In this document: piece by piece, positions 1 to 64,000 of the stretch
How positions within the stretch are numbered: the stretch's first letter is position 1
Layout of the letters: every line of letters starts with the position of its first letter
From: a virus
Lineage: Duplodnaviria > Heunggongvirae > Uroviricota > Caudoviricetes
Length of the DNA stretch: 64,000 nt
Strand: one strand, 5' to 3'
IMG/VR virus record: IMGVR_UViG_3300013102_000006
Location: 19,869-83,868 of that record
Notes under the pieces: generated by a model
Databases searched by the model: none
What the model saw: only the letters and a program-made list of their open reading frames with translations
What the model was told of the DNA's origin: nothing
Program-made: the position numbers and the translations under genes

Positions 1-343
1 CAGAAGACGACATTGTGCTACTGCTACCCGCTTGCCCTGCTGTTTGCACAAATGGAGTGGTTGCGTTTATACCAGTATATATTACGTACGCTACAGATGT
101 AGTATTCGTGAATGTAGGTACTGTATCACCTCCGACTGCATACTTGTAGACAAGGCGCTCAGCGCTTCCTCCCGTTGCTTCTGTACCTGAGGTGATTGAT
201 GTATATCCTGATGGCGTACTCGGTACCGTAGTACCTGCGCTATTCATAAGATTAAGAACAATTAAATCACCTGCTACCCATGTTCCTGTAAACGTTACCG
301 ATCCAGCGGCACCGTTGCCTGATGTTTGTCGACTTATTGCCAT
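1..343 (-). CDS. Partial CDS (N-terminal part; gene continues beyond the window's left edge), probable structural/tail-fiber-like protein
   Basis: Minus-strand ATG at 341-343 opens a frame running off the left edge (MAISRQTSGNGAAGSVTFTGTW...); Gly/Ser/Thr-rich like the neighbouring fiber genes; not in the ORF track because no stop lies in the window. Confidence 0.3.
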   Translation of the reverse strand, partial: MAISRQTSGNGAAGSVTFTGTWVAGDLIVLNLMNSAGTTVPSTPSGYTSITSGTEATGGSAERLVYKYAVGGDTVPTFTNTTSVAYVIYTGINATTPFVQTAGQAGSSSTMSSS

Positions 344-349
344 ACTAGC

Positions 350-1342
350 CTACTTATAGAAGAAGTTAACATCACATGTCGCTCCTGTCGAACCTGTTCG
401 AGTCGTGGTACAAGCAAAACTAATTGCCGTACCGAATGCGATACCTTTATCCCAGTGTACTGTCACACCCCCAGAAGCCGGTATACCGATAGACATCGTA
501 GGAGCAGTCGTACCAAGTGTGACTGATCCAGAAGCAACGTTGAATATTTGTACATACGCTACTGCTGCTGTGGTGTTAAATAAGTGGTACCCATACAGCT
601 GCCCTGCTGAAGCCTTGATAGCTGTTGCGGTAGCGCCTACAGAACCCGTGACGATGCTCAGGCCACCTGAGGTTACTGGAGTGTCTACGACTGCATTAGT
701 TGTGCCTGGTGTTGTTTGGTCAATTCCAACCTTACCTACTAACGCAGACCCAGCTACCAGTGCTGGTAGACGCGTTACGTCGACATCGAGACCGTTGGTA
801 GTATCACTACGTAACCTATCCCAGGTTGTACCGTTGTACCCCATAAGGAACGACTGGTTCTGGTCTAGGTCAGTCTCGTTAGAATACGCGTCAGCCGCAC
901 GCTGAGATGCGGCGCGGACAGCATCCCTATTGAGAATAGTCTGTAGACGGAATGAAGTCTGTAACGTACCACCGTTTGTATAGACGATACGGAAATATCG
1001 TGCTTGTCGAGGAACTGAGAAGGTCTTACCAGTTGTTGCAGGGATTGTGTATGTATCGGTTATATCCCAGTTTGAGTTGTCTGATGACTGTTGGATAGAA
1101 AGACCGTCTGTTGCCGAAGCGTGCGAAGCGATGACCGAGATGCGCAGCTCGTTATACGCTAGGACGTCTTCTGATGTACCTGTAAATACTCCAGCAGCAG
1201 CTAGCACTGAAGTAGTTGAGTTATTTGTAGATACCACTCCAGGTTCACCGACCGGAAGGGCGCTCTGGTCAGACGCTATTACTACAGGAGCGCTATTGGC
1301 CATAGTAGCCTGGCCGTTTGCATTGTTAGGATTATATGACAT
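350..1342 (-). CDS. Putative tail fiber / receptor-binding structural protein
   Basis: 330 aa, Thr/Ser/Gly/Asn-rich, directly downstream of two tail fiber genes in the same operon; no catalytic motif. Confidence 0.4.
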   Translation of the reverse strand: MSYNPNNANGQATMANSAPVVIASDQSALPVGEPGVVSTNNSTTSVLAAAGVFTGTSEDVLAYNELRISVIASHASATDGLSIQQSSDNSNWDITDTYTIPATTGKTFSVPRQARYFRIVYTNGGTLQTSFRLQTILNRDAVRAASQRAADAYSNETDLDQNQSFLMGYNGTTWDRLRSDTTNGLDVDVTRLPALVAGSALVGKVGIDQTTPGTTNAVVDTPVTSGGLSIVTGSVGATATAIKASAGQLYGYHLFNTTAAVAYVQIFNVASGSVTLGTTAPTMSIGIPASGGVTVHWDKGIAFGTAISFACTTTRTGSTGATCDVNFFYK

Positions 1343-1343
1343 T

Positions 1344-3896
1344 CTATACTATTCTCCAGTTAGAACCATCTGAAACTATGTCAAGTGATGTGTTCGGGGT
1401 TAAAGTTACGGTCGTACTTCCGTCGATTGTTTGCGAGGAAGTCGTAGAGATTGTTTTGTTCGTTGAGTGGATGTTTTTGATTGTGTACATATTGGTGTTA
1501 GATACTGCTGTAGGTAGAGTAGGAGCACCACCAGAGTTAACAAACACGACATAATCTGTAGCAGCGGTTGCTCCGATCGTTACAGAGGTGGTGATAGTTG
1601 ATATATTTCGTGTAATACCAGAACCGCCCGAGCCGTTAGACGCAGCAGTCACACGACCTTTAGCGTCAACAGTAATGTTTGCATTCGTAAATGAACCGAC
1701 ATTTGAGTTAACAGTAGCAAGCGTAGTAGCGTTGGTATTATTTGCAGAGCCGTTGAATGAGCTACCTGTGCTTGTCACGTCACCTGTTAGTGTACCAATC
1801 GTACGGCTAGTTGTTAGGGTTGCTGCTGAACCTGTAGTATTCTGATTAAATGTTGGAAATGTGTTAGTTCCAGATGTCAGGTCCTTATTTGTAAGCGCCT
1901 GTGTTGATGTATCGCCAACGAGGGTAACGCTACTGGAGCCTGGAAGGCTATAAGTTCTGCTTACTCCAGATACACCACTAAGTGCGAAGTTTGCGGTGTT
2001 TGTAGTATCGGTGTCTTTTGTGATAGTAAGACTACCAGATTTAAGTGTAGCGTTATTTGTTGTATCTATAGTTTTATTGGTAATGGTTTGAGTATCCGAT
2101 GTACCAACGACCGTTCCAGATGGAGCTGTTTTAGTTGCCCAAGTATCAAGGTCGGCATCCCATGCTTGAACGTTTGTGCCAATAACGAGCCCAAGAGTTG
2201 TTCTCACCTGAGCTGGAGTTCTACTAGCCCATGCTGAAGCTACTGAGACTATGAAGTTATCAGTTGTAGGAGTAAGTCCAGCGATTGTTGCGAGATCTGA
2301 GTCATATGCTTGTACATCTGTACCTATTACAAGACCTAGGTTTGTTCTAGCGCCCGATGCTGTACTTGCGCCCGTACCACCATCCGCTACAGCTACATCT
2401 GTGCCAGCAGGGTGATATACCGTGCTCGAGGTGTCTACATAGTTCTTGGTAGCGGCATCTTGGGCACTTGAAGGGTCCGCCATATCGGTAATCTTGAATG
2501 CGCGCATGTCAAGGTGGTCATTGTAGAATGTAGCCACGTTGTTTTGAGTGGTTCCATCACTTACATAGATGTCGTATGCGCCATTGCTCGTAACAAGTTG
2601 CATACCGTACTTGCTGAATATACGTCCTGGAGATGTTGAACCAAATGGGGCATCAAGACCTGCAAGAGCTGCAGATGGAGTTACTGAGTTAGCGGCAACA
2701 CCAAAACCAGTAGTGAAGATTTTGTTACCACCAATTGTGCTTTGGTCGCTTGTAAGGTCTACGTGACCATATCGAGAGTTTGTAGAGAGACTTGTATTAG
2801 CTGTTGCTGGCGTACCAAGTATGCTCACTTCAAGCCAAGTGTTACTATCGCCAGTAGCGCTCTCATGTAAGGCGTAGCGCGCTTTATTGGTTGCTTCTGT
2901 TATTGTCTTTACACTACTGAATAAGTTACCACTAGAAGCGTGTCCGCCTGATGCACCTTCAAGAAGGATTTCATCATAAGTGTTAGTAGTAGTTTGTGAG
3001 TTATTCTTAACTACCAGATTATTCCATATATTGTCTGCGCTCTGGTAACAATAGATACCGTGATAGCCGTTGTTTTCTACTACAAGGTTAGTAAATACTT
3101 GTCTATCTTGTTTGTATATGTTTACACCATATTGTCCGTTGTTTGTGGACGAACAGTTTGCGAATTGGTTAGCTTCAGAAAGCCAAGCAGATACGTCAGC
3201 ATTTGCAGCATTGAAAGCGATACCATATTGGTCGTTGCCATCGAAATGACAGTTAACAAAGTGGTTATACTTCGAACCTGTGCCACTTACTTCACCAGGT
3301 GATACAAGAAGGCCGTGCAATAGGTTAGCGTCTCCATAAAGACTGCCGAATTTAGAGCCTACACATTGTTCGACTTCGAATCCATGGTAATTGTTGTCTG
3401 TCGAGTAGCAGTTCTCAATTGTCGCAGCTGAGGCGTTATAAGCATGTATACCAACACCAGTGGTGCTTTTAACTACAACGTTTCGTACAGTTATTGTACC
3501 TGTACCAGTTACGTAGATACCGTATTGTGTATGTGTGTAGCTTCCAGGAGAGCCGCCTTGGTTAGTTCTGTTACCATCAACAACGAGTTCTTCAATGGTC
3601 ACATTGTCGTAGTCCTCAGACTTAATGATGTTATCGTCTGTTGTAGAGCTTGCGACTAGCTTAAGGACGGTTCCGCCACCAGCGCCCCTGAAGGTTATGT
3701 TATCTTTGACTTGAATGCCTGTGTTAACTATGTATGTGCCAGCAGGAAGATATACTACAGCGCCACCTGCAGCGTATGCAGCGTCTATTGTAGCTTGGAT
3801 GGCAGAGGTATCATTAGTAGAACCGTCACCTTTGGCTCCATAAGCCGTGACGTTATAAGCATCTTGTACTGTTATTGGCGAGAGGCGTTTAACCAT
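1344..3896 (-). CDS. Tailspike / tail fiber with pectate-lyase-like right-handed beta-helix (probable polysaccharide depolymerase)
   Basis: 850 aa; N-terminus [40 protein letters not shown] is typical of pectate-lyase-3 / tailspike beta-helix proteins; repeated Asn/Gly rungs ([18 protein letters not shown]..., [15 protein letters not shown]...); contains the tail-fiber motif [15 protein letters not shown] shared with the next gene. Confidence 0.6.
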
Positions 3897-3909
3897 CTAA
3901 GCCTCCTTA

Positions 3910-5109
3910 TTATCCTATGATGACGACTTTGTATGCGTTTGAAGCAGGAGCAACTGCGAAGGTGAATGTGGTTACAGTTGTAGAAGTGTTAACAACGTCA
4001 CATTCTACTACAGCATTTGTTGATGCATCTCTTACTTGTGATAGGACATCTTGGTTCCCAAGGTTGTGTGTTACCGCGATTGATGTAGATGAACCATTAC
4101 CGATTGTTGCTGCATACTTAAGTGGGAAGTTTACAAGGCCAGAAGGAGTGACTGCTTTTGCTGTGTTGCTTCGAGCTTCAGTTTCAGCTTGAGTTGCAAG
4201 TTGTACCTTACCAGCAGTGCTTGTTGAGGCGTTTGGAACTGTACCACCGTTAATTTGTGTCCATACGGTTGCTGTTGTGCCAATTGTTACTGATTCTACC
4301 GTTTGAGTCCATGCAGTATCAGCGTTTGCCGTACCTGCAGTGACGTATACAGTAGCGCCGTTAAGTTCTGTGCCTGAGTTAGCGTCTGATGCTCGAGTAG
4401 GAGCGCCTGATGCGTTTACAGTGTAAATACCGTTCTCAGAGCCAGTAGTTTGGTCTTTGATTAAGATTCTATCACCAGTTGCAAGTGTTACACCATCAAC
4501 GGTTGAACCATTTGCGTATGCAGATGCTAATGTACCGTTAGTTGTGGTTGCAGCACGTACTGCTTGCTTCCAAGAGAGTCCTTGAACAGCGTTATCTACG
4601 TATGCTTTGGTTGCAGCATCTTGCGCGCTTGTTGGGTCGGCAAGGCTTGTAAGCTTATGAGAGTTTATAGAGTAGTCAGCAGTAGCGGCACCAACGTCGT
4701 TAAGAGTAGCGTTACTGAATCCACCAGCACCATCACCCTTAAGAGCAGATGTACCAGATGTAGCTGGAGCATAGTCTGTACCTGATGTGGCAGTACCCAA
4801 TACCCCAGAAGTCAACTTAGCAAGACCTGTACCAGTTGCTCGCTTAATTGTCTTACCACCAGTACCAGAGAACACGGCTACTTCGCCATCTACTGATGTT
4901 GATGTGTTTGAAGATACGTCACCAGTCGCAGTGCTTGTACCCATGTAGTCCCAAGTGGAACCGTTGTAAACACCAAACTTTCCTAATGTGGTGTCGTAGT
5001 ACTCTTGACCAGTTACAGGGCTTGAAGGAGCGGATGCAAGGTTTTGAATACGTGCATTGCGAAGTTCATTCTGTGCAAGGTCTATATCGACTAAAAATTT
5101 CTTTGCCAT
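3910..5109 (-). CDS. Tail fiber protein
   Basis: 399 aa; N-terminus MAKKFLVDIDLAQNELRNARIQNLASAPSSPVTGQEYYDTTLGKFGVYNGSTWDY is a classic phage tail-fiber anchor; carries the motif [17 protein letters not shown]. Confidence 0.65.
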   Translation of the reverse strand: MAKKFLVDIDLAQNELRNARIQNLASAPSSPVTGQEYYDTTLGKFGVYNGSTWDYMGTSTATGDVSSNTSTSVDGEVAVFSGTGGKTIKRATGTGLAKLTSGVLGTATSGTDYAPATSGTSALKGDGAGGFSNATLNDVGAATADYSINSHKLTSLADPTSAQDAATKAYVDNAVQGLSWKQAVRAATTTNGTLASAYANGSTVDGVTLATGDRILIKDQTTGSENGIYTVNASGAPTRASDANSGTELNGATVYVTAGTANADTAWTQTVESVTIGTTATVWTQINGGTVPNASTSTAGKVQLATQAETEARSNTAKAVTPSGLVNFPLKYAATIGNGSSTSIAVTHNLGNQDVLSQVRDASTNAVVECDVVNTSTTVTTFTFAVAPASNAYKVVIIG

Positions 5110-5139
5110 TTTTGTTTTCCTTTTATTCTATTATACCAA

Positions 5140-5562
5140 TTATGAGCAGGTCACTATTCCTGAGAACGGTGCTGAGAACGTTACGGATAATTGGTTTATG
5201 CTTGCATGTACAATGCTTCCCTCAACCTCATCGCCAGAAGAGTCGTGGATTGTGACTGCTGGATACTTGTTAAGGTTATGGTTTACTGTTACAGAACTCG
5301 ATACGGTGAATGGTTGTTCAAAGTACTTATCTGTAGCATCGAACACGTGCCATGCAGTACCATCGACAGTCCTTGTGAGCACATCTCCAGGGTTTCCACC
5401 CTCTGGGACACCTACACCTTGAGGCCCCTGTGGACCAGGTAGGCCTCTCTTTGATGAGCCGAGTACGTTTATTTTTCTTTTTACACTTTTAATAGTCACC
5501 TTATTGGTGATTCTTTTTACAGTAAAGGACTTCTTCCTTCTATTAATCGTGATTTTATACAC
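5140..5562 (-). CDS. Small structural protein with short collagen-like repeat
   Basis: 140 aa; GLPGPQGPQGVGVPEGGNPGD Gly-X-Y tract; lies between the tail fibers and the portal gene. Confidence 0.4.
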   Translation of the reverse strand: MYKITINRRKKSFTVKRITNKVTIKSVKRKINVLGSSKRGLPGPQGPQGVGVPEGGNPGDVLTRTVDGTAWHVFDATDKYFEQPFTVSSSVTVNHNLNKYPAVTIHDSSGDEVEGSIVHASINQLSVTFSAPFSGIVTCS

Positions 5563-5900
5563 TAGCTAACTCCGCTTGGGCCACCATCACAGATGATAAG
5601 CTTAGGAAAGTCGCAGTCTCCATCGCAATCGTCAGGGTCTGGTAACTTATCAGTAACGCCATCTGAGTAATTGATGGTAATCATATAGTCGTATGTGTCT
5701 ATAGGAATGTTTGTGTCATTAGTGAATATAGTTGCTTGAGCTTTTCCGTCTACTATTGTGAATGTTTCAAACTCATCGATGTATATAGTACCGTCCTTGA
5801 AAGCTTGGAATTGAACGCTCTCAGCGGATACATCGTCAGCAACAATAGGGAATTCGAGTGTAGCTCCTTGTCGTATCGACATGTTATCAAATGAATCCAT
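5562..5900 (-). CDS. Hypothetical protein (structural module)
   Basis: 112 aa ORF, abuts the neighbouring genes. Confidence 0.35.
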   Translation of the reverse strand: MDSFDNMSIRQGATLEFPIVADDVSAESVQFQAFKDGTIYIDEFETFTIVDGKAQATIFTNDTNIPIDTYDYMITINYSDGVTDKLPDPDDCDGDCDFPKLIICDGGPSGVS

Positions 5901-5903
5901 GAG

Positions 5904-6143
5904 TTACTCCTTAATCTTTCTTTCTTCGTGTTGTACTTTTACGCCAGTAGACAGCTTAGCCTGGCTATCAACTTCAAAGTCGAATAGTCTATGGCAGCTG
6001 CGGCATCGAGCACGTCCGCTAGAGCCAGCTCGTACTTCTACGCATATACGGTTGCATCTGTATAGCTTTCCATCTTTTTGAGATAGTTTCTCAGATGGGC
6101 AACGTATTTCAAATAGGAAACTTGTATTATCAGATAGAGCCAT
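5904..6143 (-). CDS. Hypothetical small Cys-rich protein
   Basis: 79 aa; CxxC...CxxC pattern (CPSEK...CNRIC...CRSCHRLF). Confidence 0.3.
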   Translation of the reverse strand: MALSDNTSFLFEIRCPSEKLSQKDGKLYRCNRICVEVRAGSSGRARCRSCHRLFDFEVDSQAKLSTGVKVQHEERKIKE

Positions 6144-6345
6144 CGTATTCCTTTAGCCCTCTCGTCTTATCGAGTTTACCGTATGTCTTATTAACTCTTC
6201 CCTTGTCAATGCCAAGTATAATAGGCTTCTCATCGTCTTCAGCATTACGAGCTTCTTCTCTGAGCAGTTTTGCAAGTTCATCTAGCTCCTCATCGCTCAT
6301 GGTGTAGTGAGGATTGTCGGCAAGTTTCTTTACGTTCTTATTCAT
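6130..6345 (-). CDS. Hypothetical protein
   Basis: 71 aa ORF immediately downstream of the portal gene. Confidence 0.3.
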   Translation of the reverse strand: MNKNVKKLADNPHYTMSDEELDELAKLLREEARNAEDDEKPIILGIDKGRVNKTYGKLDKTRGLKEYDGSI

Positions 6346-6355
6346 AGAATCTCCT

Positions 6356-9300
6356 CTAGTTTTTTATAACCAATACATATTCACAGTTACAGTTTGGGTG
6401 TACGTTTCCTGCACTGATTGACTCCCAGTTAATAGGGAGATGTTTCACCTTCTTAGCGCCATTGTCTGAAGTCTCTGTCACAGATAGGATTGAGCCTAGG
6501 TCTGCAAAGTTCTTCATAAATGGAATAGGTGGCATATCAATTAGTAGCTTACAATAAGCACAAGGTGTACCAGTTCGGCTACGTAGCTGTTTGTAAGCCT
6601 GTGGCATAAGACCGCTACTGTTTAGGAATTGTCTGTCTGCTTCAAACTGTGATTGGTTAAATACCCGAGCTGCTTCAGTTCTAGCGATGGTAGTAGCTCG
6701 GTTCTTAGATATTTCTGGGTACTTCTTACGGATAGAGTTAGAGATGCTCGTACGTCCTTCGCCCTGTAGAGCAAGCTTCTGAGCCTCTTTGTACATATCA
6801 GTGTCATCGAACTTACCAGAAAGTACAGCTACTTCTATTTGAGACTGTGTAGGGTTATCAGGAAGGACATCAAGCACTGACTTTTTACCAGCTGCCGCAG
6901 CTGCAGTCACAAGAAGTATGAGTTCGGTGATGATTGCTGCACCATAAGCGATAGTGGCTGCGGTAAGTATATCTTCCATGACCGTAGCAACATGAGATAT
7001 TGATGCTTTTTGAGCCATTTGTTCGATATAGTCCTGTGCCTCAGAAGTCATTTCGTAAGTTCCAACGACTCCATATTCAGCAGAGCGTTGAGCAAGTAGC
7101 TGACGGCCGAATATTGGGTAGAGATTAATGTAGAACACGTTTAGTAACGCGTCTACTTCTTGTTCAAACTTCTTTTGTTGGGCTTTTGTTAGTGGTGCAC
7201 CATTGTCTGTAAGATAACCTAGATTCTGGTTGTTAGCGGCTGCTTCAACCATTTCACGTTCGATTATCTCAAACCCGTCGCGCAATTTGTTTTGCTGAGC
7301 CTTGATAATATCGCGTGTAGCGTCGTCTAAGGCGTTCTCAGCGACGATAAGTCCAGTAGGCGATACTGAGTAGTGTTCATGTCCGATAGAGCTTAGAGAC
7401 GATTCTACAGCGTTGTCAGATTTCTTTGCTTCTTCTTTTCTGTCACCGTAGTTTATGCCTACAGCATCGACAGTCTTACCAGCGTATTCTTTATTGAGTG
7501 TAGACACCCAGTTATTGACATTCGCAGTCTTTTTAACGTATGCAAGTGTCATATGTGGCATGTATTCACTGAAGGTATTAACATGTGGCAATAGTGTAAG
7601 CCGTTCATGGCCATCCACTAGTTCAGAGGTCTTTTCAAGGTGAGCTACGACTGCATAAGAGTCAGGAGTGTCAAAGTACCCAACATGGTTAATCTTTACA
7701 GAGTTTACATTCCACCCTTTTAGAAGTGCGTCAACCTTGTTCTTCCAAGTGTTGCCGTTTTCTAGAAGACCATATAGAAGTGTCACATGAGGAACTGTCT
7801 CTGCAGGTACTGCGCCTTGGTCCCACTTAGGATTAGCGAATAGTTCGTCTTCGTGACCTTGCATGTGCTCCATCACCTTCATAGGCTTAAGATCGAGCAT
7901 AATACAACCAAGGTTATCGGTATCTATCTCCATGTCGTCATATAGCTCAGGAAAGTCGCGTGATGATATCTGGTTAGCTATCTTTATGGAATTGCCAACG
8001 ACTGGCTTAATGCCAGGAATCGCTGTAGATTGAGTTAGAAACTTAGTAGTACTGACAGAGTTGTTACTCGTATCTGGAGTTGGCGATGTTACGTCTTCAG
8101 GAACCGCGCCATCTTCTTCCCGAGCAGTAACAGCATCGGTATTCTGATTATCTGAAGGTGTATCTGGAGTTGGAGGATTAGGGTCGTTATTTTGGTCATC
8201 GATAGGTTCACCAAGCTCCTCCCAAGTAATCTCACCTGATGCAAAGGCAAATGACTTTTGTCTGTCATAACCAGCGTCAATAAGTTGCTGAGCAAGCTTC
8301 ACTTCAGCTGTTCGGATTTCTACATCCTTAAGCTCTGCATCGCGGTCTTTCTCTACTGGAGAGTCAACAACAATCTCGAACTCGTTTTGTTCCCACTCCT
8401 TGTACCATTTACGATAGTCAAGGTTAAGCGCATCAGCAATGTCTTCAGCACGTGGGATGATGGCGTCGACAGTAAAGTTAGCGTCCTGTACTTCTGAAGT
8501 ATCTCGAGTCGTGCCTGATTCCTCAATACCTGCAGTAGTCTTTGACATAGCTGCAACGGCAAGAAGAATGTCCCGTTGAATAGCGTTGATTTTATCAAGA
8601 GCCGCCTTATCAAGGTCAATTTGCATATCTTGCCAGTTAATGACACCAGAGCCATTACCAAAGATAGGCTCACCCTTTTGGTGCCCTATGATACGTGCTT
8701 TGAAGTTCTCAAACTTCTGCGGATCAAGCTCTACGTCAGTGGTTACGATACCAGGGGCTGATATGTTTCCATTAATGGTTTGGCGTGTATAGTCGCTAGC
8801 TTGTCGTAGTGTGAACTGAGACTCTCTAGCGGCGTCCATCATTGAGTATGACTGGTCCTTGTTGAAAGGATTCAACATTCTAATTTCAATGATTTGTTCA
8901 GGAGCCCATTCTCGGTAGAATCCATTATGAGACTCTACATACCCACCGACTTCACCTGTGGTTTCATTGATGACGCGTCGGACTTCATATGGGTTGATAA
9001 GCACGAACTGTTGAACTGCTCCAACAGCGACTTCACCATCTTTTGTTATACGAGAGTTACGTACGGTACCAAGATAGTAAACACCTTTAAGGTCTAGGTA
9101 TGTAGATATTTCATACCAGAATTGCTTCTTTGTGTATTCCTTAGAGCGTTTGATTACCGTTAGATAAGGGTGAACTATTTCCTGGTCTTTTTTCTGGTAC
9201 TGCTCGGTGGTTTTCTTTGATGCTTCGGTTTCAATGAAGCGTCGGCCAAGAACAGAGGTTCTATTGGCACGTTTAGTAATGACTGCGTATCCGTAGTCCT

Positions 9301-9466
9301 TGTACAAATTCTCATCTGACATCTTAACATCAGACCAGTTTTGCATCAATGGTTTTTCTCCGTTGCCGAATCGGAGGAATCTGTTAGCTTCGGAGACAGG
9401 TAGACTATTTTCGGTCTTGTTTGTCAGAGCTTGGACGGCAAGTTTGATTCTTTTTGGAAAGTCCAT
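6356..9466 (-). CDS. Portal protein fused to a LigT-like 2H phosphoesterase domain and a C-terminal Mu-F-like head morphogenesis (minor capsid) domain
   Basis: 1036 aa. Residues about 1-420 look like a portal. Residues about 515-680 carry two H-x-T-x motifs 78 aa apart (VPHVTLLYGLL and MPHMTLAYV), the signature of 2H/LigT phosphoesterases. The C-terminal 190 aa carry Mu-F/SPP1-gp7 family features (TIARTEAARVFNQSQF...CAYCKLL...HPNCNCEY). Confidence 0.75.
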   Translation of the reverse strand: MDFPKRIKLAVQALTNKTENSLPVSEANRFLRFGNGEKPLMQNWSDVKMSDENLYKDYGYAVITKRANRTSVLGRRFIETEASKKTTEQYQKKDQEIVHPYLTVIKRSKEYTKKQFWYEISTYLDLKGVYYLGTVRNSRITKDGEVAVGAVQQFVLINPYEVRRVINETTGEVGGYVESHNGFYREWAPEQIIEIRMLNPFNKDQSYSMMDAARESQFTLRQASDYTRQTINGNISAPGIVTTDVELDPQKFENFKARIIGHQKGEPIFGNGSGVINWQDMQIDLDKAALDKINAIQRDILLAVAAMSKTTAGIEESGTTRDTSEVQDANFTVDAIIPRAEDIADALNLDYRKWYKEWEQNEFEIVVDSPVEKDRDAELKDVEIRTAEVKLAQQLIDAGYDRQKSFAFASGEITWEELGEPIDDQNNDPNPPTPDTPSDNQNTDAVTAREEDGAVPEDVTSPTPDTSNNSVSTTKFLTQSTAIPGIKPVVGNSIKIANQISSRDFPELYDDMEIDTDNLGCIMLDLKPMKVMEHMQGHEDELFANPKWDQGAVPAETVPHVTLLYGLLENGNTWKNKVDALLKGWNVNSVKINHVGYFDTPDSYAVVAHLEKTSELVDGHERLTLLPHVNTFSEYMPHMTLAYVKKTANVNNWVSTLNKEYAGKTVDAVGINYGDRKEEAKKSDNAVESSLSSIGHEHYSVSPTGLIVAENALDDATRDIIKAQQNKLRDGFEIIEREMVEAAANNQNLGYLTDNGAPLTKAQQKKFEQEVDALLNVFYINLYPIFGRQLLAQRSAEYGVVGTYEMTSEAQDYIEQMAQKASISHVATVMEDILTAATIAYGAAIITELILLVTAAAAAGKKSVLDVLPDNPTQSQIEVAVLSGKFDDTDMYKEAQKLALQGEGRTSISNSIRKKYPEISKNRATTIARTEAARVFNQSQFEADRQFLNSSGLMPQAYKQLRSRTGTPCAYCKLLIDMPPIPFMKNFADLGSILSVTETSDNGAKKVKHLPINWESISAGNVHPNCNCEYVLVIKN

Positions 9467-9508
9467 TAATTACGCCGTAATTTGTTTTATATTCTGTATT
9501 CATTATAC

Positions 9509-9543
9509 TAAAAAGCCACCTTGTCAAAGGTGACTTCTTTTTT
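9509..9543. terminator. Rho-independent terminator (bidirectional) upstream of the portal gene
   Basis: GCCACCTT-gtca-AAGGTGAC hairpin (one mismatch) flanked by an A-run on the left and TTCTTTTTTT on the right. Confidence 0.5.
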
Positions 9544-9712
9544 ACAATGAAAACTATTATTCTATGAGTCCTATCGATATGTATACAACGACCGTCCCAA
9601 CGAGTATAAGAGCAAACTTTACATATGGCATATTATCTTCATTAATATTCGACCTTATATAGCGTATCATCAATAGTAGTTGTTGAACCATGTATGGTAA
9701 TTGCATATTTAT

Positions 9713-10015
9713 CTACTTATACAAGACTATACCGTGATAATCTATCTTCTTTAATTTTCTTATCCTTGTGCCGTGTTTGCATATAGCCCCGTCTAGATAT
9801 CGGTATTTCGTGGCGCATATATCGTAGCAATAGATGCTACTAAAAGAATTCTCTTTCTGTACATGATACCTCTCTCGCGAGTTTATATCTGGCACATCCC
9901 AGTATCCCATCTTCCTGATAGCAGCTTCGTCTAGCATCTTTGTTTTAGTACTGATATCGCGAATTAAGCCATTAGCCGCTACGTGTAACTTATCTATAAA
10001 GAATGGTAAAATCAT
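9713..10015 (-). CDS. Hypothetical protein, member of the MxxPFF N-terminal-motif paralog family
   Basis: 100 aa; N-terminus MILPFFIDKL; last of four tandem ORFs with a related N-terminus. Confidence 0.35.
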   Translation of the reverse strand: MILPFFIDKLHVAANGLIRDISTKTKMLDEAAIRKMGYWDVPDINSRERYHVQKENSFSSIYCYDICATKYRYLDGAICKHGTRIRKLKKIDYHGIVLYK

Positions 10016-10209
10016 AGCCCGAACACCACCATTAAAACGACCATTATTACAGGGGGGATAATAAAGATTATGTTGCCAGTGAACACCGATAGCGCGACGA
10101 GCGATAATGCAGATACCACCCCGATCGTCACTATGATACCGAATACTGAATCGGTAGATATCCTGGATACTGCCTTCAGGAATGTGGTCATAAAATAAGG
10201 CTTAATCAT
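10012..10209 (-). CDS. Hypothetical membrane protein, MxxPFF paralog family
   Basis: 65 aa; N-terminus MIKPYFMTTFLKAV; strongly hydrophobic C-terminal half. Confidence 0.35.
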   Translation of the reverse strand: MIKPYFMTTFLKAVSRISTDSVFGIIVTIGVVSALSLVALSVFTGNIIFIIPPVIMVVLMVVFGL

Positions 10210-10442
10210 AATCTCACTCCTTTCTTATTACCATAACAGTTAACCTGCCTAAACTGGTAGTAGCATTTACTCTCACCAGATGAGGCGGTTATTGTGAATC
10301 TAACCACCGATATAAATTCAATGATTATAACGATGACTGAGATAATCATTATCGTATAAAAGAGTACATCGTTCGCTGACATTTTATTAAATAGCACTGA
10401 CACTGATTTCACAACTCTACCTACAAAATAAGGTAACATCAT
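10206..10442 (-). CDS. Hypothetical membrane protein, MxxPFF paralog family
   Basis: 78 aa; N-terminus MMLPYFVGRVVKSV; hydrophobic segment IMIISVIVIIIEFI. Confidence 0.35.
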   Translation of the reverse strand: MMLPYFVGRVVKSVSVLFNKMSANDVLFYTIMIISVIVIIIEFISVVRFTITASSGESKCYYQFRQVNCYGNKKGVRL

Positions 10443-10804
10443 AATATACTCCCGTGTTTACATACTTCCCATGCCCTGCCATGATGGTCAGTCCACAGAT
10501 ATCTGGATTCACAATTAGATCTTACACATATTGAGACATTGTTCACACCGAGCATCGCCATGGACCTGTCGCTAATAGGTTCAAGCCCACACACTGAGAT
10601 TGTCTCTCCTGGGGCGATATCCATAGGTGTTGCAAAACCATAGCTTGATGGATGGTTAACTGTGGGTACATGAGTCTGAGCAGTCCTAATGTCTCCTGTG
10701 CGAGAAAATAGTAAGGTAGTACGCTGGCCATCATCAGATATCTTAATGAAGCGCTTCTCTTTGAATAGCTTACATAGCTCACTAATGAAGAACGGTACTA
10801 CCAT
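10439..10804 (-). CDS. Hypothetical protein, MxxPFF paralog family
   Basis: 121 aa; N-terminus MVVPFFISELCKLF; start/stop overlaps with its neighbours suggest translational coupling. Confidence 0.35.
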   Translation of the reverse strand: MVVPFFISELCKLFKEKRFIKISDDGQRTTLLFSRTGDIRTAQTHVPTVNHPSSYGFATPMDIAPGETISVCGLEPISDRSMAMLGVNNVSICVRSNCESRYLWTDHHGRAWEVCKHGSIL

Positions 10805-10812
10805 ACAATATC

Positions 10813-11184
10813 CTAAAGCCTAATCTTCTTACCGTCTTTAAAGTCTCGTACTCGCTCAACGATATCATTAAGGGCAAAGTACTTAGGATTACCTAGGTAG
10901 CTAATTGCTCCGTAGATAAGGCCGATACCAACACCCACAGGTACAAGAGCCCAGAAGCTAATGTAGTCTTTAAGGAACCATGCTGCAGTGAATAGCACTA
11001 GCGCAGTAAACAGTTCATTGAGGCCTTTAACGACGTATTGACGTACAAAGATACCCCAGAGTTCGCTTGCAGCAACGCCAAGGCCTTTAGCTAGTGAGTC
11101 AATAATCTTCTTAGCCTCTAGCCCAACCTTCTCGAGCTTATCTACACTGCTCTCTTCGTTGTTGTCCACAGTTTTAGTGACCAT
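10813..11184 (-). CDS. Hypothetical membrane protein
   Basis: 123 aa with two hydrophobic helices. Confidence 0.35.
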   Translation of the reverse strand: MVTKTVDNNEESSVDKLEKVGLEAKKIIDSLAKGLGVAASELWGIFVRQYVVKGLNELFTALVLFTAAWFLKDYISFWALVPVGVGIGLIYGAISYLGNPKYFALNDIVERVRDFKDGKKIRL

Positions 11185-11384
11185 TACTTCTCCTTTAGCG
11201 ATTCTTTAAGTTTGGTAAGATTATAGATACCGTTGTCGCAGTATTCTTCTACAATCTCTCTGAAGTCAGTATTACCTGATCCGTTTCCTTCAAGCACGTT
11301 GCATATGGCAAGTACTATCTGACCAGCATAATTTGCTTCATCGTCAGACATTTTCTCCTCACCTATTTCTTTCACCCAGCTCAT
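11184..11384 (-). CDS. Hypothetical protein
   Basis: 66 aa ORF in the minus-strand array. Confidence 0.3.
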   Translation of the reverse strand: MSWVKEIGEEKMSDDEANYAGQIVLAICNVLEGNGSGNTDFREIVEEYCDNGIYNLTKLKESLKEK

Positions 11385-11569
11385 GATTTACCATTGTTCT
11401 TATTAGCATAGAGGCTGATTGCTTTCTCGGCGTCTTCTTTACTAATAGCGTTATATACTGATATCACCTCATCAGGTAGGTTAGAAATTTGCACTTCCAG
11501 ACCTATTTTACTCTCGTGATACTCATGCGTACCATCTTTAAAGAAGATTACGGTGAATACCTTACTCAT
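11381..11569 (-). CDS. Hypothetical protein
   Basis: 62 aa ORF in the minus-strand array. Confidence 0.3.
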   Translation of the reverse strand: MSKVFTVIFFKDGTHEYHESKIGLEVQISNLPDEVISVYNAISKEDAEKAISLYANKNNGKS

Positions 11570-11810
11570 CTTTAGCTTCAGGCATCTTTAGTTTATAATG
11601 CTCAGCAATACGATTAGCCCACGCCTCATCACCAGTCTCGCTCTTAACAGCATCACGAGCTCCGTTTTCATATTCTACTAGCTCTGTGAACATGTATAGA
11701 GTTTTAGCATCGCGATCACTCCATTTAGAGATGAGCGTGCGCACGGTGGTTGTTTCTGCATTACTACTCATACTATTCTTCCTCCTTGCTCTGACCCTTT
11801 TTGTCAACAA
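11562..11810 (-). CDS. Hypothetical protein
   Basis: 82 aa ORF. Confidence 0.3.
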   Translation of the reverse strand: MLTKRVRARRKNSMSSNAETTTVRTLISKWSDRDAKTLYMFTELVEYENGARDAVKSETGDEAWANRIAEHYKLKMPEAKDE

Positions 11811-11967
11811 CTAGAGCACCTGCGATAGCTGTTAGAATCATGGTCTTAGCCTGTTCGTTGTCTGTCAAGAAGTATCCAAGTGCTGCACCAATAAGCGCTC
11901 CCTTGTTCTCCTTGACAATCTTAGGAATGTTTTCCTTAATACTGTTGCCTACTTTTTCTAAATCCAT
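11773..11967 (-). CDS. Hypothetical small membrane protein
   Basis: 64 aa; hydrophobic stretch GALIGAALGYFL...ILTAIAGALVV. Confidence 0.3.
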   Translation of the reverse strand: MDLEKVGNSIKENIPKIVKENKGALIGAALGYFLTDNEQAKTMILTAIAGALVVDKKGQSKEEE

Positions 11968-12448
11968 ATTACCCTCTCTTATTTGATGTGAAGTTATGGG
12001 CTAGCGAATTCACTCAGGAAAGGAGCAAATCAAGGAACTCGCTAGTCGTAATAGTGTGAGGTAGGGATTCCCGCTATTCCACCCTACATGACTGGTATTT
12101 CTCAGATTTCGTCTGGACCACTGAGAAAGTCCTTTGCTACCATAGCCGAGTCCAGCGTCTACTTTCAGATGACTAGGTGTTCCGTCTAATCATCAACGTC
12201 TATTTCGCCACTCACACTTCGTAGATATTCACTTTCGGTGCAAGTCTCACTCCGTAAACCAGTGCCTCTTGCATTGGATGGCTTTAAGTACTTGAAAGCT
12301 ATATCTACATTCGACAACACAAAGACTAATGTTCGCAGTAGGGAATCAAACCCAGCCCACACACTACCAGAGGCTACTCTCTCACGATTAAGCTGAATCT
12401 TTATGTTGCCATAACTTCACACCAGATTGTTAAAATGCTTCTATTTCG

Positions 12449-12477
12449 ATTGTAAATGATATTTATCGACGAGTCAA
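12449..12477 (-). promoter_or_regulatory. Sigma-70/SigA-type promoter (minus strand): -35 TTGACT, 17-nt spacer, -10 TACAAT
   Basis: Plus-strand attgta (12449-54) and agtcaa (12472-77); member of a repeated promoter family; fires leftward into the ORF-free region 11968-12440. Confidence 0.5.
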
Positions 12478-12480
12478 TAC

Positions 12481-12696
12481 CTAGAATGGCATATCCTCAT
12501 CGTCTGGGTCTTCAGGAAGTTCTACTTGCTTCCATATATACTCAGTTTGTTCAACATTCCAATCCTTATACCATATCCTGCCCTTATCATCTACGAGTCT
12601 GTCACCAACACCGACTTGTAGGTCGCCTGGCATAACCTGTACTACTTTAATCTTTGCCATCGTCTGTTTCCTAACCCTTAAAGAACTTTCCGTCAC
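12481..12696 (-). CDS. Hypothetical protein
   Basis: 71 aa ORF. Confidence 0.3.
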   Translation of the reverse strand: MTESSLRVRKQTMAKIKVVQVMPGDLQVGVGDRLVDDKGRIWYKDWNVEQTEYIWKQVELPEDPDDEDMPF

Positions 12697-12889
12697 CAGT
12701 TCTTCTATTTATACAGTCTGCACCTTGTTGCCTGGTATAATACCATGCATCGCCATATTGTTGCCTACACTTTTCATCCCTGCCTTGCTGTATGTGTATA
12801 CAAAATATTACTACTAACAATAGTAAGATAGTGAGGGTTGCTGCCATTGCAAGTATGCTAATTAATTCTTTATGCTCTATACTAGTCAT
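12671..12889 (-). CDS. Hypothetical membrane protein
   Basis: 72 aa with a hydrophobic core. Confidence 0.3.
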   Translation of the reverse strand: MTSIEHKELISILAMAATLTILLLLVVIFCIHIQQGRDEKCRQQYGDAWYYTRQQGADCINRRTGDGKFFKG

Positions 12890-13000
12890 ATTAAATCCCC
12901 ATCAGGAAATCTGTGATATCGCCTAATGCTTCTTCTGGGCTGATATCATTAGTAATTAGTCCATCTCTTAGCTCTTCAATCTCTGTAATTAAGTCGTCCA

Positions 13001-13243
13001 TCACACTCTCTCCCAGTTCTCGTTTAACATTTCAATATTATCGTATGGAACATTTATTCTAAAGACATTGAATGGTACAAAGATAACCATATCGCCCCAG
13101 TATGGCAGCACCTCAGCAAAATACACCTTGCCATGTCGATAGCCGCAGCTACCGTCTCTGCCGATAAACCTATACCTACTTATCATTAATATCCCTCTTT
13201 GACTCGTCAATAAGCCTTCTGATAGTAACAACTGTCTCGTCAA
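13001..13243 (-). CDS. Hypothetical protein
   Basis: 80 aa ORF; overlaps the upstream ORF by 68 nt. Confidence 0.25.
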   Translation of the reverse strand: MTRQLLLSEGLLTSQRGILMISRYRFIGRDGSCGYRHGKVYFAEVLPYWGDMVIFVPFNVFRINVPYDNIEMLNENWERV

Positions 13244-13511
13244 GAAGATGCTGAATCGTCATATTTACATAGGTAGGAATAAATTTTATGAGCGTCAGAT
13301 CGAGATCACTGTAATACATATAGCCGTTATCTTTAGAGCATATGGCCTCTACCCATCCATCTACTTCTTGCTGTATATATGATTCATCTAGATTCATTAG
13401 GTATGGCATCAGCCTACCCCTGATGATCTTCTTTACATCATCCTTGTCGTCAGTCAAGAAAGCATCACCATCATTTATGTCTCTCACAACGTAGTCTGGC
13501 AACTCATCCAT
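13176..13511 (-). CDS. Hypothetical protein
   Basis: 111 aa ORF. Confidence 0.3.
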   Translation of the reverse strand: MDELPDYVVRDINDGDAFLTDDKDDVKKIIRGRLMPYLMNLDESYIQQEVDGWVEAICSKDNGYMYYSDLDLTLIKFIPTYVNMTIQHLLDETVVTIRRLIDESKRDINDK

Positions 13512-13513
13512 AT

Positions 13514-13846
13514 CTATGCTTTTTCCTTAGTGATATCAACAAGATTGTCTAATGCCTGGTCTGCAATGGTATTCATCCTCATATACCCTGGGATACCAAG
13601 ACCGAATACCCACCTATCTTCTTGTTCAGAGTCGATTTCGTTCTCTTTTTTATACAATTGATTGATGGACACATCTTTCATGCCGCTCATATCAAGCCAT
13701 TTCTGTACCATCTTAATAGCATTCGCTTCAGTCACTGGCTTATATACAGTAGCACGGTACTTACTATTATAGTTTTCGATAAATGAGCCGCTCTTTGTGA
13801 ATACTACCTGTCGGTTCTTCATACCTATCCTTCGCATTTCCCACAA
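13514..13846 (-). CDS. Hypothetical protein
   Basis: 110 aa ORF. Confidence 0.3.
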   Translation of the reverse strand: MWEMRRIGMKNRQVVFTKSGSFIENYNSKYRATVYKPVTEANAIKMVQKWLDMSGMKDVSINQLYKKENEIDSEQEDRWVFGLGIPGYMRMNTIADQALDNLVDITKEKA

Positions 13847-14110
13847 GAACAGTCTTGCAGTTCATTGTTGTCATCGTAGTAGCTTGGACATTTATACTGT
13901 TCGGTTTCCTGTGTATCCATGTGAGTGCTCCTTATTGCCTTATGTACTTATAATAGACTATACATTTTCTATTTGCAATAGAAACTTTCTAAAGTTTTCC
14001 ACAAAGAAAAAGACCTCCGATAAATCAGAAGTCCTTTAACAAATAAGTAATTTCTAAATACTAACTGGGGCGCTATCGAGTCCAGTTGATTGTCCTTCGC
14101 TATTGTCCAT

Positions 14111-14662
14111 TTACTCTCCTTTCTGTGATTGCTCAGAAACTGGCTTTATACCGAGGTTTTTGAAGTTAATGAGCGCCGTTTGAGGGCTCATCCCACCGAG
14201 CTCAGTAGGGTCTTGAGCATACCTGGCAACGGCATTAAAACACTCGCGAATATAATCCTCATCTATCCGTGCTTCCAAGGCTATGCGTTTGTCACGAGAT
14301 TTTATAAACCCGTATAAGCCATCGTCATTTCCAAAACGCTTTCGCCAAGCAATGTCATCCATATTCATCACTACTTGCACGTCCTGGCAGAAATCTAGTA
14401 GCTCCTCGTCCTCTCCACCGACCACTTTGATGTCTTCCTTAAGCGGGTTTTCACGAGATTGCGAGAACTCTAGCATTTTCTCTATGGTATACACAAAGTG
14501 CGCTGGCTCGCGGGCGCTATAAAGCTTAAGAACAGGGTCGGACATAACGAACTCGGTAGCTTCAACCAACAAACGTAGGTCATCAAGGTTTTTATTTGCA
14601 AGGGGATGCTCAATTTGAGACGCCCCTTTTTCCTCTTTATTAGGTGTGTCTAAATTACTCAT
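14111..14662 (-). CDS. Hypothetical protein
   Basis: 183 aa ORF. Confidence 0.35.
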   Translation of the reverse strand: MSNLDTPNKEEKGASQIEHPLANKNLDDLRLLVEATEFVMSDPVLKLYSAREPAHFVYTIEKMLEFSQSRENPLKEDIKVVGGEDEELLDFCQDVQVVMNMDDIAWRKRFGNDDGLYGFIKSRDKRIALEARIDEDYIRECFNAVARYAQDPTELGGMSPQTALINFKNLGIKPVSEQSQKGE

Positions 14663-15044
14663 TTTGGCCCCACTTTTCTAACATCTCGTCGAAATTATCA
14701 TCAAAGTTGTAGTTCTTCATCTTTGGATCGCGACTGCGCTTCAAGCGTTCTTTACACGCTCTAATAATCTCAGGAGATACAGGTATACCCGTGATGGTCG
14801 AGGTGTTAGATACATAATCTAAGCTAAGCTCCTCAGCCATCCACTCGTTATAGAGCCTCACGCAGTCAATCACAGCGTTGTATTCAATCTCGCCATTTTT
14901 AATAGATAGGATAAGTGGCTTTCGGAAGACAAACATAATATTTACGTCAGTTTGGTATTCGTCTGTGATGTCTTGGGTGGTACGAAGTTCTTTTATACTT
15001 GTTGCTTTAAACATCAGTTCCTTATTCACGTCATTAACTCCCAT
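14655..15044 (-). CDS. Hypothetical protein
   Basis: 129 aa ORF. Confidence 0.35.
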   Translation of the reverse strand: MGVNDVNKELMFKATSIKELRTTQDITDEYQTDVNIMFVFRKPLILSIKNGEIEYNAVIDCVRLYNEWMAEELSLDYVSNTSTITGIPVSPEIIRACKERLKRSRDPKMKNYNFDDNFDEMLEKWGQNE

Positions 15045-15060
15045 AAGATTTGATTAGGCA

Positions 15061-15270
15061 TCACTTAATGCTCTCTGGATTAGCGAAATGCAAGTCGTTA
15101 TGCCTGATAATAGATTTATCATCCGCGTCGATATATTCATCACAATAATGACACTTCCTCTTTGGTTTAGGATCGTCCAAATGGGATCGCCAGCAATTCG
15201 GCAAGCACGTACTTCTGTCATCTGAATGTGCTCGATTCATATCTTCCTGTATTGGTGTGAGATTACTCAT
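15061..15270 (-). CDS. Hypothetical Cys/His-rich protein
   Basis: 69 aa; CLPNC...CHYCDEYID zinc-ribbon-like. Confidence 0.3.
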   Translation of the reverse strand: MSNLTPIQEDMNRAHSDDRSTCLPNCWRSHLDDPKPKRKCHYCDEYIDADDKSIIRHNDLHFANPESIK

Positions 15271-15327
15271 CGCTCATCTTCTCCGACCTTAATTAAGCTA
15301 TATATACGAGTCATCTCGAGGTTATAT

Positions 15328-15678
15328 TCAATGGTTGTCATTATTCTTCTCCTGTGTGAGAGTAGCTAAACGTCGATCAACTTTGTGCATGAGCGGACCA
15401 CTTATGTAACCTTGCAATTTGGCGCGTTCTAATTCATCAATACGAGCTTTCTTCACTTCAGATACTATGAGAGCCTTAATACCTTCCAATAGATACTGTT
15501 CGTTGACTCTGTCGTGTTCTCTACCATATATCCCGTCAATGGATCCTAGTTGCGACTGTAAATCGGTATGTTTATCATTTACTTTACAGATGTAGTATGG
15601 CCTGTCGTTGATAAGCTCTATAACCCTGTCGTCTACGGTCTTCTCTACATTAGATTCTTTACTCATAACTTCACCCAT
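15328..15678 (-). CDS. Hypothetical protein
   Basis: 116 aa ORF. Confidence 0.3.
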   Translation of the reverse strand: MGEVMSKESNVEKTVDDRVIELINDRPYYICKVNDKHTDLQSQLGSIDGIYGREHDRVNEQYLLEGIKALIVSEVKKARIDELERAKLQGYISGPLMHKVDRRLATLTQEKNNDNH

Positions 15679-15902
15679 TCATAGTCTCTAGTGGATGCGT
15701 CCCATACACGCTCATACCCGTCGGGTTCAGAGAATGGACTACATGGCCGCTTATAGCATGCATGCATTTTGCCTTTTCCATTATGGTATGTGACTTTTCT
15801 CTCGCCTTTCTTAAATTCATATCCGCATGTATCACAGGTGTATTTGTATGATGCAGGAACCCGAACCTGTACAACTTTATATGCAGTCACTTCTTTACTC
15901 AT
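15663..15902 (-). CDS. Hypothetical zinc-finger protein
   Basis: 79 aa; CDTCGYEF...HACYKRPC. Confidence 0.3.
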   Translation of the reverse strand: MSKEVTAYKVVQVRVPASYKYTCDTCGYEFKKGERKVTYHNGKGKMHACYKRPCSPFSEPDGYERVWDASTRDYEWVKL

Positions 15903-16161
15903 AGTCTTTTCTCACTTCCTCGATAGTAGCCACTAACACCGCTCTCTCTGGCTTTTCGCTATAAACCTTTTTTGCATATTCGTCGGCGACGCATAAACTA
16001 TCAAATGATTTATCTTTTACCTTATCTAATACTGATTGTACTGCCGAGTTGACAAGCTTCATAATCTGCTTAGATGCGCTGCCTTGCCACATACCGGCAT
16101 GGTCATAGTCAATTAGCAGAATATGTATCTGTTCCCGTAATTCATCTTGCTGCTTGCTCAT
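15895..16161 (-). CDS. Hypothetical protein
   Basis: 88 aa ORF. Confidence 0.3.
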   Translation of the reverse strand: MSKQQDELREQIHILLIDYDHAGMWQGSASKQIMKLVNSAVQSVLDKVKDKSFDSLCVADEYAKKVYSEKPERAVLVATIEEVRKDYE

Positions 16162-16559
16162 GCGGGGTTCCTCACCACTTCACAATCGTGGTTAATAACC
16201 ATGCAGCCTAGTTCGCCATTCACTTCACATGCTTCTTCGCGTTCAGGACAATAGTTAGTCCAATTAATGCAAGCCTGGCATGGCGGATCGATGTGACACG
16301 AACAATCAGGTGAGCCAAACCCTACGTTTGTTGCCATAGAGTCATATCGACCACTGAGCATTTTCTTTACTTCAGCGGTGTTTCCAAACTTATTGAGCAA
16401 TAGGATAAGACGTTTTGTCTCGAGCATTCCATCAGAAGCATCAATATTACGCCTTGCGCGACCAAGACGCACGATTATCTCGTGAACCGTATCTTCCCAT
16501 GACTGGGTATTCTTATAGACGTTGTCTTCAGTTAGCTCGGTATCTAACATGCTACTCAT
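16158..16559 (-). CDS. Hypothetical Cys-rich protein
   Basis: 133 aa; C-terminal cluster CSCHIDPPCQACINWTNYCPEREEACEVNGELGCMVINHDCE. Confidence 0.3.
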   Translation of the reverse strand: MSSMLDTELTEDNVYKNTQSWEDTVHEIIVRLGRARRNIDASDGMLETKRLILLLNKFGNTAEVKKMLSGRYDSMATNVGFGSPDCSCHIDPPCQACINWTNYCPEREEACEVNGELGCMVINHDCEVVRNPA

Positions 16560-16795
16560 TTCAATGCCTGCGACTTATAATGGTTTACAAAGTCGTTGCT
16601 ACATTTAGCTGGTATCTCAGACACTCTGTAGGCATCATACATACGGCAACCTTTATCGTTCCACTCCTTTTCGGCAGTTGCTTGTTTGTCTGCTATCATA
16701 AACGGCATATAGGCTATCGTAGCTAACACTAGTAAAGCCAAGAATGTGTACAATACCTTATCAAATGTAGTAGATTTTCCTTCTATTGTTGTCAT
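16556..16795 (-). CDS. Hypothetical membrane protein
   Basis: 79 aa; TM helix LYTFLALLVLATIAYMPFMI. Confidence 0.3.
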   Translation of the reverse strand: MTTIEGKSTTFDKVLYTFLALLVLATIAYMPFMIADKQATAEKEWNDKGCRMYDAYRVSEIPAKCSNDFVNHYKSQALK

Positions 16796-17109
16796 TTCAA
16801 TGCCTCTAGTTCTTTCTTTAGGTGAGCGATACGTTCACTTAGTCTAAATGGGTCTCCATCTAACTGCGTCCAAAGTGTGACATCGTCCTCCATTAGTCCG
16901 AATACTCCCGATAGTTCACGGATAGCTTCCTGGAGAGAGTAAGCTTTGATGAGCCTGAATAGCTCTTGTCGTCCCTCTTCTTTGATTGACGTATAGTTGA
17001 CAACTGAACCTGCTTGCCATTCACTGAGAGCAATCAGCATTGTCTGTGTTATATCTTCAATCTTTTGTCTTAGCTCTTCATCGCCTTGTTGAGGTTTGTT
17101 GTTAGGCAT
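16792..17109 (-). CDS. Hypothetical protein
   Basis: 105 aa ORF. Confidence 0.3.
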   Translation of the reverse strand: MPNNKPQQGDEELRQKIEDITQTMLIALSEWQAGSVVNYTSIKEEGRQELFRLIKAYSLQEAIRELSGVFGLMEDDVTLWTQLDGDPFRLSERIAHLKKELEALK

Positions 17110-17111
17110 TA

Positions 17112-17297
17112 CTAATCCTCCGCCTCATAAGCTTGCTCGAGCCAGTAAGCTGACCATCCAAGCTCCTCTAGGTGGCGAACCATCTTAGATGCTTGCTCAG
17201 AAGTGTCGTATGCTGCACTACGACCCTCCAGTCTATCGGGGCTAGTGGCGTAGACCATGTAGACAGTTATGAACTTACCTTTATACTCTTCGACCAT
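17112..17297 (-). CDS. Hypothetical protein
   Basis: 61 aa ORF. Confidence 0.25.
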   Translation of the reverse strand: MVEEYKGKFITVYMVYATSPDRLEGRSAAYDTSEQASKMVRHLEELGWSAYWLEQAYEAED

Positions 17298-17302
17298 ATC
17301 CC

Positions 17303-17605
17303 TTACTCCTTCTCTAGCTTTAAATTGTATTTGGAGGCACGGAGACGCTGCTCTTTACGAAGGCTATTGTAATAGGACTGCGTAAGATCGACGCCTGGAT
17401 AGCCTTGAGGGCGTATATAGCTTGTCACTTCTCCATCTGGACCAATTATTTCCCTAACCATCGCTTCAATGGCGGCTTTAGCTTTGTCTACATTAAATGT
17501 TTCGGTAGAGTATTCGTTATCTCCGTCCCAGCCCCAGTCTTGTTCTCTACAGCTCTCGAAAATATCTTCAATGCTTTGTGGTTCGTTCATAGCTTCTTTA
17601 ATCAC
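17303..17605 (-). CDS. Hypothetical protein
   Basis: 100 aa ORF. Confidence 0.3.
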   Translation of the reverse strand: MIKEAMNEPQSIEDIFESCREQDWGWDGDNEYSTETFNVDKAKAAIEAMVREIIGPDGEVTSYIRPQGYPGVDLTQSYYNSLRKEQRLRASKYNLKLEKE

Positions 17606-17740
17606 AGTGTCTTACCTCGTCGTTATCTACGAACATATATATAGCCTTACATGTGTTGCAAACACCAGTCCACCCAAATTCACTGCCACCGTATATCAGA
17701 TGAGCTGTACATCCACATTCATCACAACGTATTGTATGGT

Positions 17741-18160
17741 TCATAGCTTTATACCTGCATCATCAAGAGCTAGTACAAGTTTTAGGAGGGCCTTGAGAGG
17801 GGTGTCAGAGCGCCCTCCCAGCCCAGTACGACGGGCAATTGATGCCATACCATAGCGGAAATCCCAGCTGTATTCTGTAGCCGACATCGTCAGTAAGTTC
17901 CTATCAATCTCATAGGGTAGCTTACTTAATATATAGTCAGTGGTATAAATAGGAAACATCTGCTCACCAGTTTTATCCTTTGGTCCGAAGTATCTCTTGA
18001 CACGCCAAGTTCTATCATGCTTATCGCGTGGACTAAAGTTAGTGTAATACTCGTGAGATTCCGTCATAGGATACCACCAGTGATTTCTAAGATACACTTC
18101 CTTACATAGCTCGAATAGTTCATTATCCATTGTTCTTATTCCTTGCTTGATTTCCAGCAA
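17741..18160 (-). CDS. Hypothetical protein
   Basis: 139 aa ORF. Confidence 0.3.
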   Translation of the reverse strand: MLEIKQGIRTMDNELFELCKEVYLRNHWWYPMTESHEYYTNFSPRDKHDRTWRVKRYFGPKDKTGEQMFPIYTTDYILSKLPYEIDRNLLTMSATEYSWDFRYGMASIARRTGLGGRSDTPLKALLKLVLALDDAGIKL

Positions 18161-18387
18161 TTGCTAAGATAATATTCGTGTGTCTTTTCGAGAACCTCAG
18201 CGATGTTACCGCTATACTCAGTTGTGAATCCTGAAAATTGAGCAATCCATAATGATTTGCGACCAATGGCTTGCATAGTAAGAGTTATTTCACGGAATAC
18301 TCCATCGTAGTCGAGAAAGCGAGTGCTAAGTACATGGAAGTTTTCACCGTGGTGTTCTTCAAACGTTAGTGTTTTGTAATTAAACAT
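18136..18387 (-). CDS. Hypothetical protein
   Basis: 83 aa ORF. Confidence 0.3.
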   Translation of the reverse strand: MFNYKTLTFEEHHGENFHVLSTRFLDYDGVFREITLTMQAIGRKSLWIAQFSGFTTEYSGNIAEVLEKTHEYYLSNCWKSSKE

Positions 18388-18403
18388 ATTTCTTACTCAT
18401 CAA

Positions 18404-18592
18404 TTACTTAATATCGCATTCATACCAGCGGTGACCTTGTGAGTTGCCGATAACTTCGCAGTTGGAGTTCATATAGCCATGTGCTACACTTGCTTGAATT
18501 ACCACACATAGCTGAAGTGATAGGATAACCACGATGTATAGTATAAATGCAACACCCAGTGCCTGTAGAACTGATTTAACGTTTTCGCTCAT
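18404..18592 (-). CDS. Hypothetical small membrane protein
   Basis: 62 aa; TM helix ALGVAFILYIVVILSLQLCVVI; preceded by the promoter at 18626-18653. Confidence 0.3.
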   Translation of the reverse strand: MSENVKSVLQALGVAFILYIVVILSLQLCVVIQASVAHGYMNSNCEVIGNSQGHRWYECDIK

Positions 18593-18625
18593 GGATTTTA
18601 TCCTTTCGTTAACTGCTTATATTTC

Positions 18626-18653
18626 TATTGTAAATGAATATTAAGCAATGTCA
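18626..18653 (-). promoter_or_regulatory. SigA-type promoter (minus strand): -35 TTGACA, 16-nt spacer, -10 TACAAT
   Basis: Plus-strand attgta 18626-31 and tgtcaa 18648-53; extended -35 TGTTGACA. Confidence 0.5.
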
Positions 18654-18661
18654 ACAATATT

Positions 18662-18901
18662 CTAGGAGATTATCTCCCAGTTATCCACAAAGTAATCGAA
18701 AGGTATGGTTCTGGTGCTGAACCTATTCAATGAATCGTAACCAGATACACAAACGTATGCCTCTTTCTCTGAGTCACCGAGATTACCATAGCCAGTGATT
18801 GCCCACTCATTGGCTTTACCAATCCTCCTTACACGCCTGCCAAGTGAGATCACGCGTATCATTCGTATACCTTTTGAATATTGGCGATTTTTGTAAGCCA
18901 A
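18662..18901 (-). CDS. Hypothetical protein
   Basis: 79 aa ORF. Confidence 0.3.
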   Translation of the reverse strand: MAYKNRQYSKGIRMIRVISLGRRVRRIGKANEWAITGYGNLGDSEKEAYVCVSGYDSLNRFSTRTIPFDYFVDNWEIIS

Positions 18902-19560
18902 GCATAGTCTGCACGAGCAAAGTAATTGGTATGGTCTTTTAGAATGAAGGTACCATACTTCTGTTGGTCTGTTCGAAGCTCTGGGTCAACATCTTTATTC
19001 AATAGCATCATATGCATCTCAAGTACGCCCTTATTCTGCAGTTCTTTCTGGCGGAAGTTGCTCCTTGCGAGCATTTGGATAGAGTTACGCTCCCAGTCTC
19101 GTTGTCGCCATAGAAATACATTCTGCCATTCGTCTTCAGGTACATTAAATGCTCGAGCATCGAACATGGCAAGATTGACTTTATCATCCATAACCTTACA
19201 TGTCTGCCAAAAATCATTGAAATGCGCTGTAAACATACTTGCAGTAATAGATACGAGCTTATTTATCTCATAATCGTACCAAGCTTCTGTATCAAGCGTA
19301 TCGTAGTCAGTGAGCAGGAAGCTTGCCTCATCAGACTGAACATAAGCCAATTGGAAGCCCTGCATATGCTTAGATGTTTCTCGAGCAGCATATACCATAG
19401 CATCCATAACTGAGCTATCAAATGGCTTATCACAGTTCTTTGTGAACGTATGAAAAGCTTTACCATCTACTCGTATAACTACTGGCGTACGACGCGTTAG
19501 AAGGTGCTTAGGGACAGCCTCATAGCGTTTTACGCGGTCACCCAGTGTGTCTTTATTCAT
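18859..19560 (-). CDS. Thg1-like protein (tRNA-His guanylyltransferase family; 3'-5' nucleotidyltransferase for tRNA 5'-end repair)
   Basis: 233 aa; VVIRVDGKAFHTF matches the Thg1 motif VVVRLDGRNFHRF; AYVQSDEASFLL matches AYGQSDEYSF with the catalytic acidic residues; length fits Thg1-like proteins. Confidence 0.7.
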   Translation of the reverse strand: MNKDTLGDRVKRYEAVPKHLLTRRTPVVIRVDGKAFHTFTKNCDKPFDSSVMDAMVYAARETSKHMQGFQLAYVQSDEASFLLTDYDTLDTEAWYDYEINKLVSITASMFTAHFNDFWQTCKVMDDKVNLAMFDARAFNVPEDEWQNVFLWRQRDWERNSIQMLARSNFRQKELQNKGVLEMHMMLLNKDVDPELRTDQQKYGTFILKDHTNYFARADYAWLTKIANIQKVYE

Positions 19561-19856
19561 TATGCTGCGTCTCCTAACGATGCTTCCATTACTGCTCGTA
19601 TTGCCATATTATGTGATACTATGGCTAATCTCATTTCTTCAAGAGATGGCTTCTCTGGTATTTCTCTAGTGGCGTGGATGTCATTATGTTGTTGTCGGCA
19701 CATCCGTTGCTTGTTTTCAGGAAGCTCCCTAAATTGTTTTTCGATATGAGTTCGATATCTATTCTTTGGATAAAACTCATGATGAACGTCTTCAAAGCAG
19801 CCTACAGTATCGCGTAATCTACACTCTACTTCAGGACCACATTTGCGTTCACTCAT
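19560..19856 (-). CDS. Hypothetical protein
   Basis: 98 aa ORF. Confidence 0.3.
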   Translation of the reverse strand: MSERKCGPEVECRLRDTVGCFEDVHHEFYPKNRYRTHIEKQFRELPENKQRMCRQQHNDIHATREIPEKPSLEEMRLAIVSHNMAIRAVMEASLGDAA

Positions 19857-20118
19857 CGACTTTGTCTGCCTTTATTGCGTTCTTAATGTTCACAAGAATT
19901 TCATATACCTTTTGTGGTTCTTCTCTTATAACATTTGCGATATCCTGGTCGCTCATAGTCCCACCATCTTCGAAGCTAAACTCGCCATATAGATAATCTG
20001 TTAGATATCCTGGAACATCATCTGGATCAATACCGTGCCATTCATCGTTCACTTGTTCAAACATTACAAATCTCCCAAGTAAATCATTTCTTCGTCCCAT
20101 GCCCCAAGAATTTGCCAA
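19849..20118 (-). CDS. Hypothetical protein
   Basis: 89 aa ORF. Confidence 0.3.
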   Translation of the reverse strand: MANSWGMGRRNDLLGRFVMFEQVNDEWHGIDPDDVPGYLTDYLYGEFSFEDGGTMSDQDIANVIREEPQKVYEILVNIKNAIKADKVDE

Positions 20119-20801
20119 AAGAAACCAAATGGAGATTGTGCGAGAAGAATAGGGTCGCGTCGTCGGTCTTTCTCGCCAAAATCTTTCTTATCGGCTATAA
20201 CGTAGAAGATAGGTTCCTTGCTACATAATGCTAGACACATTTCTTTATACCTCTGCATAGCTTCAACCGCTTCATCTGGCATATCAGGAATAAATTCACT
20301 GGCATTCTTGAAGCGAAGATTGTCATGAGCCTTTACTATGTCATTGATCCGTGCAGTACTTGTGTGAGGATATTCTTCAACTACATCAACGAACTCCTCA
20401 ATACGTAGACGGTTACCAAGACGTTCAATCATTGACTCAATCTCGAGCTTTCCGTACTTATTACCCATGTGGTCACCAATCATAAGCTTAAGCTTCTTCT
20501 TAAGAGTTTGTTGCTCTTTTGTAATATATTCAAGCCCCACTTTTATCTCAAAGTGATGGTCTTGTAAAGTATCAAGATTATACAGCTCTTTAGGAGTAAT
20601 ATCTTTTGATTTTTTTACTGACTTCTTACTGACTACTGAATCGCTCCCTGATATAGCGTCTGATATTGTCACATAACTGCTGTATGCATCAGTGCTAGCG
20701 CCGCCATGCTGTTGGAAGTCGTAAAGGTGTGTTTTCCACATCTTATCGCTGTCAGTGAAACCCATCTTCTTTTCGAACAGTTTCTTACCAAATAATCTCA
20801 T
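20064..20801 (-). CDS. Hypothetical protein
   Basis: 245 aa ORF, no motif recognised. Confidence 0.35.
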   Translation of the reverse strand: MRLFGKKLFEKKMGFTDSDKMWKTHLYDFQQHGGASTDAYSSYVTISDAISGSDSVVSKKSVKKSKDITPKELYNLDTLQDHHFEIKVGLEYITKEQQTLKKKLKLMIGDHMGNKYGKLEIESMIERLGNRLRIEEFVDVVEEYPHTSTARINDIVKAHDNLRFKNASEFIPDMPDEAVEAMQRYKEMCLALCSKEPIFYVIADKKDFGEKDRRRDPILLAQSPFGFFWQILGAWDEEMIYLGDL

Positions 20802-20943
20802 ATAATCCCCTAAAAGTTGTTTCTATTTACAATAATAACTCATTAAGATGGTAAAAGCAATACCGTAATCAATGCAATCATAAGAATGACTAGAAAAAGC
20901 CATCCTCTATCCGTCATGTCGTTTTTAACTTGTTTACCCACTG

Positions 20944-21156
20944 TTAGTCCTCGAATGGCCATTTGTTTTGTTTGAAGTCTTCTATAGCGAAGTATGAACC
21001 ACCTCCACCTACCGCTGTCAGAATGAGTGACTTTATGATATCTACAAAACTGTCAGCATGTATTAAGATTACTACGCCTACATTTACAGTTCTGAAGCAG
21101 AAGTATATCAATACTACCGCAATCAATCTTTTCAAGAATGTCTTTAATTTACTCAT
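20944..21156 (-). CDS. Hypothetical membrane protein
   Basis: 70 aa with two hydrophobic helices. Confidence 0.3.
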   Translation of the reverse strand: MSKLKTFLKRLIAVVLIYFCFRTVNVGVVILIHADSFVDIIKSLILTAVGGGGSYFAIEDFKQNKWPFED

Positions 21157-21158
21157 GC

Positions 21159-21386
21159 TTATCCTTTATCAAGTGTTATTTCCCCATTGGCGACCATCTT
21201 ATCGAAATCACTCATTCCGCCTCTGTGAAATATCTTGTTATTCGGTGTGTAATTGGTATCAATATATGATTTTATATAATCGTATATGTCCTGTTCAGTA
21301 GGAACGACAATTGTATCGTACCAGCATTCATGGCTATCAGCATCGCACAGACCAAGCGCATGCAATAGCCAGTCATCTTCATTCAT
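21159..21386 (-). CDS. Hypothetical protein
   Basis: 75 aa ORF. Confidence 0.3.
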   Translation of the reverse strand: MNEDDWLLHALGLCDADSHECWYDTIVVPTEQDIYDYIKSYIDTNYTPNNKIFHRGGMSDFDKMVANGEITLDKG

Positions 21387-21718
21387 AGAGACAACTCCCC
21401 AATCAGCCTTCCATCCTTTGTGTAATAGAATGAAGTGCTCCCCATCGGATGCTCACGGCTTCCATCGCCTTTTTCAACGGTAACTTTCACTACTGTAATA
21501 ATCTCCATCTTAGGAGCATATGGGTTGAACACTGGTTCAATTATTTTAGCTCGACGTGCTACCTCAAACGGGTCATTGTTTGGGTTATATTCTGGTTTGC
21601 TCACTTTTAAAAATCCTTTCAAATACTGCCTGAATGACATTGGTAGTAACAGCATTGCCACACATTTTATATCGTTGTGTATCGCTAATATCCACCATCT
21701 TTGTCCCGCCGCATTCAT
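21383..21718 (-). CDS. Hypothetical protein
   Basis: 111 aa ORF; overlaps the 5' end of the methyltransferase ORF as annotated, so the real methyltransferase start may be an internal Met. Confidence 0.25.
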   Translation of the reverse strand: MNAAGQRWWILAIHNDIKCVAMLLLPMSFRQYLKGFLKVSKPEYNPNNDPFEVARRAKIIEPVFNPYAPKMEIITVVKVTVEKGDGSREHPMGSTSFYYTKDGRLIGELSL

Positions 21719-22775
21719 GAGCTATATCATCATTTTCATCCATATCGAATTGTTCGATACATACATTACAAGACAAGTTCACATCACAACCTTGCATAGT
21801 CCAGTAGTCTGGTAACCCCTGCAGACGTTCACACTCTAGTGGTGTAAGGCGACGTATTCTGACGTCATCGGTCAAAGTATACTGTTGCATACCTGTGTCT
21901 AGTGTCTGCGCAACATCACTCACGCGTCCACGTCTAGTCTTACTGTTCCGTGCTGTGAGATTTATAGAGTTTCCAGGAGTTGCTTCAGCATAACCTTTGC
22001 TAGTTGCCTCTGATATTTTAACAACTGGCTGACCGCTGCCATCTTGACGAGCTCGGGCTGGTAACGTAGGAACTACCCCGGACTTCGACGCTCTAAATCC
22101 ATTACTGTCGCTATATGTACGATATGTACCTACTTCGGGTTGTTCTTCACCATTGACAGTATTTTCTTCTGCTTTTCCAATGATAGGAAATACTTCGGGT
22201 CGGGATGTTCCTCTAAGATGTCCGACAATGATAACCCTTTCACGGTTTTGTGGGACGCCGAAATCCTTGCTGTTAAGCACCTGCCACTGAACGTCGTACC
22301 CCAATTCATATAAGGTAGAGATGATTGTTTTAAAGGTTCTTCCCCCGTCGTGACTGAGAAGTCCTTTGACGTTCTCAAATACGAAAAGACGTGGTTGTTT
22401 TTCCCTGAGAATCCGTGCAAGGTCAAAAAAGAGCGTACCTCTCGTATCAGAAAAACCTCCCCGTTTACCTGCGATACTAAATGCCTGACAAGGGAAGCCA
22501 CCGATGAGGCAGTCAAAGCTGGGTAGCTCTTTTGCGTTGATTTTTGTGATGTCGCCATAGTTTTTGACTCCTTTGAAGTGATATTTATAGACTCTGTCGG
22601 CCCATTTATCAATCTCTGAGTAACCAACACATACTGGAACTGTGATGCGCTCCAACTGGTTGGTATTGTCATCGCTATTGGACTCGTTCTTATTTCGCGA
22701 CGAGAATTCCTCAAAAGCATTTCGTATTCCAACTTCAAATCCTCCTATGCCGCTAAATGTACTGAAATATCTCAT
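21585..22775 (-). CDS. DNA (cytosine-5)-methyltransferase
   Basis: 396 aa; motif I FSGIGGF, motif IV GFPCQAFS (catalytic Cys in PCQ), motif VI VFENVKGLLS, motif VIII VPQNRERVIIVG. Confidence 0.8.
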   Translation of the reverse strand: MRYFSTFSGIGGFEVGIRNAFEEFSSRNKNESNSDDNTNQLERITVPVCVGYSEIDKWADRVYKYHFKGVKNYGDITKINAKELPSFDCLIGGFPCQAFSIAGKRGGFSDTRGTLFFDLARILREKQPRLFVFENVKGLLSHDGGRTFKTIISTLYELGYDVQWQVLNSKDFGVPQNRERVIIVGHLRGTSRPEVFPIIGKAEENTVNGEEQPEVGTYRTYSDSNGFRASKSGVVPTLPARARQDGSGQPVVKISEATSKGYAEATPGNSINLTARNSKTRRGRVSDVAQTLDTGMQQYTLTDDVRIRRLTPLECERLQGLPDYWTMQGCDVNLSCNVCIEQFDMDENDDIAHECGGTKMVDISDTQRYKMCGNAVTTNVIQAVFERIFKSEQTRI

Positions 22776-23092
22776 TGATTGCTATTGCGCTTTCTTTCAT
22801 CATCAATAGCCTCAATAGCATCTACCTGATGAATAATTGTCTCGCCCTCTTGAATTAATTCTTCTTCGAGCCTATCTAGGCATGAAGATATTGCTTCATG
22901 TTTGTTCGCTAGAAAATCTTTCATAAGCTTACTGGCGAACTCTTCAACTCTGTTATTCCATGGTCCGCCATCGGCACTCCTACGGCCACGTGCAATAGCC
23001 TCTCCATCTTGAAAAACAGAAGCCAGTGTGTAATAAACTCTTTCGCGCAGCTCTGCATCTTCTATAATAACCTTAGGCATATGTCCCTCCAT
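22772..23092 (-). CDS. Hypothetical protein
   Basis: 106 aa ORF. Confidence 0.3.
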   Translation of the reverse strand: MEGHMPKVIIEDAELRERVYYTLASVFQDGEAIARGRRSADGGPWNNRVEEFASKLMKDFLANKHEAISSCLDRLEEELIQEGETIIHQVDAIEAIDDERKRNSNQ

Positions 23093-23137
23093 TCGCTATC
23101 CTACATTGTGCACAGTTTGGTAATCCGCAATCAAACA

Positions 23138-23404
23138 TCACAGCTCCTCATCACCTATAGTCTCAACTACTTGCCATAGTTGTGCCCGACGTTCGTTATT
23201 ACTGACGTCTCTAACACCATCATTTCTCATAATCATAAGTGCACCGTGGTCATTCTCTTTAGCGCGCATGTCTGTCATCTCATCAATCCTATGCTTAACA
23301 ATAAACGACATGAGCTCCCTCTTAACAAGTTTAGGGAGATAGGTATATTCGAAGATTGCATCAATGTCTTTTTCTAGATTATCGAGCTTTGGCGTCTTAG
23401 GCAT
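23138..23404 (-). CDS. Hypothetical protein
   Basis: 88 aa ORF. Confidence 0.3.
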   Translation of the reverse strand: MPKTPKLDNLEKDIDAIFEYTYLPKLVKRELMSFIVKHRIDEMTDMRAKENDHGALMIMRNDGVRDVSNNERRAQLWQVVETIGDEEL

Positions 23405-23948
23405 TCTTACGCTCCAATAATTCAGGATTCTGAAACTTATTTCCGATTACTTCGACAATGTAGTAACCGTACTCATCGTTACCATAACCTTTGGCATGGT
23501 TTATTGCTTTCATAGCATAGCTTATGCATCCACCGCATCCATCAACAAACGGCCAGAACCCAGTTCCATCTTCATCTCTACGTACTAGTATCGGACGTCC
23601 TTGCTCACTTTTATCACCAGACTTGATGTTCATGCCAGATATATCACTTGTGTGGACATAATAAACCTGCACAACATCATCTTCATATATTTCCTTGTGG
23701 TTAACATCCTCTAAACCGATATATTGCATAACTTTTAGGGCATCGGGCGCATGAGTTTCATGAAGTAAATACTCATTCAGAATCGACGCCCACTCTCCCA
23801 TTACCATGATCTCGCCAAATAAACTAAAGCCACCGGTTTTCCCTATATCGTAACCTAGTAGCCATTTTTTTGCCTCGTCATCCCATGCCCTGAACTTTAT
23901 CTCGCTCATGTCAGTCACCACCCACACTTTCTGGAACTGGGAACTCAT
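23397..23948 (-). CDS. Hypothetical protein
   Basis: 183 aa ORF. Confidence 0.35.
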   Translation of the reverse strand: MSSQFQKVWVVTDMSEIKFRAWDDEAKKWLLGYDIGKTGGFSLFGEIMVMGEWASILNEYLLHETHAPDALKVMQYIGLEDVNHKEIYEDDVVQVYYVHTSDISGMNIKSGDKSEQGRPILVRRDEDGTGFWPFVDGCGGCISYAMKAINHAKGYGNDEYGYYIVEVIGNKFQNPELLERKNA

Positions 23949-24177
23949 CCCACATTATTTCATCAAACGGTACTTCTATATTTAATAAAGATAGGGCTTC
24001 AAATGGACACTTCTCAACGAGATGTATAGCCCATTCGATAGCCCTAAGCTCATCAATGTCGTATCCAGAGCGCTCTATATCGTTTCTGGTTTTTATTCTT
24101 TCTTTAAGAAAATCAGCTCTACGATTTAACGCAGCTAATCTGCCTTGTAGCTTCTTCATAGTGCTTTTCTTAGCCAT
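23911..24177 (-). CDS. Hypothetical protein
   Basis: 88 aa ORF. Confidence 0.3.
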   Translation of the reverse strand: MAKKSTMKKLQGRLAALNRRADFLKERIKTRNDIERSGYDIDELRAIEWAIHLVEKCPFEALSLLNIEVPFDEIMWDEFPVPESVGGD

Positions 24178-24214
24178 AATCCTAGTATACAGGTTATGGT
24201 TTTATTTGTAAAGA

Positions 24215-24469
24215 CTAAATATTCAGATCTTCTAGCCCGCCAAACTTAGGGATTATATCTTCTAAGTCTTCATCGAAGTTCATCTCAAGGACGCTATTAA
24301 GGCAGTAATATAGGCTATCCTTCTCACCTACTAACCCAAGCTTTGCCAAAGCATGACCATTAAATTTTCCAGCAACTGCAACGAGTGCTAGAACTTCTTT
24401 AAGGTTCATTGTAACGGTAACTTCTTCAATATCTTCCTTGTCGTCGTAACTTACAGCTCGTAGTTTCAT
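24215..24469 (-). CDS. Hypothetical protein
   Basis: 84 aa ORF. Confidence 0.3.
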   Translation of the reverse strand: MKLRAVSYDDKEDIEEVTVTMNLKEVLALVAVAGKFNGHALAKLGLVGEKDSLYYCLNSVLEMNFDEDLEDIIPKFGGLEDLNI

Positions 24470-24471
24470 TA

Positions 24472-24993
24472 TTAAACTTCTCCAAACTCTACAACTTTGC
24501 CACCGTATGTCTTTGCATAGTTCTGAGCACGTTTTTCGCTGCTATATGCACGGATATGTCGACGCCTCCAACCTGGACCTCGTTGGAAGTCACCATCTAG
24601 AACTACCACATACAATTTCATGCCATCAGTAGATGATTTCTTCTGTTCATACTCTTTATCGGCTTTAGGAATAGATGAATCAAGCATTTCACTTAGATTC
24701 GCACCGCCATTGTAGTAGTAGGCATGAATTTTATAATCGGTATCATTTAGACGTTCAGCTTCATTTACATCACCGTAGTCATCTGACTCATCAGGAGCGC
24801 CAGAAACATCAAAGATAGCACCGTTTACTATTGCATAGTCTTCATGGTCAATGTAATGAACGCCTCTTTCATCAACTTCGCACCATTTCGGGTCAATTTT
24901 GCCGTCTGCAACGAGCTTGTCAAAGACTTCTTTTGCATTTTCTTTGGTAGATAGTCGCTTAACTATGCCCCTGTTTCTTTGCATTTCACTCAT
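24472..24993 (-). CDS. Hypothetical protein
   Basis: 173 aa ORF. Confidence 0.35.
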   Translation of the reverse strand: MSEMQRNRGIVKRLSTKENAKEVFDKLVADGKIDPKWCEVDERGVHYIDHEDYAIVNGAIFDVSGAPDESDDYGDVNEAERLNDTDYKIHAYYYNGGANLSEMLDSSIPKADKEYEQKKSSTDGMKLYVVVLDGDFQRGPGWRRRHIRAYSSEKRAQNYAKTYGGKVVEFGEV

Positions 24994-25196
24994 TATAACC
25001 CCTTCCTCTTGAGGATGTCATGCACCCAGTTATATGCTTCTTCGTATGTATTGAAGCTCTTACGACGATTGTAATATTCTTCTGTATTGTAATTATGTGC
25101 AGTAATCGCCCCAGTATATGGCTTAGTGCTATAACCTTCTGGCTTGTATGTCACAGACCACTCGAATACCTGCAGTTTACCGACCATCTTGCTCAT
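24993..25196 (-). CDS. Hypothetical protein
   Basis: 67 aa ORF. Confidence 0.3.
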   Translation of the reverse strand: MSKMVGKLQVFEWSVTYKPEGYSTKPYTGAITAHNYNTEEYYNRRKSFNTYEEAYNWVHDILKRKGL

Positions 25197-25444
25197 TATC
25201 GTCCTGCTTCCTTTGCAGTCAATACGCGCGCTGACTTAGTGTCAGTATCAAATTCGAGTGTGACGTATTCACCATACTCGAACCATTCATCGACTATATT
25301 CTTATACCTATCTTTCCTGACCTCTCGTAGAGCATCTTGCTCGTCTAGGGGTAGGTCGTTGTCGGCTAGCTCTCTATTAATGTGCTCTTCAAGTGCGTCA
25401 CATACTGCATCTGGGTCTTTAAGTGTCACTAGAATCTTTGCCAT
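25196..25444 (-). CDS. Hypothetical protein
   Basis: 82 aa ORF. Confidence 0.3.
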   Translation of the reverse strand: MAKILVTLKDPDAVCDALEEHINRELADNDLPLDEQDALREVRKDRYKNIVDEWFEYGEYVTLEFDTDTKSARVLTAKEAGR

Positions 25445-26778
25445 TATTCGCTCTCCAAAATTTTATCTGATAATTCGTTAATAATAAATGTCTGAAATTC
25501 TCGAGTATTATCGCTATAACCAGACTTCTTGTGAAGCAGCTCTTCAAGGAGTAGCACAGTTTTGTCTCGGCGACTCCAGTTAATGCTGTGATCGCAGAGA
25601 ACAATCAGATTTTCTTCTGAATCAAATTTACCAAGAATATCATCATCTTTAAACTTACCTAGCTTAATATTCTCAAATGGGAAGGTGAATCCAGCCTTAC
25701 TGAGCCTTTCATACACTTCTTTGTAGTCGCTGTCTGGTTCTCCAGTGAGCCTATATGCATTCTTAGATGTAGAACCTGCTATATCAAGCTCATCTCCGAA
25801 CTGTTCCTTGAGTAACTTAATCATCTTTGATGGAAGTCCTATGGTCTTCGCAGTGACGCCATAGAACCCAGTCAGGTCAATCGGTACAATCCTCTTTTTC
25901 TTTAGCTGATTTAACCACTCATCACTGAATCTTCCTTTTGTGACAGCATCATAGTTGTATCCAAAAAAGTCGCTGGTCATAATGTACGACCATGTAGTGT
26001 CATTATACTCAATGTTCTTATATTCTTTCCAACTGTCAATGAACTTCTTAATCACATTCTTGTTGGTGCTGAACATTAAGGCCTCGCCAATCATCTGTTG
26101 AGCCTTCCAAGACTCGCGCATTACTCGGCTCTCATTTATCTCGATGTCAGTAAAATCGTAATCAAATAGTGACTTTGCAGATTTGATCTCTCCAACTCGA
26201 ATACCTCGCCTAAAGAATACTGGATACTCGATAAGTCGCTTAGAGAATATCTTGTATGACCTTTTCCTATCAAATGAACCTGTGAGTGATGTCTCATCAA
26301 CTACAGGACGCTTAAAGCTGAAGTAGTCTTGCCAGTTCTTTGTAACATCCCCGAGCTTATCGCTCATCTCGATATAGATTTTCGTCGCACCTTTATCAGG
26401 TGACATATCAGATACTAGCTCCATTGAGCCGCCTTCGTCTATGGTATTGCTATAGATTTCTCGAATAGCGAACCACGGCTCCCAATCTGGACCAGCTTGC
26501 GTTGTTAGTGATGTCTTCTCCCCATCAACAGTGATAACATCAAAGGTAGCACCACTGAAGTTCTGTTGAATAAGACCGAATTTAACTTCTTTTTTACCAG
26601 CGTATACTTTGAAATCGATTCCTTCGCGTAGCATAAGCGCTGTGGCATACTTTAGACCGCTTCCAAAGAACCCAATCTTATCAGTTGCGTCTCGTTTACT
26701 AGATGCGCCGAGGAGCTTAAATGCATTGAGGTCAATCTCACCCTTGTTTGCAAACTCCATATACATTTGGTTACTCAT
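25444..26778 (-). CDS. Hypothetical 444-aa protein, possibly nucleotide-binding
   Basis: Largest early-region ORF; Gly-rich segment DKIGFFGSGLKYATALML faintly resembles a GHKL G2-box; no firm assignment. Confidence 0.35.
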   Translation of the reverse strand: MSNQMYMEFANKGEIDLNAFKLLGASSKRDATDKIGFFGSGLKYATALMLREGIDFKVYAGKKEVKFGLIQQNFSGATFDVITVDGEKTSLTTQAGPDWEPWFAIREIYSNTIDEGGSMELVSDMSPDKGATKIYIEMSDKLGDVTKNWQDYFSFKRPVVDETSLTGSFDRKRSYKIFSKRLIEYPVFFRRGIRVGEIKSAKSLFDYDFTDIEINESRVMRESWKAQQMIGEALMFSTNKNVIKKFIDSWKEYKNIEYNDTTWSYIMTSDFFGYNYDAVTKGRFSDEWLNQLKKKRIVPIDLTGFYGVTAKTIGLPSKMIKLLKEQFGDELDIAGSTSKNAYRLTGEPDSDYKEVYERLSKAGFTFPFENIKLGKFKDDDILGKFDSEENLIVLCDHSINWSRRDKTVLLLEELLHKKSGYSDNTREFQTFIINELSDKILESE

Positions 26779-27202
26779 TTAGATACTCCGTTACTTTCTT
26801 TGCTATTTGCTTAGTGATACCCTTCTTCCATTCAGTTTTGAATAGAGGTTGGTCTTTATAGAAATCTGATTCGTCGTCTAGAATTGCATATTTAGTTATT
26901 TCTGGATGCTCCTTTATATAAGCTTTTACTTCATCACCTCTAGATTTATCGGGAATGTTCGGTGTTTTACCATAAATGTCTGGGTACACAGCACTTTTGA
27001 TTTGCTTCATGCCTTCTGGATGGTTTCTCCACGATGATGAAATAACCAGCACGCATCCCGTGTCAAGGATTATCTTTCCTACCGTAAATGCCATCTGTGG
27101 GTCTATTCCAAGGCTAGTGCCTATCTTCTTTTTAAGGTATTGCCTAACGAGAGATTCTTCGCTGTTACAAACGCCATCAATGTCTAAGAAAAGCGCCTTC
27201 AT
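26771..27202 (-). CDS. HAD-superfamily phosphatase (small, 5'-nucleotidase-like)
   Basis: 143 aa; N-terminal MKALFLDIDGVCN is the HAD DxDG motif I; a downstream ILDDESDF acidic motif. Confidence 0.5.
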   Translation of the reverse strand: MKALFLDIDGVCNSEESLVRQYLKKKIGTSLGIDPQMAFTVGKIILDTGCVLVISSSWRNHPEGMKQIKSAVYPDIYGKTPNIPDKSRGDEVKAYIKEHPEITKYAILDDESDFYKDQPLFKTEWKKGITKQIAKKVTEYLNE

Positions 27203-27204
27203 AT

Positions 27205-27495
27205 TTAATTATTAATCATCTTCCCGAGCTTTTCTATAATCTCCTGTTCACCCTTAGTTGGGTTATCACCAGCAACTTCTCGTAATAATGTGTAGGCATA
27301 GAATTGTTTAACAGCAGATTTACTTGTCGGAATGGGTGCTTTTGTATCAGTAATGAATAGCTTCATTGTTCGCTCATTATCCTGCGAACTTGTCTCAAGC
27401 TTAAGGTTGTTCCCATGCTTAACAAATACTCTTCCCTTCCCACTTGACGTGTGATCGATTACCTCGAATCTTGTCACTTTTGTTAGTTCTAGCAT
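27205..27495 (-). CDS. Hypothetical protein
   Basis: 96 aa ORF. Confidence 0.3.
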   Translation of the reverse strand: MLELTKVTRFEVIDHTSSGKGRVFVKHGNNLKLETSSQDNERTMKLFITDTKAPIPTSKSAVKQFYAYTLLREVAGDNPTKGEQEIIEKLGKMINN

Positions 27496-27806
27496 ATTTT
27501 GCCCTCTCTTAGTAATTTACTTACCTGCTTGTTATCAAACTGCTGACTCATACTTCTATACTTTGCATTTTGGTATACACCATCGATGTTAATCACGTTA
27601 TATCGCATACGAGGCGTCCATATGTCTACTATTATTACGCCAGTTATGACTCTCGCCTGGTATTCGTTCATCCACGCTATTTCATAATCGTTTTGCGTGC
27701 ACAATCGTTCTAAAGCTGCTTTGTTCTGGTCGTGATACGTTACTTTCTTCCTCGTCATCGAGTTCAAGCTCCTCCTGATTACGCTTGATGTACTGCTTAG
27801 CTGCAT
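27489..27806 (-). CDS. Hypothetical protein (start uncertain)
   Basis: 105 aa ORF overlapping the upstream ORF by 125 nt; the true start is probably an internal Met (MNEYQ..., near 27671). Confidence 0.25.
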   Translation of the reverse strand: MQLSSTSSVIRRSLNSMTRKKVTYHDQNKAALERLCTQNDYEIAWMNEYQARVITGVIIVDIWTPRMRYNVINIDGVYQNAKYRSMSQQFDNKQVSKLLREGKIC

Positions 27807-27939
27807 ATTTAGAAGCCTGTTTAGTCCTTACCCCGCCACGCCATGTGTCATATACTACATGGATAATTCTCATACCGTCGTCACTCATTTCGACCATTTC
27901 TCGATATTCGTACCTTAGTCGTTTTGTCATATTAGTCAT
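27682..27939 (-). CDS. Hypothetical protein
   Basis: 85 aa ORF. Confidence 0.3.
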   Translation of the reverse strand: MTNMTKRLRYEYREMVEMSDDGMRIIHVVYDTWRGGVRTKQASKYAAKQYIKRNQEELELDDEEESNVSRPEQSSFRTIVHAKRL

Positions 27940-28279
27940 TCCTAATTTCTACTAACTTGCCAGTTGATGTCTCGAATTTATAGAATGTCGGATGGTGCTT
28001 TTTCTTAGTACTTAAGGTGAAATAGTCTTTATCCATACGAACTGTGCCTCGCAACGACTTTACATCAGGCTTTACCTGTGAGGCTACGATTTCACTGAGC
28101 ATTATGAGATCGCTTTCTTTCTCTTTATCGGTATCACATACCTTCACGGTTACACGAGTTGGTGTAATTGTAAATCTAGAGTTCGTATTACCATTATCCA
28201 TTACCACTTCATGCGTTCGCTCTACCATCTTAGGTTCATAACAATCGCATTCGCTGTGATCTACTAAGCATTTACTCAT
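27932..28279 (-). CDS. Hypothetical protein
   Basis: 115 aa ORF. Confidence 0.3.
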   Translation of the reverse strand: MSKCLVDHSECDCYEPKMVERTHEVVMDNGNTNSRFTITPTRVTVKVCDTDKEKESDLIMLSEIVASQVKPDVKSLRGTVRMDKDYFTLSTKKKHHPTFYKFETSTGKLVEIRND

Positions 28280-28514
28280 TCCACGCTACTCCAAAATAGG
28301 CTTGGTACTGTCCAGGAGTCATTCCCGTGAGCTGCATACAAGCTTCATCAATAGTCATTTCGGTTGGCGTCTTAGTCTTCACTTCAATAACTTGCTCTTG
28401 ATTAACAGGAACCATTTTAAAAGCTGGCTCTTTACCGTGGATTTTTGCTAGAATTCTATTCGTGTGAGATATAAACTTCTCTTGTGTTGGATATTCGATA
28501 TTGATTGATGTCAT
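28272..28514 (-). CDS. Hypothetical protein
   Basis: 80 aa ORF; first gene after the promoter at 28547-28574. Confidence 0.3.
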   Translation of the reverse strand: MTSINIEYPTQEKFISHTNRILAKIHGKEPAFKMVPVNQEQVIEVKTKTPTEMTIDEACMQLTGMTPGQYQAYFGVAWNE

Positions 28515-28546
28515 ATGCGTTCCTTTCGTTCCTGTCTTATATTTCT

Positions 28547-28574
28547 ATTGTAAATGTAAATTATATAAAGTCAA
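28547..28574 (-). promoter_or_regulatory. SigA-type promoter (minus strand): -35 TTGACT, 16-nt spacer, -10 TACAAT
   Basis: Plus-strand attgta 28547-52 and agtcaa 28569-74; extended motif aactgTTGAC. Confidence 0.5.
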
Positions 28575-28785
28575 CAGTTTTTTATAAAAAGTCCCAAAAA
28601 GATTGGTTTTTCTCTAGTTGCTTAGCGATTTTACGCACCAAGCTTAATACTTCATCTTTCTTATGAAGAGAAGTTCCCTGAGGAATTCTTACTATAACCA
28701 CATCGTCATCTTCTATGTGAGGAACTAGCGACTTAATCCGTTTATATTTACTCATGTTTTCATTGTAAAGATAAATTGAAAAAAG

Positions 28786-28817
28786 TCAAATAAAAAGCAC
28801 TCCATTGGTGTGGGAGT
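28786..28817 (-). terminator. Rho-independent terminator downstream of terL (minus strand)
   Basis: GCACTCC-(9 nt)-GGAGTGC hairpin; a plus-strand A-run (aaataaaaa) gives a U-tract on the minus-strand RNA. Confidence 0.5.
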
Positions 28818-28951
28818 GCCTTCTATGTTCTAGTTCAGATACGCAACCCGTAACGGGGCCATTCTCTGCTTTCAGTAGGTTTAGGGAGGTTCTTATGTTA
28901 CTTCCTCTGCCTACACTATTATAATAGCACAAGCAGTATAAAAAGTCAATA

Positions 28952-30334
28952 CTAAAAGCTAATTCTGTCCTGGTTTTTAGATGAATCTGACTGGTCGGCC
29001 CCATTAGCTACCCAGTTAGCGATTGCTAATGAGTCAGACTTGTCTGGAGATATACCAAGCTCTTTTTTCACCTCTGACTTCTGACAAACGACTTCTTTCT
29101 CGTCCTTTATGTCTGTAGTGTGCGCAAAAAGCTGCCTTTGCAGAGTGTTGTCGTCATATTTCTCATCGTCCCTATATAATACCTTCAGGTCACCATTATC
29201 CATGCTGTACCGTAGACCGAGATATATCTCATTCCTCGACTTATTTGTAGCATGATAGATAGTCGGATACCATCCGCGTTCACGTAGCCTGTCACGCATT
29301 CCTACACCGATACCATTCTCTTCTATCGCTATTCTACTAGCATACTTTGCGCTGAACCCATGCTGCTGAGCAAACTTAATGAGTTCATTGGTGTATAGTG
29401 TCGACATTGGTCGTTCATCTTCCTTTGTGACATTATTTCGATCGAACTCGAGCTCTGGTATCTTCAGTTCTTTCTGCGCTACCATTACACCATTATCAAT
29501 AATCGTGGCCACTGTCGTGTCAGTACCAGCGTCTGAAGGGTCTACGCCTATATACTTGTTGAATGTTTCACTTGCTTCAGGAAGATTATATATCTGCGAC
29601 TTCTCCCATAGGTAAGAAGTAATAAGCGAATGGTCTTCATCTGAATAATTCCAGTTGTTCTTTAGGTATCGCTCTACCCACCATTTTTGTTTTCTGAATA
29701 GAGCGGCAATATCGTTCTTATCCTGCCATGAATCCTCTATAGTGTACTCAATCACCATAACATTAGGAGGAAGAGTATTTTTCTTCCATTTGTCATAATA
29801 TCGTCGCTTAGACCAACCGTTATTAGGGTTCATCGTTATGATGTTGATGCTAGGTTGGCCATTTTCATTAGCACGACCTTTACGAGATAGAATCATATCA
29901 AATGAATCTTCTTCAAGCTCATTTGCCTCATCTATAAGGTTTCCTGTAGCGTCGACACCCTTAACTTTCATTTGGTCTTTGTCTTTCGACCTATCGGCTT
30001 CTGAGAATGTTATAATCGAGCCGTTATGAGAGAACCTAATCTCTAAGGCCATATCATGCCAAGTCCAGTCCTTATTCTCAATAAGGTTCATCTGGCCAAG
30101 TGTCTTTTTAAACGTACGAATAAGTGTCTTCCTGGAGACTGTATTATTCTTACGCCAAGCAAACCAGCGTGTTTCTGGGAATTTATAGCATATAGAGGCA
30201 ATTATATGAGAAGCCACTACAGTTTTACCTGTACCGACTGCGCCAATTAATATAATCTCATCAACTTCTGGCTGATTATTGATTAAATCAATTGTCTGTG
30301 TCTGTTTCGGCTTCAGTTGAAGTTGCTGTGTCAT
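28952..30334 (-). CDS. terL: Terminase large subunit
   Basis: 460 aa; Walker A LIGAVGTGKT, Walker B NLIDEANELEED, C-terminal RNaseH-like nuclease region (IGVDPSDAGTDTTVATIID). Confidence 0.8.
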   Translation of the reverse strand: MTQQLQLKPKQTQTIDLINNQPEVDEIILIGAVGTGKTVVASHIIASICYKFPETRWFAWRKNNTVSRKTLIRTFKKTLGQMNLIENKDWTWHDMALEIRFSHNGSIITFSEADRSKDKDQMKVKGVDATGNLIDEANELEEDSFDMILSRKGRANENGQPSINIITMNPNNGWSKRRYYDKWKKNTLPPNVMVIEYTIEDSWQDKNDIAALFRKQKWWVERYLKNNWNYSDEDHSLITSYLWEKSQIYNLPEASETFNKYIGVDPSDAGTDTTVATIIDNGVMVAQKELKIPELEFDRNNVTKEDERPMSTLYTNELIKFAQQHGFSAKYASRIAIEENGIGVGMRDRLRERGWYPTIYHATNKSRNEIYLGLRYSMDNGDLKVLYRDDEKYDDNTLQRQLFAHTTDIKDEKEVVCQKSEVKKELGISPDKSDSLAIANWVANGADQSDSSKNQDRISF

Positions 30335-30704
30335 TTCTCGATTTAATCTCGCTGATTATGACAGGGGCAGTTGTAAGACGCTCGCCATCTGATGTTATGT
30401 CGACTTTATCGCCCCATCCAGTCTTACGAAGCCATTCAGCTGCTCCCTTTTCGCCTTTCATTGCCTGAATCATCATAGCTATAACAATTGCATTCGCACC
30501 GTTGCGTGATGGCATATATTCGTAGTATGCTGGCTTGTTTTTTGATATCTTATCAAGCAAGTCCTCGTCAGCTAGAAGCTCTCGTACTACTGTCGACCAG
30601 TTTACCGAGCCTTTTGGTCTGCCTTTTCGATTTATGCGTGAGTCGCCCTTTTCGAAGGGCTTTAAATTAGCTAATCTTTGTTGTCTTCTTTGTTCTTCAT
30701 CCAT
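30288..30704 (-). CDS. Putative terminase small subunit / DNA-binding protein
   Basis: 138 aa immediately upstream of terL with a basic HTH-like N-terminus (INRKGRPKGSVNWSTVVRELL); assignment by position and motif only. Confidence 0.35.
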   Translation of the reverse strand: MDEEQRRQQRLANLKPFEKGDSRINRKGRPKGSVNWSTVVRELLADEDLLDKISKNKPAYYEYMPSRNGANAIVIAMMIQAMKGEKGAAEWLRKTGWGDKVDITSDGERLTTAPVIISEIKSRNDTATSTEAETDTDN

Positions 30705-30715
30705 GTTTGTATTCT

Positions 30716-31207
30716 CTATCGATTTGATGTCTTGACTTTATAGCCTCTACCATCGAGTTCGCTAAATAATGATTCGAGCTCCTCAGCTGATTCAAGTTCT
30801 ACAGTAAGTTTCATCACCTGTTCAGACGAGTCTTCGCCCGTTAAGTTCTTTAGTAGGTCTACACCCCATGAATCGAGTTCTAAGAATTCATATTCATTAG
30901 GCAACGTGTCCCAGTCCCATTCACCGCCGCTCACATTGTCTTTTATGATAAACTCTCGCTGTTTTTCTTCGCTCCAGTCAACTACACGAACTGGTACTTC
31001 TTTCCAACCAGCTTCCTTCATAGCCTTGAACCGCATGTTACCACCGAGAATCATATGGTCGGCGTTAACCACCACTTCTCTAACTTCTGCCATTTCTGGG
31101 AAGTCTTTCATAGACTGAACAAGTTTTTTGAATTTGTCGTCTTTAATAATCCTTGGATTATTAGGATTTTCTTTAATAAGGTCAATTGATAATTTTTGTG
31201 TTTGCAT
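30716..31207 (-). CDS. ParB N-terminal domain (ParB/Srx-like nuclease) protein
   Basis: 163 aa; IKENPNNPR and ILGGNMRFKA (GGxxR) ParB-box motifs. Confidence 0.55.
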   Translation of the reverse strand: MQTQKLSIDLIKENPNNPRIIKDDKFKKLVQSMKDFPEMAEVREVVVNADHMILGGNMRFKAMKEAGWKEVPVRVVDWSEEKQREFIIKDNVSGGEWDWDTLPNEYEFLELDSWGVDLLKNLTGEDSSEQVMKLTVELESAEELESLFSELDGRGYKVKTSNR

Positions 31208-31230
31208 GTTATTATCTCTGTTATTATTAT

Positions 31231-31268
31231 AACAAAACAGCCATTACCGTTGTTATCACAGTAATGGC
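31231..31268 (-). terminator. Rho-independent terminator (minus strand)
   Basis: GCCATTAC-(13 nt)-GTAATGGC perfect 8-bp hairpin; plus-strand aacaaaaca gives a U-rich tract on the minus RNA. Confidence 0.45.
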
Positions 31269-31299
31269 CGATTTATTGTCACAGTTAGTGACTATTTAT

Positions 31300-31608
31300 C
31301 TATCTATTCCATTTTTCGTATGCATCATTTAGGAACATTCCTAGTGTTGAGAACGACACCACGAGCACTAATGCGGCGCATAAAGGTGGAAAGACAATCA
31401 TAAGTGTTACAAGTGCTAAGGCAATCCATATTGATAGACACTGGAAGCAGTAAAACCCCTCTCTAATGCCTCCGTCCTTGTAATCCATTTGGTCTACACG
31501 TTCGCGCAGCTTCTGGAATATAGCCCAAGGCCCAGTCTCTTCCTGGAGCATATGTGTCAGTCTCCAGACCGACACAATACTCATCAATATAAAGATTACG
31601 AACAACAT
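31300..31608 (-). CDS. Hypothetical membrane protein
   Basis: 102 aa, three hydrophobic helices. Confidence 0.35.
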   Translation of the reverse strand: MLFVIFILMSIVSVWRLTHMLQEETGPWAIFQKLRERVDQMDYKDGGIREGFYCFQCLSIWIALALVTLMIVFPPLCAALVLVVSFSTLGMFLNDAYEKWNR

Positions 31609-31610
31609 TA

Positions 31611-32387
31611 TTACTTTAATGGAATACTTAGTATGCTACTGCTACCAGATACGGTAGTAGGAAGAACACCATTCCACTTGTCTAGAGCCTTGCTCTGGTT
31701 TTCGATTTCTTTTAAGTGTAGGTAGTTGTCAGTAAGGGTTTGTGCTTGAACTTCTTGTGCTTGTGCGTCTAGACGGGCTTGGTCAAGATTAAACTGTGCA
31801 CGTTCGGCGTTTTGTTGAGCAACCTGTCGGCTCTCGATAGCTTTAGTGAACTCTGCTGAGAAGTTCAGGTCAGTGATACTCACGTTTTCTACAGTAATAC
31901 CACGAGCACCTAATCGGTCAACAAGTGCGACCTTTACTTCGCTTTCAACCTGCGCACGCTTCGCGATTAGGTCGACAGCGTTGTACTTAGCGGAATTAGA
32001 TTTAAATGCTGACTGAATCGCTGGAGTGATAAGTGTATCTTTATATCCTACACCAACAGTCTTGTGTATATCAGATACTTTACCGCGCTCTAGGTGATAG
32101 TTAACGACTACAGTTGAACTCACATCCTGTAGGTCGGCTGTAGCCGCAGCTGCAGTCTGACTTTCCTTCTGGGTCTTAATATCATATTCTGTCACGTTAT
32201 TAGCGCCCCAAGGTGCTACCCAGGCAAAGCCTTCTGATAGTTCGCGCCCAGTAACTTTACCATAACTCGTAACAACACCAATCTTACCTGTACCTACAGA
32301 TCGCATTGAGCTGAAGAAAGTAATCACTCCCAATAGTACTAAGATTGATATCAGTGTAACACTTACATACTTGCGTGTACGGTTCAT
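31611..32387 (-). CDS. SPFH/band-7 (prohibitin/HflC-like) domain protein
   Basis: 258 aa; N-terminal TM helix, then an SPFH-like core and a coiled-coil region rich in Q/A repeats. Confidence 0.5.
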   Translation of the reverse strand: MNRTRKYVSVTLISILVLLGVITFFSSMRSVGTGKIGVVTSYGKVTGRELSEGFAWVAPWGANNVTEYDIKTQKESQTAAAATADLQDVSSTVVVNYHLERGKVSDIHKTVGVGYKDTLITPAIQSAFKSNSAKYNAVDLIAKRAQVESEVKVALVDRLGARGITVENVSITDLNFSAEFTKAIESRQVAQQNAERAQFNLDQARLDAQAQEVQAQTLTDNYLHLKEIENQSKALDKWNGVLPTTVSGSSSILSIPLK

Positions 32388-32524
32388 TTATTTATTCTTC
32401 CTTTTACGTTGGCGCTCGGCCATTTCTTGATTCTTAATATCTCCGCGTACAGTGAATAATACAACCACCGTACAAATACACAAAACTATTGCACAAATTA
32501 GTAATCCAGCAGCCATATTCTATC

Positions 32525-32923
32525 CTAGAAAGGGATTTCTGACAAGTCAAGCGGCTTATCAATAGAGTTATCTGGAGCAACTACATCGCGAGATGATGAA
32601 TCTGGAGCTGATGAGTCTTTAGCATCTAGTAATGTTACGTCGTAAGCCACAACAACTACCTTAGATTGCTTCTTACCGTCCTTTTCCCAAGTCTGTTGGT
32701 CAAGTCTTCCTTGAATAAGGACCTTAGAGCCCTTCTTTGTATATTTACCTAATACATCTGCGACCTTTTCCCAGGCGCTGACTTCAAAGAATGCAGTTTG
32801 GTCCTGGCCTTTGTCTACGGCTATACTTGCGCTAGCTACAGACTTACCCGATGAAGTAGCCTTAACTTCTACATCTCGTGTTAGTCGACCCAATAGAATT
32901 ACTTGGTTCACACTTTTGCCCAT
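32525..32923 (-). CDS. ssb: Single-stranded DNA-binding protein
   Basis: 132 aa; OB-fold N-terminus MGKSVNQVILLGRLTRDVEV...; acidic C-terminal tail ending DLSEIPF (SSB DxxIPF tail). Confidence 0.7.
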   Translation of the reverse strand: MGKSVNQVILLGRLTRDVEVKATSSGKSVASASIAVDKGQDQTAFFEVSAWEKVADVLGKYTKKGSKVLIQGRLDQQTWEKDGKKQSKVVVVAYDVTLLDAKDSSAPDSSSRDVVAPDNSIDKPLDLSEIPF

Positions 32924-33291
32924 TATTCTTGCTCCTCTTCTTGTAGTTTCTTTAACTTTTCTAGTTGTTCTTCGTGATATTCAATGGTCTTTTGAATATT
33001 TGCGATACTAAATTTGTGATAGTCTTTCTGTATCTCAACTTCATCAAGTCCATTCTCAAGACGATAATTCATCTTCTCTACAAGCTCTTTACCTGTTCGT
33101 GCTACAAATATCATTGGAGCTGAAGCTTCGTTGATAGGAGTGATACGAACTGCAAAATTAACTTGTCCTGGCATCGTTGAATCGAGTACAGCCTGAATGG
33201 TGTAATCAAGGTCATTTCGTTTGACCTTTTTCTTGATTTTCATCACAAGTTTTTCAGCTTCTAGTAGACTCTTCTTTGTCTTGTCTTCCAT
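32923..33291 (-). CDS. Hypothetical protein
   Basis: 122 aa ORF, coiled-coil-like. Confidence 0.3.
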   Translation of the reverse strand: MEDKTKKSLLEAEKLVMKIKKKVKRNDLDYTIQAVLDSTMPGQVNFAVRITPINEASAPMIFVARTGKELVEKMNYRLENGLDEVEIQKDYHKFSIANIQKTIEYHEEQLEKLKKLQEEEQE

Positions 33292-33474
33292 ATATATTAC
33301 CTTACTTCTTTCGTTTATTCAAGTAGTTTTTCTTTGCAATCTTTTTTCGCTTTGACTTTTTAGGTAAGTTATCATCAGTTGCCTCAATCTGCACCTTGCG
33401 ACGCCGATATTGTCTGTTATTGACGATTATTCCGCCTTCGTTATCAAAGCCAAGTAGGCCACTTCCCATCACCA

Positions 33475-33717
33475 TTATTTCTTACCAAACGCGTTTAAAA
33501 ACGCAGTGCTTATTGCTATTACAAATGCGATGGCAATCGCCAAGGCTACTGGTGTCCATAGAGGTGCAGTAATCCACCACCAAGACCAATGAACAACATC
33601 AGTAGTTAGATTGCCTCCAGGATTAAGCTTCAATACGAATAGAACAAGGAACAACCATCCTAGAAGACCCATATTATTTGTTATATTACTTGTGCTTTTA
33701 TTAAAATTATTAGCCAT
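33475..33717 (-). CDS. Hypothetical membrane protein
   Basis: 80 aa, two TM helices. Confidence 0.3.
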   Translation of the reverse strand: MANNFNKSTSNITNNMGLLGWLFLVLFVLKLNPGGNLTTDVVHWSWWWITAPLWTPVALAIAIAFVIAISTAFLNAFGKK

Positions 33718-33725
33718 ATATGCTC

Positions 33726-34172
33726 CTATCTATCAATTTCTAGAGAAAACTTTATGAAGTCTTTGTATAAATTGAATGAACTAAATGTAAGTTTCACGTT
33801 GTCATTGTCCTTATCGAGAATCTGACTTGATAACGCGGTGATTGTGTGTGGGTCGATTTCATTTACGCCCTCGTCCACAATCATATTTGCAGAGAAACCT
33901 CGTTGGTCGAGGTATGTTTCAATGTTTCTAATATGTTCTTCATTACGAGCTTCAAGAACGATAATAGTCTTATGCGGACTCGTAGCCCATAATGACTGCA
34001 TATGCTGGCTAGATTGCATACCTGCGAACATAGCAGCGTGTGAAGCTTGTGCTGCAGCTTTACCTACCGACATACCGAGTGACTTATTGAGAAATATGTA
34101 TACTACAGGATTTTCCCGTTTTTCTACAACTTCTCCTATTTCGACTGGCTTATTATCGTCGCGCTTTGCCAT
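33726..34172 (-). CDS. PTH2-family peptidyl-tRNA hydrolase-like protein
   Basis: 148 aa; VGKAAAQASHAA matches the PTH2 signature GK(x)AAQ(x)(x)HA. Confidence 0.5.
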   Translation of the reverse strand: MAKRDDNKPVEIGEVVEKRENPVVYIFLNKSLGMSVGKAAAQASHAAMFAGMQSSQHMQSLWATSPHKTIIVLEARNEEHIRNIETYLDQRGFSANMIVDEGVNEIDPHTITALSSQILDKDNDNVKLTFSSFNLYKDFIKFSLEIDR

Positions 34173-34347
34173 AATAATCTTTTCCCATTACATAAGACTC
34201 GACAGCTTTATAAATCGATTCGTTATCTTCAGATGTCGACGAAAATATTCTGTCCATAGTCTTTGACTTGTACCGAAGAATTGCAGTCACACCATACTCA
34301 TTTCGTACGATTACTACAGATTCTGGCATTTCTCTTTTAAAAATCAT
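34153..34347 (-). CDS. Hypothetical protein
   Basis: 64 aa ORF. Confidence 0.25.
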   Translation of the reverse strand: MIFKREMPESVVIVRNEYGVTAILRYKSKTMDRIFSSTSEDNESIYKAVESYVMGKDYYGKARR

Positions 34348-35239
34348 AATAAGGGTCTCCTAATTGCATTACTGGTAAGCCAAGTTCGTCTCTCCACATT
34401 CTACAGACTGATGGTCGATCATCGAATATAGCGAGTACATTGTATTTTCCCTTTATGTACTTCTCATACATTTCTCGCTTTACAACGGTATCTTTGACTT
34501 GATTTCCACTGGCATCAGTATGGTCAGAGCGGCGCATGTGTAATTCTTTATAAGCGATATCATTTCGGTCTAGCCAATCTTCAGTCTCAGGTCGGCATAT
34601 CTCATCCCTACCGCTAAATAGTATTATCTCTGCTCGTTCAGTCTCAGCGATAGCATCAATCATAAATGCTACACTTGGGTCTGCCTCGTCTTCACCAACA
34701 AACTTCCAGGCATATGCAGCTTTATCACCAAATCTCTTCCTAGTTGTCATATGCGCTAGCGTTCCATCTATATCTGAGATAACGACATACGGAAGGTTCT
34801 CGTCATATTCAGGAGCGTCTATTGGCTTTTTAACAAATTGATGATACATATCACGTATTACTCGTTCGCCAACTGACCTAGAGCGTTTCAAATCACGCCT
34901 TACGCATTCCTCGATAGGAACCTTAAGGAATGAATCATTTACTTCAAATTCAGCTCCGAACTCATCGGCCATCTTTTTGAGAGACTTCTCATGCACTGGG
35001 TTAAGATTTGTGTCATCAACTACGACGCTCTTGTTGTGTTCTAGTGCCGCGCGAATCATAGCATCTCTTGTCCACAATACTTGCTTTTCATGTTTGCGCT
35101 TATAATGTTCACCAAAGAGCATCTCTCGGATGTCATCTTTATTTACTCGGTAGTACCCACTCTCAGAAAGCGTACGAGCGTACGTACTCTTACCAGATGC
35201 TGGTAGACCCTTTGTCATAATCAGCTTTAATTTTGCCAT
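34337..35239 (-). CDS. pnk: Polynucleotide kinase-phosphatase (T4 Pnk-like: 5'-kinase plus 3'-phosphatase)
   Basis: 300 aa; N-terminal P-loop MTKGLPASGKSTYARTL (kinase); C-terminal HAD phosphatase motif VVISDIDGTLA. Confidence 0.75.
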   Translation of the reverse strand: MAKLKLIMTKGLPASGKSTYARTLSESGYYRVNKDDIREMLFGEHYKRKHEKQVLWTRDAMIRAALEHNKSVVVDDTNLNPVHEKSLKKMADEFGAEFEVNDSFLKVPIEECVRRDLKRSRSVGERVIRDMYHQFVKKPIDAPEYDENLPYVVISDIDGTLAHMTTRKRFGDKAAYAWKFVGEDEADPSVAFMIDAIAETERAEIILFSGRDEICRPETEDWLDRNDIAYKELHMRRSDHTDASGNQVKDTVVKREMYEKYIKGKYNVLAIFDDRPSVCRMWRDELGLPVMQLGDPYYDF

Positions 35240-35240
35240 T

Positions 35241-36164
35241 TTATCGTTCCGTATCAGCTACTGATAGACTGTTATTCAATATGTCGTGATATATTTGAAT
35301 AAACTTCCTATTACACAGCCCTTTTAGTTTTTTAAAGTTAAGAGCAGGTACTTTTTTAACTATTTCCCATATCTCTTCTGTAATGAGGTCGTGGTAGCAA
35401 GTGCCAGCAATTTGGCTGGTGTGCTTCATATTAAGTCGTTCTTCAGTCTGCGACTGCAGCTTTTGAATGATTTTTTCTACACGAGCGACTGTACAGTATT
35501 TGTTAACAACATACATTTCCCAGTATGTTTCTGAGTGCTTATTATTACCACCAAACACAATAGCATTTGATTCCTTGAACTTTTCATGGACAACCTTTGC
35601 ATATACGTGGTCACCAAATTTGTTCACAAAGTTCGCAGCCTTAAGTACTACACCCTCACCTGCAGGTGCAATAGCAGATTTACCTACGAATTCTTTAATC
35701 TCATCAAGCGTAAGTTTACCTTCAGCAAATACGTGAGGATATTCGAGTCCTAGAAATTCTGCTTCGGCTTTTACATCTTCCTGAGGTAGCCACCTATCAT
35801 TAGCTCTGTCGTAAATATCAAACAGATAGATTTTCTCATAGGCTGCATCTGGATATGTAATGGTGTGCTTCACAAGCCATTCGCCATAAAGAATATGGTC
35901 AGGATTTCGGCTAAAGTACATAGCGAGACTTAAGTTATTTTGAACAGCCTCTTGAAAACCTCTAAAAGATTCATCTTCAGGTAGCATTCTGGTACGAGTA
36001 CCGCAACGAATCTTACCATCAAGCTGAAATATAGAGATGTTCGCGCCATCTACTTTTTCTTGAACTATTAGTTCTTCATCTAAGATACCATCGGTCTCTT
36101 CTTTTCCGAGTCGATGTATTTTTTCGTATTTTCTGTATTCCACTTCATTTTCCCCTATATACAT
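35241..36164 (-). CDS. RNA ligase (Rnl2-like ATP-dependent nucleotidyltransferase)
   Basis: 307 aa; motif I QEKVDGANI (KxDG), motif IV GEGVVLK, motif V YAKVVHEKFK; adjacent to pnk as in T4 tRNA repair. Confidence 0.65.
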   Translation of the reverse strand: MYIGENEVEYRKYEKIHRLGKEETDGILDEELIVQEKVDGANISIFQLDGKIRCGTRTRMLPEDESFRGFQEAVQNNLSLAMYFSRNPDHILYGEWLVKHTITYPDAAYEKIYLFDIYDRANDRWLPQEDVKAEAEFLGLEYPHVFAEGKLTLDEIKEFVGKSAIAPAGEGVVLKAANFVNKFGDHVYAKVVHEKFKESNAIVFGGNNKHSETYWEMYVVNKYCTVARVEKIIQKLQSQTEERLNMKHTSQIAGTCYHDLITEEIWEIVKKVPALNFKKLKGLCNRKFIQIYHDILNNSLSVADTER

Positions 36165-36967
36165 TATCTCTTATTGAGCTTATGCTTGTCAATAGGTAGA
36201 ACCTCCCAAAATGAATCATTTTTCTTTACAATAGTAGTTTCAACTGTTGACTCGTCAGGTATGAGTATTTCACGCTGATTTTTAAGTTGCTGATTGAAAT
36301 GTTTACATACAACTGAATAATCAACCATATTAGTATAGCCATTCTGACGTAGTTCTAATCCCATAGAGATATCTGGTCCAAGAGATTGATATGTATGGAA
36401 GACGTGGTTCTTGTATATGTTCGCATCAATCAGTGCGCAGTAGAATCCTCCCGCATCGATGTTTTCTATGCCTGAATCCTTATAGGGAATAGATGTAGTA
36501 CTTGTCGGGTTATAGATATCATTGAACCTCCACCCACCGATATATGGAATTCCCCACCTACCGAGCTCGACACCCTCAGCGTATACACACCCTGGAGTAT
36601 TTCTAAATATGTTCATAAGCTTAGTAAGGGCGTTTCTAGGGACAATTGTGTCATCTTCAGTAAGGAATACGTAATCAGCTATACCCACTCTGCTCTTTGC
36701 AAAATTATGGATAGCAGTAATCCTCTTACGTCGTGCGAGCCAATCGAATCTTTTTACTGGCTTAGTCTCAGGATACTTTACAGTTAAACGTTCGTTAAAC
36801 TTTGTGTCCTGAATCATGTTTCTGACTTTAACGTACAGTTTATTATCACCGTCAACGATACATAGTAAATTAGTATATGTAGGATCGCAGTCTATAAGCT
36901 CGAGCGCTGATATTACATCAGTAAGATATTCTTCTCTCGAGACAGTTAATATTATAGTAATAGTCAT
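36164..36967 (-). CDS. Glycosyltransferase, GT-A fold (family-2-like)
   Basis: 267 aa; N-terminal Rossmann-like start (TITIILTVSRE), DxD-like FLTEDDTIV. Confidence 0.5.
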   Translation of the reverse strand: MTITIILTVSREEYLTDVISALELIDCDPTYTNLLCIVDGDNKLYVKVRNMIQDTKFNERLTVKYPETKPVKRFDWLARRKRITAIHNFAKSRVGIADYVFLTEDDTIVPRNALTKLMNIFRNTPGCVYAEGVELGRWGIPYIGGWRFNDIYNPTSTTSIPYKDSGIENIDAGGFYCALIDANIYKNHVFHTYQSLGPDISMGLELRQNGYTNMVDYSVVCKHFNQQLKNQREILIPDESTVETTIVKKNDSFWEVLPIDKHKLNKR

Positions 36968-37608
36968 AAGTTAACCTTATTAAATTGCTTTCCATCAATA
37001 ATCTCGAGTGCTGTGTAATCTCCAATTGGTGTACCATCTCGTTCTGTTGAAAACGAATCAATACACCATACATTTGGTTCAACTTCCCAGCATGTCTCAC
37101 TTGGAGTGTGACCAAATACTTGGTTAGGTAGATATTGTCTCCTTGATGAATAGTTTGGACTATTAGGGCGCGCCCATAGTGGACTTCCGTCGGTCCATAA
37201 ATCATCGCTATTGCCGCTTATCCATTCCTCTGTATATCCGGCATGCGAGTATGTTATCCCATCTTCAAAAACCGAAATAGGTAAATTTCGCACCCACTCC
37301 TTAAGACTCTTATTCTCTGGCGTATTCAGTAATGCTTGAGTCATGCCATTATAGCCACTTGATAGAACATCTAGGCTATTTACATAGCTATAGTCATGAT
37401 TACCCGTTAAGAATATAAACTTCTCTTTATTAGAATTATGCATGTTCTTTATTCTTTTCCAGGCATTCACACTCTCAATAGGACTTGAGTCCCAATCATC
37501 TGAATAATCGCCAATGAATATAACCTTGTCGTATCTACTTGCTAATTCTTCTACTTTATCAAGTATCCACATCTTAGTGTGAATGTCACCTATGGCAAGT
37601 ATTTTCAT
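36964..37608 (-). CDS. Calcineurin-like metallophosphoesterase
   Basis: 214 aa; MKILAIGDIHTK (GDxH), GDYSDDWD (GDxxDRG-like), GNHD motifs. Confidence 0.65.
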   Translation of the reverse strand: MKILAIGDIHTKMWILDKVEELASRYDKVIFIGDYSDDWDSSPIESVNAWKRIKNMHNSNKEKFIFLTGNHDYSYVNSLDVLSSGYNGMTQALLNTPENKSLKEWVRNLPISVFEDGITYSHAGYTEEWISGNSDDLWTDGSPLWARPNSPNYSSRRQYLPNQVFGHTPSETCWEVEPNVWCIDSFSTERDGTPIGDYTALEIIDGKQFNKVNL

Positions 37609-37609
37609 T

Positions 37610-38653
37610 TTAGTCTCCTAGGACTTCTTTATATTTATTAACTAGCGATTCTCTACTGAAGTTATCATCAGCTATCTTACCTGCGGCGAATTTTTCAACA
37701 AGCAAATCGCTATCTGACATTTCACATATCTCATCTATCTTGTCTGCAATAGCTTGTGCATCAGCCTCATATATGTCAATCATAGTACGAGTCATAAAAT
37801 CGCCTATTTTATGTGCTGGTATCAGCCACTTGCTAGGAAGTAGATCGCGATTCGGTTCAATGTCAGTCATAATGACTGGAAGACCAGCGGCAAGTGACTC
37901 ATTCATGGGCAGACATAGGCCACCATATCGGCGAGGCATAATCACAGCATCAAAATCATAGTACAAAGCTTCGTTATTCTCTGGATTGCCATTATCATAT
38001 ACAATCCTAGGGTCCATCAATGTCTCGTCTGGAGCACCTTGGCTCTTTATTACAATCTCGAAGTCTGAATTAGTGAGCTGTATGGCCTTTAGGAGCGTCT
38101 CTGTGCCATTTCTATCGTGGATAGCCTTAGCGCCCTGAATATGTAGGAAACGTCGCTTAGAAGCCCTCTGAGCATTCCTGAGACGTGCTTCCTTGAATCG
38201 TTCTGTGTCAATTGGCGGCCTAAGAATAACTGGCTTAACTTTTAACACATTCTCTACTTCTTCTACACCCCATGATGAAGGAGATATAAGCTTGGTGGGC
38301 ATGGGTAGCCTCTTATCGTGAAGATAATCAAGGAACTCGTAGTTATATTGTATGAATGTCTTAATACCACGATGCTTTGCTGCTGCTATTATCTCATACC
38401 CATATGGTATCTCGCAAGTTAGTAGGGTGTCTATACCAGCTAATAGCCAGTTCTTCTCCCTTGAACTAGGGAACCCATGCGAAATCATTTGTACTGGAAA
38501 GTCTTTGTACCATTCTGGGAATTGTTCATTCTCATGCTTGAATGGGCGTGAATCAATAATAAGTATTTTACTAGGCTTAAGCATCTCAGCCAGTTCCCGA
38601 GTCTGGTTCCCGAGCCCTGTTTTATCCATACGTACAATCATTCCTAATATCAT
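37610..38653 (-). CDS. Glycosyltransferase, GT-B fold (group-1-like)
   Basis: 347 aa; the C-terminal half has a GT1-like pattern (E...AAG.P.I.T). Confidence 0.45.
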   Translation of the reverse strand: MILGMIVRMDKTGLGNQTRELAEMLKPSKILIIDSRPFKHENEQFPEWYKDFPVQMISHGFPSSREKNWLLAGIDTLLTCEIPYGYEIIAAAKHRGIKTFIQYNYEFLDYLHDKRLPMPTKLISPSSWGVEEVENVLKVKPVILRPPIDTERFKEARLRNAQRASKRRFLHIQGAKAIHDRNGTETLLKAIQLTNSDFEIVIKSQGAPDETLMDPRIVYDNGNPENNEALYYDFDAVIMPRRYGGLCLPMNESLAAGLPVIMTDIEPNRDLLPSKWLIPAHKIGDFMTRTMIDIYEADAQAIADKIDEICEMSDSDLLVEKFAAGKIADDNFSRESLVNKYKEVLGD

Positions 38654-40312
38654 TTAAAATACCTGTTTATTATCATATTTTTCTTCACCAGATCGTCCAT
38701 CTAGATGGTACGAGCGTGGTTTTTTATCATGGGGGATATATATGTACATCTTCCATTTATCCCAACTGCCATTTTGCCCATCATTTGCGATAGGATAGTA
38801 CACCTTATCTTCTATAAAGCATATCGATTTATCAGTGAAGTAATCATCGATTATTTTTCTATAGGTGTCAGATCTGACGATGTGAGGTTGCTGACTCCAC
38901 TGCGAGGTGGCTATATATTGTGCATTATCGGCCGCCAAATCGTGTTCATGGTGCATTAGATATTCATGCTCAACAGGAATAGTTTCCTTATTATAAAGAC
39001 GAACTATATTAGACTTACCGCTAGAAATAAGATTTGTTATGTTGTCCCACTCTATTTTTCTGTCTTCATATAAAGGTGAATCACCCTCGACATATATAAC
39101 GCTTTCAGTACGGACATACTTCAGCGCCTCGCGCATCATCTTTACTTGATGAGAATGAGTCATGAAGAACAAAGGTAGAACATTTTTGTATTCTGTATTT
39201 ATTTTCCATAACATCTTCTTGACAAACTCTTGATAGTCGTCAAACCTATCCTTTTGCTCGCTTCTTACGCCATCGAAGGTAATTATTATTTCTGATTCGG
39301 GTAGATGTTCTCTAACTGACTTAATTGTTGTTTCTAGAATGGACGTGTCTGGATGAGATTTCCATGGACTAACTGGTATAATGACCGTTATCTTGTCCTT
39401 GAGTGTATCTACATGAGCTGGCATATCTGCTAATGCACGTATATCGTCAGTAAGATTGTATATGTACTGTCGCTTTTGTTTCATCCACCAAGCAAACACA
39501 TTGTTTGAATGAAGATTGAATCGTTTCAACGATTTATCAATACTTCCAGCTATTTCTCTACCACTTATCGTAGGGAACGGTGCATCAGGAAATATCCTCT
39601 TCCAATATCCGTTTGAATCGTAATCAACAGCTGGAGATGTATCATCAGCTATAGGAATGCATCCGAATTCCAATGCCTCATATAATCTAAAGCTATCTGG
39701 AGAAACTATGCCTGAAGGACAAGGTACAACTTTCGCTGAAGCCATATGCTTGTAGTATTCTTCTGATGGCATCCCTTGAGTAAAACCTTTAGTCTCGAAT
39801 ATTTGTATACTCTTAGTAGGATTATCCTCGGCATACTTGTGGAGCCGCCTAAATATAGTATTGCGTCGCTTATGGGTGTTCTGACCGCTAATAAACACGT
39901 CTTCTGGCTTCGACAGATATTCTTGTTGGTATTGCTTTCTAAACTTCTTGGAAAAAGCATAGCCGACACCAAAGTACCGAGCATTCTTATACTCTACCTT
40001 AGCCCTTGGAGTCTGAATCCAGAATCTTATGTTAGGGTGGTCAATCTTCTCAATATCGAATAGATTCTCTTCATCAGACACTACGATGAGAAGCACCCAG
40101 CTGTATTTCTTCAGCTTGTCATTTATTTCCTGGGCATCATTGCTTGCCCCAGGAACAACGGCAACTACACCATCACCAGTTGCTTCCTGGAATGAATCAA
40201 CAATATTAAAATCCAATTTTCCAACTGGATTCCACATATCATCAAACATGTCTTGTAACATGAAGTGGTCTAATGGAATTGGTTTAAGCCATACAACATC
40301 AATCATCGTCAA
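38654..40312 (-). CDS. Two-domain glycosyltransferase
   Basis: 552 aa; the second half carries a GT2-like KITVIIPVSPWKSHPD...ITFDG. Confidence 0.45.
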   Translation of the reverse strand: MTMIDVVWLKPIPLDHFMLQDMFDDMWNPVGKLDFNIVDSFQEATGDGVVAVVPGASNDAQEINDKLKKYSWVLLIVVSDEENLFDIEKIDHPNIRFWIQTPRAKVEYKNARYFGVGYAFSKKFRKQYQQEYLSKPEDVFISGQNTHKRRNTIFRRLHKYAEDNPTKSIQIFETKGFTQGMPSEEYYKHMASAKVVPCPSGIVSPDSFRLYEALEFGCIPIADDTSPAVDYDSNGYWKRIFPDAPFPTISGREIAGSIDKSLKRFNLHSNNVFAWWMKQKRQYIYNLTDDIRALADMPAHVDTLKDKITVIIPVSPWKSHPDTSILETTIKSVREHLPESEIIITFDGVRSEQKDRFDDYQEFVKKMLWKINTEYKNVLPLFFMTHSHQVKMMREALKYVRTESVIYVEGDSPLYEDRKIEWDNITNLISSGKSNIVRLYNKETIPVEHEYLMHHEHDLAADNAQYIATSQWSQQPHIVRSDTYRKIIDDYFTDKSICFIEDKVYYPIANDGQNGSWDKWKMYIYIPHDKKPRSYHLDGRSGEEKYDNKQVF

Positions 40313-40468
40313 CTTCCATTTCTACAACGTCAGCATAAAAGTAAGGTCCTTCTCGCTGTGCAAGTGCAAGTTGCTCCTGATAATACGCGTCAGCTTTTTC
40401 TTCAGTACTGAATACTTTTTCTGGGTAATGATCTTCAATATCATTAGCAGTATAAACCCATACTTTCA

Positions 40469-41413
40469 TTATTTACTAACCACCGTATCTAGAATCTCTT
40501 GCCACCTCTGTGTATAGGTATGCTTAGATTTTGTAAGTTCTTGACCAGCAAGCCTTATTTTTTCGCGCTCATCATCGTGCTCGAGGTAATAGTCAATCTT
40601 TTCTCTCAAATCCTGCAGGTCGCCATGCTTATAGTACACAACGTGGACACCGTCAATATAATCTGGTGCGAACCCTTCAATCTTTGGGTATATAACAAAT
40701 GCTCCACGGCCAGTCGCTTCAAAGAACCTATCGCTCGAATAGTACGGATAATTGAACCCAATATTGAGTGTATCGCCAACTAATATCTTAGAGCTCGCAT
40801 ACAGGTCATTAAGGTCACTACCGCGTATTATTCCTCTACCATCTCCGCCCCAGTGCTCGAATCTGTCACCGTATGTATTATGAAGAAAATCAATGAGCTG
40901 TGGTCTAAATGGCCATTCTTGATGATATCCCTTGCTGCCAGTGAATATTACGTCTTTAGCTAAGTCATCTCTTTTTGTACCAAGATAGCATTCAGGGGCG
41001 TACACGCCAGCCATAAGGTAGTGCCCTTTAGTCTGAGTGTTCTCATTTAGCCAGTCAGCCATTAGCTTATCAACTGTAAAGAAATGCTCTACCTTGAAGT
41101 ATTCAGAGTTTTCGTATTCTTCCCATCGTTTAAGGCCCATGTACAAATCGAGGTGATAGCCAAGTGTCACGATACCCCTTCGTTTCATATCATTAAGAAC
41201 TCGAGTCATAGAGTAGGTGCCTCTATTCACAAATCCGTGGCTATGAATCCATATGAACACGTCGCATCTTCGCGAATGGAAGACTACTTGGTCTGTTCTA
41301 ACTGTATTCTCTTGAAGCCTGGTAACTGTATGTCCCATTGACTCAAGAGTCTTAGCATGATGGTTCTCGGAAGTATAATCAACCGAGAAATTTCCATACA
41401 TCAATATACGCAT
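40469..41413 (-). CDS. Glycosyltransferase (CgeB / GT1-like C-terminal domain)
   Basis: 314 aa; C-terminal YKHGDLQDLREKIDYYLEHDDEREKIRLAGQE is typical of CgeB-like GT-B enzymes. Confidence 0.45.
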   Translation of the reverse strand: MRILMYGNFSVDYTSENHHAKTLESMGHTVTRLQENTVRTDQVVFHSRRCDVFIWIHSHGFVNRGTYSMTRVLNDMKRRGIVTLGYHLDLYMGLKRWEEYENSEYFKVEHFFTVDKLMADWLNENTQTKGHYLMAGVYAPECYLGTKRDDLAKDVIFTGSKGYHQEWPFRPQLIDFLHNTYGDRFEHWGGDGRGIIRGSDLNDLYASSKILVGDTLNIGFNYPYYSSDRFFEATGRGAFVIYPKIEGFAPDYIDGVHVVYYKHGDLQDLREKIDYYLEHDDEREKIRLAGQELTKSKHTYTQRWQEILDTVVSK

Positions 41414-42853
41414 TTATAGCTCTATATCGTTAATTTTTTTGATAAGAGCTTTCTTATCAGTTTCGACCATCTTCATAATGTCGAAAGTCTTTTCTGACCA
41501 GCCAGCTAGAGTCGCAACTCTAGATTCAGGGAAGGCTAATTGCCCATATCCATTAATATCCCATGAGTAAATGAATGGATTTGCATCGTACTTCTTCTTG
41601 TATCGCTCTAAGTCAGCACCTGGATGATAGTACTCAGTCCATGTTTGCATGTCTGAGATGATTACAATTCGGTCATACGCCTTATCAGCTTCTTTGAATA
41701 CCGCATTAATATTTGTACCATGCCCAACGTATCCCTTGCCACCTGTCCAACTTTGGTTAAGGCTGTCTAGCCACTTCATAAGTGTAAGTGTAGAGTCATT
41801 CTTGTTGAATGAAAGATATTCAGCATCGTCACCGAAGTGCATAAGGTCAGCACCAGAGCTTCGTGCAAGAGCTAGGCCAAACATCGCTGCCTTACCAAAT
41901 GCAGACTTTGTGCCACTACCCATTGAACCTGAGTGGTCAATCACAACAAGTGTCTTTCCATCGAACCTAGGAACGTTTGAGAATGATATATCAAGAGCAT
42001 CCGATAAACCAGATAGCACCTTAGAACTTCTCGAGTTATTTTGTAGCTCGTCGTAAGCTGTAAGGAATCGGAATGGCAGCAGAAGTGACTTCTTAATTCG
42101 TGATTCTGTTGTAAGCAATTTAATCGCTGCATCTACTACTTCATCGTCTGTTTCTTCAATAATGTTTCGAAGGTTTCTGACAAGTGCCATGTAACCTATC
42201 TTTCCAGACTTAACAAGCTCACCCCATGCCTCAGCCTTACTGCTGCTATCACCAGATTGGCCAGCTTGCGAAATCTTTGCTTCAAATGTATCGGTATTAC
42301 GTAGCTCGTCTCTAACAAGCTTACCTAACTGCTCGGTGTGCTGTGGGTGCATAAGGTTAACGACGTCTACAAGCTTAACAGACTTACCCGATGCACGATA
42401 TTTAGCCAACTGATAAGCATCGAAGCGTGTAAGCGCTTTTGCGAATCCTTTACGCATTGCGTGACTTTGCTTACCGCCATTTTCCTTAACATATGAAAGA
42501 ATTTCAAGCATGTCGTCAGGTCGGTATGCGATGGAATCAAAGTACTCTTTTAGCCATTCTTCGCCTCTAACATTCATGGCAATCCATCCAGCAACAACGT
42601 GTGACACTGAACGCATACCGAATTCTGTTCGTGCGAATATTGATGCCTTAGCGGCGAATTGTGGATCTACCTTTGCTACAAGCTCTTCTATGCGCGTTTG
42701 GCGCTTTGCACCAGATTCATAGAACCTATCTTCAAGGAATGAAGTTAATAGCGCTGAGACTAATTCTAGTTCAGGCGTCATAGTAAATGCCTCGCCACCA
42801 GCAAGGTTAATTGTCTTGTTTTTTGTTGTCACTGATTTGTTGAATTTACTCAT
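41414..42853 (-). CDS. rsr: Ro60-like (TROVE domain) protein with C-terminal von Willebrand A domain (Rsr ortholog)
   Basis: 479 aa; N-terminus TKNKTINLAGGEAFTMTPELELVSALLTSFLEDRFYESG follows the Ro60/Rsr pattern N-x-(A/D)GG-x-A(F/W)...L..FL.(L/F)G(S/A)EGG(T)(Y/F)Y; C-terminal vWA MIDAS motif LVVIDHSGSMGSG. Confidence 0.6.
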   Translation of the reverse strand: MSKFNKSVTTKNKTINLAGGEAFTMTPELELVSALLTSFLEDRFYESGAKRQTRIEELVAKVDPQFAAKASIFARTEFGMRSVSHVVAGWIAMNVRGEEWLKEYFDSIAYRPDDMLEILSYVKENGGKQSHAMRKGFAKALTRFDAYQLAKYRASGKSVKLVDVVNLMHPQHTEQLGKLVRDELRNTDTFEAKISQAGQSGDSSSKAEAWGELVKSGKIGYMALVRNLRNIIEETDDEVVDAAIKLLTTESRIKKSLLLPFRFLTAYDELQNNSRSSKVLSGLSDALDISFSNVPRFDGKTLVVIDHSGSMGSGTKSAFGKAAMFGLALARSSGADLMHFGDDAEYLSFNKNDSTLTLMKWLDSLNQSWTGGKGYVGHGTNINAVFKEADKAYDRIVIISDMQTWTEYYHPGADLERYKKKYDANPFIYSWDINGYGQLAFPESRVATLAGWSEKTFDIMKMVETDKKALIKKINDIEL

Positions 42854-42889
42854 CAGGATATTCCCTTTTGTTTATACTTTTCTGGAATA

Positions 42890-43200
42890 AGCGGGGATAA
42901 ATTTGCGAGGGTGATTTTTCGTGCTCTACCACTAAGCTATCTCCCCAGATGGCGGGAAGAGGAGGAATCGAACCTCCGTCACGTCGTTAACAGCGAAGTA
43001 ACCCTCACGGTCGTCACCCGCTTATTTCAAAAAACTATCAAGATGGCTCAGGGAAAAAGCAAGCAGAGGTATAAACCCTTTCGGGTCTCGACTGGGATTG
43101 AACCAGCAACATTTTCTGATTAAGAGAAATGATCTACCATTGATCTACGAAGTAACTCTACTAATCGTCACCTAAGCCATCTATACTGTAAAGGTTCTAT
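42890..43200 (-). ncRNA. Candidate tRNA-like non-coding RNAs (Y-RNA/YrlA-like?) in the 5' region of rsr
   Basis: Three minus-strand tRNA-like modules (full descriptions in the finding for 41414-43200): 42890-42956, 42941-43030 and 43075-43175. Hexamer cgaagtaac repeated at 42994 and 43146. Confidence 0.3.
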
Positions 43201-43255
43201 AATCCATTATACTGCATATGGTTGCATCATGTCAACAATAATGACAAGTTTTATT

Positions 43256-43774
43256 TTACAAACTTAATAAATACTCTTCAAATGCTGGATTGCATAAGCA
43301 CGCCGCAGAACGTGACTTTCGAATTATATCAATCGCTTCTTTTGCCGTTTTACCATCAAGCATAAGAACTCGAGCAGCAATAAGACTAGATCTATTAAGA
43401 CCAGCCTGGCAATGGATAAATGTATTACCATCTTTCCAGCATTTATACGCCCATTGAGCAATTTCATCTATCTGGTCAAACTCTTGCCCAGTGCTATCAT
43501 ACATACGGACGTAGAGCTCGCTACGTACATTATGAGCAATCTTATAGCGCTCCCAAGGATATAAACTTACAACATGGTTGATAAAGTGGGGTAGCATTAG
43601 ACCGTCTTGGCACCCACCTTGATATAAACCAGGGACAATTTCGCTCATGAACGGCACATCAAAAGGTGTGTTTCCATGATATGCAATGCCAGACATTCGA
43701 ACAAGTGTCGGGTCTTTAGATGCCTTAACATTTGTCTGTAACGTTATTTTCGTAGGGTCATGGTCGGTACTCAC
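43256..43774 (-). CDS. Cys-X5-Arg phosphatase (dual-specificity / protein-tyrosine-phosphatase fold; possibly an RNA or polynucleotide phosphatase)
   Basis: 172 aa; active-site signature IHCQAGLNRSS (HCx5R). Confidence 0.55.
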   Translation of the reverse strand: MSTDHDPTKITLQTNVKASKDPTLVRMSGIAYHGNTPFDVPFMSEIVPGLYQGGCQDGLMLPHFINHVVSLYPWERYKIAHNVRSELYVRMYDSTGQEFDQIDEIAQWAYKCWKDGNTFIHCQAGLNRSSLIAARVLMLDGKTAKEAIDIIRKSRSAACLCNPAFEEYLLSL

Positions 43775-44102
43775 ACTCGACTCCTTCTAGATTAGGTTTT
43801 CTGGCGCTTTCGCCATATATCTCACACTGCGAACTAAGTGCTACCACTTCAGTTATACTGCTAAATCTTGGTGGCTCTGAGTTAAGTATAGTTTCCTTAA
43901 ACTCTTTGAATGGCTGTCTATTCTGCAGAGCATACACACTATACGATGAATATTGAAAATCGCCATTTGACACGACGATATTCTCATCTTTTATATAGAA
44001 TGTTACTCGTCCTCGTTTAATTACTATCATTCGCATAATCTTCCAAAAATACACGAATAGAATCATAATTAAAGCTACTATTATAGAATAGTTGCTGTAC
44101 AA
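43758..44102 (-). CDS. Hypothetical membrane-anchored protein
   Basis: 114 aa; N-terminal TM helix. Confidence 0.3.
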   Translation of the reverse strand: MYSNYSIIVALIMILFVYFWKIMRMIVIKRGRVTFYIKDENIVVSNGDFQYSSYSVYALQNRQPFKEFKETILNSEPPRFSSITEVVALSSQCEIYGESARKPNLEGVECEYRP

Positions 44103-44517
44103 CGAAGTCTCCGTCCTTCATAACGAATACTATAGCTTTTCGACTGGTACCGTTATATATAAGGCCAGTTCTCGATGGCAAAAGATAACTACTGAATATT
44201 TTGCTATTCTTTGGTTTTGTCCCACCGTTGTTATAATAATCCTGAATCTGATGAATCGTTTGGTTAGTAACATAAGTCACATTTGTTCCATCAAATCCAG
44301 AATCACCGACTTCTTTTATGTCGTTAACGGTCTGTACAAATAAAAGTATATTATCTTTACTTGTATCGTAATCTTCTTTGTTGAATCTATGAGATTCATT
44401 TGTTTCTATATCATATACGACAATATCGGTCGCTCTAAATGGTGGCGACTCAATAGCCTTCATATCTTGATAACTGTTTGGTTTCTTTTTAGCACATGCT
44501 GCACAAGCCATGTCCAC
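44017..44517 (-). CDS. Hypothetical protein
   Basis: 166 aa ORF; preceded by the promoter at 44533-44561. Confidence 0.3.
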   Translation of the reverse strand: MDMACAACAKKKPNSYQDMKAIESPPFRATDIVVYDIETNESHRFNKEDYDTSKDNILLFVQTVNDIKEVGDSGFDGTNVTYVTNQTIHQIQDYYNNGGTKPKNSKIFSSYLLPSRTGLIYNGTSRKAIVFVMKDGDFVVQQLFYNSSFNYDSIRVFLEDYANDSN

Positions 44518-44532
44518 CTCCTATTTGTTTTT

Positions 44533-44561
44533 ATTGTAAAGCATAAAGCTTATGGTGTCAA
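44533..44561 (-). promoter_or_regulatory. SigA-type promoter (minus strand): -35 TTGACA, 17-nt spacer, -10 TACAAT
   Basis: Plus-strand attgta 44533-38 and tgtcaa 44556-61; extended aactgTTGACA. Confidence 0.5.
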
Positions 44562-44774
44562 CAGTTCTGCTGTGTGAGTATAATCCTTCTTATAGGGATC
44601 ATACTGCTCAAGCATGTCGTGAAACACCTCAACCTTTTTCTTGCCGCTCTCCTCAACTTTATAGAGAAAGTCTATATAATCTGTTGCATGAATAGCGATG
44701 TGCTGATATTCTGCTTTGTCAGATTTATTCTTACGTGGTCGACCCACCTTAGATGGATTTGATTTAACTGTCAT
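44550..44774 (-). CDS. Hypothetical protein
   Basis: 74 aa ORF. Confidence 0.3.
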   Translation of the reverse strand: MTVKSNPSKVGRPRKNKSDKAEYQHIAIHATDYIDFLYKVEESGKKKVEVFHDMLEQYDPYKKDYTHTAELLTP

Positions 44775-44838
44775 AAATACTCCGTTTTAGATATTATCCA
44801 CCCTCATCGGAGCATTATAATTTAATTGTTAATTAAAA

Positions 44839-45072
44839 TCAAGACACGGTCTTCTTCTTTTTAGCTTTCATCTTCTTTTCGTCAAAAGTTCTTTGACTGG
44901 TAAGTTGGAGCCCATGCTTAGTTGAAAACTTCGATTTACACTTTGGGCATCGTTCGTGATGAACACCTCGAGTAAACTTAAACCATTCCTCATGAATGTC
45001 ACAATAACCGACAAGAGCATTTCTCTCTTCTGGTGTAGTGCTGTCCATCTCGTCAGTTGTAGGTACTGTCAT
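44839..45072 (-). CDS. Hypothetical zinc-ribbon protein
   Basis: 77 aa; CDIHEEW...CPKCKSKF. Confidence 0.3.
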   Translation of the reverse strand: MTVPTTDEMDSTTPEERNALVGYCDIHEEWFKFTRGVHHERCPKCKSKFSTKHGLQLTSQRTFDEKKMKAKKKKTVS

Positions 45073-46022
45073 TATTTTAGCAAATGTTTAGTTCTATCAT
45101 TTGAGAATTTAAGACGCTCGCAGATACCAATCAATAATTCCTTACGGACTACTTCATGTTTAGGATACTTCAACTGTCCCTTAGACTCAGTCTCAGTAAA
45201 TGGATAACCGATGTTATTGAATAATTTATTCCATCTATCGTCGAGCGTATCTCCGTCGCTGATACCGAATTCGAAATCTCCCTCTACCCATGCATCTTGC
45301 CATGCAAGCCATACTTCAGGAATCATGTACTTCATGACATCTGTGTTAACAAGAATTGCTATACCAGATAATGGGCTTTTACCCATAAGAAGCTTATCAA
45401 GTTCGGCAATCCATCGCTCCTTACTTACTCGAGTAATTTCACTTGCGTGCTGTCTCATTACTCCAATAAAGTTGGGGTCTACTTCAAAACCAAGTTGTGA
45501 TGCAAATCTTGCCGCACGTAGCATACGAAGAGGGTCTTCGATAATACGGTCTTTACCCATTCCTACTGCTTTAATCTTCTTAGCAAGAATATCTAAGCGG
45601 CCCCCATGTGGATCAAAGTATTCATCATCTTTCAGAACAATAGAATTTATAGTGAAGTCGCGTCGTGATAGATCAAGCATAAGGTCATCAGTGAAGTCTA
45701 CTTCTGGTTTTCTTGATTTACCATCGTACTTATCTGTTCGGTACGTGGTTACCTCGACATAGACATATTCTACATTACCAGAATCATCTAGAATAGGTAG
45801 CTTGAATCCTATCGTTCCAAATCTCTTACCGATTGAGTATGCTTTTCTGCCAGCATCTTGAATATTCTTCTCGATTTCATCGGGAGTTAGAGACGTACAG
45901 TAGTCCCAGTCTTTTGGTTCGCGCCCAAGAATAATGTCCCTTACTGAGCCACCTACAAGGTTAACTGGAGCATCACCAAAGATGTTCTTTATTTCGGTCT
46001 GTAGCTTTTTAGCTTTTTCCAT
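45072..46022 (-). CDS. tRNA nucleotidyltransferase (CCA-adding enzyme / poly(A) polymerase head domain)
   Basis: 316 aa; NLVGGSVRDIILGREPKDWDY is the GG(S/A)VRD...D.D signature of class-II CCA/poly(A) nucleotidyltransferases; no C-terminal HD domain. Confidence 0.7.
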   Translation of the reverse strand: MEKAKKLQTEIKNIFGDAPVNLVGGSVRDIILGREPKDWDYCTSLTPDEIEKNIQDAGRKAYSIGKRFGTIGFKLPILDDSGNVEYVYVEVTTYRTDKYDGKSRKPEVDFTDDLMLDLSRRDFTINSIVLKDDEYFDPHGGRLDILAKKIKAVGMGKDRIIEDPLRMLRAARFASQLGFEVDPNFIGVMRQHASEITRVSKERWIAELDKLLMGKSPLSGIAILVNTDVMKYMIPEVWLAWQDAWVEGDFEFGISDGDTLDDRWNKLFNNIGYPFTETESKGQLKYPKHEVVRKELLIGICERLKFSNDRTKHLLK

Positions 46023-46064
46023 ATCTTTATAATAAACCGATTATGTTTAGTTTGCAATGATAAT

Positions 46065-46331
46065 TTATATTACCGACTTGTCGTCATGTGGAAAAACTAG
46101 CTTGCTCTTTTTGTCACCAGATTCCTCTAGTTCCTTAACAGCATGAGCCATCTCTTTTGTCATTTGGCGTGCAACAGCGCGTAAACGAGCTGTAGGGCCA
46201 TGTTTAGGCAGACTTTCTCCAAGTTCACTTGCAAAACTCTGCAGTAGCGATAGCTCATTTACATTCATGCACATCAATGCTACTTTTCTACCATGTCCCT
46301 GATTTGATTCTTCAATATTTAAAAGTCTCAT
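46065..46331 (-). CDS. Hypothetical protein
   Basis: 88 aa ORF. Confidence 0.3.
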   Translation of the reverse strand: MRLLNIEESNQGHGRKVALMCMNVNELSLLQSFASELGESLPKHGPTARLRAVARQMTKEMAHAVKELEESGDKKSKLVFPHDDKSVI

Positions 46332-47266
46332 CGCTTCCCCTTAATATTTCTTACGTATCGTCCCTTAATCTTTTCTCCGTACCCACCGTCGTTCCTGAGA
46401 GCGAGCAGTCTATCAATAAGAGCAAGATCTGATTCTTTAATATCTAATTGCTCTGATTTAGATCGAGCAGGTGGCTTTCCAGCCTCGAACCATGTCCAGC
46501 CACCGTCGATATGATCTCTCAATATCCTAGTGAAGTTGTCAGGCTCCTCATCTGAATTGTATACTCTCATCCATGCAATCACTTTTACTGGTGTTTCGCG
46601 CTTTCGAAGTTTATTTTCATAACGTCTTCGATACCAGCCATCACTTTCCTCGGTGTATTCTTCCATCGTGTCCCAAACTTCACCGAGGCATACATCTTTT
46701 TGAGTTAATGTTGAGTAAACGCCGCCTATTTCCCATTTAGAAGTCTTTTTTGCTTTCTTCATGTCAGCCTTTAGCTTCATGTCCGCGACTGCTTCTTTGT
46801 AAGCGTCCATTCCTTCATGGATAAATCCTGGCTGTCCAGCTTTCCTAACAAACATAACCTTTTCTTTGATTATGCCTTTGGATATATTGCTGTTCCTGAT
46901 TAAATCTACGAGAAGTGCATCATTGACGCCTATGACAAATTTAATTCCGTCCTTCTCAACTTCACATGCTAGAAATGATAAGCGACCGCCTTGAGATGAT
47001 CCATCTGCAGACTCAAGAATACGTACAGTGAAACCGCCGTTGTCGAATGTGTGAACTTCTGGTTCATAGGTTTTCGTGTATTCACGCTTTTCACGATCCC
47101 ATTCACTCTCGCGCGCCCAATCTTTCGCTTGTGTAAGTGCTCTCTTGTCGCCATGTTCGACTACGTAGCCATCAAAGATGCGACCATAAGGCTTATTGTC
47201 AACTGGAGAAGTCTTAACAGCGACATCGATTTTATCCATCATCTTCCAGCTGTGATAGGTCTTCAT
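46328..47266 (-). CDS. Hypothetical protein
   Basis: 312 aa ORF co-transcribed with two nucleotidyltransferases; no motif recognised. Confidence 0.35.
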   Translation of the reverse strand: MKTYHSWKMMDKIDVAVKTSPVDNKPYGRIFDGYVVEHGDKRALTQAKDWARESEWDREKREYTKTYEPEVHTFDNGGFTVRILESADGSSQGGRLSFLACEVEKDGIKFVIGVNDALLVDLIRNSNISKGIIKEKVMFVRKAGQPGFIHEGMDAYKEAVADMKLKADMKKAKKTSKWEIGGVYSTLTQKDVCLGEVWDTMEEYTEESDGWYRRRYENKLRKRETPVKVIAWMRVYNSDEEPDNFTRILRDHIDGGWTWFEAGKPPARSKSEQLDIKESDLALIDRLLALRNDGGYGEKIKGRYVRNIKGKR

Positions 47267-47931
47267 TAGTTTCCCCTCCTGATCTTTAGAAGGATCTTAT
47301 TAATCGCTTCTTTGTCTGGTTCATCTGGGAGAACACTGTTAATTGCTTTCATCTCTGCATCTAATTCGGTAAACCTATCTATTATTTGCTGTGGCGATAG
47401 CTCTCCGAATGCAAATATCTCTTTACGCTGTTCTGGGGTGACACGAACGGTTATATCTCCTGTCTCAAGCAGCTCTTTACCCTGAATCATAAGACGTAGC
47501 AGGTGTCTCGAGTGTTTTGCATATCGTTTATTTTTACCATTGCCATATTTTCCATCCTTAGCATTTAATTTCTTCGCTTGGCTCATGGCATATCCGCCAT
47601 ATGACAAGGAAGCCTTTTTACTAAGAAATATATGCCTATTATCGACAAGCATCTTTCCATGCTTGGTAAGCTCTAGATACCCGTCTAAGAAAAGCATCTC
47701 TAGAATAGTAGGGTTACACTTCATGGCAAGCTTCATGAATTTCTCTACTTCATGATAGCACCAGTCTGGGTCTTTATTGTCATATGTTTCTTTATGCTTT
47801 TCTAGGCTCAAGACATCAGTAGTTTTTGCGACAAATATACCTTTTATATCTGTATCCGAGTCAGCATGGTCAAGACCATATGCCTTTGACCCAGTTATTC
47901 CCTCAAGAATTATATTGTCTGGTTTTTTCAC
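47266..47931 (-). CDS. Pol-beta-superfamily (minimal) nucleotidyltransferase
   Basis: 221 aa; GITGSKAYGLDHADSDTDIKGIF matches the GS-x9-13-D-x-D nucleotidyltransferase motif. Confidence 0.55.
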   Translation of the reverse strand: MKKPDNIILEGITGSKAYGLDHADSDTDIKGIFVAKTTDVLSLEKHKETYDNKDPDWCYHEVEKFMKLAMKCNPTILEMLFLDGYLELTKHGKMLVDNRHIFLSKKASLSYGGYAMSQAKKLNAKDGKYGNGKNKRYAKHSRHLLRLMIQGKELLETGDITVRVTPEQRKEIFAFGELSPQQIIDRFTELDAEMKAINSVLPDEPDKEAINKILLKIRRGN

Positions 47932-48395
47932 GATACCACTCCGTTTTCATGAAAGTTTTCATATATAAAATCTCTAAGACCCGCTAAAGAAGTAATTACT
48001 ATCTCTGTTCTATCTATACGAGCCCTCAATTGCCTTATTGGATAGTCATTTCTATATCTAAATTCATCTATCTCCCTGCCTATTTTAGCAATTAGAGAAT
48101 CAACATATCTAGATTTATCAATGTATTGAACAGAATCATACGTAGATATTGGAAGGGTCATTCTATGTACATCACCGAAGTTTGATTCAAATACTATTTC
48201 AAGACGGCTATATAAGTCATCAATAGTTGATGAACCTACATTCTCAAACTCTGGCCTCGTAGAACTAGAGCGAGACGATACAACTTCTCCAATGCCAAAC
48301 TTTTCGGCTACAAGGCCTTCAGCAATCTTTTTTGCGTCACCACTAAGGCTACTAAGCTTCGTCGTCTTCAGTTCTTGTGGTAGCTGGTAACTCAC
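47928..48395 (-). CDS. Hypothetical protein
   Basis: 155 aa ORF. Confidence 0.3.
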   Translation of the reverse strand: MSYQLPQELKTTKLSSLSGDAKKIAEGLVAEKFGIGEVVSSRSSSTRPEFENVGSSTIDDLYSRLEIVFESNFGDVHRMTLPISTYDSVQYIDKSRYVDSLIAKIGREIDEFRYRNDYPIRQLRARIDRTEIVITSLAGLRDFIYENFHENGVVS

Positions 48396-48912
48396 TTATA
48401 CTCTTCCCGATTCCATTAGCAACTTGTTTAGCAATTTCTGCAGTTGCTTCGCCATTATGAGATGCTGCAGCAAGAGCGGCGATTTGTGCCATCATTCTTC
48501 GGTCATCTGCTGAATGTTCAAGACCTTTACGTACGCCATCAGCAACACCGTCAGCGTAACCTTCTTTATACCCCATATCTTTAGCAATGGTCGACTTCTT
48601 TTCGAGCTTTTCAATTTCGCTCTGATATTGGTTTTGATGTTTCTCTTTTGCATCGAGTAGCTTCTCGCGCTCCTCAATCTCAAGTTCTTTGACTTTCAAC
48701 TCAGAAATTCTTTCACTTCGAGCAGACAGTGCTTTGTTGTCTTCTTCGAGACTCCCGATGCGCATGTTAGCTTTACTAAGTTCGCTCTTTAGCTTATTGA
48801 TTTCAAGCTTTTTATCAGCCTTTAGTTTGTCAAGTGCTTTTTCAGCAATCTCGACATCTTTTTTATTCTTAAAAATGTCCATTACAAGAATCCCCCTATT
48901 AGTTACATTCAT
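48352..48912 (-). CDS. Hypothetical coiled-coil protein
   Basis: 186 aa, Glu/Lys-rich heptad-like repeats. Confidence 0.3.
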   Translation of the reverse strand: MNVTNRGILVMDIFKNKKDVEIAEKALDKLKADKKLEINKLKSELSKANMRIGSLEEDNKALSARSERISELKVKELEIEEREKLLDAKEKHQNQYQSEIEKLEKKSTIAKDMGYKEGYADGVADGVRKGLEHSADDRRMMAQIAALAAASHNGEATAEIAKQVANGIGKSISELPATTRTEDDEA

Positions 48913-48948
48913 AATAGCATAAGGATTATCGATATGTCAAATATAATT

Positions 48949-48989
48949 ACAAAAAGAAAAAGCCCAATCGCAGTAGGGCTTTTTCTTCT
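48949..48989. terminator. Rho-independent terminator (bidirectional)
   Basis: AGCCC-(10 nt)-GGGCT hairpin flanked by AAAAAGAAAA and TTTTCTTCT. Confidence 0.45.
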
Positions 48990-49085
48990 AACATAAACCC
49001 ACAATTTTTTGAATAGAAGTTGTGAGAAACTATTTGGGATGGCACCCTAGATGTAGGACAAACATCTGCTAGTATAGTATCGCAC

Positions 49086-49472
49086 TTATGAAATGCTGTC
49101 AATAGATTCGAGCGTTATTTCTGCTCTTGGATTTTCTTTATCTATTTTAGCATCGATAGTGCTGATTCTTAGATGCTGCCATGAGTCGTCTTCGAGTATG
49201 CCTGCACGCATTAATGCATCCTGGATACTAGTAAGCATATTGTCAAGATCTCGACGCCTATTGTCTTTGACATAGAACATAATCGATATTTCTTGCCTAC
49301 CAACGAGAGGCTCCTTTATTCTGTATTTTAGAAGCTGGATACTTGCAAAGTTCTGCCATGTCTTCACATTACTGCTTGACATAATAAATGGCTTACCAGT
49401 AGCTTTGTTATAAGCAATCTGTTTAGAGTTCTTCTGGGCAGGTGTTTGGCCAAGTATCACAATTTCTAACAT
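49086..49472 (-). CDS. rusA: RusA-like Holliday-junction resolvase
   Basis: 128 aa; NRRRDLDNMLTSIQDAL matches the RusA catalytic Asp cluster. Confidence 0.55.
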   Translation of the reverse strand: MLEIVILGQTPAQKNSKQIAYNKATGKPFIMSSSNVKTWQNFASIQLLKYRIKEPLVGRQEISIMFYVKDNRRRDLDNMLTSIQDALMRAGILEDDSWQHLRISTIDAKIDKENPRAEITLESIDSIS

Positions 49473-49481
49473 ATCAATATT

Positions 49482-49682
49482 CTACTGGCAACCTTCACAT
49501 CCAAGTGCATCCATAGGGTCAATTGGAGCTGAACCAGGATTAGATTTATTGAATGATGTAGCGTTTTCCATCATAGCTCTATTAATCGCTTCAAGCTTTT
49601 CTTCTAGTGTCATATTACTAGCATCAAGGATAGAATTAGCCTTATCTAAAGTGTCTTTTTGTATGTCCTGTAGTGTTGCCAT
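49482..49682 (-). CDS. Hypothetical protein
   Basis: 66 aa ORF. Confidence 0.3.
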   Translation of the reverse strand: MATLQDIQKDTLDKANSILDASNMTLEEKLEAINRAMMENATSFNKSNPGSAPIDPMDALGCEGCQ

Positions 49683-49716
49683 AGAGTTCCTTTTTATTTA
49701 AAATGTCTATGTTCAA

Positions 49717-50661
49717 TTATACAGAAATAGCCATTGCCTTAAGCTCGTCTATCGTTTTACTTTTCATCGATTTCATTTCATTAGGAGCTATCTTTCTCTG
49801 CCGTACAAGATTGAGAATCAGCTTGTTTTTTTCTGCATCCTCGGGACTCATTTTCGGCTTGTCATCAACTGGAATTGGTGATGGTCTACGTTCTGACGGT
49901 GGGACTGTACTGTATTCTGTTTTTACATATTTCTTTGAAGTCTTCGCCTTCTCATATTGCCTACTCAGGTTAAAGAAGTGTTTACGAAGTTTTGCAACTG
50001 ATTTTATTTGGTCTTTCCAATCGAAGTCATCGTTTGGCTGATATGCTGTATAGAGCCAACGTAATACATCTTGTATGAATTGATACTCGTATTTGTCTAT
50101 ACGGTGCAACTTGTTCATTTCCATGTAATCCTTGTCGGTAGCCTTTCTATCGGCTAATGTTCTGTGATTTGGAAATAATTTAGAAACTACATCGAACAAC
50201 GCGTCTACAAGCTTAACATCATCATTGGTATATTTTTTATCCTCTTTTTGGCTTGTTGACATAGTATGGTTTATATCTGTGTTTATATTTGGTATAGGTG
50301 TGACATTTTTGGTAACTCCATTTACCATTTTTGACAAATGGATTTCCCCATTTTGACAAATGGCAGTATACCACTTAGTGCGATCATATTTCTTCTTATT
50401 AAACTCGCCAGACAAAATAAGCCCATTCTCTTCAAGAGTAATGAGCATCCTAGTAATCTTCCTTGCAGTCCAGAAAGGAAATAGTTCAGCGAAAGCCCTG
50501 GCCGAGTTATACGTCCAGTATCTTCCTTCAAAGTAGTTACGGTTGTTAGCTTTGTTCTGTTCCGTCCAATAACTAATATTTTTATGGAGTACAGCGCATT
50601 CTACACCTACTTTCATGGCTATATCAGTATCAAACCCTAAACTACCGCCATTAACGGACAT
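49717..50661 (-). CDS. Putative replication / DNA-binding protein (winged-helix)
   Basis: 314 aa; first gene of the leftward operon from the divergent promoter region; helix-turn-helix-like segment; function inferred from position. Confidence 0.3.
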   Translation of the reverse strand: MSVNGGSLGFDTDIAMKVGVECAVLHKNISYWTEQNKANNRNYFEGRYWTYNSARAFAELFPFWTARKITRMLITLEENGLILSGEFNKKKYDRTKWYTAICQNGEIHLSKMVNGVTKNVTPIPNINTDINHTMSTSQKEDKKYTNDDVKLVDALFDVVSKLFPNHRTLADRKATDKDYMEMNKLHRIDKYEYQFIQDVLRWLYTAYQPNDDFDWKDQIKSVAKLRKHFFNLSRQYEKAKTSKKYVKTEYSTVPPSERRPSPIPVDDKPKMSPEDAEKNKLILNLVRQRKIAPNEMKSMKSKTIDELKAMAISV

Positions 50662-50748
50662 AATTAGGCCACCTATTCTAAACCAAAGATCTACCCTCTT
50701 GGTTTGCTATTCATTATAAATTGTAACACAAACATAATCAAGATGTAT

Positions 50749-50776
50749 TTTGTAACAAAAATCATTGACTTGTCAA
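50749..50776 (-). promoter_or_regulatory. SigA-type promoter (minus strand): -35 TTGACA, 16-nt spacer, -10 TACAAA; divergent from the plus promoter
   Basis: Plus-strand tttgta 50749-54 and tgtcaa 50771-76; extended cgtgTTGACAag. Confidence 0.45.
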
Positions 50777-50795
50777 CACGCTTGTGCTATTATAA
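50765..50795 (+). promoter_or_regulatory. SigA-type promoter (plus strand): -35 TTGACT, 17-nt spacer, -10 TATTAT/TATAAT
   Basis: ttgact 50765-70 ... tattataat 50788-96; followed by the RBS GGGGAG and the ATG at 50837. Confidence 0.45.
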
Positions 50796-50836
50796 TTGTA
50801 GACAAGCCGCTTATGGCTATAACTTAGGGGAGATCA

Positions 50837-51622
50837 ATGGAAGAACGAAAAGCAAGAGTGCTTTTTTATGACCTTGAAGTATCGCGAGATATTGTAGAAG
50901 GGTATGGCAACAAATGGGAATTTAAAGTTGTTAAATGGGTGCGGCATCAAGAGCTTATGTGCTATTCCTACAAGTGGATGGGTGATGAATCACCTACATT
51001 TGTATACCGTCATCAATTTACTAATATGAAGCAATTCCTGAAATCATTAAGAGATTTGATGCATGAGGCTGACATTACTGTCGCGCATAATGGTAAAAAG
51101 TTTGACGATAAAATGGCAAGTCGTTTCTTTATTAAGAATAATGTTGACTTACCATCTCCATCATTCAGTATTGACACGCTTCAAGTTGCTCGATCAAAGT
51201 TTAAATTTCCTGGTAATTCTCTGAATGATCTCGCTGAATATCTCGAACTCGGGCAAAAAGAATCGATTACCTATAGAGACCTTGAGGATGATTTCATGTC
51301 TAAGAATCCAAAAGAGGAAACTATCAGACTTATGGCGACGTATAACAATATGGATGTTGAGTTGCTTGAAAAGCTCTATTACAAACTACGTCCAGCAATC
51401 GCAAATCACCCTAATATGGCCCGATTAATGAATGTGCACGATGCGTGTCCACAGTGTGGAGCTGGAGAAGAGCATATTGGACGCGAGAAATACAGATACA
51501 CTAAGATGGGCGTATTTATGCAATACAAATGTAAATTGTGTAAAAAATACTTCCAGTCTGCACGACCAGTTGAACGTGTCGATGATGTTCGTCCAAGTTT
51601 CAGAAATATCGCTGGTAATTAG
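50837..51622 (+). CDS. DEDDh 3'-5' exonuclease with C-terminal zinc ribbon
   Basis: 261 aa; Exo I FYDLEVS (D-x-E), Exo II VAHNGKKFDDKM, C-terminal CPQCG...CKLCKKYF. Confidence 0.5.
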   Translation: MEERKARVLFYDLEVSRDIVEGYGNKWEFKVVKWVRHQELMCYSYKWMGDESPTFVYRHQFTNMKQFLKSLRDLMHEADITVAHNGKKFDDKMASRFFIKNNVDLPSPSFSIDTLQVARSKFKFPGNSLNDLAEYLELGQKESITYRDLEDDFMSKNPKEETIRLMATYNNMDVELLEKLYYKLRPAIANHPNMARLMNVHDACPQCGAGEEHIGREKYRYTKMGVFMQYKCKLCKKYFQSARPVERVDDVRPSFRNIAGN

Positions 51623-52071
51623 CGGACCATATCAATAAATAGCCTGGTGCTATCATTAATCTCTTCTTGCGAAGCTTTTCGAAATGGAAATATTAATTCG
51701 CCTTTTATACTTTGGGCCTCTCCGTTTACTCTTACTACTACTTCATATGTTGAATAACCGCCTAGCTTGCATACAGGAATCGATAAAGAAACTTCCGATG
51801 CTGACTCGCCGTAGAAGGTCATATTACAATTTGTACAAACGCAGGTGATTATTCTATAAACACTCGCATCTTCTGTTTGTGAATATTTATAAAACGGGTA
51901 TATGAACTTACGCATTTTATTATGTTCGAGTCCATATCTTCCATGACACCACAAAAGGGAGTCTGGATGAAGGACTCCCTTATATTTATTTTCTATGCCA
52001 AGAATAGCAGTTAGAGCACCAGTATTTGTCTGTGTGGTATTGGTATTCTTCAATTGGTAATACTTTTCCAT
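51619..52071 (-). CDS. Hypothetical protein
   Basis: 150 aa ORF; overlaps the next ORF by 86 nt. Confidence 0.3.
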   Translation of the reverse strand: MEKYYQLKNTNTTQTNTGALTAILGIENKYKGVLHPDSLLWCHGRYGLEHNKMRKFIYPFYKYSQTEDASVYRIITCVCTNCNMTFYGESASEVSLSIPVCKLGGYSTYEVVVRVNGEAQSIKGELIFPFRKASQEEINDSTRLFIDMVR

Positions 52072-52411
52072 TAGACTTTACTTGAATTGACTGATAGCCT
52101 TTATTTTGCTGGTCTATCCACAGGTGTAATGGATATATTCTTGACCTACTCATCTTTGTATATTTTTGTTTTGAACATTCATGGCATTTTATGATGATGT
52201 AGTAGTCAACATACCGCCATCTCTCATCACTCCAATATTTCTGTTGATAGCTATGCCATTCATGGTGCTTACCAACTTTTCCTCGGCACCACTTGTTTGT
52301 ATTTTTCTTTGAAGACCTTTTTACAGTCTTCTCTTCAATTGCTGGCTGTTGGTACTTTTTATATAGGCCATAACTATGATAGCCTGAGTGGTCTCTTTTT
52401 AGTTGAGCCAT
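51986..52411 (-). CDS. Hypothetical Cys/His-rich protein
   Basis: 141 aa; CHECSKQKY...CSNCYSWH. Confidence 0.3.
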   Translation of the reverse strand: MAQLKRDHSGYHSYGLYKKYQQPAIEEKTVKRSSKKNTNKWCRGKVGKHHEWHSYQQKYWSDERWRYVDYYIIIKCHECSKQKYTKMSRSRIYPLHLWIDQQNKGYQSIQVKSNGKVLPIEEYQYHTDKYWCSNCYSWHRK

Positions 52412-52443
52412 TATATTCCTATTCTGTACGATTATGTGCGTAC

Positions 52444-52815
52444 TTACGTCATAGGATATTTTGACTCAAAGTCTCTGATTACTTTTTTAGCAGCAGCATA
52501 GAAATTTGACTCAAGTTCGGTTGGCTGTGCACCCTCACGTTGTAGTGGGTGTGGCTCACCAACCTCTTCTGTTTGCCTTTCTACTGCTTTCTCTATAGTC
52601 TTAGGAGTGTTGAAGCGTTTATTAACTGCCGCAGCGACATCCTGAAGCATTTCTTTTGTCATTGATAGTGTACGAGCAAATAACATTGCAGCATCGACTC
52701 CATCTTTAGTAAAGACATACCGATTGTTTGGCTGTCCTTTATAATTTTCTATAATTTCGATAGTGTAAGCTGGAAGTAACTCGCTAAGGTAAGCTTTTGC
52801 TTCTTGTACATTCAT
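52444..52815 (-). CDS. Hypothetical protein
   Basis: 123 aa ORF. Confidence 0.35.
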   Translation of the reverse strand: MNVQEAKAYLSELLPAYTIEIIENYKGQPNNRYVFTKDGVDAAMLFARTLSMTKEMLQDVAAAVNKRFNTPKTIEKAVERQTEEVGEPHPLQREGAQPTELESNFYAAAKKVIRDFESKYPMT

Positions 52816-53326
52816 TACACTATACCCCCTTGATTAAATAATATGCAATTCCAACCATTTATAGAGCTAGTGAGGCTACTATATTTGGAGGGGGAGATTT
52901 GGATAACTTGTATAACATGTATTATGCTACACGATACCATACCGACTATATCCCGCATTTTCTCCCCCATCTCTCTTGTTGCTATCTACGTAACGAGCAA
53001 GTGTATATAAGTTGCGGTCTGGCCATATGGACTGTTTATATTATACCACTGTAGAGCTTATGCTTGCAATAGTATACAAACAAAAAGAGCTACTTGAGCT
53101 CTATCTTGTCGAATCCGCGTATACGGTTCTTATGCCTAAGTCTCTTAGGCGTTCTAGGCATACACCTGAACAGTCTCAAATTGCATCGCGCCAACTATGC
53201 GAGCGACTAGTCGCTTAGTTGAATCCACGCTCTTAGTGATTGCGTCTAATACTATTATAACATATTTATTTTACTATTGACTACATAAATACTCATAAGA
53301 GTAGATAGAAATACAAAATAAAATAA

Positions 53327-53352
53327 CCACTCCGAAAGGGGCGGTATTTTTT
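53327..53352 (+). terminator. Putative Rho-independent terminator (plus strand)
   Basis: CCaCTCC-GAAA-GGGGcGG hairpin with a GNRA tetraloop followed by TATTTTTT. Confidence 0.35.
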
Positions 53353-53424
53353 AATTAGTCTGGCTATACTCCATCTGGAATATGAGTTCCCATAAGAATA
53401 TCTCCTTATATATATTGTATCAAA

Positions 53425-53510
53425 TGGCGGAAGACTGTGGACTCGAACCACATGCCTTTCAGCACACACATCTTAGCAGGATGGTCTAGCACCTCGCTAG
53501 TTAGTCTTCC
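53425..53510 (-). tRNA. tRNA-Ser(GCU), type II, CCA encoded (hand fold)
   Basis: Plus-strand TGG+acceptor+GGACTCGAACC T-arm; 86 nt; anticodon loop CUGCUAA. Confidence 0.55.
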
Positions 53511-53513
53511 AAA

Positions 53514-53588
53514 TGGTTCGGGTGCTAGGGTTCGAACCTAGATTATATGGGTCAAAGCCATACGTCCTACCAATTAGACGACTCCCGA
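53514..53588 (-). tRNA. tRNA-Gln(UUG) (hand fold)
   Basis: CTAGG-GTTCGAA-CCTAG T-arm; anticodon loop CUUUGAC; one A:A mismatch in the acceptor stem. Confidence 0.55.
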
Positions 53589-53612
53589 CTATATGCTCAT
53601 TTATGAACAAAG

Positions 53613-53683
53613 CTCCAGTAACAGGGCTCAAACCTGTGATACTTGGTTAACAGCCAAGCGTATTATCACTATACTATACTGGA
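53613..53683 (-). tRNA. tRNA-Asn(GUU); 3' CCA not encoded
   Basis: Acceptor TCCAGTA/TACTGGA, D stem GTAT/ATAC, anticodon loop CUGUUAA, T-arm ACAGG-TTTGAGC-CCTGT; the 3' sequence after the discriminator is C-T-T, not CCA. Confidence 0.5.
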
Positions 53684-53698
53684 GCACTACTCATAAAA

Positions 53699-53773
53699 TG
53701 GTCCCGACAGCGATATTCGAAATCGCCCTAACACCGTGACAGGGTATCGTGCTAGCCACTACACTATGCCGGG
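53699..53773 (-). tRNA. tRNA-Asp(GUC)
   Basis: GCGAT-ATTCGAA-ATCGC T-arm, anticodon loop CUGUCAC, CCA encoded. Confidence 0.6.
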
Positions 53774-53875
53774 ATGATTGTTAATGTATTTTCTTGGGGT
53801 GACCGACGAGACTCGCGCTCGCTTTCTCTTCCTTCACAGGGAAGTGTCTCGACTACTTCGACCTCGGCCTCCACA

Positions 53876-53964
53876 TGGAGGAGAGTGAGGGATTCGAACC
53901 CTCGGTGGATTTTACCCACTTCGGTTTTCAAGACCGACCGATTAAACCACTCTCGCAACTCTCC
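53876..53964 (-). tRNA. tRNA-Ser(UGA), type II
   Basis: 89 nt, acceptor GGAGAGT/ACTCTCC, anticodon loop CUUGAAA, long variable arm. Confidence 0.55.
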
Positions 53965-53980
53965 ATCTTTGTAATGTGCT

Positions 53981-54069
53981 TGGTCGTCCTAGATGGACTC
54001 GAACCATCACGAGATTCTATTCCCAATAGATTTTAAGTCTATCGCGGCTACCTATTACGCCATAGGACG
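53981..54069 (-). tRNA. tRNA-Leu(UAA), type II
   Basis: 89 nt, acceptor CGTCCTA/TAGGACG, anticodon loop CUUAAAA. Confidence 0.55.
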
Positions 54070-54077
54070 TTATTACT

Positions 54078-54165
54078 TGGTACAGGAGGCGGGACTCGAA
54101 CCCGCACGCCCCTTAGGGCAACAGCTTCTAAAGCTGCCGAGACTACCAAATTCCTCCACTCCTGC
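54078..54165 (-). tRNA. tRNA-Leu(UAG), type II
   Basis: 88 nt, GCGGG-ACTCGAA-CCCGC T-arm, anticodon loop UUUAGAA. Confidence 0.55.
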
Positions 54166-54176
54166 AAATTTTTAAA

Positions 54177-54254
54177 TGGTACCCACCGAAGGATTCGAAC
54201 CTTCATTCACCACATTTTGAGTGTGGCCGATATGCCAAATTCTCGTAGGCGGGC
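54177..54254 (-). tRNA. tRNA with apparent CAA anticodon but a short (5-nt) variable region, atypical
   Basis: 78 nt; GAAGG-ATTCGAA-CCTTC T-arm; anticodon stem CCACA/TGTGG with loop CUCAAAA; a Leu anticodon on a type-I-length body; needs tRNAscan confirmation. Confidence 0.4.
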
Positions 54255-54267
54255 ATATATTAATGCT

Positions 54268-54343
54268 TTGGAGCTCCGTGGCAGAATCGAACTGCCGTAA
54301 TCCGCTTTGCACGCGGGCGCGTAAGCCTCTCCGCCAACGGAGC
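54268..54343 (-). tRNA. tRNA-Cys(GCA)
   Basis: Acceptor GCTCCGT/ACGGAGC, GGCAG-AATCGAA-CTGCC T-arm, anticodon loop GUGCAAA. Confidence 0.55.
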
Positions 54344-54356
54344 ATGTTATCAATCA

Positions 54357-54442
54357 TGGTACCAGTTGAGGGAATCGCACCCACTCGGCCCGAAGGACTT
54401 GTTTTACAGACAAGCTCGTCTACTTTATCGAACTAAACCGGC
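54357..54442 (-). tRNA. tRNA-Tyr(GUA), type II (tentative)
   Basis: 86 nt; acceptor with two G:U pairs; anticodon stem-loop CTTGT-CUGUAAA-ACAAG; T-stem has one mismatch. Confidence 0.45.
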
Positions 54443-54446
54443 TTTA

Positions 54447-54521
54447 TGGTGGCACCCCTCAGACTCGAACTGAGAACCCCAACGGCTTCAACGTTGTGCT
54501 CTACCATTGAGCTAGAGTGCC
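54447..54521 (-). tRNA. tRNA-Phe(GAA)
   Basis: CTCAG-ACTCGAA-CTGAG T-arm, anticodon loop UUGAAGC. Confidence 0.6.
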
Positions 54522-54671
54522 AGAGCAAGGGTTCGCGACGAATAATCATTTATATCCCTTAATCTATTCCGTCTTACGCCAGTTTCTAGGCGAATATTCT
54601 TACCTACAAAACAGCTACGTTGCCGCTAGTTTCTATTATAAACAAAAATTATGTTAATGTACAGTATTATT

Positions 54672-54749
54672 TGGTCGGGGCTGAGAGAATCGAACTCTCC
54701 TGAATGTCTCGGCTCCAGACCGAGCGGCACGCCTTGCGCCCGAACCCCG
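54672..54749 (-). tRNA. tRNA-Pro(UGG)? with unusual C33
   Basis: GAGAG-AATCGAA-CTCTC T-arm; anticodon stem CTCGG/CCGAG with loop UCUGGAG (position 33 = C); 3-bp D stem and 8-nt variable region. Confidence 0.4.
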
Positions 54750-54779
54750 ATACTTAATATGTAATGTGAACCGATAGTT

Positions 54780-54853
54780 TGGCAGGGCGACCAGGACTTG
54801 AACCTAGAACGACGGTTTTGGAGACCGATATGATACCGTTTCACCATCACCCT
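54780..54853 (-). tRNA. tRNA-Trp(CCA)
   Basis: CCAGG-ACTTGAA-CCTAG T-arm, anticodon loop CUCCAAA. Confidence 0.5.
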
Positions 54854-55300
54854 GTATTGGTGGAGATAGCGGGCACCGCCCCCGCGTCCAAACTTACAAT
54901 GTAAGCTGTCAAAATCATAATGTTATCCCCACATGGAGTTAGTTTTTGTACAGAACCTTCCTAAACTGGCGCTAGCCGCTCGCTACCCATCACGGTTTAT
55001 TAGAGTCTGGTAGGGTCACTTACAGCCCTACTGTCCACCTACGCGGGTGGTGCTATCTACCGTGCCAAAGCCTCGTCCGCTAGCATCTTTTGTTAAAGAA
55101 AATGCACCTAAGATGTTATCTTGGTGCTTTGAGAATGTGTCTATAAAACTATGTTTATGAATTATACTCGTTAGCACCAACTGAAAAATAATCGGGTGTT
55201 AATGACCAGTGATTACAATTGAGCTGTTGCTGAGAAGTATTTGCCTTCATATATTAATTATACCACACTACGCATGGATATATCAATACTATTTTGCAGT

Positions 55301-55334
55301 AAAAAGAAAAAATCCCAATTAAGGGACTTTTTCC
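55301..55334. terminator. Weak bidirectional terminator-like hairpin
   Basis: TCCC-aattaa-GGGA hairpin flanked by AAAAAGAAAAAA and CTTTTTCC. Confidence 0.3.
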
Positions 55335-55547
55335 TCAACCCACTTCGATTATCTCAATCTAGAGAGGGAGATAATCTATAATTAGTATATATAATACTTA
55401 TGCTATGGTCAATACTTTTAGCAACCTGTATTTTGCTTTCACTCTATCTTTAGAGTTTCCTGTGCGTTTATGCGGCTTACACAATCCACATGATCGATTC
55501 GCCTTATAGTTAAGCTTTCTCTTGTAATTACTCATTGTCAATATATT

Positions 55548-55624
55548 TGGTCGTCCTGGACGGATTCGAACCGACGAATACTGCCGTGAAAGGGCAGCGC
55601 CTTAAGCCACTTGGCGACAGGACG
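55548..55624 (-). tRNA. tRNA-Glu(UUC)
   Basis: Acceptor CGTCCTG/CAGGACG, GGATTCGAACC T-arm, anticodon loop CUUUCAC. Confidence 0.55.
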
Positions 55625-55628
55625 ATAT

Positions 55629-55705
55629 TGGTGGGCTTGGAAGGTCTCGAACCTTCGACACCCTGCTTAAGAGGCAGGTGCTCTAACCAACTGAGCTACA
55701 AACCC
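55629..55705 (-). tRNA. tRNA-Lys(CUU)
   Basis: GAAGG-TCTCGAA-CCTTC T-arm, anticodon loop CUCUUAA. Confidence 0.55.
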
Positions 55706-55713
55706 TTGATTTG

Positions 55714-55743
55714 TTGACAATCTGCATTTATAATATATACATA
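55714..55743 (+). promoter_or_regulatory. Putative SigA-type promoter (plus strand) for the small gene inside the tRNA cluster
   Basis: tgTTGACAa at 55712-20 (same extended -35 as the minus-strand family), A/T-rich -10 region (TATAAT/TACATA, spacing ambiguous), then the strong RBS AGGGGGA before the ATG at 55763. Confidence 0.4.
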
Positions 55744-55762
55744 AGCACCATAGGGGGATAAT

Positions 55763-56008
55763 ATGGATAAAGACGCGGTTACACGTCACTATTTTGAAGT
55801 ACGTGGATGTAAGATTAAACGTACCTATACTAAACGTAAAGAAGCAAAAGAAGCTGCTAGAACCATGAATCGTATAAATGATTCTGGAAGAGTGCGAGTT
55901 TACTCATGCGAATTCTGTGGTCATTACCATATTGGCCATATGCGTATACCTTATGAAGATCGTAAAGAAAATGAACGGATTGCTAATATTTTAAAGAACG
56001 CTACTTAG
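55763..56008 (+). CDS. Small zinc-finger protein encoded antisense-embedded in the tRNA cluster
   Basis: 81 aa; strong RBS; CEFCGHYHIGH zinc-binding motif; basic (KRTYTKRKEAKEAAR). Confidence 0.5.
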   Translation: MDKDAVTRHYFEVRGCKIKRTYTKRKEAKEAARTMNRINDSGRVRVYSCEFCGHYHIGHMRIPYEDRKENERIANILKNAT

Positions 56009-56010
56009 TT

Positions 56011-56087
56011 TGGTGGAGCATGTCGGATTCGAACCGACGACTTTCAACTTGCAAAGCTGACACTCTGACCAACTGAGTTAATGCCCC
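56011..56087 (-). tRNA. tRNA-Ala(UGC)
   Basis: GTCGG-ATTCGAA-CCGAC T-arm, D-arm ACTC-AGTTGGTCA-GAGT, anticodon loop UUUGCAA. Confidence 0.6.
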
Positions 56088-56095
56088 ATATTTAT

Positions 56096-56172
56096 TGGTA
56101 CGCCCATTAGGATTCGAACCTAAATCCATCAAGTTAGAAGCCTGATACTCTATCCAATTGAGCTATAGACGC
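56096..56172 (-). tRNA. tRNA-Arg(UCU)
   Basis: TTAGG-ATTCGAA-CCTAA T-arm, anticodon loop CUUCUAA. Confidence 0.55.
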
Positions 56173-56184
56173 ATAGTCTTATTT

Positions 56185-56261
56185 TGGTCACACATCAGAG
56201 ATTCGAACTCTGACCCTTTGCTTGGAAGGCAAACATGCTAGCCATTAAACACCAATGTGTG
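56185..56261 (-). tRNA. tRNA-Gly(UCC)
   Basis: Perfect acceptor CACACAT/ATGTGTG, CAGAG-ATTCGAA-CTCTG T-arm, anticodon loop CUUCCAA. Confidence 0.6.
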
Positions 56262-56363
56262 ATGGACGGTTTATGATTAAATCCTCATATTGCCGACAAA
56301 AAGGTGTGGTGAAGCGTGGAACTAAGCTCTACGCCCTATTTCAACCCGCATATAGCTAGGGTT

Positions 56364-56440
56364 TGGAGCCGCGTTTCGGATTCGAACCGAAGACCTGCTG
56401 TTTACAAAACAGCTGCTCTAACCAGCTGAGCTAACGCGGC
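56364..56440 (-). tRNA. tRNA-Thr(UGU)
   Basis: Perfect acceptor GCCGCGT/ACGCGGC, canonical D-arm GCTC-AGCTGGTTA-GAGC, anticodon loop UUUGUAA. Confidence 0.65.
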
Positions 56441-56454
56441 GTAAATTTATATAC

Positions 56455-56531
56455 TGGTACACCCTGTAGGACTCGAACCTACAAACCTTTACGTTCGAAG
56501 CGTAACGCTCTATCCAATTGAGCTAAGGGTG
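56455..56531 (-). tRNA. tRNA-Arg(UCG) (tentative)
   Basis: GTAGG-ACTCGAA-CCTAC T-arm, anticodon loop CUUCGAA; the 5' end overlaps the 3' end of the HNH ORF by about 22 nt. Confidence 0.5.
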
Positions 56532-56935
56532 CGTCTATTCTTAGTTCGTAATCTGTGACAGTTTGAACAAACTATATCGCATTTTTGAATCTCTTCAACC
56601 ACCTTATCAAAAGAATAAGAACCCTGATTGAACTGTGAAAGGTTCATAAGTTTCTTTTCCCCTGGGACATGATCAAAATCTATACAGACTGCATCATAAT
56701 ATATACCGCAGTCATGACACGGATTCTCTTCCTTTATCTGTGAAAGCATAGCATGTATAATACTGTCATAATCATGAGCCTTATCTATATAATATTTTCT
56801 ATTATTTTGATAATGATTATTGCTATACATCTTTTGACATGCATTACAGTAAGATTGTCTCCTACCTTTGCGTTTATTTCTCCAGTTGAAGTCTTCGAAG
56901 CTTTTCTCTATATTGCATTTTGTACATGTCTTCAT
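56510..56935 (-). CDS. HNH homing endonuclease inserted between tRNA genes
   Basis: The ORF track gives 56510..57052, but its first 39 codons overlap the tRNA at 56980-57066, so the likely start is Met40 (MKTCTKCN..., nt 56935). Zinc-finger N-terminus (CTKCN...CNAC) and HNH core DFDHVPGEKK...CSNCHRLRT. Confidence 0.55.
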   Translation of the reverse strand: MKTCTKCNIEKSFEDFNWRNKRKGRRQSYCNACQKMYSNNHYQNNRKYYIDKAHDYDSIIHAMLSQIKEENPCHDCGIYYDAVCIDFDHVPGEKKLMNLSQFNQGSYSFDKVVEEIQKCDIVCSNCHRLRTKNRRTLSSIG

Positions 56936-56979
56936 CTTACGATTATAGCACACAAAGTACTTCGAAGTTTTAAAGAGCT

Positions 56980-57066
56980 TGGTTGCACGGGTAGGATTCG
57001 AACCTACGTACCTTTTGGGGAAAGAGCTTATGAGACTCCCGAGAATGACCACTTCTCAACCGCGCA
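56980..57066 (-). tRNA. tRNA, 87 nt with a long variable arm and apparent CAU anticodon (atypical; Met/Ile2-like anticodon on a type-II body)
   Basis: GTAGG-ATTCGAA-CCTAC T-arm, acceptor TGCGCGG/CCGTGCA, 3-bp D stem, anticodon loop CUCAUAA, 15-nt variable region. Confidence 0.4.
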
Positions 57067-57158
57067 TTACCTGATAAATGCTCTACTCACAGACTTGGGA
57101 AGCCAACTCCTATTATCGTCACTGTGAAGCACACTGATAGATTATAGAACATTTAATT

Positions 57159-57235
57159 TGGTCGACGATGAGGGGCTCGAACCCCCGACCCTCTCGGTGT
57201 AAACGAGATGCTCTAGCCAACTGAGCTAATCGTCG
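57159..57235 (-). tRNA. tRNA-Val(UAC)
   Basis: Perfect acceptor CGACGAT/ATCGTCG, canonical D-arm GCTC-AGTTGGCTA-GAGC, anticodon loop UUUACAC. Confidence 0.6.
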
Positions 57236-57261
57236 ATATTTGGGTGTATTGTTGCTACTAA

Positions 57262-57340
57262 CGCAGCTAGTGGGATTTGAACCCACGGTCTGAGAGGTTA
57301 TGCCTCCCTGTTTTACTTTTAAACTATAGCACGTCACAAT
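57262..57340 (-). pseudogene. Degenerate tRNA-like element (canonical T-arm; no convincing acceptor or anticodon arm; no CCA)
   Basis: GTGGG-ATTTGAA-CCCAC T-arm, but the upstream sequence gives only a 5-nt 'anticodon' loop (GGAGG-CAUAA-CCUCU) and the acceptor strands do not pair. Confidence 0.3.
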
Positions 57341-57399
57341 ACACTTTTCTGGTATACCTTACTTGTAGACAAATCACGATTATATTTATCTACAAACTC

Positions 57400-57475
57400 T
57401 GGTCGGGGAGGAAGGAGTTGAACCTTCTACCAAAGTGTTATGAGCACTCTGCTCTAACCGATGAGCTACTCCCCG
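57400..57475 (-). tRNA. tRNA-Met(CAU) (initiator versus elongator versus Ile2 not resolved)
   Basis: Perfect acceptor CGGGGAG/CTCCCCG, GAAGG-AGTTGAA-CCTTC T-arm, anticodon loop CUCAUAA. Confidence 0.55.
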
Positions 57476-57514
57476 ATATATTTATTATAATCAAAGCATT
57501 AGCCCTTTGTCAAT

Positions 57515-57590
57515 TGGTCGGGAGGGCAGGATTTGAACCTGCGGCCAGCGATGTATCGGATCGCCACTCTAGCCACTGAGTTACCTCCCG
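57515..57590 (-). tRNA. tRNA-Ile(GAU) (tentative; C at position 33)
   Basis: Perfect acceptor CGGGAGG/CCTCCCG, GCAGG-ATTTGAA-CCTGC T-arm, anticodon stem GCGAT/ATCGC with loop CCGAUAC. Confidence 0.5.
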
Positions 57591-57598
57591 TAATTATT

Positions 57599-57673
57599 TG
57601 GTGGGCTGGGCGAGACTCGAACTCGCGACAATCTGGTTAAAAGCCAGTTACTCTACCATCTGAGCTACCAACC
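57599..57673 (-). tRNA. tRNA-Lys(UUU)
   Basis: GCGAG-ACTCGAA-CTCGC T-arm, D-arm GCTC-AGATGGTA-GAGT, anticodon loop CUUUUAA. Confidence 0.55.
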
Positions 57674-57690
57674 CATAAACAGTCGGTATT

Positions 57691-57712
57691 AAAAAAGGAG
57701 CTTGCTAGCTCC
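57691..57712 (-). terminator. Hairpin plus U-tract on the minus-strand RNA, 19 nt upstream of the first tRNA (terminator/insulator or processing signal)
   Basis: GGAGCT-tgct-AGCTCC perfect 6-bp hairpin; plus-strand AAAAAA gives UUUUUU after the hairpin on the minus RNA. Confidence 0.35.
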
Positions 57713-57941
57713 TACGGGTAGAAATATTGCTGCGTCTGTTATGAATTATAGATTGTGAAAGTACGTTTCGAAATGGCACCGCCCTTGGCGTCCGTTTTCA
57801 TGCGTTCAATTGTCACAACTGTGTTTTTCATAACTAATACTATTATAGCACACTACATCGACATAAATCAACTAAATGTATTTACAATAAAAATCAATAT
57901 GATACTATGAGCTAGTGATACGTAGAAAGTATAAAAAGTAC

Positions 57942-57970
57942 TTGCGTTTTTCAGAATTAGTATTTACAAT
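57942..57970 (+). promoter_or_regulatory. SigA-type promoter (plus strand): -35 TTGCGT, 17-nt spacer, -10 TACAAT
   Basis: ttgcgt 57942-47 ... tacaat 57965-70; RBS AAAGGAACAAGGA before the ATG at 58009. Confidence 0.45.
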
Positions 57971-58008
57971 GAAAATGTAAAGCAAGAGCAGTAAGAAAGG
58001 AACAAGGA

Positions 58009-58236
58009 ATGACGACTGCGCAAAAGATACGCAAAGCAAGGGAGCTTGTCCAGAATGAAGAAGATGGAAGCATCTACCTGCAGAGCGTATGCACAGTGAA
58101 AGAGCTGAAGGAGGCTTTGGCAAAAACTAAGAGTAAAGAAGCCAAAGAAACAATCCAAGACGCAATCACTATTAGGGAATACAACAATTTAATGAAGAGG
58201 AAAGAGTCAAATGTTGCGCTACAAACAAATCTTTAG
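58009..58236 (+). CDS. Hypothetical protein
   Basis: 75 aa, first gene of the plus-strand operon. Confidence 0.35.
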   Translation: MTTAQKIRKARELVQNEEDGSIYLQSVCTVKELKEALAKTKSKEAKETIQDAITIREYNNLMKRKESNVALQTNL

Positions 58237-58405
58237 TAATTTAATTGGTATCAACAAGTCGCCATCGAATAAAGATAAGATTCTCGCACTTGAGAATGAT
58301 GGCATGATTGATATGATGCATCACCAGTTCAAACGGTACTCATCTATAACACATTTCACAAAGCCTCACCTTGTCTGGGTAAGCTGGTTGCAAAGGTAGA
58401 TAGAC

Positions 58406-58690
58406 ATGGTGGGCGAGAATAGGGGAAGTAGGGGTAAAACGTACGCTGACTATCTAAGACAGGGTACAAAGGTTAATAAGGCATATATTATGCCAAAAGG
58501 CGCAAGGCCTCCTCAACGTAAATCAGTATTCGGTGGTTTCGAGGATGAGCCCGTTACGCCTAGTTATAAATCAAAGACGATTGAACAGCATATCAAATTA
58601 GCTGAATATCGCGAAAGGATGCTTAATAAAGATATAAGAAGGGAAGTGCTGCGTGAGATACAACGTGATAGCGGATTGGCTGAAACGTGA
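58406..58690 (+). CDS. Hypothetical protein
   Basis: 94 aa ORF. Confidence 0.3.
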   Translation: MVGENRGSRGKTYADYLRQGTKVNKAYIMPKGARPPQRKSVFGGFEDEPVTPSYKSKTIEQHIKLAEYRERMLNKDIRREVLREIQRDSGLAET

Positions 58691-58982
58691 TATGATTAGC
58701 GACTCGATGCTTATAGAATCAAACCTAACTAATGAAGAACTTCAGTTTCTTACTGAGCATACGTTAAGCCAGATTCAAAGGGATGACCCTAAGCTACTAC
58801 GAGAGTTATTCGAAGCAAAATAATATACAGAGAAGCGGGGGTTATATGTCTCAGGATGATGGGGTTATTGTTGATACAGCTGACGGCGAGATGGAAATCT
58901 CTACCAATGAGTGTTATGACTGACGCTTGAATTTTTCGTAATAATTATTTATAATTAAAACATAAGCATTTAGGAGGGATAA

Positions 58983-59426
58983 ATGACTGATACGAAGAAA
59001 ATCATTAAAGATATAGAGGTAGACTCTATCAAGCTTGCCAAGAAGGAAGCAAAACTTTTAAGGCTACAGGAAGAACTTAATGCTAACCCGTCATACAAGA
59101 AGTTCATGGAATTGAAGAGCAGTTTCGATTCCCAATATGCGCTGTTTAGGGAAACAGTCACTAGCGAGATGAAGCGGCTCAAAGAACAGTTTGGCGTCGC
59201 CACAATTGAGGGTGAGTTTGGTAAAATCACATATGTACAACCTAAATCAAAGATTGTAGTGGTTGATGAAGATGAGGTTCCAGATGACATGAAAAGTCTC
59301 ACTCCAGATCTCACGGCTATTAGTAATGCATACGAGCTTCTTAATGTACTACCTCCAGGAGTTGAATTGAAGGCTTCAAAACCATACGTAAAGATTACAA
59401 GTTCAACTACTAAGGAGAAGAAATAA
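58983..59426 (+). CDS. Hypothetical coiled-coil protein
   Basis: 147 aa; RBS AGGAGGGA; ATG overlaps the previous gene's stop region. Confidence 0.35.
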   Translation: MTDTKKIIKDIEVDSIKLAKKEAKLLRLQEELNANPSYKKFMELKSSFDSQYALFRETVTSEMKRLKEQFGVATIEGEFGKITYVQPKSKIVVVDEDEVPDDMKSLTPDLTAISNAYELLNVLPPGVELKASKPYVKITSSTTKEKK

Positions 59427-59977
59427 TGTCAAAAGACTCTCACAAAACCCTACTCAGCCAGCTTAAGGACCCATTTGACCCAAAGCTTGTTAAATGGACG
59501 ACCAAGGGTGGTAAGTCTCCTAACCCATTAGCATACATTGATGCTCGGGACGTTATGAAGCGTCTAGACGATGTTATGGGAGTTGGCAATTACCAGACGA
59601 AGTACGTACCAGTTGATGGTGGATTCATTTGCGAATTATCACTGCTTATTGACGGTAACTGGATTACTCGTTCTGATGGTGCCAGCAACACTAAGATTGA
59701 GCCAGTTAAGGGCGGCATTTCTGATGCACTCAAGCGTGCAGCAAATGCTTGGGGTATCGGACGATATCTATACTACATGCCAAAATGGGCTAATGGTGAT
59801 AACGTTCATCAGTGGCCTAAATGGGCTCTTCCTAATAATGATTTAGAGAACTGGGAAGACATAGCTGAGCTTGAGGCAGATGCAGAAAGCGGCATGGACA
59901 ACTATCAATATGACGAAGCTGATCAGACAAGCGAATCAAAGAAAGCTGCAATCGTTGCGGCTAACAAGAAAAAATAA
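59426..59977 (+). CDS. Rad52/Sak-family single-strand annealing protein
   Basis: 183 aa; ...GGISDALKRAANAWGIGRYLYYMP is the Rad52/22 signature (GIGRYLY); RBS AAGGAGAAGAAATA. Confidence 0.6.
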   Translation: MSKDSHKTLLSQLKDPFDPKLVKWTTKGGKSPNPLAYIDARDVMKRLDDVMGVGNYQTKYVPVDGGFICELSLLIDGNWITRSDGASNTKIEPVKGGISDALKRAANAWGIGRYLYYMPKWANGDNVHQWPKWALPNNDLENWEDIAELEADAESGMDNYQYDEADQTSESKKAAIVAANKKK

Positions 59978-60522
59978 TGTCTGTATCCTACTACGACGAT
60001 ATTGAACAGGGAACAGAGGAGTGGAAAGACCGCAGGGACTTACACCTCACTGGAACTGACGCTAAAACCCTGATTAAGGGAATTGCCGTAGAGGAGATTC
60101 TTAAACAAAAGAAGAAGGCTCGGTCATTCACTGGAAACAGCGCGACCGAAAGAGGGCATAGGCTTGAACCTGAGGCGATAGAGCTTCTTGAAGCTATCAA
60201 GGATGTATCTGTACACCATACTGGGTTTATAACCAATGATAAATATCCTATCGTTGGTTATAGCCCAGATGGGCTGATAGGTGATGATGCACTCGTTGAG
60301 TGTAAGGCCTTTGCTAAAGATAGGCACCTGGAAAATAGCAAACATATAGAAGTTGCAATCATGGCTCAGATACAATGGGGGTTATTTGTGTCTGAGCGCT
60401 CATGGGCGTATTTGGTTCTATATAATCCAGACTTAGACCCAGAAAAAGCTATTTTCATTATAAAAGTTGAACGTAATGAGTTGCTGATGAAACGATTTGA
60501 GTCGTTAATCAACAGGAGATAG
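59977..60522 (+). CDS. YqaJ-like (lambda-exonuclease fold, PD-(D/E)xK) recombination exonuclease
   Basis: 181 aa; N-terminal QGTEEW...R..HLTGTDAKT and SPDGLIGDDALVECKAF (D...ExK); paired with the annealing protein. Confidence 0.55.
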   Translation: MSVSYYDDIEQGTEEWKDRRDLHLTGTDAKTLIKGIAVEEILKQKKKARSFTGNSATERGHRLEPEAIELLEAIKDVSVHHTGFITNDKYPIVGYSPDGLIGDDALVECKAFAKDRHLENSKHIEVAIMAQIQWGLFVSERSWAYLVLYNPDLDPEKAIFIIKVERNELLMKRFESLINRR

Positions 60523-60525
60523 TTT

Positions 60526-61080
60526 ATGGTAACTAAAAATGAAGAAAAGGAAAATCTATATGAGTCTAGCGACTCTGACATCAAATTTGAAGGAACTCCC
60601 ATACCGAATAACGGTGATGGACGCGGTCGCAGCTTTAGGGGTAGCATTTGGGCTCTTCCTCCTGATGGATTCAGTATTTACCGACGGACGATTAACGATA
60701 AACTTTCTGATGTGGTTTATAGGGTACTAGGATTTTTCAAGAAAGGTATTGACTTTTTGCGACTTTTCGTTTACAATCTTTATCATAACCATAAGCGTTA
60801 TGAAAGGAAAAGTAACATGAGCAAAAAAGATATCAAGTCTGCAGAAGACACCAATAATAAATCAAGCCGCATGGCATTCGACTGGTCATCAGTTGGCCGT
60901 GGTATAATGGGATTAGGACGTTTACTGCTGGTTTTGTCAATTGCAATGTCATCATACATTGTGTTGAAAGAACACCGCGGTGACATCGTTCCAGTATTGA
61001 TTATTGTGCCAATGACATTCTATGCATTTATCATTCTTGCAATGGTATTTGCAAAATCCACTAGAAAGGGAGAACAATAG
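60526..61080 (+). CDS. Hypothetical membrane protein
   Basis: 184 aa, two C-terminal TM helices. Confidence 0.35.
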   Translation: MVTKNEEKENLYESSDSDIKFEGTPIPNNGDGRGRSFRGSIWALPPDGFSIYRRTINDKLSDVVYRVLGFFKKGIDFLRLFVYNLYHNHKRYERKSNMSKKDIKSAEDTNNKSSRMAFDWSSVGRGIMGLGRLLLVLSIAMSSYIVLKEHRGDIVPVLIIVPMTFYAFIILAMVFAKSTRKGEQ

Positions 61081-61135
61081 CCCTCTCAACAGTTATTAGT
61101 AGATAGAAATATCAAACCTAATCTGGGGCTGGCTA

Positions 61136-61705
61136 ATGAGTAATAAACTCGTAAACTTCCTATCAGCTGTAATTGCATTAGCATTCACTGCTATAGGAAC
61201 AAACTATATCTTACAAGATAATAGTAGCGAATTAAGAATCATTGATAGCAAAACTAAGAAGCTAGATTCTAAATACGGAACACTTAGTAAGATAGAGACT
61301 AAATCTAATATAGAGAATGTCTCAAACGAAGTCGTCAGTGCTCCTGTGGGCGCCTACACGGCCAAGGTTAATAGTGTCAGTAGCAATAGTTCAATAACTG
61401 GTAATAAACAACAGTGGCTCTCAGAATCTGGAATACCAGAATCAGATTGGCAATATGTTGATTATATCATTACCAGGGAGTCACATTGGGATCCTTGTGC
61501 ATACAATCCAGGACAATCTGACTGCTCAGCAAATCCTACGACGGCTTGCGGGCTAGCTCAATCGCTACCTTGTGGCAAACAAAGTAAATATGGTAACTGG
61601 AATGACCCAGTAGCAAACCTTAAGTGGCAGTATGACTACGTTAGGGGCGCATATGGCGGATATGCTCAAGCATACGCTTACTGGCAAGTTCATGGTAATT
61701 ATTAG
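61136..61705 (+). CDS. Secreted lysozyme-like / lytic-transglycosylase-like protein
   Basis: 189 aa; signal peptide MSNKLVNFLSAVIALAFTAIGTNY; C-terminal IITRESHWDP...ACGLAQ resembles the SLT (E-S...GLxQ) catalytic region. Confidence 0.45.
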   Translation: MSNKLVNFLSAVIALAFTAIGTNYILQDNSSELRIIDSKTKKLDSKYGTLSKIETKSNIENVSNEVVSAPVGAYTAKVNSVSSNSSITGNKQQWLSESGIPESDWQYVDYIITRESHWDPCAYNPGQSDCSANPTTACGLAQSLPCGKQSKYGNWNDPVANLKWQYDYVRGAYGGYAQAYAYWQVHGNY

Positions 61706-61750
61706 ACATCCTAACTATTGTTAGGGTGTCTTTTCTTTTAGGAGGATAAT

Positions 61751-62479
61751 ATGAATATTAGAAGAAGTGCGAAGAAGATTAAACAGCGTTTTAGACCCTT
61801 GCGGTCGGCAAAAATAATACTACGCAAGAAGAAAAACCAACGTCGACTACTGTTCGGGATTGGCGTTGTTACGATTATCATTCTACTAGCGTTTCTCGTG
61901 CAGGGGATAAATAAACAGAACTCCCTTAGGCAAGAAATACTCAAGAACCAAACCGAGCTCAAAAACACTCAAAAACAGATTGTGGAGCTAAAAAATGATG
62001 TCAACAAAAAGCAAAAAGCACTTGAGGCGAATGATAAAACAATTAAAGAAAACGCAGAAAAGCAGAGCGAGCTTGAAAAGAAAATTGATGAGCTTAATAA
62101 ACAAATAACTAATCTTAAGTCAGCCTATGGTGGGTATGGTGGAGCGGAATCGGTAGGAAGCACGACATATACTGCTGGTAATAGCTACACTCCTGGTAAC
62201 TGTACATGGGGTGTAAAGAACTGGAGACCAAGTGTACCTAACTTCTGGGGGAATGCTAACCAATGGGATGATAGCGCTCGAGCGTCTGGTATCGCAGTAG
62301 ACTCTAACCCAGTAATCGGAGCAGTAGCTCAGACTGATGCTGGATGGGCTGGACATGTCGCACTCGTTATAGCTGTGTCTGGAAGCGATGTAACCATCAA
62401 AGAAATGAACTATGGCGGTCTATACAACGTCAACGAACGAACTGTGGACTCAAGCGAATTCGTTTATATACACGTATAA
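61751..62479 (+). CDS. PcsB-like peptidoglycan hydrolase: N-terminal TM/signal anchor, coiled coil, C-terminal CHAP domain
   Basis: 242 aa; strong RBS TAGGAGGATAAT; TM helix LLFGIGVVTIIILLAFLV; long coiled coil; CHAP Cys/His GNCTWGVKNWRP ... WAGHVALVIAV. Confidence 0.6.
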   Translation: MNIRRSAKKIKQRFRPLRSAKIILRKKKNQRRLLFGIGVVTIIILLAFLVQGINKQNSLRQEILKNQTELKNTQKQIVELKNDVNKKQKALEANDKTIKENAEKQSELEKKIDELNKQITNLKSAYGGYGGAESVGSTTYTAGNSYTPGNCTWGVKNWRPSVPNFWGNANQWDDSARASGIAVDSNPVIGAVAQTDAGWAGHVALVIAVSGSDVTIKEMNYGGLYNVNERTVDSSEFVYIHV

Positions 62480-62573
62480 GCCTCTGTATGGCGCTTTAGC
62501 ACTAGAGTAATAAAAATATAGCCTCCTGGGGGTGAGGAGGCTATATTAGTGCTTAAAAGGGCTTAGGAGGCAT

Positions 62574-62810
62574 TTACAAGGCGTTCATTAGCGCCTTAGA
62601 GTCCCATCCTACACAAATTAGCTCTTCTTTTCCGTCAATTGTCTTTGTGACTACAGGAACGGTTGTTTTACCGCTCATTTCAAATATACGATCACGCACT
62701 TCGGGGTGCTCATCTAGATTGACTTCATCATAAGATTGCCCTTTAAGCGCAAAAAACTTTTTCACCATTTTGCAATATGCACAGGTAGTGGTCGAATATA
62801 CTTTAAACAT
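62574..62810 (-). CDS. Glutaredoxin / NrdH-like redoxin
   Basis: 78 aa; N-terminal MFKVYSTTTCAYCKMVKKF (CxxC) and TVPVV motif. Confidence 0.55.
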   Translation of the reverse strand: MFKVYSTTTCAYCKMVKKFFALKGQSYDEVNLDEHPEVRDRIFEMSGKTTVPVVTKTIDGKEELICVGWDSKALMNAL

Positions 62811-63076
62811 TACTGTATCTTTTTTCGCGTGAACAGATTTATGACTGCTAACAAAACTGCTGAACCAAGAATGGCTACTAGGAACGAGCTGAAGTTGAAA
62901 GTCGACAGGTCTGCCTTTATACCCAATAATGGTGCGAACAGCCAGTTTGAGATACTGGCACCTAGAACACCTACGATGATATTCCAGAATATGCCCATCT
63001 GTTCATTTTTATTTACAATAACGCTCGCTACCCAGCCTACTAGGCCGCCAACGATTAGAACTATCAATAGTTGCAT
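62810..63076 (-). CDS. GlsB/YeaQ/YmgE-family small membrane protein
   Basis: 88 aa; three TM segments with Gly-zipper-like LIVGGLVGWVASVIV, IIVGVLGASISNWL. Confidence 0.45.
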   Translation of the reverse strand: MQLLIVLIVGGLVGWVASVIVNKNEQMGIFWNIIVGVLGASISNWLFAPLLGIKADLSTFNFSSFLVAILGSAVLLAVINLFTRKKIQ

Positions 63077-63098
63077 TTAGTTCTCCTTTGATTAATTT

Positions 63099-63305
63099 TT
63101 AGAATGGGAGAATTCCCTGTGAGGAACTTGTCTTGTCCTCGTGAATGGCCTTGTCTATAGCTCTAAGTATGTACAATATAGGCACACCGTATGCGCCTGC
63201 CAGTGATGGGTCGTTTGTGATAGCCAATATGAGAGCTCCTGGGAGGGAGAATATTGCTAGACGAGCTATTTCTTTTACTAATGCAGTTATAGATGGTTTG
63301 TCCAT
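63099..63305 (-). CDS. Hypothetical small membrane protein
   Basis: 68 aa. Confidence 0.3.
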   Translation of the reverse strand: MDKPSITALVKEIARLAIFSLPGALILAITNDPSLAGAYGVPILYILRAIDKAIHEDKTSSSQGILPF

Positions 63306-63306
63306 A

Positions 63307-63690
63307 TTATTTACCTTTTTTAAATAATGCCTTTAGAAGTTCGATATATGGGGACCAATAGAATGACGTGATAGTCAGTACAAGTACAAATAAAGCGAGT
63401 GACCCAGATATTACCGATATATTATGAAGAACGAGTGGTACTTTCGCTCCCAGTGACTGTATATACATGGCCATAATAGAAGGAACGCACAGTATTGCTG
63501 CGCTACCAAACCCTGCTAACAAAGCGAATCTTTTTCTTTTAAGCCACATGCGAGTATCAGACCTCCCTAAGAACCATTGCACAAATGCCGCTGGTGCGAT
63601 TATAAACATCAGCATAAATACGGATAATATTCTTATCACTACCCCTACTACTGAATATATATTACCGTCCATTGATTTTTTCCTTTCCAC
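63307..63690 (-). CDS. Hypothetical membrane protein (holin-like topology)
   Basis: 127 aa, three TM helices. Confidence 0.3.
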   Translation of the reverse strand: MERKKSMDGNIYSVVGVVIRILSVFMLMFIIAPAAFVQWFLGRSDTRMWLKRKRFALLAGFGSAAILCVPSIMAMYIQSLGAKVPLVLHNISVISGSLALFVLVLTITSFYWSPYIELLKALFKKGK

Positions 63691-63868
63691 CGCTGACTAT
63701 GAACAGTGTAAGAGCTACATCTTCCTCATCGAGGAATTTATTTACATCTCTTACGGCTTTTGTGGTCTCCCTAGCTTCGTTAACGAGCTTCGTTTTAATT
63801 GCTGTCACTTCTTTCTTCGCCATATCTCGCCTATCTTGGCGCTTTTTTTTACTGCCAAACCAGAACAT
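63662..63868 (-). CDS. Hypothetical basic protein
   Basis: 68 aa; RBS AGGAGAG upstream of the ATG at 63868. Confidence 0.3.
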   Translation of the reverse strand: MFWFGSKKKRQDRRDMAKKEVTAIKTKLVNEARETTKAVRDVNKFLDEEDVALTLFIVSGGKEKINGR

Positions 63869-64000
63869 TACTTGTCTCTCCTAGAGCGTTGTAGCTCATC
63901 AAGGATACGTTCCATAAATCCCTTAGATTCAGTAAGAGCTGGAGTGATAGTACCAGATAGTTCCTTGATATCCTTAATGTGATTGTCAACTTCCTGCTTG
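63869..64000 (-). CDS. Partial CDS (C-terminal 43 codons; gene starts beyond the right edge)
   Basis: Minus-strand frame ...KQEVDNHIKDIKELSGTITPALTESKGFMERILDELQRSRRDK* with stop at 63869-63871. Confidence 0.3.

What the first reader, a model, noticed from the sequence alone, without database searches (positions are those of the whole stretch)
41414..43200. Phage-encoded Ro60 (TROVE+vWA) ortholog with adjacent tRNA-like non-coding elements, a candidate Rsr/Y-RNA (YrlA-like) module
The 479-aa minus-strand protein has a Ro60/Rsr-like N-terminus (NLAGGEAF...LLTSFLEDRFY) and a C-terminal vWA MIDAS motif (DHSGSMGSG). Its gene is on the minus strand (start codon at the 42853 end), and immediately upstream in its direction of transcription there is about 300 bp with no ORF but three tRNA-like modules on the minus strand. 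Module 42890-42956 has an acceptor-like stem plus the D-arm GCTT-AGTGGTA-GAGC and no room for anticodon or T arms. Module 42941-43030 has a canonical T-arm GGAGG-TTCGATT-CCTCC plus an encoded CCA but only a 3-bp acceptor. Module 43075-43175 has D-arm GATC-AATGGTA-GATC, an anticodon-like arm TTTCT-CUUAAUC-AGAAA and T-arm GCTGG-TTCAATC-CCAGT with a weak acceptor. The two larger modules share the 9-mer GTTACTTCG. In bacteria and some mycobacteriophages, Rsr is partnered by Y RNAs whose effector domain mimics tRNA (YrlA). Here the partner RNAs would be embedded in a phage RNA-repair island next to RNA ligase, Pnkp and a CCA-adding enzyme. This differs from the bacterial rsr-yrlA-rtcBA arrangement and would be an unusual phage ribonucleoprotein system.
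Basis: partly seen in the sequence, partly recalled or inferred. Interest (0 to 1): 0.85.

Follow-up and report, generated by a model that had tools for sequence, protein, structure and literature searches.

The report
Phage Ro60 gene with two Y RNAs
A phage gene for the ring-shaped RNA-binding protein Ro60 is preceded by two conserved ~140-nt tRNA-mimicking "Y RNAs" behind one strong promoter; the pairing is already known from bacteria and phages, but one of the two RNAs has an uncatalogued layout (a whole tRNA body with no free acceptor end) that gene finders often call a tRNA.

Summary
ORF 41414-42853(-) is a full-length Ro60/Rsr ortholog: TROVE E 1e-22, an intact MIDAS motif, and a model that matches every solved Ro60.

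The 402-nt gap upstream holds two RNAs, not three modules. They lie behind a perfect sigma-70 promoter (43235-43206).
- **RNA2, 43026-42886(-).** A YrlA-type Y RNA made of a closing stem, V hairpin, T arm, 7-bp acceptor-like hairpin and D arm.
- **RNA1, 43181-43042(-).** It has the same closing stem and GUUACUUCG motif, but encloses an unpermuted tRNA body (D, anticodon-like and T arms) plus a GNRA hairpin.

Both folds show heavy compensatory change. In 47 YrlA-type sequences 38 of 39 pairs change on both sides; in 35 rows of the RNA1-type alignment 38 of 40 do. Both types sit just upstream of Ro60 in many viral contigs and MAGs.

Phage Ro60 with Y RNAs is published (22 phages in 2014; Thermus phage phiLo in 2025), so the system is not new. 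What is new here:
- the RNA1 topology, closest to Deinococcus Yrn1, which Rfam and ARAGORN read as a (partial) tRNA;
- the family-wide UUACUUCG core.

Function (a tRNA-repair or counter-defence RNP) is inferred from context only. Interest is moderate.

The parts
43206..43235 (-). Sigma-70-type promoter TTGACA (43235-43230), 18-nt spacer, TATAAT (43211-43206). The transcription start is inferred at about 43199.
   Evidence: It matches 12 of 12 consensus positions. It is one of only 2 perfect matches in 64 kb, against 0.06 expected. Both hexamers are conserved in the 7 relatives.
43042..43181 (-). Y RNA 1 ('tRNA-body' type), 140 nt. From 5' to 3' it consists of:
- an 11-bp closing helix;
- a bulged U plus a GA/UC pair step;
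- an asymmetric internal loop (5' CGAUU, part of GACGA at 43169-43165; 3' UGCUUUU);
- a 7-bp helix B;
- UUACUUCG;
- a tRNA body (D arm, anticodon-like arm, T arm);
- a GNRA hairpin.
   Evidence: Single-sequence and whole-gap folds agree. Model R1 scores 153.6 bits here. Covariation is strong: 32 of 40 pairs change on both sides in 11 sequences, and 38 of 40 in 35 rows.
43148..43156 (-). GUUACUUCG motif of RNA1, directly 3' of helix B. Its UCG pairs with CGA at 43090-43088.
   Evidence: The motif is invariant or nearly so in 31 RNA1-type sequences. The UCG/CGA pairing shows one compensatory change, UCA/UGA in L007.
43131..43145 (-). D arm of RNA1: GAUC-AAUGGUA-GAUC, with A14, A15 and G18G19.
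   Evidence: It falls inside the Rfam tRNA alignment. The helix covaries. A15 with U48 is kept in all 11 sequences examined.
43113..43129 (-). Anticodon-like arm of RNA1: a 5-bp stem and the 7-nt loop CUUAAUC.
   Evidence: All 5 pairs show compensatory change. The loop sequence is not conserved between orthologues, and one carries a UUCG tetraloop.
43091..43107 (-). T arm of RNA1: GCUGG-UUCAAUC-CCAGU.
   Evidence: Cells are 100% paired.
43075..43087 (-). GNRA hairpin of RNA1 (GACCC-GAAA-GGGU), occupying the position of a tRNA 3' acceptor strand.
   Evidence: The loop is GAAA, GCAA or GUAA in relatives and the stem covaries.
42886..43026 (-). Y RNA 2 (YrlA type), 141 nt. From 5' to 3' it consists of:
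- the closing helix AAUAAGCGGG/CCCCGCUUAUU;
- an internal loop carrying GACGA (43015-43011);
- a 7-bp helix B;
- UUACUUCG (43001-42994);
- a V hairpin;
- a T arm;
- an acceptor-like hairpin;
- a D arm;
- the strand ACGAAAAAUCA.
   Evidence: Rfam YrlA covers its full model length at E 0.004, 28.8 bits. Model R2 scores 157 bits. In 47 distinct sequences 38 of 39 pairs change on both sides. The Levitt pair 15:48 covaries.
42984..42996 (-). V hairpin of RNA2: UCG-CUGUUAA-CGA.
   Evidence: See (helix 4, 84% of cells paired). It corresponds to the 'V' stem-loop of Chen et al. 2014.
42961..42977 (-). T arm of RNA2: GGAGG-UUCGAUU-CCUCC.
42940..42960 (-). Acceptor-like hairpin of RNA2: a 7-bp stem UCUUCCC/GGGGAGA with loop G-CCA-UCU.
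   Evidence: The stem is 98.5% paired and all 7 pairs change on both sides. An NCCA loop start occurs in 8 of 47 family members.
42923..42937 (-). D arm of RNA2: GCUU-AGUGGUA-GAGC.
   Evidence: G15 pairs with C48 at 42978.
41414..42853 (-). ro60/rsr gene, 479 aa (TROVE HEAT-repeat ring plus vWA with MIDAS D306-x-S308-x-S310, T380, D401). The Shine-Dalgarno sequence AAAGGGA lies at about 42868-42862. The scan reports no terminator-like site between RNA2 and the start codon.
   Evidence: - **Sequence.** Pfam TROVE E 1.1e-22. PDB 9KOP/9L5Y E 1.3e-27 over residues 16-468.
- **Fold.** AlphaFold model with pLDDT 83; its top 13 PDB matches are all Ro60, TM 0.59-0.76.
- **MIDAS.** The residues are invariant in 47 homologues.
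- **Terminator.** The only terminator-like site in 42700-43400 lies inside the ro60 ORF.
43256..43774 (-). Upstream neighbour: a dual-specificity (Cys) phosphatase-like gene. It is syntenic in the close relatives.
   Evidence: Pfam DSPc E 3.3e-9. Synteny is seen.
45072..46022 (-). tRNA nucleotidyltransferase (CCA-adding) or poly(A) polymerase family gene.
   Evidence: Pfam PolyA_pol E 1.7e-25 and PolyA_pol_RNAbd E 1.7e-13. Pfam alone cannot tell CCA-adding from poly(A) activity.
47266..47931 (-). RlaP, an RNA-repair-pathway Pol-beta-family nucleotidyltransferase.
   Evidence: Pfam PF10127 E 1.3e-24.
33726..37608 (-). Downstream RNA/tRNA-repair genes:
- PTH2 peptidyl-tRNA hydrolase (33726-34172);
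- Pnkp kinase-phosphatase (34337-35239);
- RNA ligase PF09414 (35241-36164);
- an unknown ORF (36164-36967);
- a Metallophos phosphoesterase (36964-37608).

Three glycosyltransferase genes (37610-41413) separate this block from ro60.
   Evidence: Pfam hits.

Best explanation
This is a phage Ro60-Y RNA operon.

**Transcription (inferred).** One strong sigma-70 promoter (43235-43206) most likely drives a single transcript carrying Y RNA 1, Y RNA 2 and then the ro60 mRNA. The reasons are one promoter, the same strand, and no terminator-like site between RNA2 and the start codon. The two ~140-nt RNAs would then be cut out of this precursor, by analogy with M. smegmatis, where YrlA and YrlB are processed from one precursor upstream of rsr.

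**Ro60 handle (inferred).** Each RNA has the same lower module:
- a long closing helix;
- a bulged nucleotide plus a 2-bp step;
- an asymmetric internal loop with 5' (G)NCGA and a U-rich 3' strand;
- a 7-bp helix;
- the strand UUACUUCG.

Conservation, and similarity to the GNCGAA/GGUCCGA Ro-binding motif, suggest that the phage Ro60 ring binds here.

**Effector end (shown as anatomy).** The upper module mimics tRNA in two complementary ways.
- RNA2 is a circularly permuted tRNA, as in YrlA: T arm, closed 7-bp acceptor hairpin and D arm, with no anticodon arm.
- RNA1 is an unpermuted tRNA body: D arm, anticodon-like arm, variable loop and T arm. The acceptor stem is cut to 3-4 bp, and its 3' strand is replaced by a GNRA hairpin.

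The two share only the D/T 'elbow', so the elbow is probably what the effector recognises.

**Function (inferred from context only).** The RNP would tether Ro60 to a tRNA-recognising partner during infection. Candidates are a host 3'-5' exoribonuclease such as PNPase, as in the Deinococcus and phiLo RYPER complexes, or the neighbouring tRNA-repair enzymes. It could alternatively compete for host tRNA-targeting nucleases. Either way it would act in tRNA quality control, repair or counter-defence.
For: **Protein**
- TROVE E 1.1e-22.
- Full-length match to phage phiLo Ro60 (9KOP/9L5Y), E 1.3e-27.
- AlphaFold model with pLDDT 83 whose 13 best PDB matches are all Ro60.
- MIDAS residues invariant in 47 homologues.

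**RNAs in the window**
- Perfect promoter.
- Rfam YrlA full-length alignment at E 0.004 and tRNA at 42.8 bits.
- Stable folds with z about -4.2 to -4.4.

**Conservation**
- All 7 close-relative loci with readable upstream sequence keep the promoter and both RNAs. RNAalifold finds 15 of 39 and 14 of 40 compensatory pairs in six sequences.
- YrlA type: 47 distinct sequences, 93.3% of cells paired, 38 of 39 pairs changed on both sides, covariation 0.807 against 0.226 shuffled (0 of 500) and about 0.13 slid.
- RNA1 type: 35 rows, 92.4% paired, 38 of 40 pairs, 0.696 against 0.184 shuffled and about 0.1 slid.
- Tertiary Levitt pair: G15:C48 in 26 sequences and A15:U48 in 16, out of 47.

**Placement**
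- The UACUUC motif occurs 1-6 times within 1.2 kb upstream of Ro60, on the same strand, in 90 of 94 loci. Counts are 316 on the Ro60 strand against 109 on the other.
- Nearly all CM hits lie on the Ro60 strand, mostly within about 800 nt upstream of the gene.

**Literature**
- YrlA definition and phage occurrences, PMC4201824.
- YrlA crystal structure, bioRxiv 10.1101/312249.
- phiLo Ro60 binds two upstream Y-like RNAs and host PNPase, PMC12135203.
- Bas63 Ro60-like gp130 counters a defence system, PMC11482910.

**Context**
- Pnkp, RNA ligase, PolyA_pol-family enzyme, RlaP, PTH2 and a 24-tRNA array.
Against: - There are no expression, processing or binding data for this phage. Discrete RNAs and Ro60 binding are both inferred.
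- RNA2 scores only 28.8 bits against Rfam YrlA (gathering score 69). Related phage RNAs reach 33-45 bits, never the threshold.
- The 5' motif is GACGAU/GACGAC here, UGACUA in some close relatives, and UAGCGA or UAGUGA in many others. It matches the published GNCGAAN0-1G only partly.
- The experimentally validated phiLo locus gives no convincing hit with either model. The Ro-binding inference therefore cannot be transferred by RNA homology.
- Because both RNAs lie in the 5' leader of ro60, a cis-regulatory role cannot be excluded.
- The effector is unknown. No PNPase gene was seen among the window ORFs scanned.
Confidence: 0.82

Rival explanations
1. The RNAs act in cis. They would be a structured 5' leader of the ro60 mRNA, for example an autoregulatory Ro60-binding site or a tRNA-sensing leader, and not trans-acting Y RNAs.
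For: - Both RNAs lie between the only promoter and the ro60 start codon, and the scan reports no terminator-like site between them.
- The order promoter, RNAs, ro60 is kept in the close relatives.
Against: - In other loci the same RNAs occur as arrays of 3-6 copies. They can lie more than 1 kb upstream, interleaved with tRNA genes, or downstream of Ro60 (L076, L063/L066, L079, L081, L178). That does not fit a leader.
- Homologous bacterial and phage RNAs are stable, Ro60-bound species processed from such precursors (PMC4201824, PMC12135203).
- The two roles are not mutually exclusive.
Confidence: 0.08
2. The tRNA-like RNAs are decoys or competitive inhibitors for host tRNA-targeting nucleases, or substrates for the neighbouring repair enzymes. 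Ro60 would be only a stabilising chaperone, or unrelated to their action.
For: - RNA1 presents a complete anticodon arm with U33 and a 7-nt loop.
- The locus sits in a Pnkp, RNA ligase, CCA-type enzyme, RlaP and PTH2 island beside a tRNA array.
- Hughes et al. proposed competitive inhibition of an anticodon nuclease for YrlA (PMC7790460).
- Bas63 Ro60-like gp130 counters a defence system.
Against: - The anticodon-like loop is not conserved among orthologues (UAA, CAA, CUA, UCA, GUU, GUG, ACG, CAU, CCA...). One orthologue has a UUCG tetraloop instead. The arm therefore looks structural.
- The strict linkage to Ro60 and the shared lower stem argue that Ro60 binding is central.
Confidence: 0.07
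3. RNA1 is a genuine decoding tRNA, possibly a suppressor, made from an unusual precursor with a long paired leader and trailer.
For: - The Rfam tRNA model exceeds its gathering score (42.8 against 29).
- ARAGORN calls the homologous element a tRNA in several MAG loci, and the equivalents in phage csAssE-Sib are annotated tRNA-Tyr and tRNA-Lys in the deposited record.
- Some orthologues carry CUA or UCA in the anticodon position.
Against: - The Rfam match covers only model positions 5-66, and ARAGORN makes no call in the window.
- Only 3-4 acceptor pairs exist. The 5' 'acceptor strand' UUACUUCG is invariant across divergent genomes and also occurs in YrlA-type and ~70-nt RNAs that lack a tRNA body. 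The 3' strand is replaced by a conserved GNRA hairpin.
- The anticodon identity changes between close orthologues.
Confidence: 0.02
4. The segments are decayed tRNA pseudogenes with no function.
For: - The arms are tRNA-like but no complete tRNA is present.
- A tRNA array lies 10 kb away.
Against: - Pseudogenes would not keep 11-bp and 10-bp closing helices, helix B and every arm through compensatory substitutions in dozens of divergent genomes.
- They would not keep a fixed position and strand relative to Ro60.
- They would not keep a perfect promoter.
- RNA1's body is no closer to any of the phage's 24 tRNAs (at most 75% identity) than those tRNAs are to each other (median 61%, maximum 78%).
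Confidence: 0.01

Closest known systems
YrlA RNAs of the bacterial rsr-yrlBA-rtcBA loci: S. Typhimurium YrlA (crystal structure 6CU1) and M. smegmatis YrlA (Chen et al. 2014, PMC4201824; Wang et al. 2018, bioRxiv 10.1101/312249)
   Same: RNA2 shares the following features:
- location beside Ro60 on the same strand;
- a terminal Ro-binding stem with a (G)NCGA motif;
- the conserved YUAY (UUAC) at the start of the V region;
- the order V hairpin, T arm, closed acceptor-like hairpin, D arm;
- G15:C48 / A15:U48 covariation;
- no anticodon loop.

Like M. smegmatis YrlA it has a 7-bp acceptor-like stem. In the window it also has an encoded GCCA.
   Different: - It falls below the Rfam gathering score (28.8 against 69).
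- No helix equivalent to the YrlA anticodon stem closes the junction. Helix B is joined to the arms by the conserved strands UUACUUCG and ACGAAAAAUCA.
- The 5' motif deviates from GNCGAA.
- The neighbours are Pnkp and an Rnl2-type ligase, not RtcB/RtcA.
Deinococcus radiodurans Yrn1 and the Rsr-Y RNA-PNPase (RYPER) machine (Chen et al. 2013, 2014)
   Same: - RNA1 has the Yrn1 orientation: D-like element, 'anticodon arm' and T arm in tRNA order, held inside the Ro-binding stem, with no acceptor hairpin.
- The proposed mode of action, a Y RNA tethering Ro60 to an effector, is taken from this system.
   Different: - Yrn1 has no evident full D arm, a 6-nt 'anticodon' loop and no variable region. 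BLAST searches reported no orthologues for it.
- RNA1 has canonical D and T arms, a 5-bp stem with a 7-nt loop and U33, a 5-nt variable loop, A15:U48, an extra GNRA hairpin, and 30 relatives found here.
Thermus phage phiLo Ro60 with Yrl1/Yrl2 (NAR 2025, PMC12135203; PDB 9KOP, 9L5Y)
   Same: - It is the best solved-structure match of the window protein (E 1.3e-27, full length).
- It is a phage-encoded Ro60 with two Y-like RNAs directly upstream.
- Those RNAs were described as a stem, a bulge with CGAA, and a stem.
- They were shown to bind Ro60 and host PNPase.
   Different: - Protein identity is only about 24-27%.
- Neither covariance model finds a convincing match in the phiLo locus.
- The passages of the paper retrieved here describe stem-bulge-stem features, not a tRNA-like domain.
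Phage T4-type tRNA repair (Pnkp plus RNA ligase countering anticodon nucleases) and jumbo-phage RNA-repair islands with TROVE (Iyer et al. 2021, PMC7824862)
   Same: The gene neighbourhood combines Pnkp, RNA ligase, nucleotidyltransferases and a tRNA array. TROVE had already been noted as an occasional member of such phage islands.
   Different: - The paper mentions a tRNA-like partner only in general terms. The specific RNAs, their two topologies and their promoter were not described.
- This phage is about 84 kb, not a jumbo phage.
E. coli phage Bas63 gp130, a Ro60-like counter-defence protein (PhageMaP preprint, PMC11482910)
   Same: - It is a phage Ro60-like protein next to tRNA-annotated genes.
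- The authors speculate that some of those 'tRNAs' are Y RNAs. That is what is seen here for RNA1-type elements.
   Different: - No sequence relationship to gp130 was tested here.
- The defence system it counters (ppl) is a putative DNA-targeting system, so its relevance to this locus is unknown.

Membership tests
Ro60 / Rsr (TROVE) proteins | TROVE (HEAT-repeat) domain | tested here: met
   PF05731 E 1.1e-22, 81.3 bits against a cut-off of 23. There are 4280 homologues at E<=1e-20, nearly all listed ones carrying PF05731.
Ro60 / Rsr (TROVE) proteins | C-terminal vWA domain with a MIDAS motif (DxSxS...T...D) | tested here: met
   - D306-H-S308-G-S310, T380 and D401 are invariant in 47 homologues.
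- The Pfam hits are just below their cut-offs: VWA_2 25.9 against 27 and vWA_Ro60 22.1 against 27.7.
- The C-terminal part of the model matches vWA/I-domains.
Ro60 / Rsr (TROVE) proteins | Overall ring fold like solved Ro60 structures | tested here: met
   - phmmer against PDB gives 9KOP/9L5Y E 1.3e-27 (residues 16-468) and 2NVO E 5e-5.
- The AlphaFold model has pLDDT 83 and pTM 0.80.
- The top 13 Foldseek hits are all Ro60 (phiLo, Xenopus, human, Deinococcus), TM 0.59-0.76.
Ro60 / Rsr (TROVE) proteins | Binds Y RNA on the outer surface and misfolded RNA ends in the central cavity | not testable with these tools
   This needs EMSA, CLIP or a structure.
YrlA (Rfam RF02553; Chen et al. 2014), applied to RNA2 at 43026-42886(-) | Reaches the Rfam gathering score | tested here: not met
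   28.8 bits against 69, E 0.004, full model length. Related phage RNAs score 33-45 bits.
YrlA (Rfam RF02553; Chen et al. 2014), applied to RNA2 | Encoded close to Ro60 on the same strand | tested here: met
   It ends 33 nt upstream of the ro60 start codon, on the same strand. The family as a whole is placed the same way.
YrlA (Rfam RF02553; Chen et al. 2014), applied to RNA2 | 5' motif GNCGAAN0-1G (the presumed Rsr site) | tested here: inconclusive
   The window has GACGAC in RNA2 and GACGAU in RNA1, so 5 of 6 positions match. Relatives have UGACUA, UAGCGA or UAGUGA. The common core is YGA or CGA in the 5' strand of the internal loop.
YrlA (Rfam RF02553; Chen et al. 2014), applied to RNA2 | Conserved YUAY at the start of the V region, and a V stem-loop | tested here: met
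   UUAC lies within the near-invariant UUACUUCG. The V hairpin is UCG-7 nt-CGA (against the definition).
YrlA (Rfam RF02553; Chen et al. 2014), applied to RNA2 | T arm, closed acceptor-like hairpin and D arm, in that order (a permuted tRNA without an anticodon loop) | tested here: met
   The Rfam alignment shows this order. In 47 sequences the helices are 97.8-99.5% paired, and every pair changes on both sides.
YrlA (Rfam RF02553; Chen et al. 2014), applied to RNA2 | tRNA tertiary signature: Levitt pair 15:48 covaries (G:C or A:U) | tested here: met
   G:C in 26 sequences, A:U in 16 and other combinations in 5, out of 47.
YrlA (Rfam RF02553; Chen et al. 2014), applied to RNA2 | Bound by Rsr and modified by TruB/DusA | not testable with these tools
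   This is experimental.
tRNA, applied to RNA1 at 43181-43042(-) | D, anticodon and T arms with conserved loop nucleotides | tested here: met
   Rfam tRNA scores 42.8 bits (gathering score 29) over model positions 5-66. Five orthologues score 46-50 bits, also without acceptor positions.
tRNA, applied to RNA1 | 7-bp acceptor stem with a free 5' end and a 3' NCCA end | tested here: not met
   - Only UCG/CGA plus one U-G pair exist.
- The 3' strand is a GNRA hairpin.
- The ends are locked in an 11-bp helix.
- ARAGORN makes no call here.
tRNA, applied to RNA1 | Anticodon identity conserved among orthologues | tested here: not met
   Across 31 orthologues the loop reads UAA, CAA, CUA, UCA, UGU, GAU, ACU, GUU, GUG, ACG, CAU, CCA and others. 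One orthologue has a UUCG tetraloop.
Deinococcus Yrn1-type Y RNA, applied to RNA1 | T-arm and D-like element in tRNA order around an anticodon-like arm, inside the Ro-binding stem | tested here: met
   The description of Yrn1 comes from PMC4201824.
Deinococcus Yrn1-type Y RNA, applied to RNA1 | Sequence or profile homology to Yrn1 | not tested
Nothing but tRNA and YrlA matched these RNAs in the Rfam scan.

The most novel reading that the evidence does not exclude
RNA1 may represent a widespread but uncatalogued second class of Ro60-associated tRNA mimics: 'tRNA-body Y RNAs', in which D, anticodon-like and T arms in native order have the acceptor end replaced by the Ro60-binding stem.

These RNAs co-occur with YrlA-type RNAs in phages and in Bacteroidota and Verrucomicrobiota MAG contigs, and they are routinely mis-annotated as tRNA genes.

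The two classes share only the D/T elbow and the UUACUUCG core. The elbow would therefore be the effector-recognition element. The extra anticodon arm would give RNA1-type RNAs a distinct job, for example engaging or decoying tRNA-targeting defence nucleases or tRNA-repair enzymes during infection.
Probability: 0.3. Interest if true: 0.65.

Novelty: new variant of a known kind. Interest (0 to 1): 0.5.

Why it matters
What the tRNA-like domain of bacterial Y RNAs is for has been open since 2014.

This locus, and the roughly 80 related RNAs collected here, amount to a natural experiment. The same Ro60-binding handle carries one of three heads:
- a permuted tRNA lacking the anticodon arm;
- an unpermuted tRNA lacking the acceptor end;
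- a bare loop.

The tRNA elbow is the common denominator of the two tRNA-like heads. That is directly testable with binding partners such as PNPase, RNase P, TruB and CCA-adding enzymes.

There are also practical consequences.
- Rfam's YrlA model misses this whole clade.
- The tRNA model and ARAGORN pick up RNA1-type elements, so phage and MAG annotations contain 'tRNAs' next to Ro60 that are probably Y RNAs.
- For phage biology, this adds a well-defined RNP to the RNA-repair and counter-defence islands of medium-sized phages.

Tried and rejected
- **DNA searches.** A near-identity search of the locus against 50,697 phage records found nothing. A distant search of the gap found only a 57-nt T-arm-like match in Microbacterium phages.
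- **Collection scans.** A single-sequence scan of viral contigs found no relative, so a protein alignment was needed. The metagenome-contig scan failed with a tool error and was not repeated.
- **Rfam on the nearest GenBank relative.** A scan of LR745206.1 found no known family. Its RNAs are short Y-type hairpins seen only through the UACUUC motif.
- **An anticodon-stem-like helix closing the RNA2 junction, as in Salmonella YrlA.** I read the alignments for it. Candidate 3-bp pairings (CGU/ACG) are not maintained in relatives, so I dropped it.
- **A long-range pairing of the 5' leader (CCUUU) with the Shine-Dalgarno region (AAAGG)**, suggested by the MFE fold. It is not conserved in relatives, so I rejected it.
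- **RNase P cleavage and CCA use of the RNA2 acceptor-like hairpin.** The 7-bp stem is universal, but an NCCA loop start occurs in only 8 of 47 sequences. Close relatives have AACA and many others have tetraloops. I kept this only as a lineage-specific possibility.
- **Recent origin of RNA1's body from one of the phage's own tRNAs.** The best identity is 75%, within the tRNA-tRNA background.
- **A specific decoy anticodon.** This is rejected as a family property because the loop is not conserved.
- **Homology of the RNAs to the validated phiLo Yrl1/Yrl2.** No convincing covariance-model hit.
- **Host identification.** No close phage relative exists. The nearest Ro60 proteins are in Saprospiraceae and Verrucomicrobiales MAGs at under 50% identity, which does not identify the host.

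Full report
**1. What is in the sequence**

The gap between its start codon and the stop of the upstream gene (43256-43774, a DSPc-type phosphatase) is 402 nt.

ARAGORN finds no tRNA in the gap. The phage's 24 tRNA genes lie at 53.5-57.7 kb.

Rfam gives two matches in the gap.
- The tRNA model scores 42.8 bits (gathering score 29) at 43088-43150(-). It covers only model positions 5-66, so there is no acceptor stem.
- The YrlA model matches its full length at 42890-43005(-) with E 0.004. At 28.8 bits it is far below the gathering score of 69.

A perfect TTGACA-N18-TATAAT promoter lies at 43235-43206(-). Only two such sites occur in the 64-kb window, against 0.06 expected. The other is in the tRNA array.

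**2. The protein is Ro60**

- Pfam TROVE has E 1.1e-22. The two vWA models fall just under their cut-offs.
- The best solved relative is the Ro60 of Thermus phage phiLo (9KOP/9L5Y), E 1.3e-27 over residues 16-468. Next is Deinococcus Rsr (2NVO).
- An AlphaFold model built on 47 homologues (pLDDT 83, pTM 0.80) has as its 13 best PDB matches only Ro60 structures from phage, Xenopus, human and Deinococcus, TM 0.59-0.76.
- The MIDAS residues D306, S308, S310, T380 and D401 are invariant in the alignment.

**3. Two RNAs, not three modules**

Folding the whole gap gives two independent long-stem structures. Folded alone, each has z about -4.2 to -4.4.

RNA1 spans 43181-43042(-). Its parts, 5' to 3', are:
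- the closing helix GAUGGCUUAGG/CCUGAGCCAUC;
- a bulged U and a GA/UC step;
- an asymmetric internal loop (5' CGAUU, 3' UGCUUUU);
- the 7-bp helix AGUAGAG/CUCUGCU;
- the strand UUACUUCG, whose UCG pairs with CGA after the T arm;
- U8-A9, a canonical D arm, A26, a 5-bp stem with the 7-nt loop CUUAAUC, a 5-nt variable loop and a canonical T arm;
- a GNRA hairpin, GACCC-GAAA-GGGU.

RNA2 spans 43026-42886(-). It has the same lower module (AAUAAGCGGG/CCCCGCUUAUU, a GACGAC loop, the helix GUGAGGG/CCCUCGC, and UUACUUCG). It then continues:
- a small V hairpin (UCG-CUGUUAA-CGA);
- the T arm;
- a 7-bp acceptor-like hairpin whose loop reads G-CCA-UCU;
- the D arm;
- the strand ACGAAAAAUCA.

The 'weak 3-bp acceptor' is in fact a perfect 7-bp stem formed between them.

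**4. Comparative evidence**

The protein has thousands of homologues. Five proteins at 73-79% identity gave eight syntenic loci (L082-L087, L089, L090). Five of these loci lie on contigs of 23-85 kb (three of them 83-85 kb) and show the gene order CCA-type enzyme, small ORFs, DSPc (absent in L090), a ~400-nt gap, Ro60, GT, Metallophos, RNA ligase.

The seven of these loci with readable upstream sequence align with the window gap throughout. The promoter hexamers are kept and stems show compensatory changes. RNAalifold on six distinct sequences supports 39 and 40 pairs, of which 15 and 14 show double changes.

I built covariance models from these alignments (R1 for RNA1, R2 for RNA2). I searched 94 loci carrying Ro60 homologues, 80 of them IMG/VR contigs at 41-50% protein identity. 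There were 103 and 118 hits. Nearly all lie on the Ro60 strand, mostly within about 800 nt upstream of the gene, and often as 2-6 tandem copies.

| Measure | YrlA type | RNA1 type, 11 seqs | RNA1 type, 35 rows |
|---|---|---|---|
| Cells paired | 93.3% (47 distinct seqs) | 94.6% | 92.4% |
| Pairs changed on both sides | 38 of 39 | 32 of 40 | 38 of 40 |
| Covariation score | 0.807 | 0.649 | 0.696 |
| Shuffled control | 0.226 (0 of 500) | 0.221 | 0.184 |
| Slid control | 0.12-0.15 | about 0.1 | about 0.1 |

The 35 rows include 20 further RNA1-type sequences from MAG contigs. Four rows are YrlA-type cross-hits.

The tertiary Levitt pair covaries in the YrlA-type set: G15:C48 in 26 sequences, A15:U48 in 16, other in 5. 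Chen et al. used this same signature to argue for an L-shaped fold.

The motif [GA][UCA]UACUUC occurs 1-6 times within 1.2 kb upstream of Ro60, on its strand, in 90 of 94 loci. The decayed-pseudogene scenario is therefore excluded.

**5. What varies and what does not**

Conserved across all three kinds of RNA in this clade (RNA1 type, YrlA type, and ~70-nt minimal hairpins seen in about half of the IMG/VR loci):
- the closing helix;
- the internal loop with YGA/CGA on the 5' strand and a U-rich 3' strand;
- helix B;
- UUACUUCG.

An A-rich ...CA strand on the 3' side of helix B is shared by the YrlA-type and minimal RNAs. RNA1-type RNAs have a related ...AUAC/...CAUC strand at that position.

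Within the tRNA-like heads, the D and T arms are highly conserved. The anticodon-like loop of RNA1-type RNAs is not. It reads UAA in the window, and CAA, CUA and UCA in close relatives. Elsewhere it reads GUU, GUG, ACG, CAU, CCA and others, and once a UUCG tetraloop.

The encoded CCA in the RNA2 hairpin loop is found in only 8 of 47 relatives. Close relatives have AACA, and many others have tetraloops.

The anticodon and the CCA end are therefore not what selection maintains. The elbow and the Ro60 handle are.

**6. Comparison with what is known**

Chen et al. 2014 defined YrlA by these features:
- proximity to Ro60;
- a 5' GNCGAAN0-1G motif;
- a conserved YUAY opening the V region;
- V, T, acceptor-like and D stem-loops;
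- 15:48 covariation.

They reported YrlA in 254 bacteria and 22 phages. RNA2 meets all of these except that the 5' motif is GACGAC, and it fails the Rfam threshold. By anatomy it is a divergent YrlA.

Wang et al. 2018 stress that YrlA lacks an anticodon loop and has a closed acceptor stem. RNA1 is the converse. Its nearest described relative is Deinococcus Yrn1, which has a T arm, only partial D-loop features and a 5-bp/6-nt 'anticodon arm'. Yrn1 had no detectable orthologues, and Chen et al. concluded that it evolved independently of YrlA. Here both orientations sit side by side on the same Ro60-binding handle.

Other published precedents:
- Thermus phage phiLo Ro60 with two upstream Y-like RNAs has been characterised structurally, and the complex recruits host PNPase.
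- TROVE proteins in phage RNA-repair islands were noted by Iyer et al. 2021.
- A Ro60-like protein of phage Bas63 counters a defence system, and its authors suspected that neighbouring 'tRNAs' are Y RNAs.

The system as such is therefore known. The window adds a new, well-supported member and an RNA variant that is not in Rfam.

**7. Mis-annotation**

- Rfam's tRNA model hits every RNA1-type element tested at 46-50 bits, always without the acceptor positions.
- ARAGORN calls several of them tRNAs in MAG loci.
- In the deposited genome of phage csAssE-Sib, the 'tRNA-Tyr' and 'tRNA-Lys' just upstream of the Ro60 gene sit inside Y-type stems and carry UACUUCG.

**8. Mechanism: shown and inferred**

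Shown:
- a Ro60 gene;
- two conserved structured RNAs with a shared lower module and tRNA-like heads;
- a strong promoter;
- no terminator-like site reported between RNA2 and ro60;
- an RNA/tRNA-repair neighbourhood on the same strand, made up of PTH2, Pnkp, RNA ligase, Metallophos, DSPc, a PolyA_pol-family enzyme and RlaP.

Inferred:
- co-transcription, and processing into ~140-nt RNAs;
- Ro60 binding to the lower module;
- recruitment through the tRNA elbow of an effector, either an exoribonuclease as in RYPER or tRNA-processing and repair enzymes;
- a role in tRNA quality control or counter-defence.

Cis-regulation of ro60 and Ro60-independent decoy action remain minor alternatives.

**9. 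Limits**

- There are no expression or binding data.
- The host is unknown. No close phage relative exists in GenBank.
- Many MAG loci may be phage or prophage DNA, because flanks of only 1.5 kb were fetched.
- Covariance-model alignments lean towards the model structure. The shuffled and slid controls, and the independent RNAalifold results, argue that the signal is real.

**10. Verdict**

The novelty of the system is low. The RNA1 topology and the clade-wide core motif are new variants worth cataloguing and testing. Interest is 0.5.

Noticed in passing
window 57484-57513 (-): This is the only other perfect TTGACA-N18-TATAAT promoter in the window. It lies inside the tRNA array, upstream of tRNA-Met at 57400-57475. 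In this window the perfect consensus is used only in front of RNA genes.
   Followed up: no
window 6356-9466 (-): A 1036-aa ORF combines a portal domain (residues 43-375), an internal 2H-phosphoesterase/LigT-like 'RNA ligase' domain (residues ~500-675) and a head-morphogenesis domain (residues 761-946). The internal domain is similar to the '3'-5' RNA ligase' genes of Microbacterium and Rhodococcus phages. This may be a virion-associated RNA-end-processing enzyme.
   Followed up: partly
window 37610-41413 (-): Three glycosyltransferase genes (GT1-like, GT47/RXYLT1-like and Glyco_trans_1_2) lie between ro60 and the Metallophos/RNA ligase genes. The close relatives have a single GT at this position.
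   Followed up: no
L177 (phage csAssE-Sib, OR575929.1) 996-1419: The annotated tRNA-Tyr (1166-1238) and tRNA-Lys (1311-1384), directly upstream of the annotated 'Ro sixty-related protein', carry the UACUUCG motif and lie inside long closing stems. R1 scores them 23 and 44 bits. A YrlA-type RNA lies at 996-1129. These are probably Y RNAs annotated as tRNAs.
   Followed up: partly
L149 1041-1113; L154 654-726; L143 928-999; L139 1210-1284; L095 228-302; L042 2820-2896: ARAGORN calls the RNA1-type elements of these loci as tRNA genes (Pro-agg, Leu-caa, Met, Gln, His, Ser-act). Each one lies inside a full-length R1 hit with the Y-type closing stem.
   Followed up: partly
L092 3001-4719: The Ro60 gene called in this JGI contig is 572 aa, about 90 aa longer than its relatives. 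Its N-terminal extension runs over a YrlA-type RNA (R2 hit 3082-3233, 68 bits), so the start codon is probably over-called.
   Followed up: partly
L076 2238-2963; L009 2378-2937; L025 2229-2872: Some viral contigs carry arrays of 3-6 tandem Y-type RNAs upstream of Ro60, six in L076. These arrays are much larger than the one or two Y RNAs described per bacterial locus.
   Followed up: no
about 35 IMG/VR loci, e.g. L029 2552-2741 and L001 (LR745206.1, a 634-kb phage) 3526-3720: These loci have two UACUUC motifs about 85 nt apart.
- The first belongs to a ~70-nt minimal Y RNA of the form CCAG-UAGUGAnnn-helix-UUACUUCG...AAAAACA-helix-...CUGG.
- The second begins with the highly conserved GCAAACAUAGCGAUAGUUUGAGAUACUUCG. 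Its closing partner (UGUUUGC) appears to lie hundreds of nt downstream.

The nature of this longer element was not worked out.
   Followed up: partly
L095-L174 (GTDB genome contigs): The closest cellular-bin relatives of this Ro60 clade (42-50% identity) are mostly MAGs of Saprospiraceae and other Bacteroidota, and of Verrucomicrobiales. Several lie on contigs of 0.3-3.5 Mb, and tRNA arrays were found next to Ro60 in several of the loci scanned. I did not determine whether these are chromosomal rsr loci or prophages.
   Followed up: no
window 42911-43123 (+): A 70-codon GTG-initiated ORF on the opposite strand lies entirely within the two Y RNAs. It is almost certainly spurious, but a gene caller could pick it up.
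   Followed up: no
window 47266-47931 and 33726-34172 (-): An RlaP-family nucleotidyltransferase and a PTH2 peptidyl-tRNA hydrolase flank the repair island. They strengthen the tRNA-centred reading of the neighbourhood.
   Followed up: no
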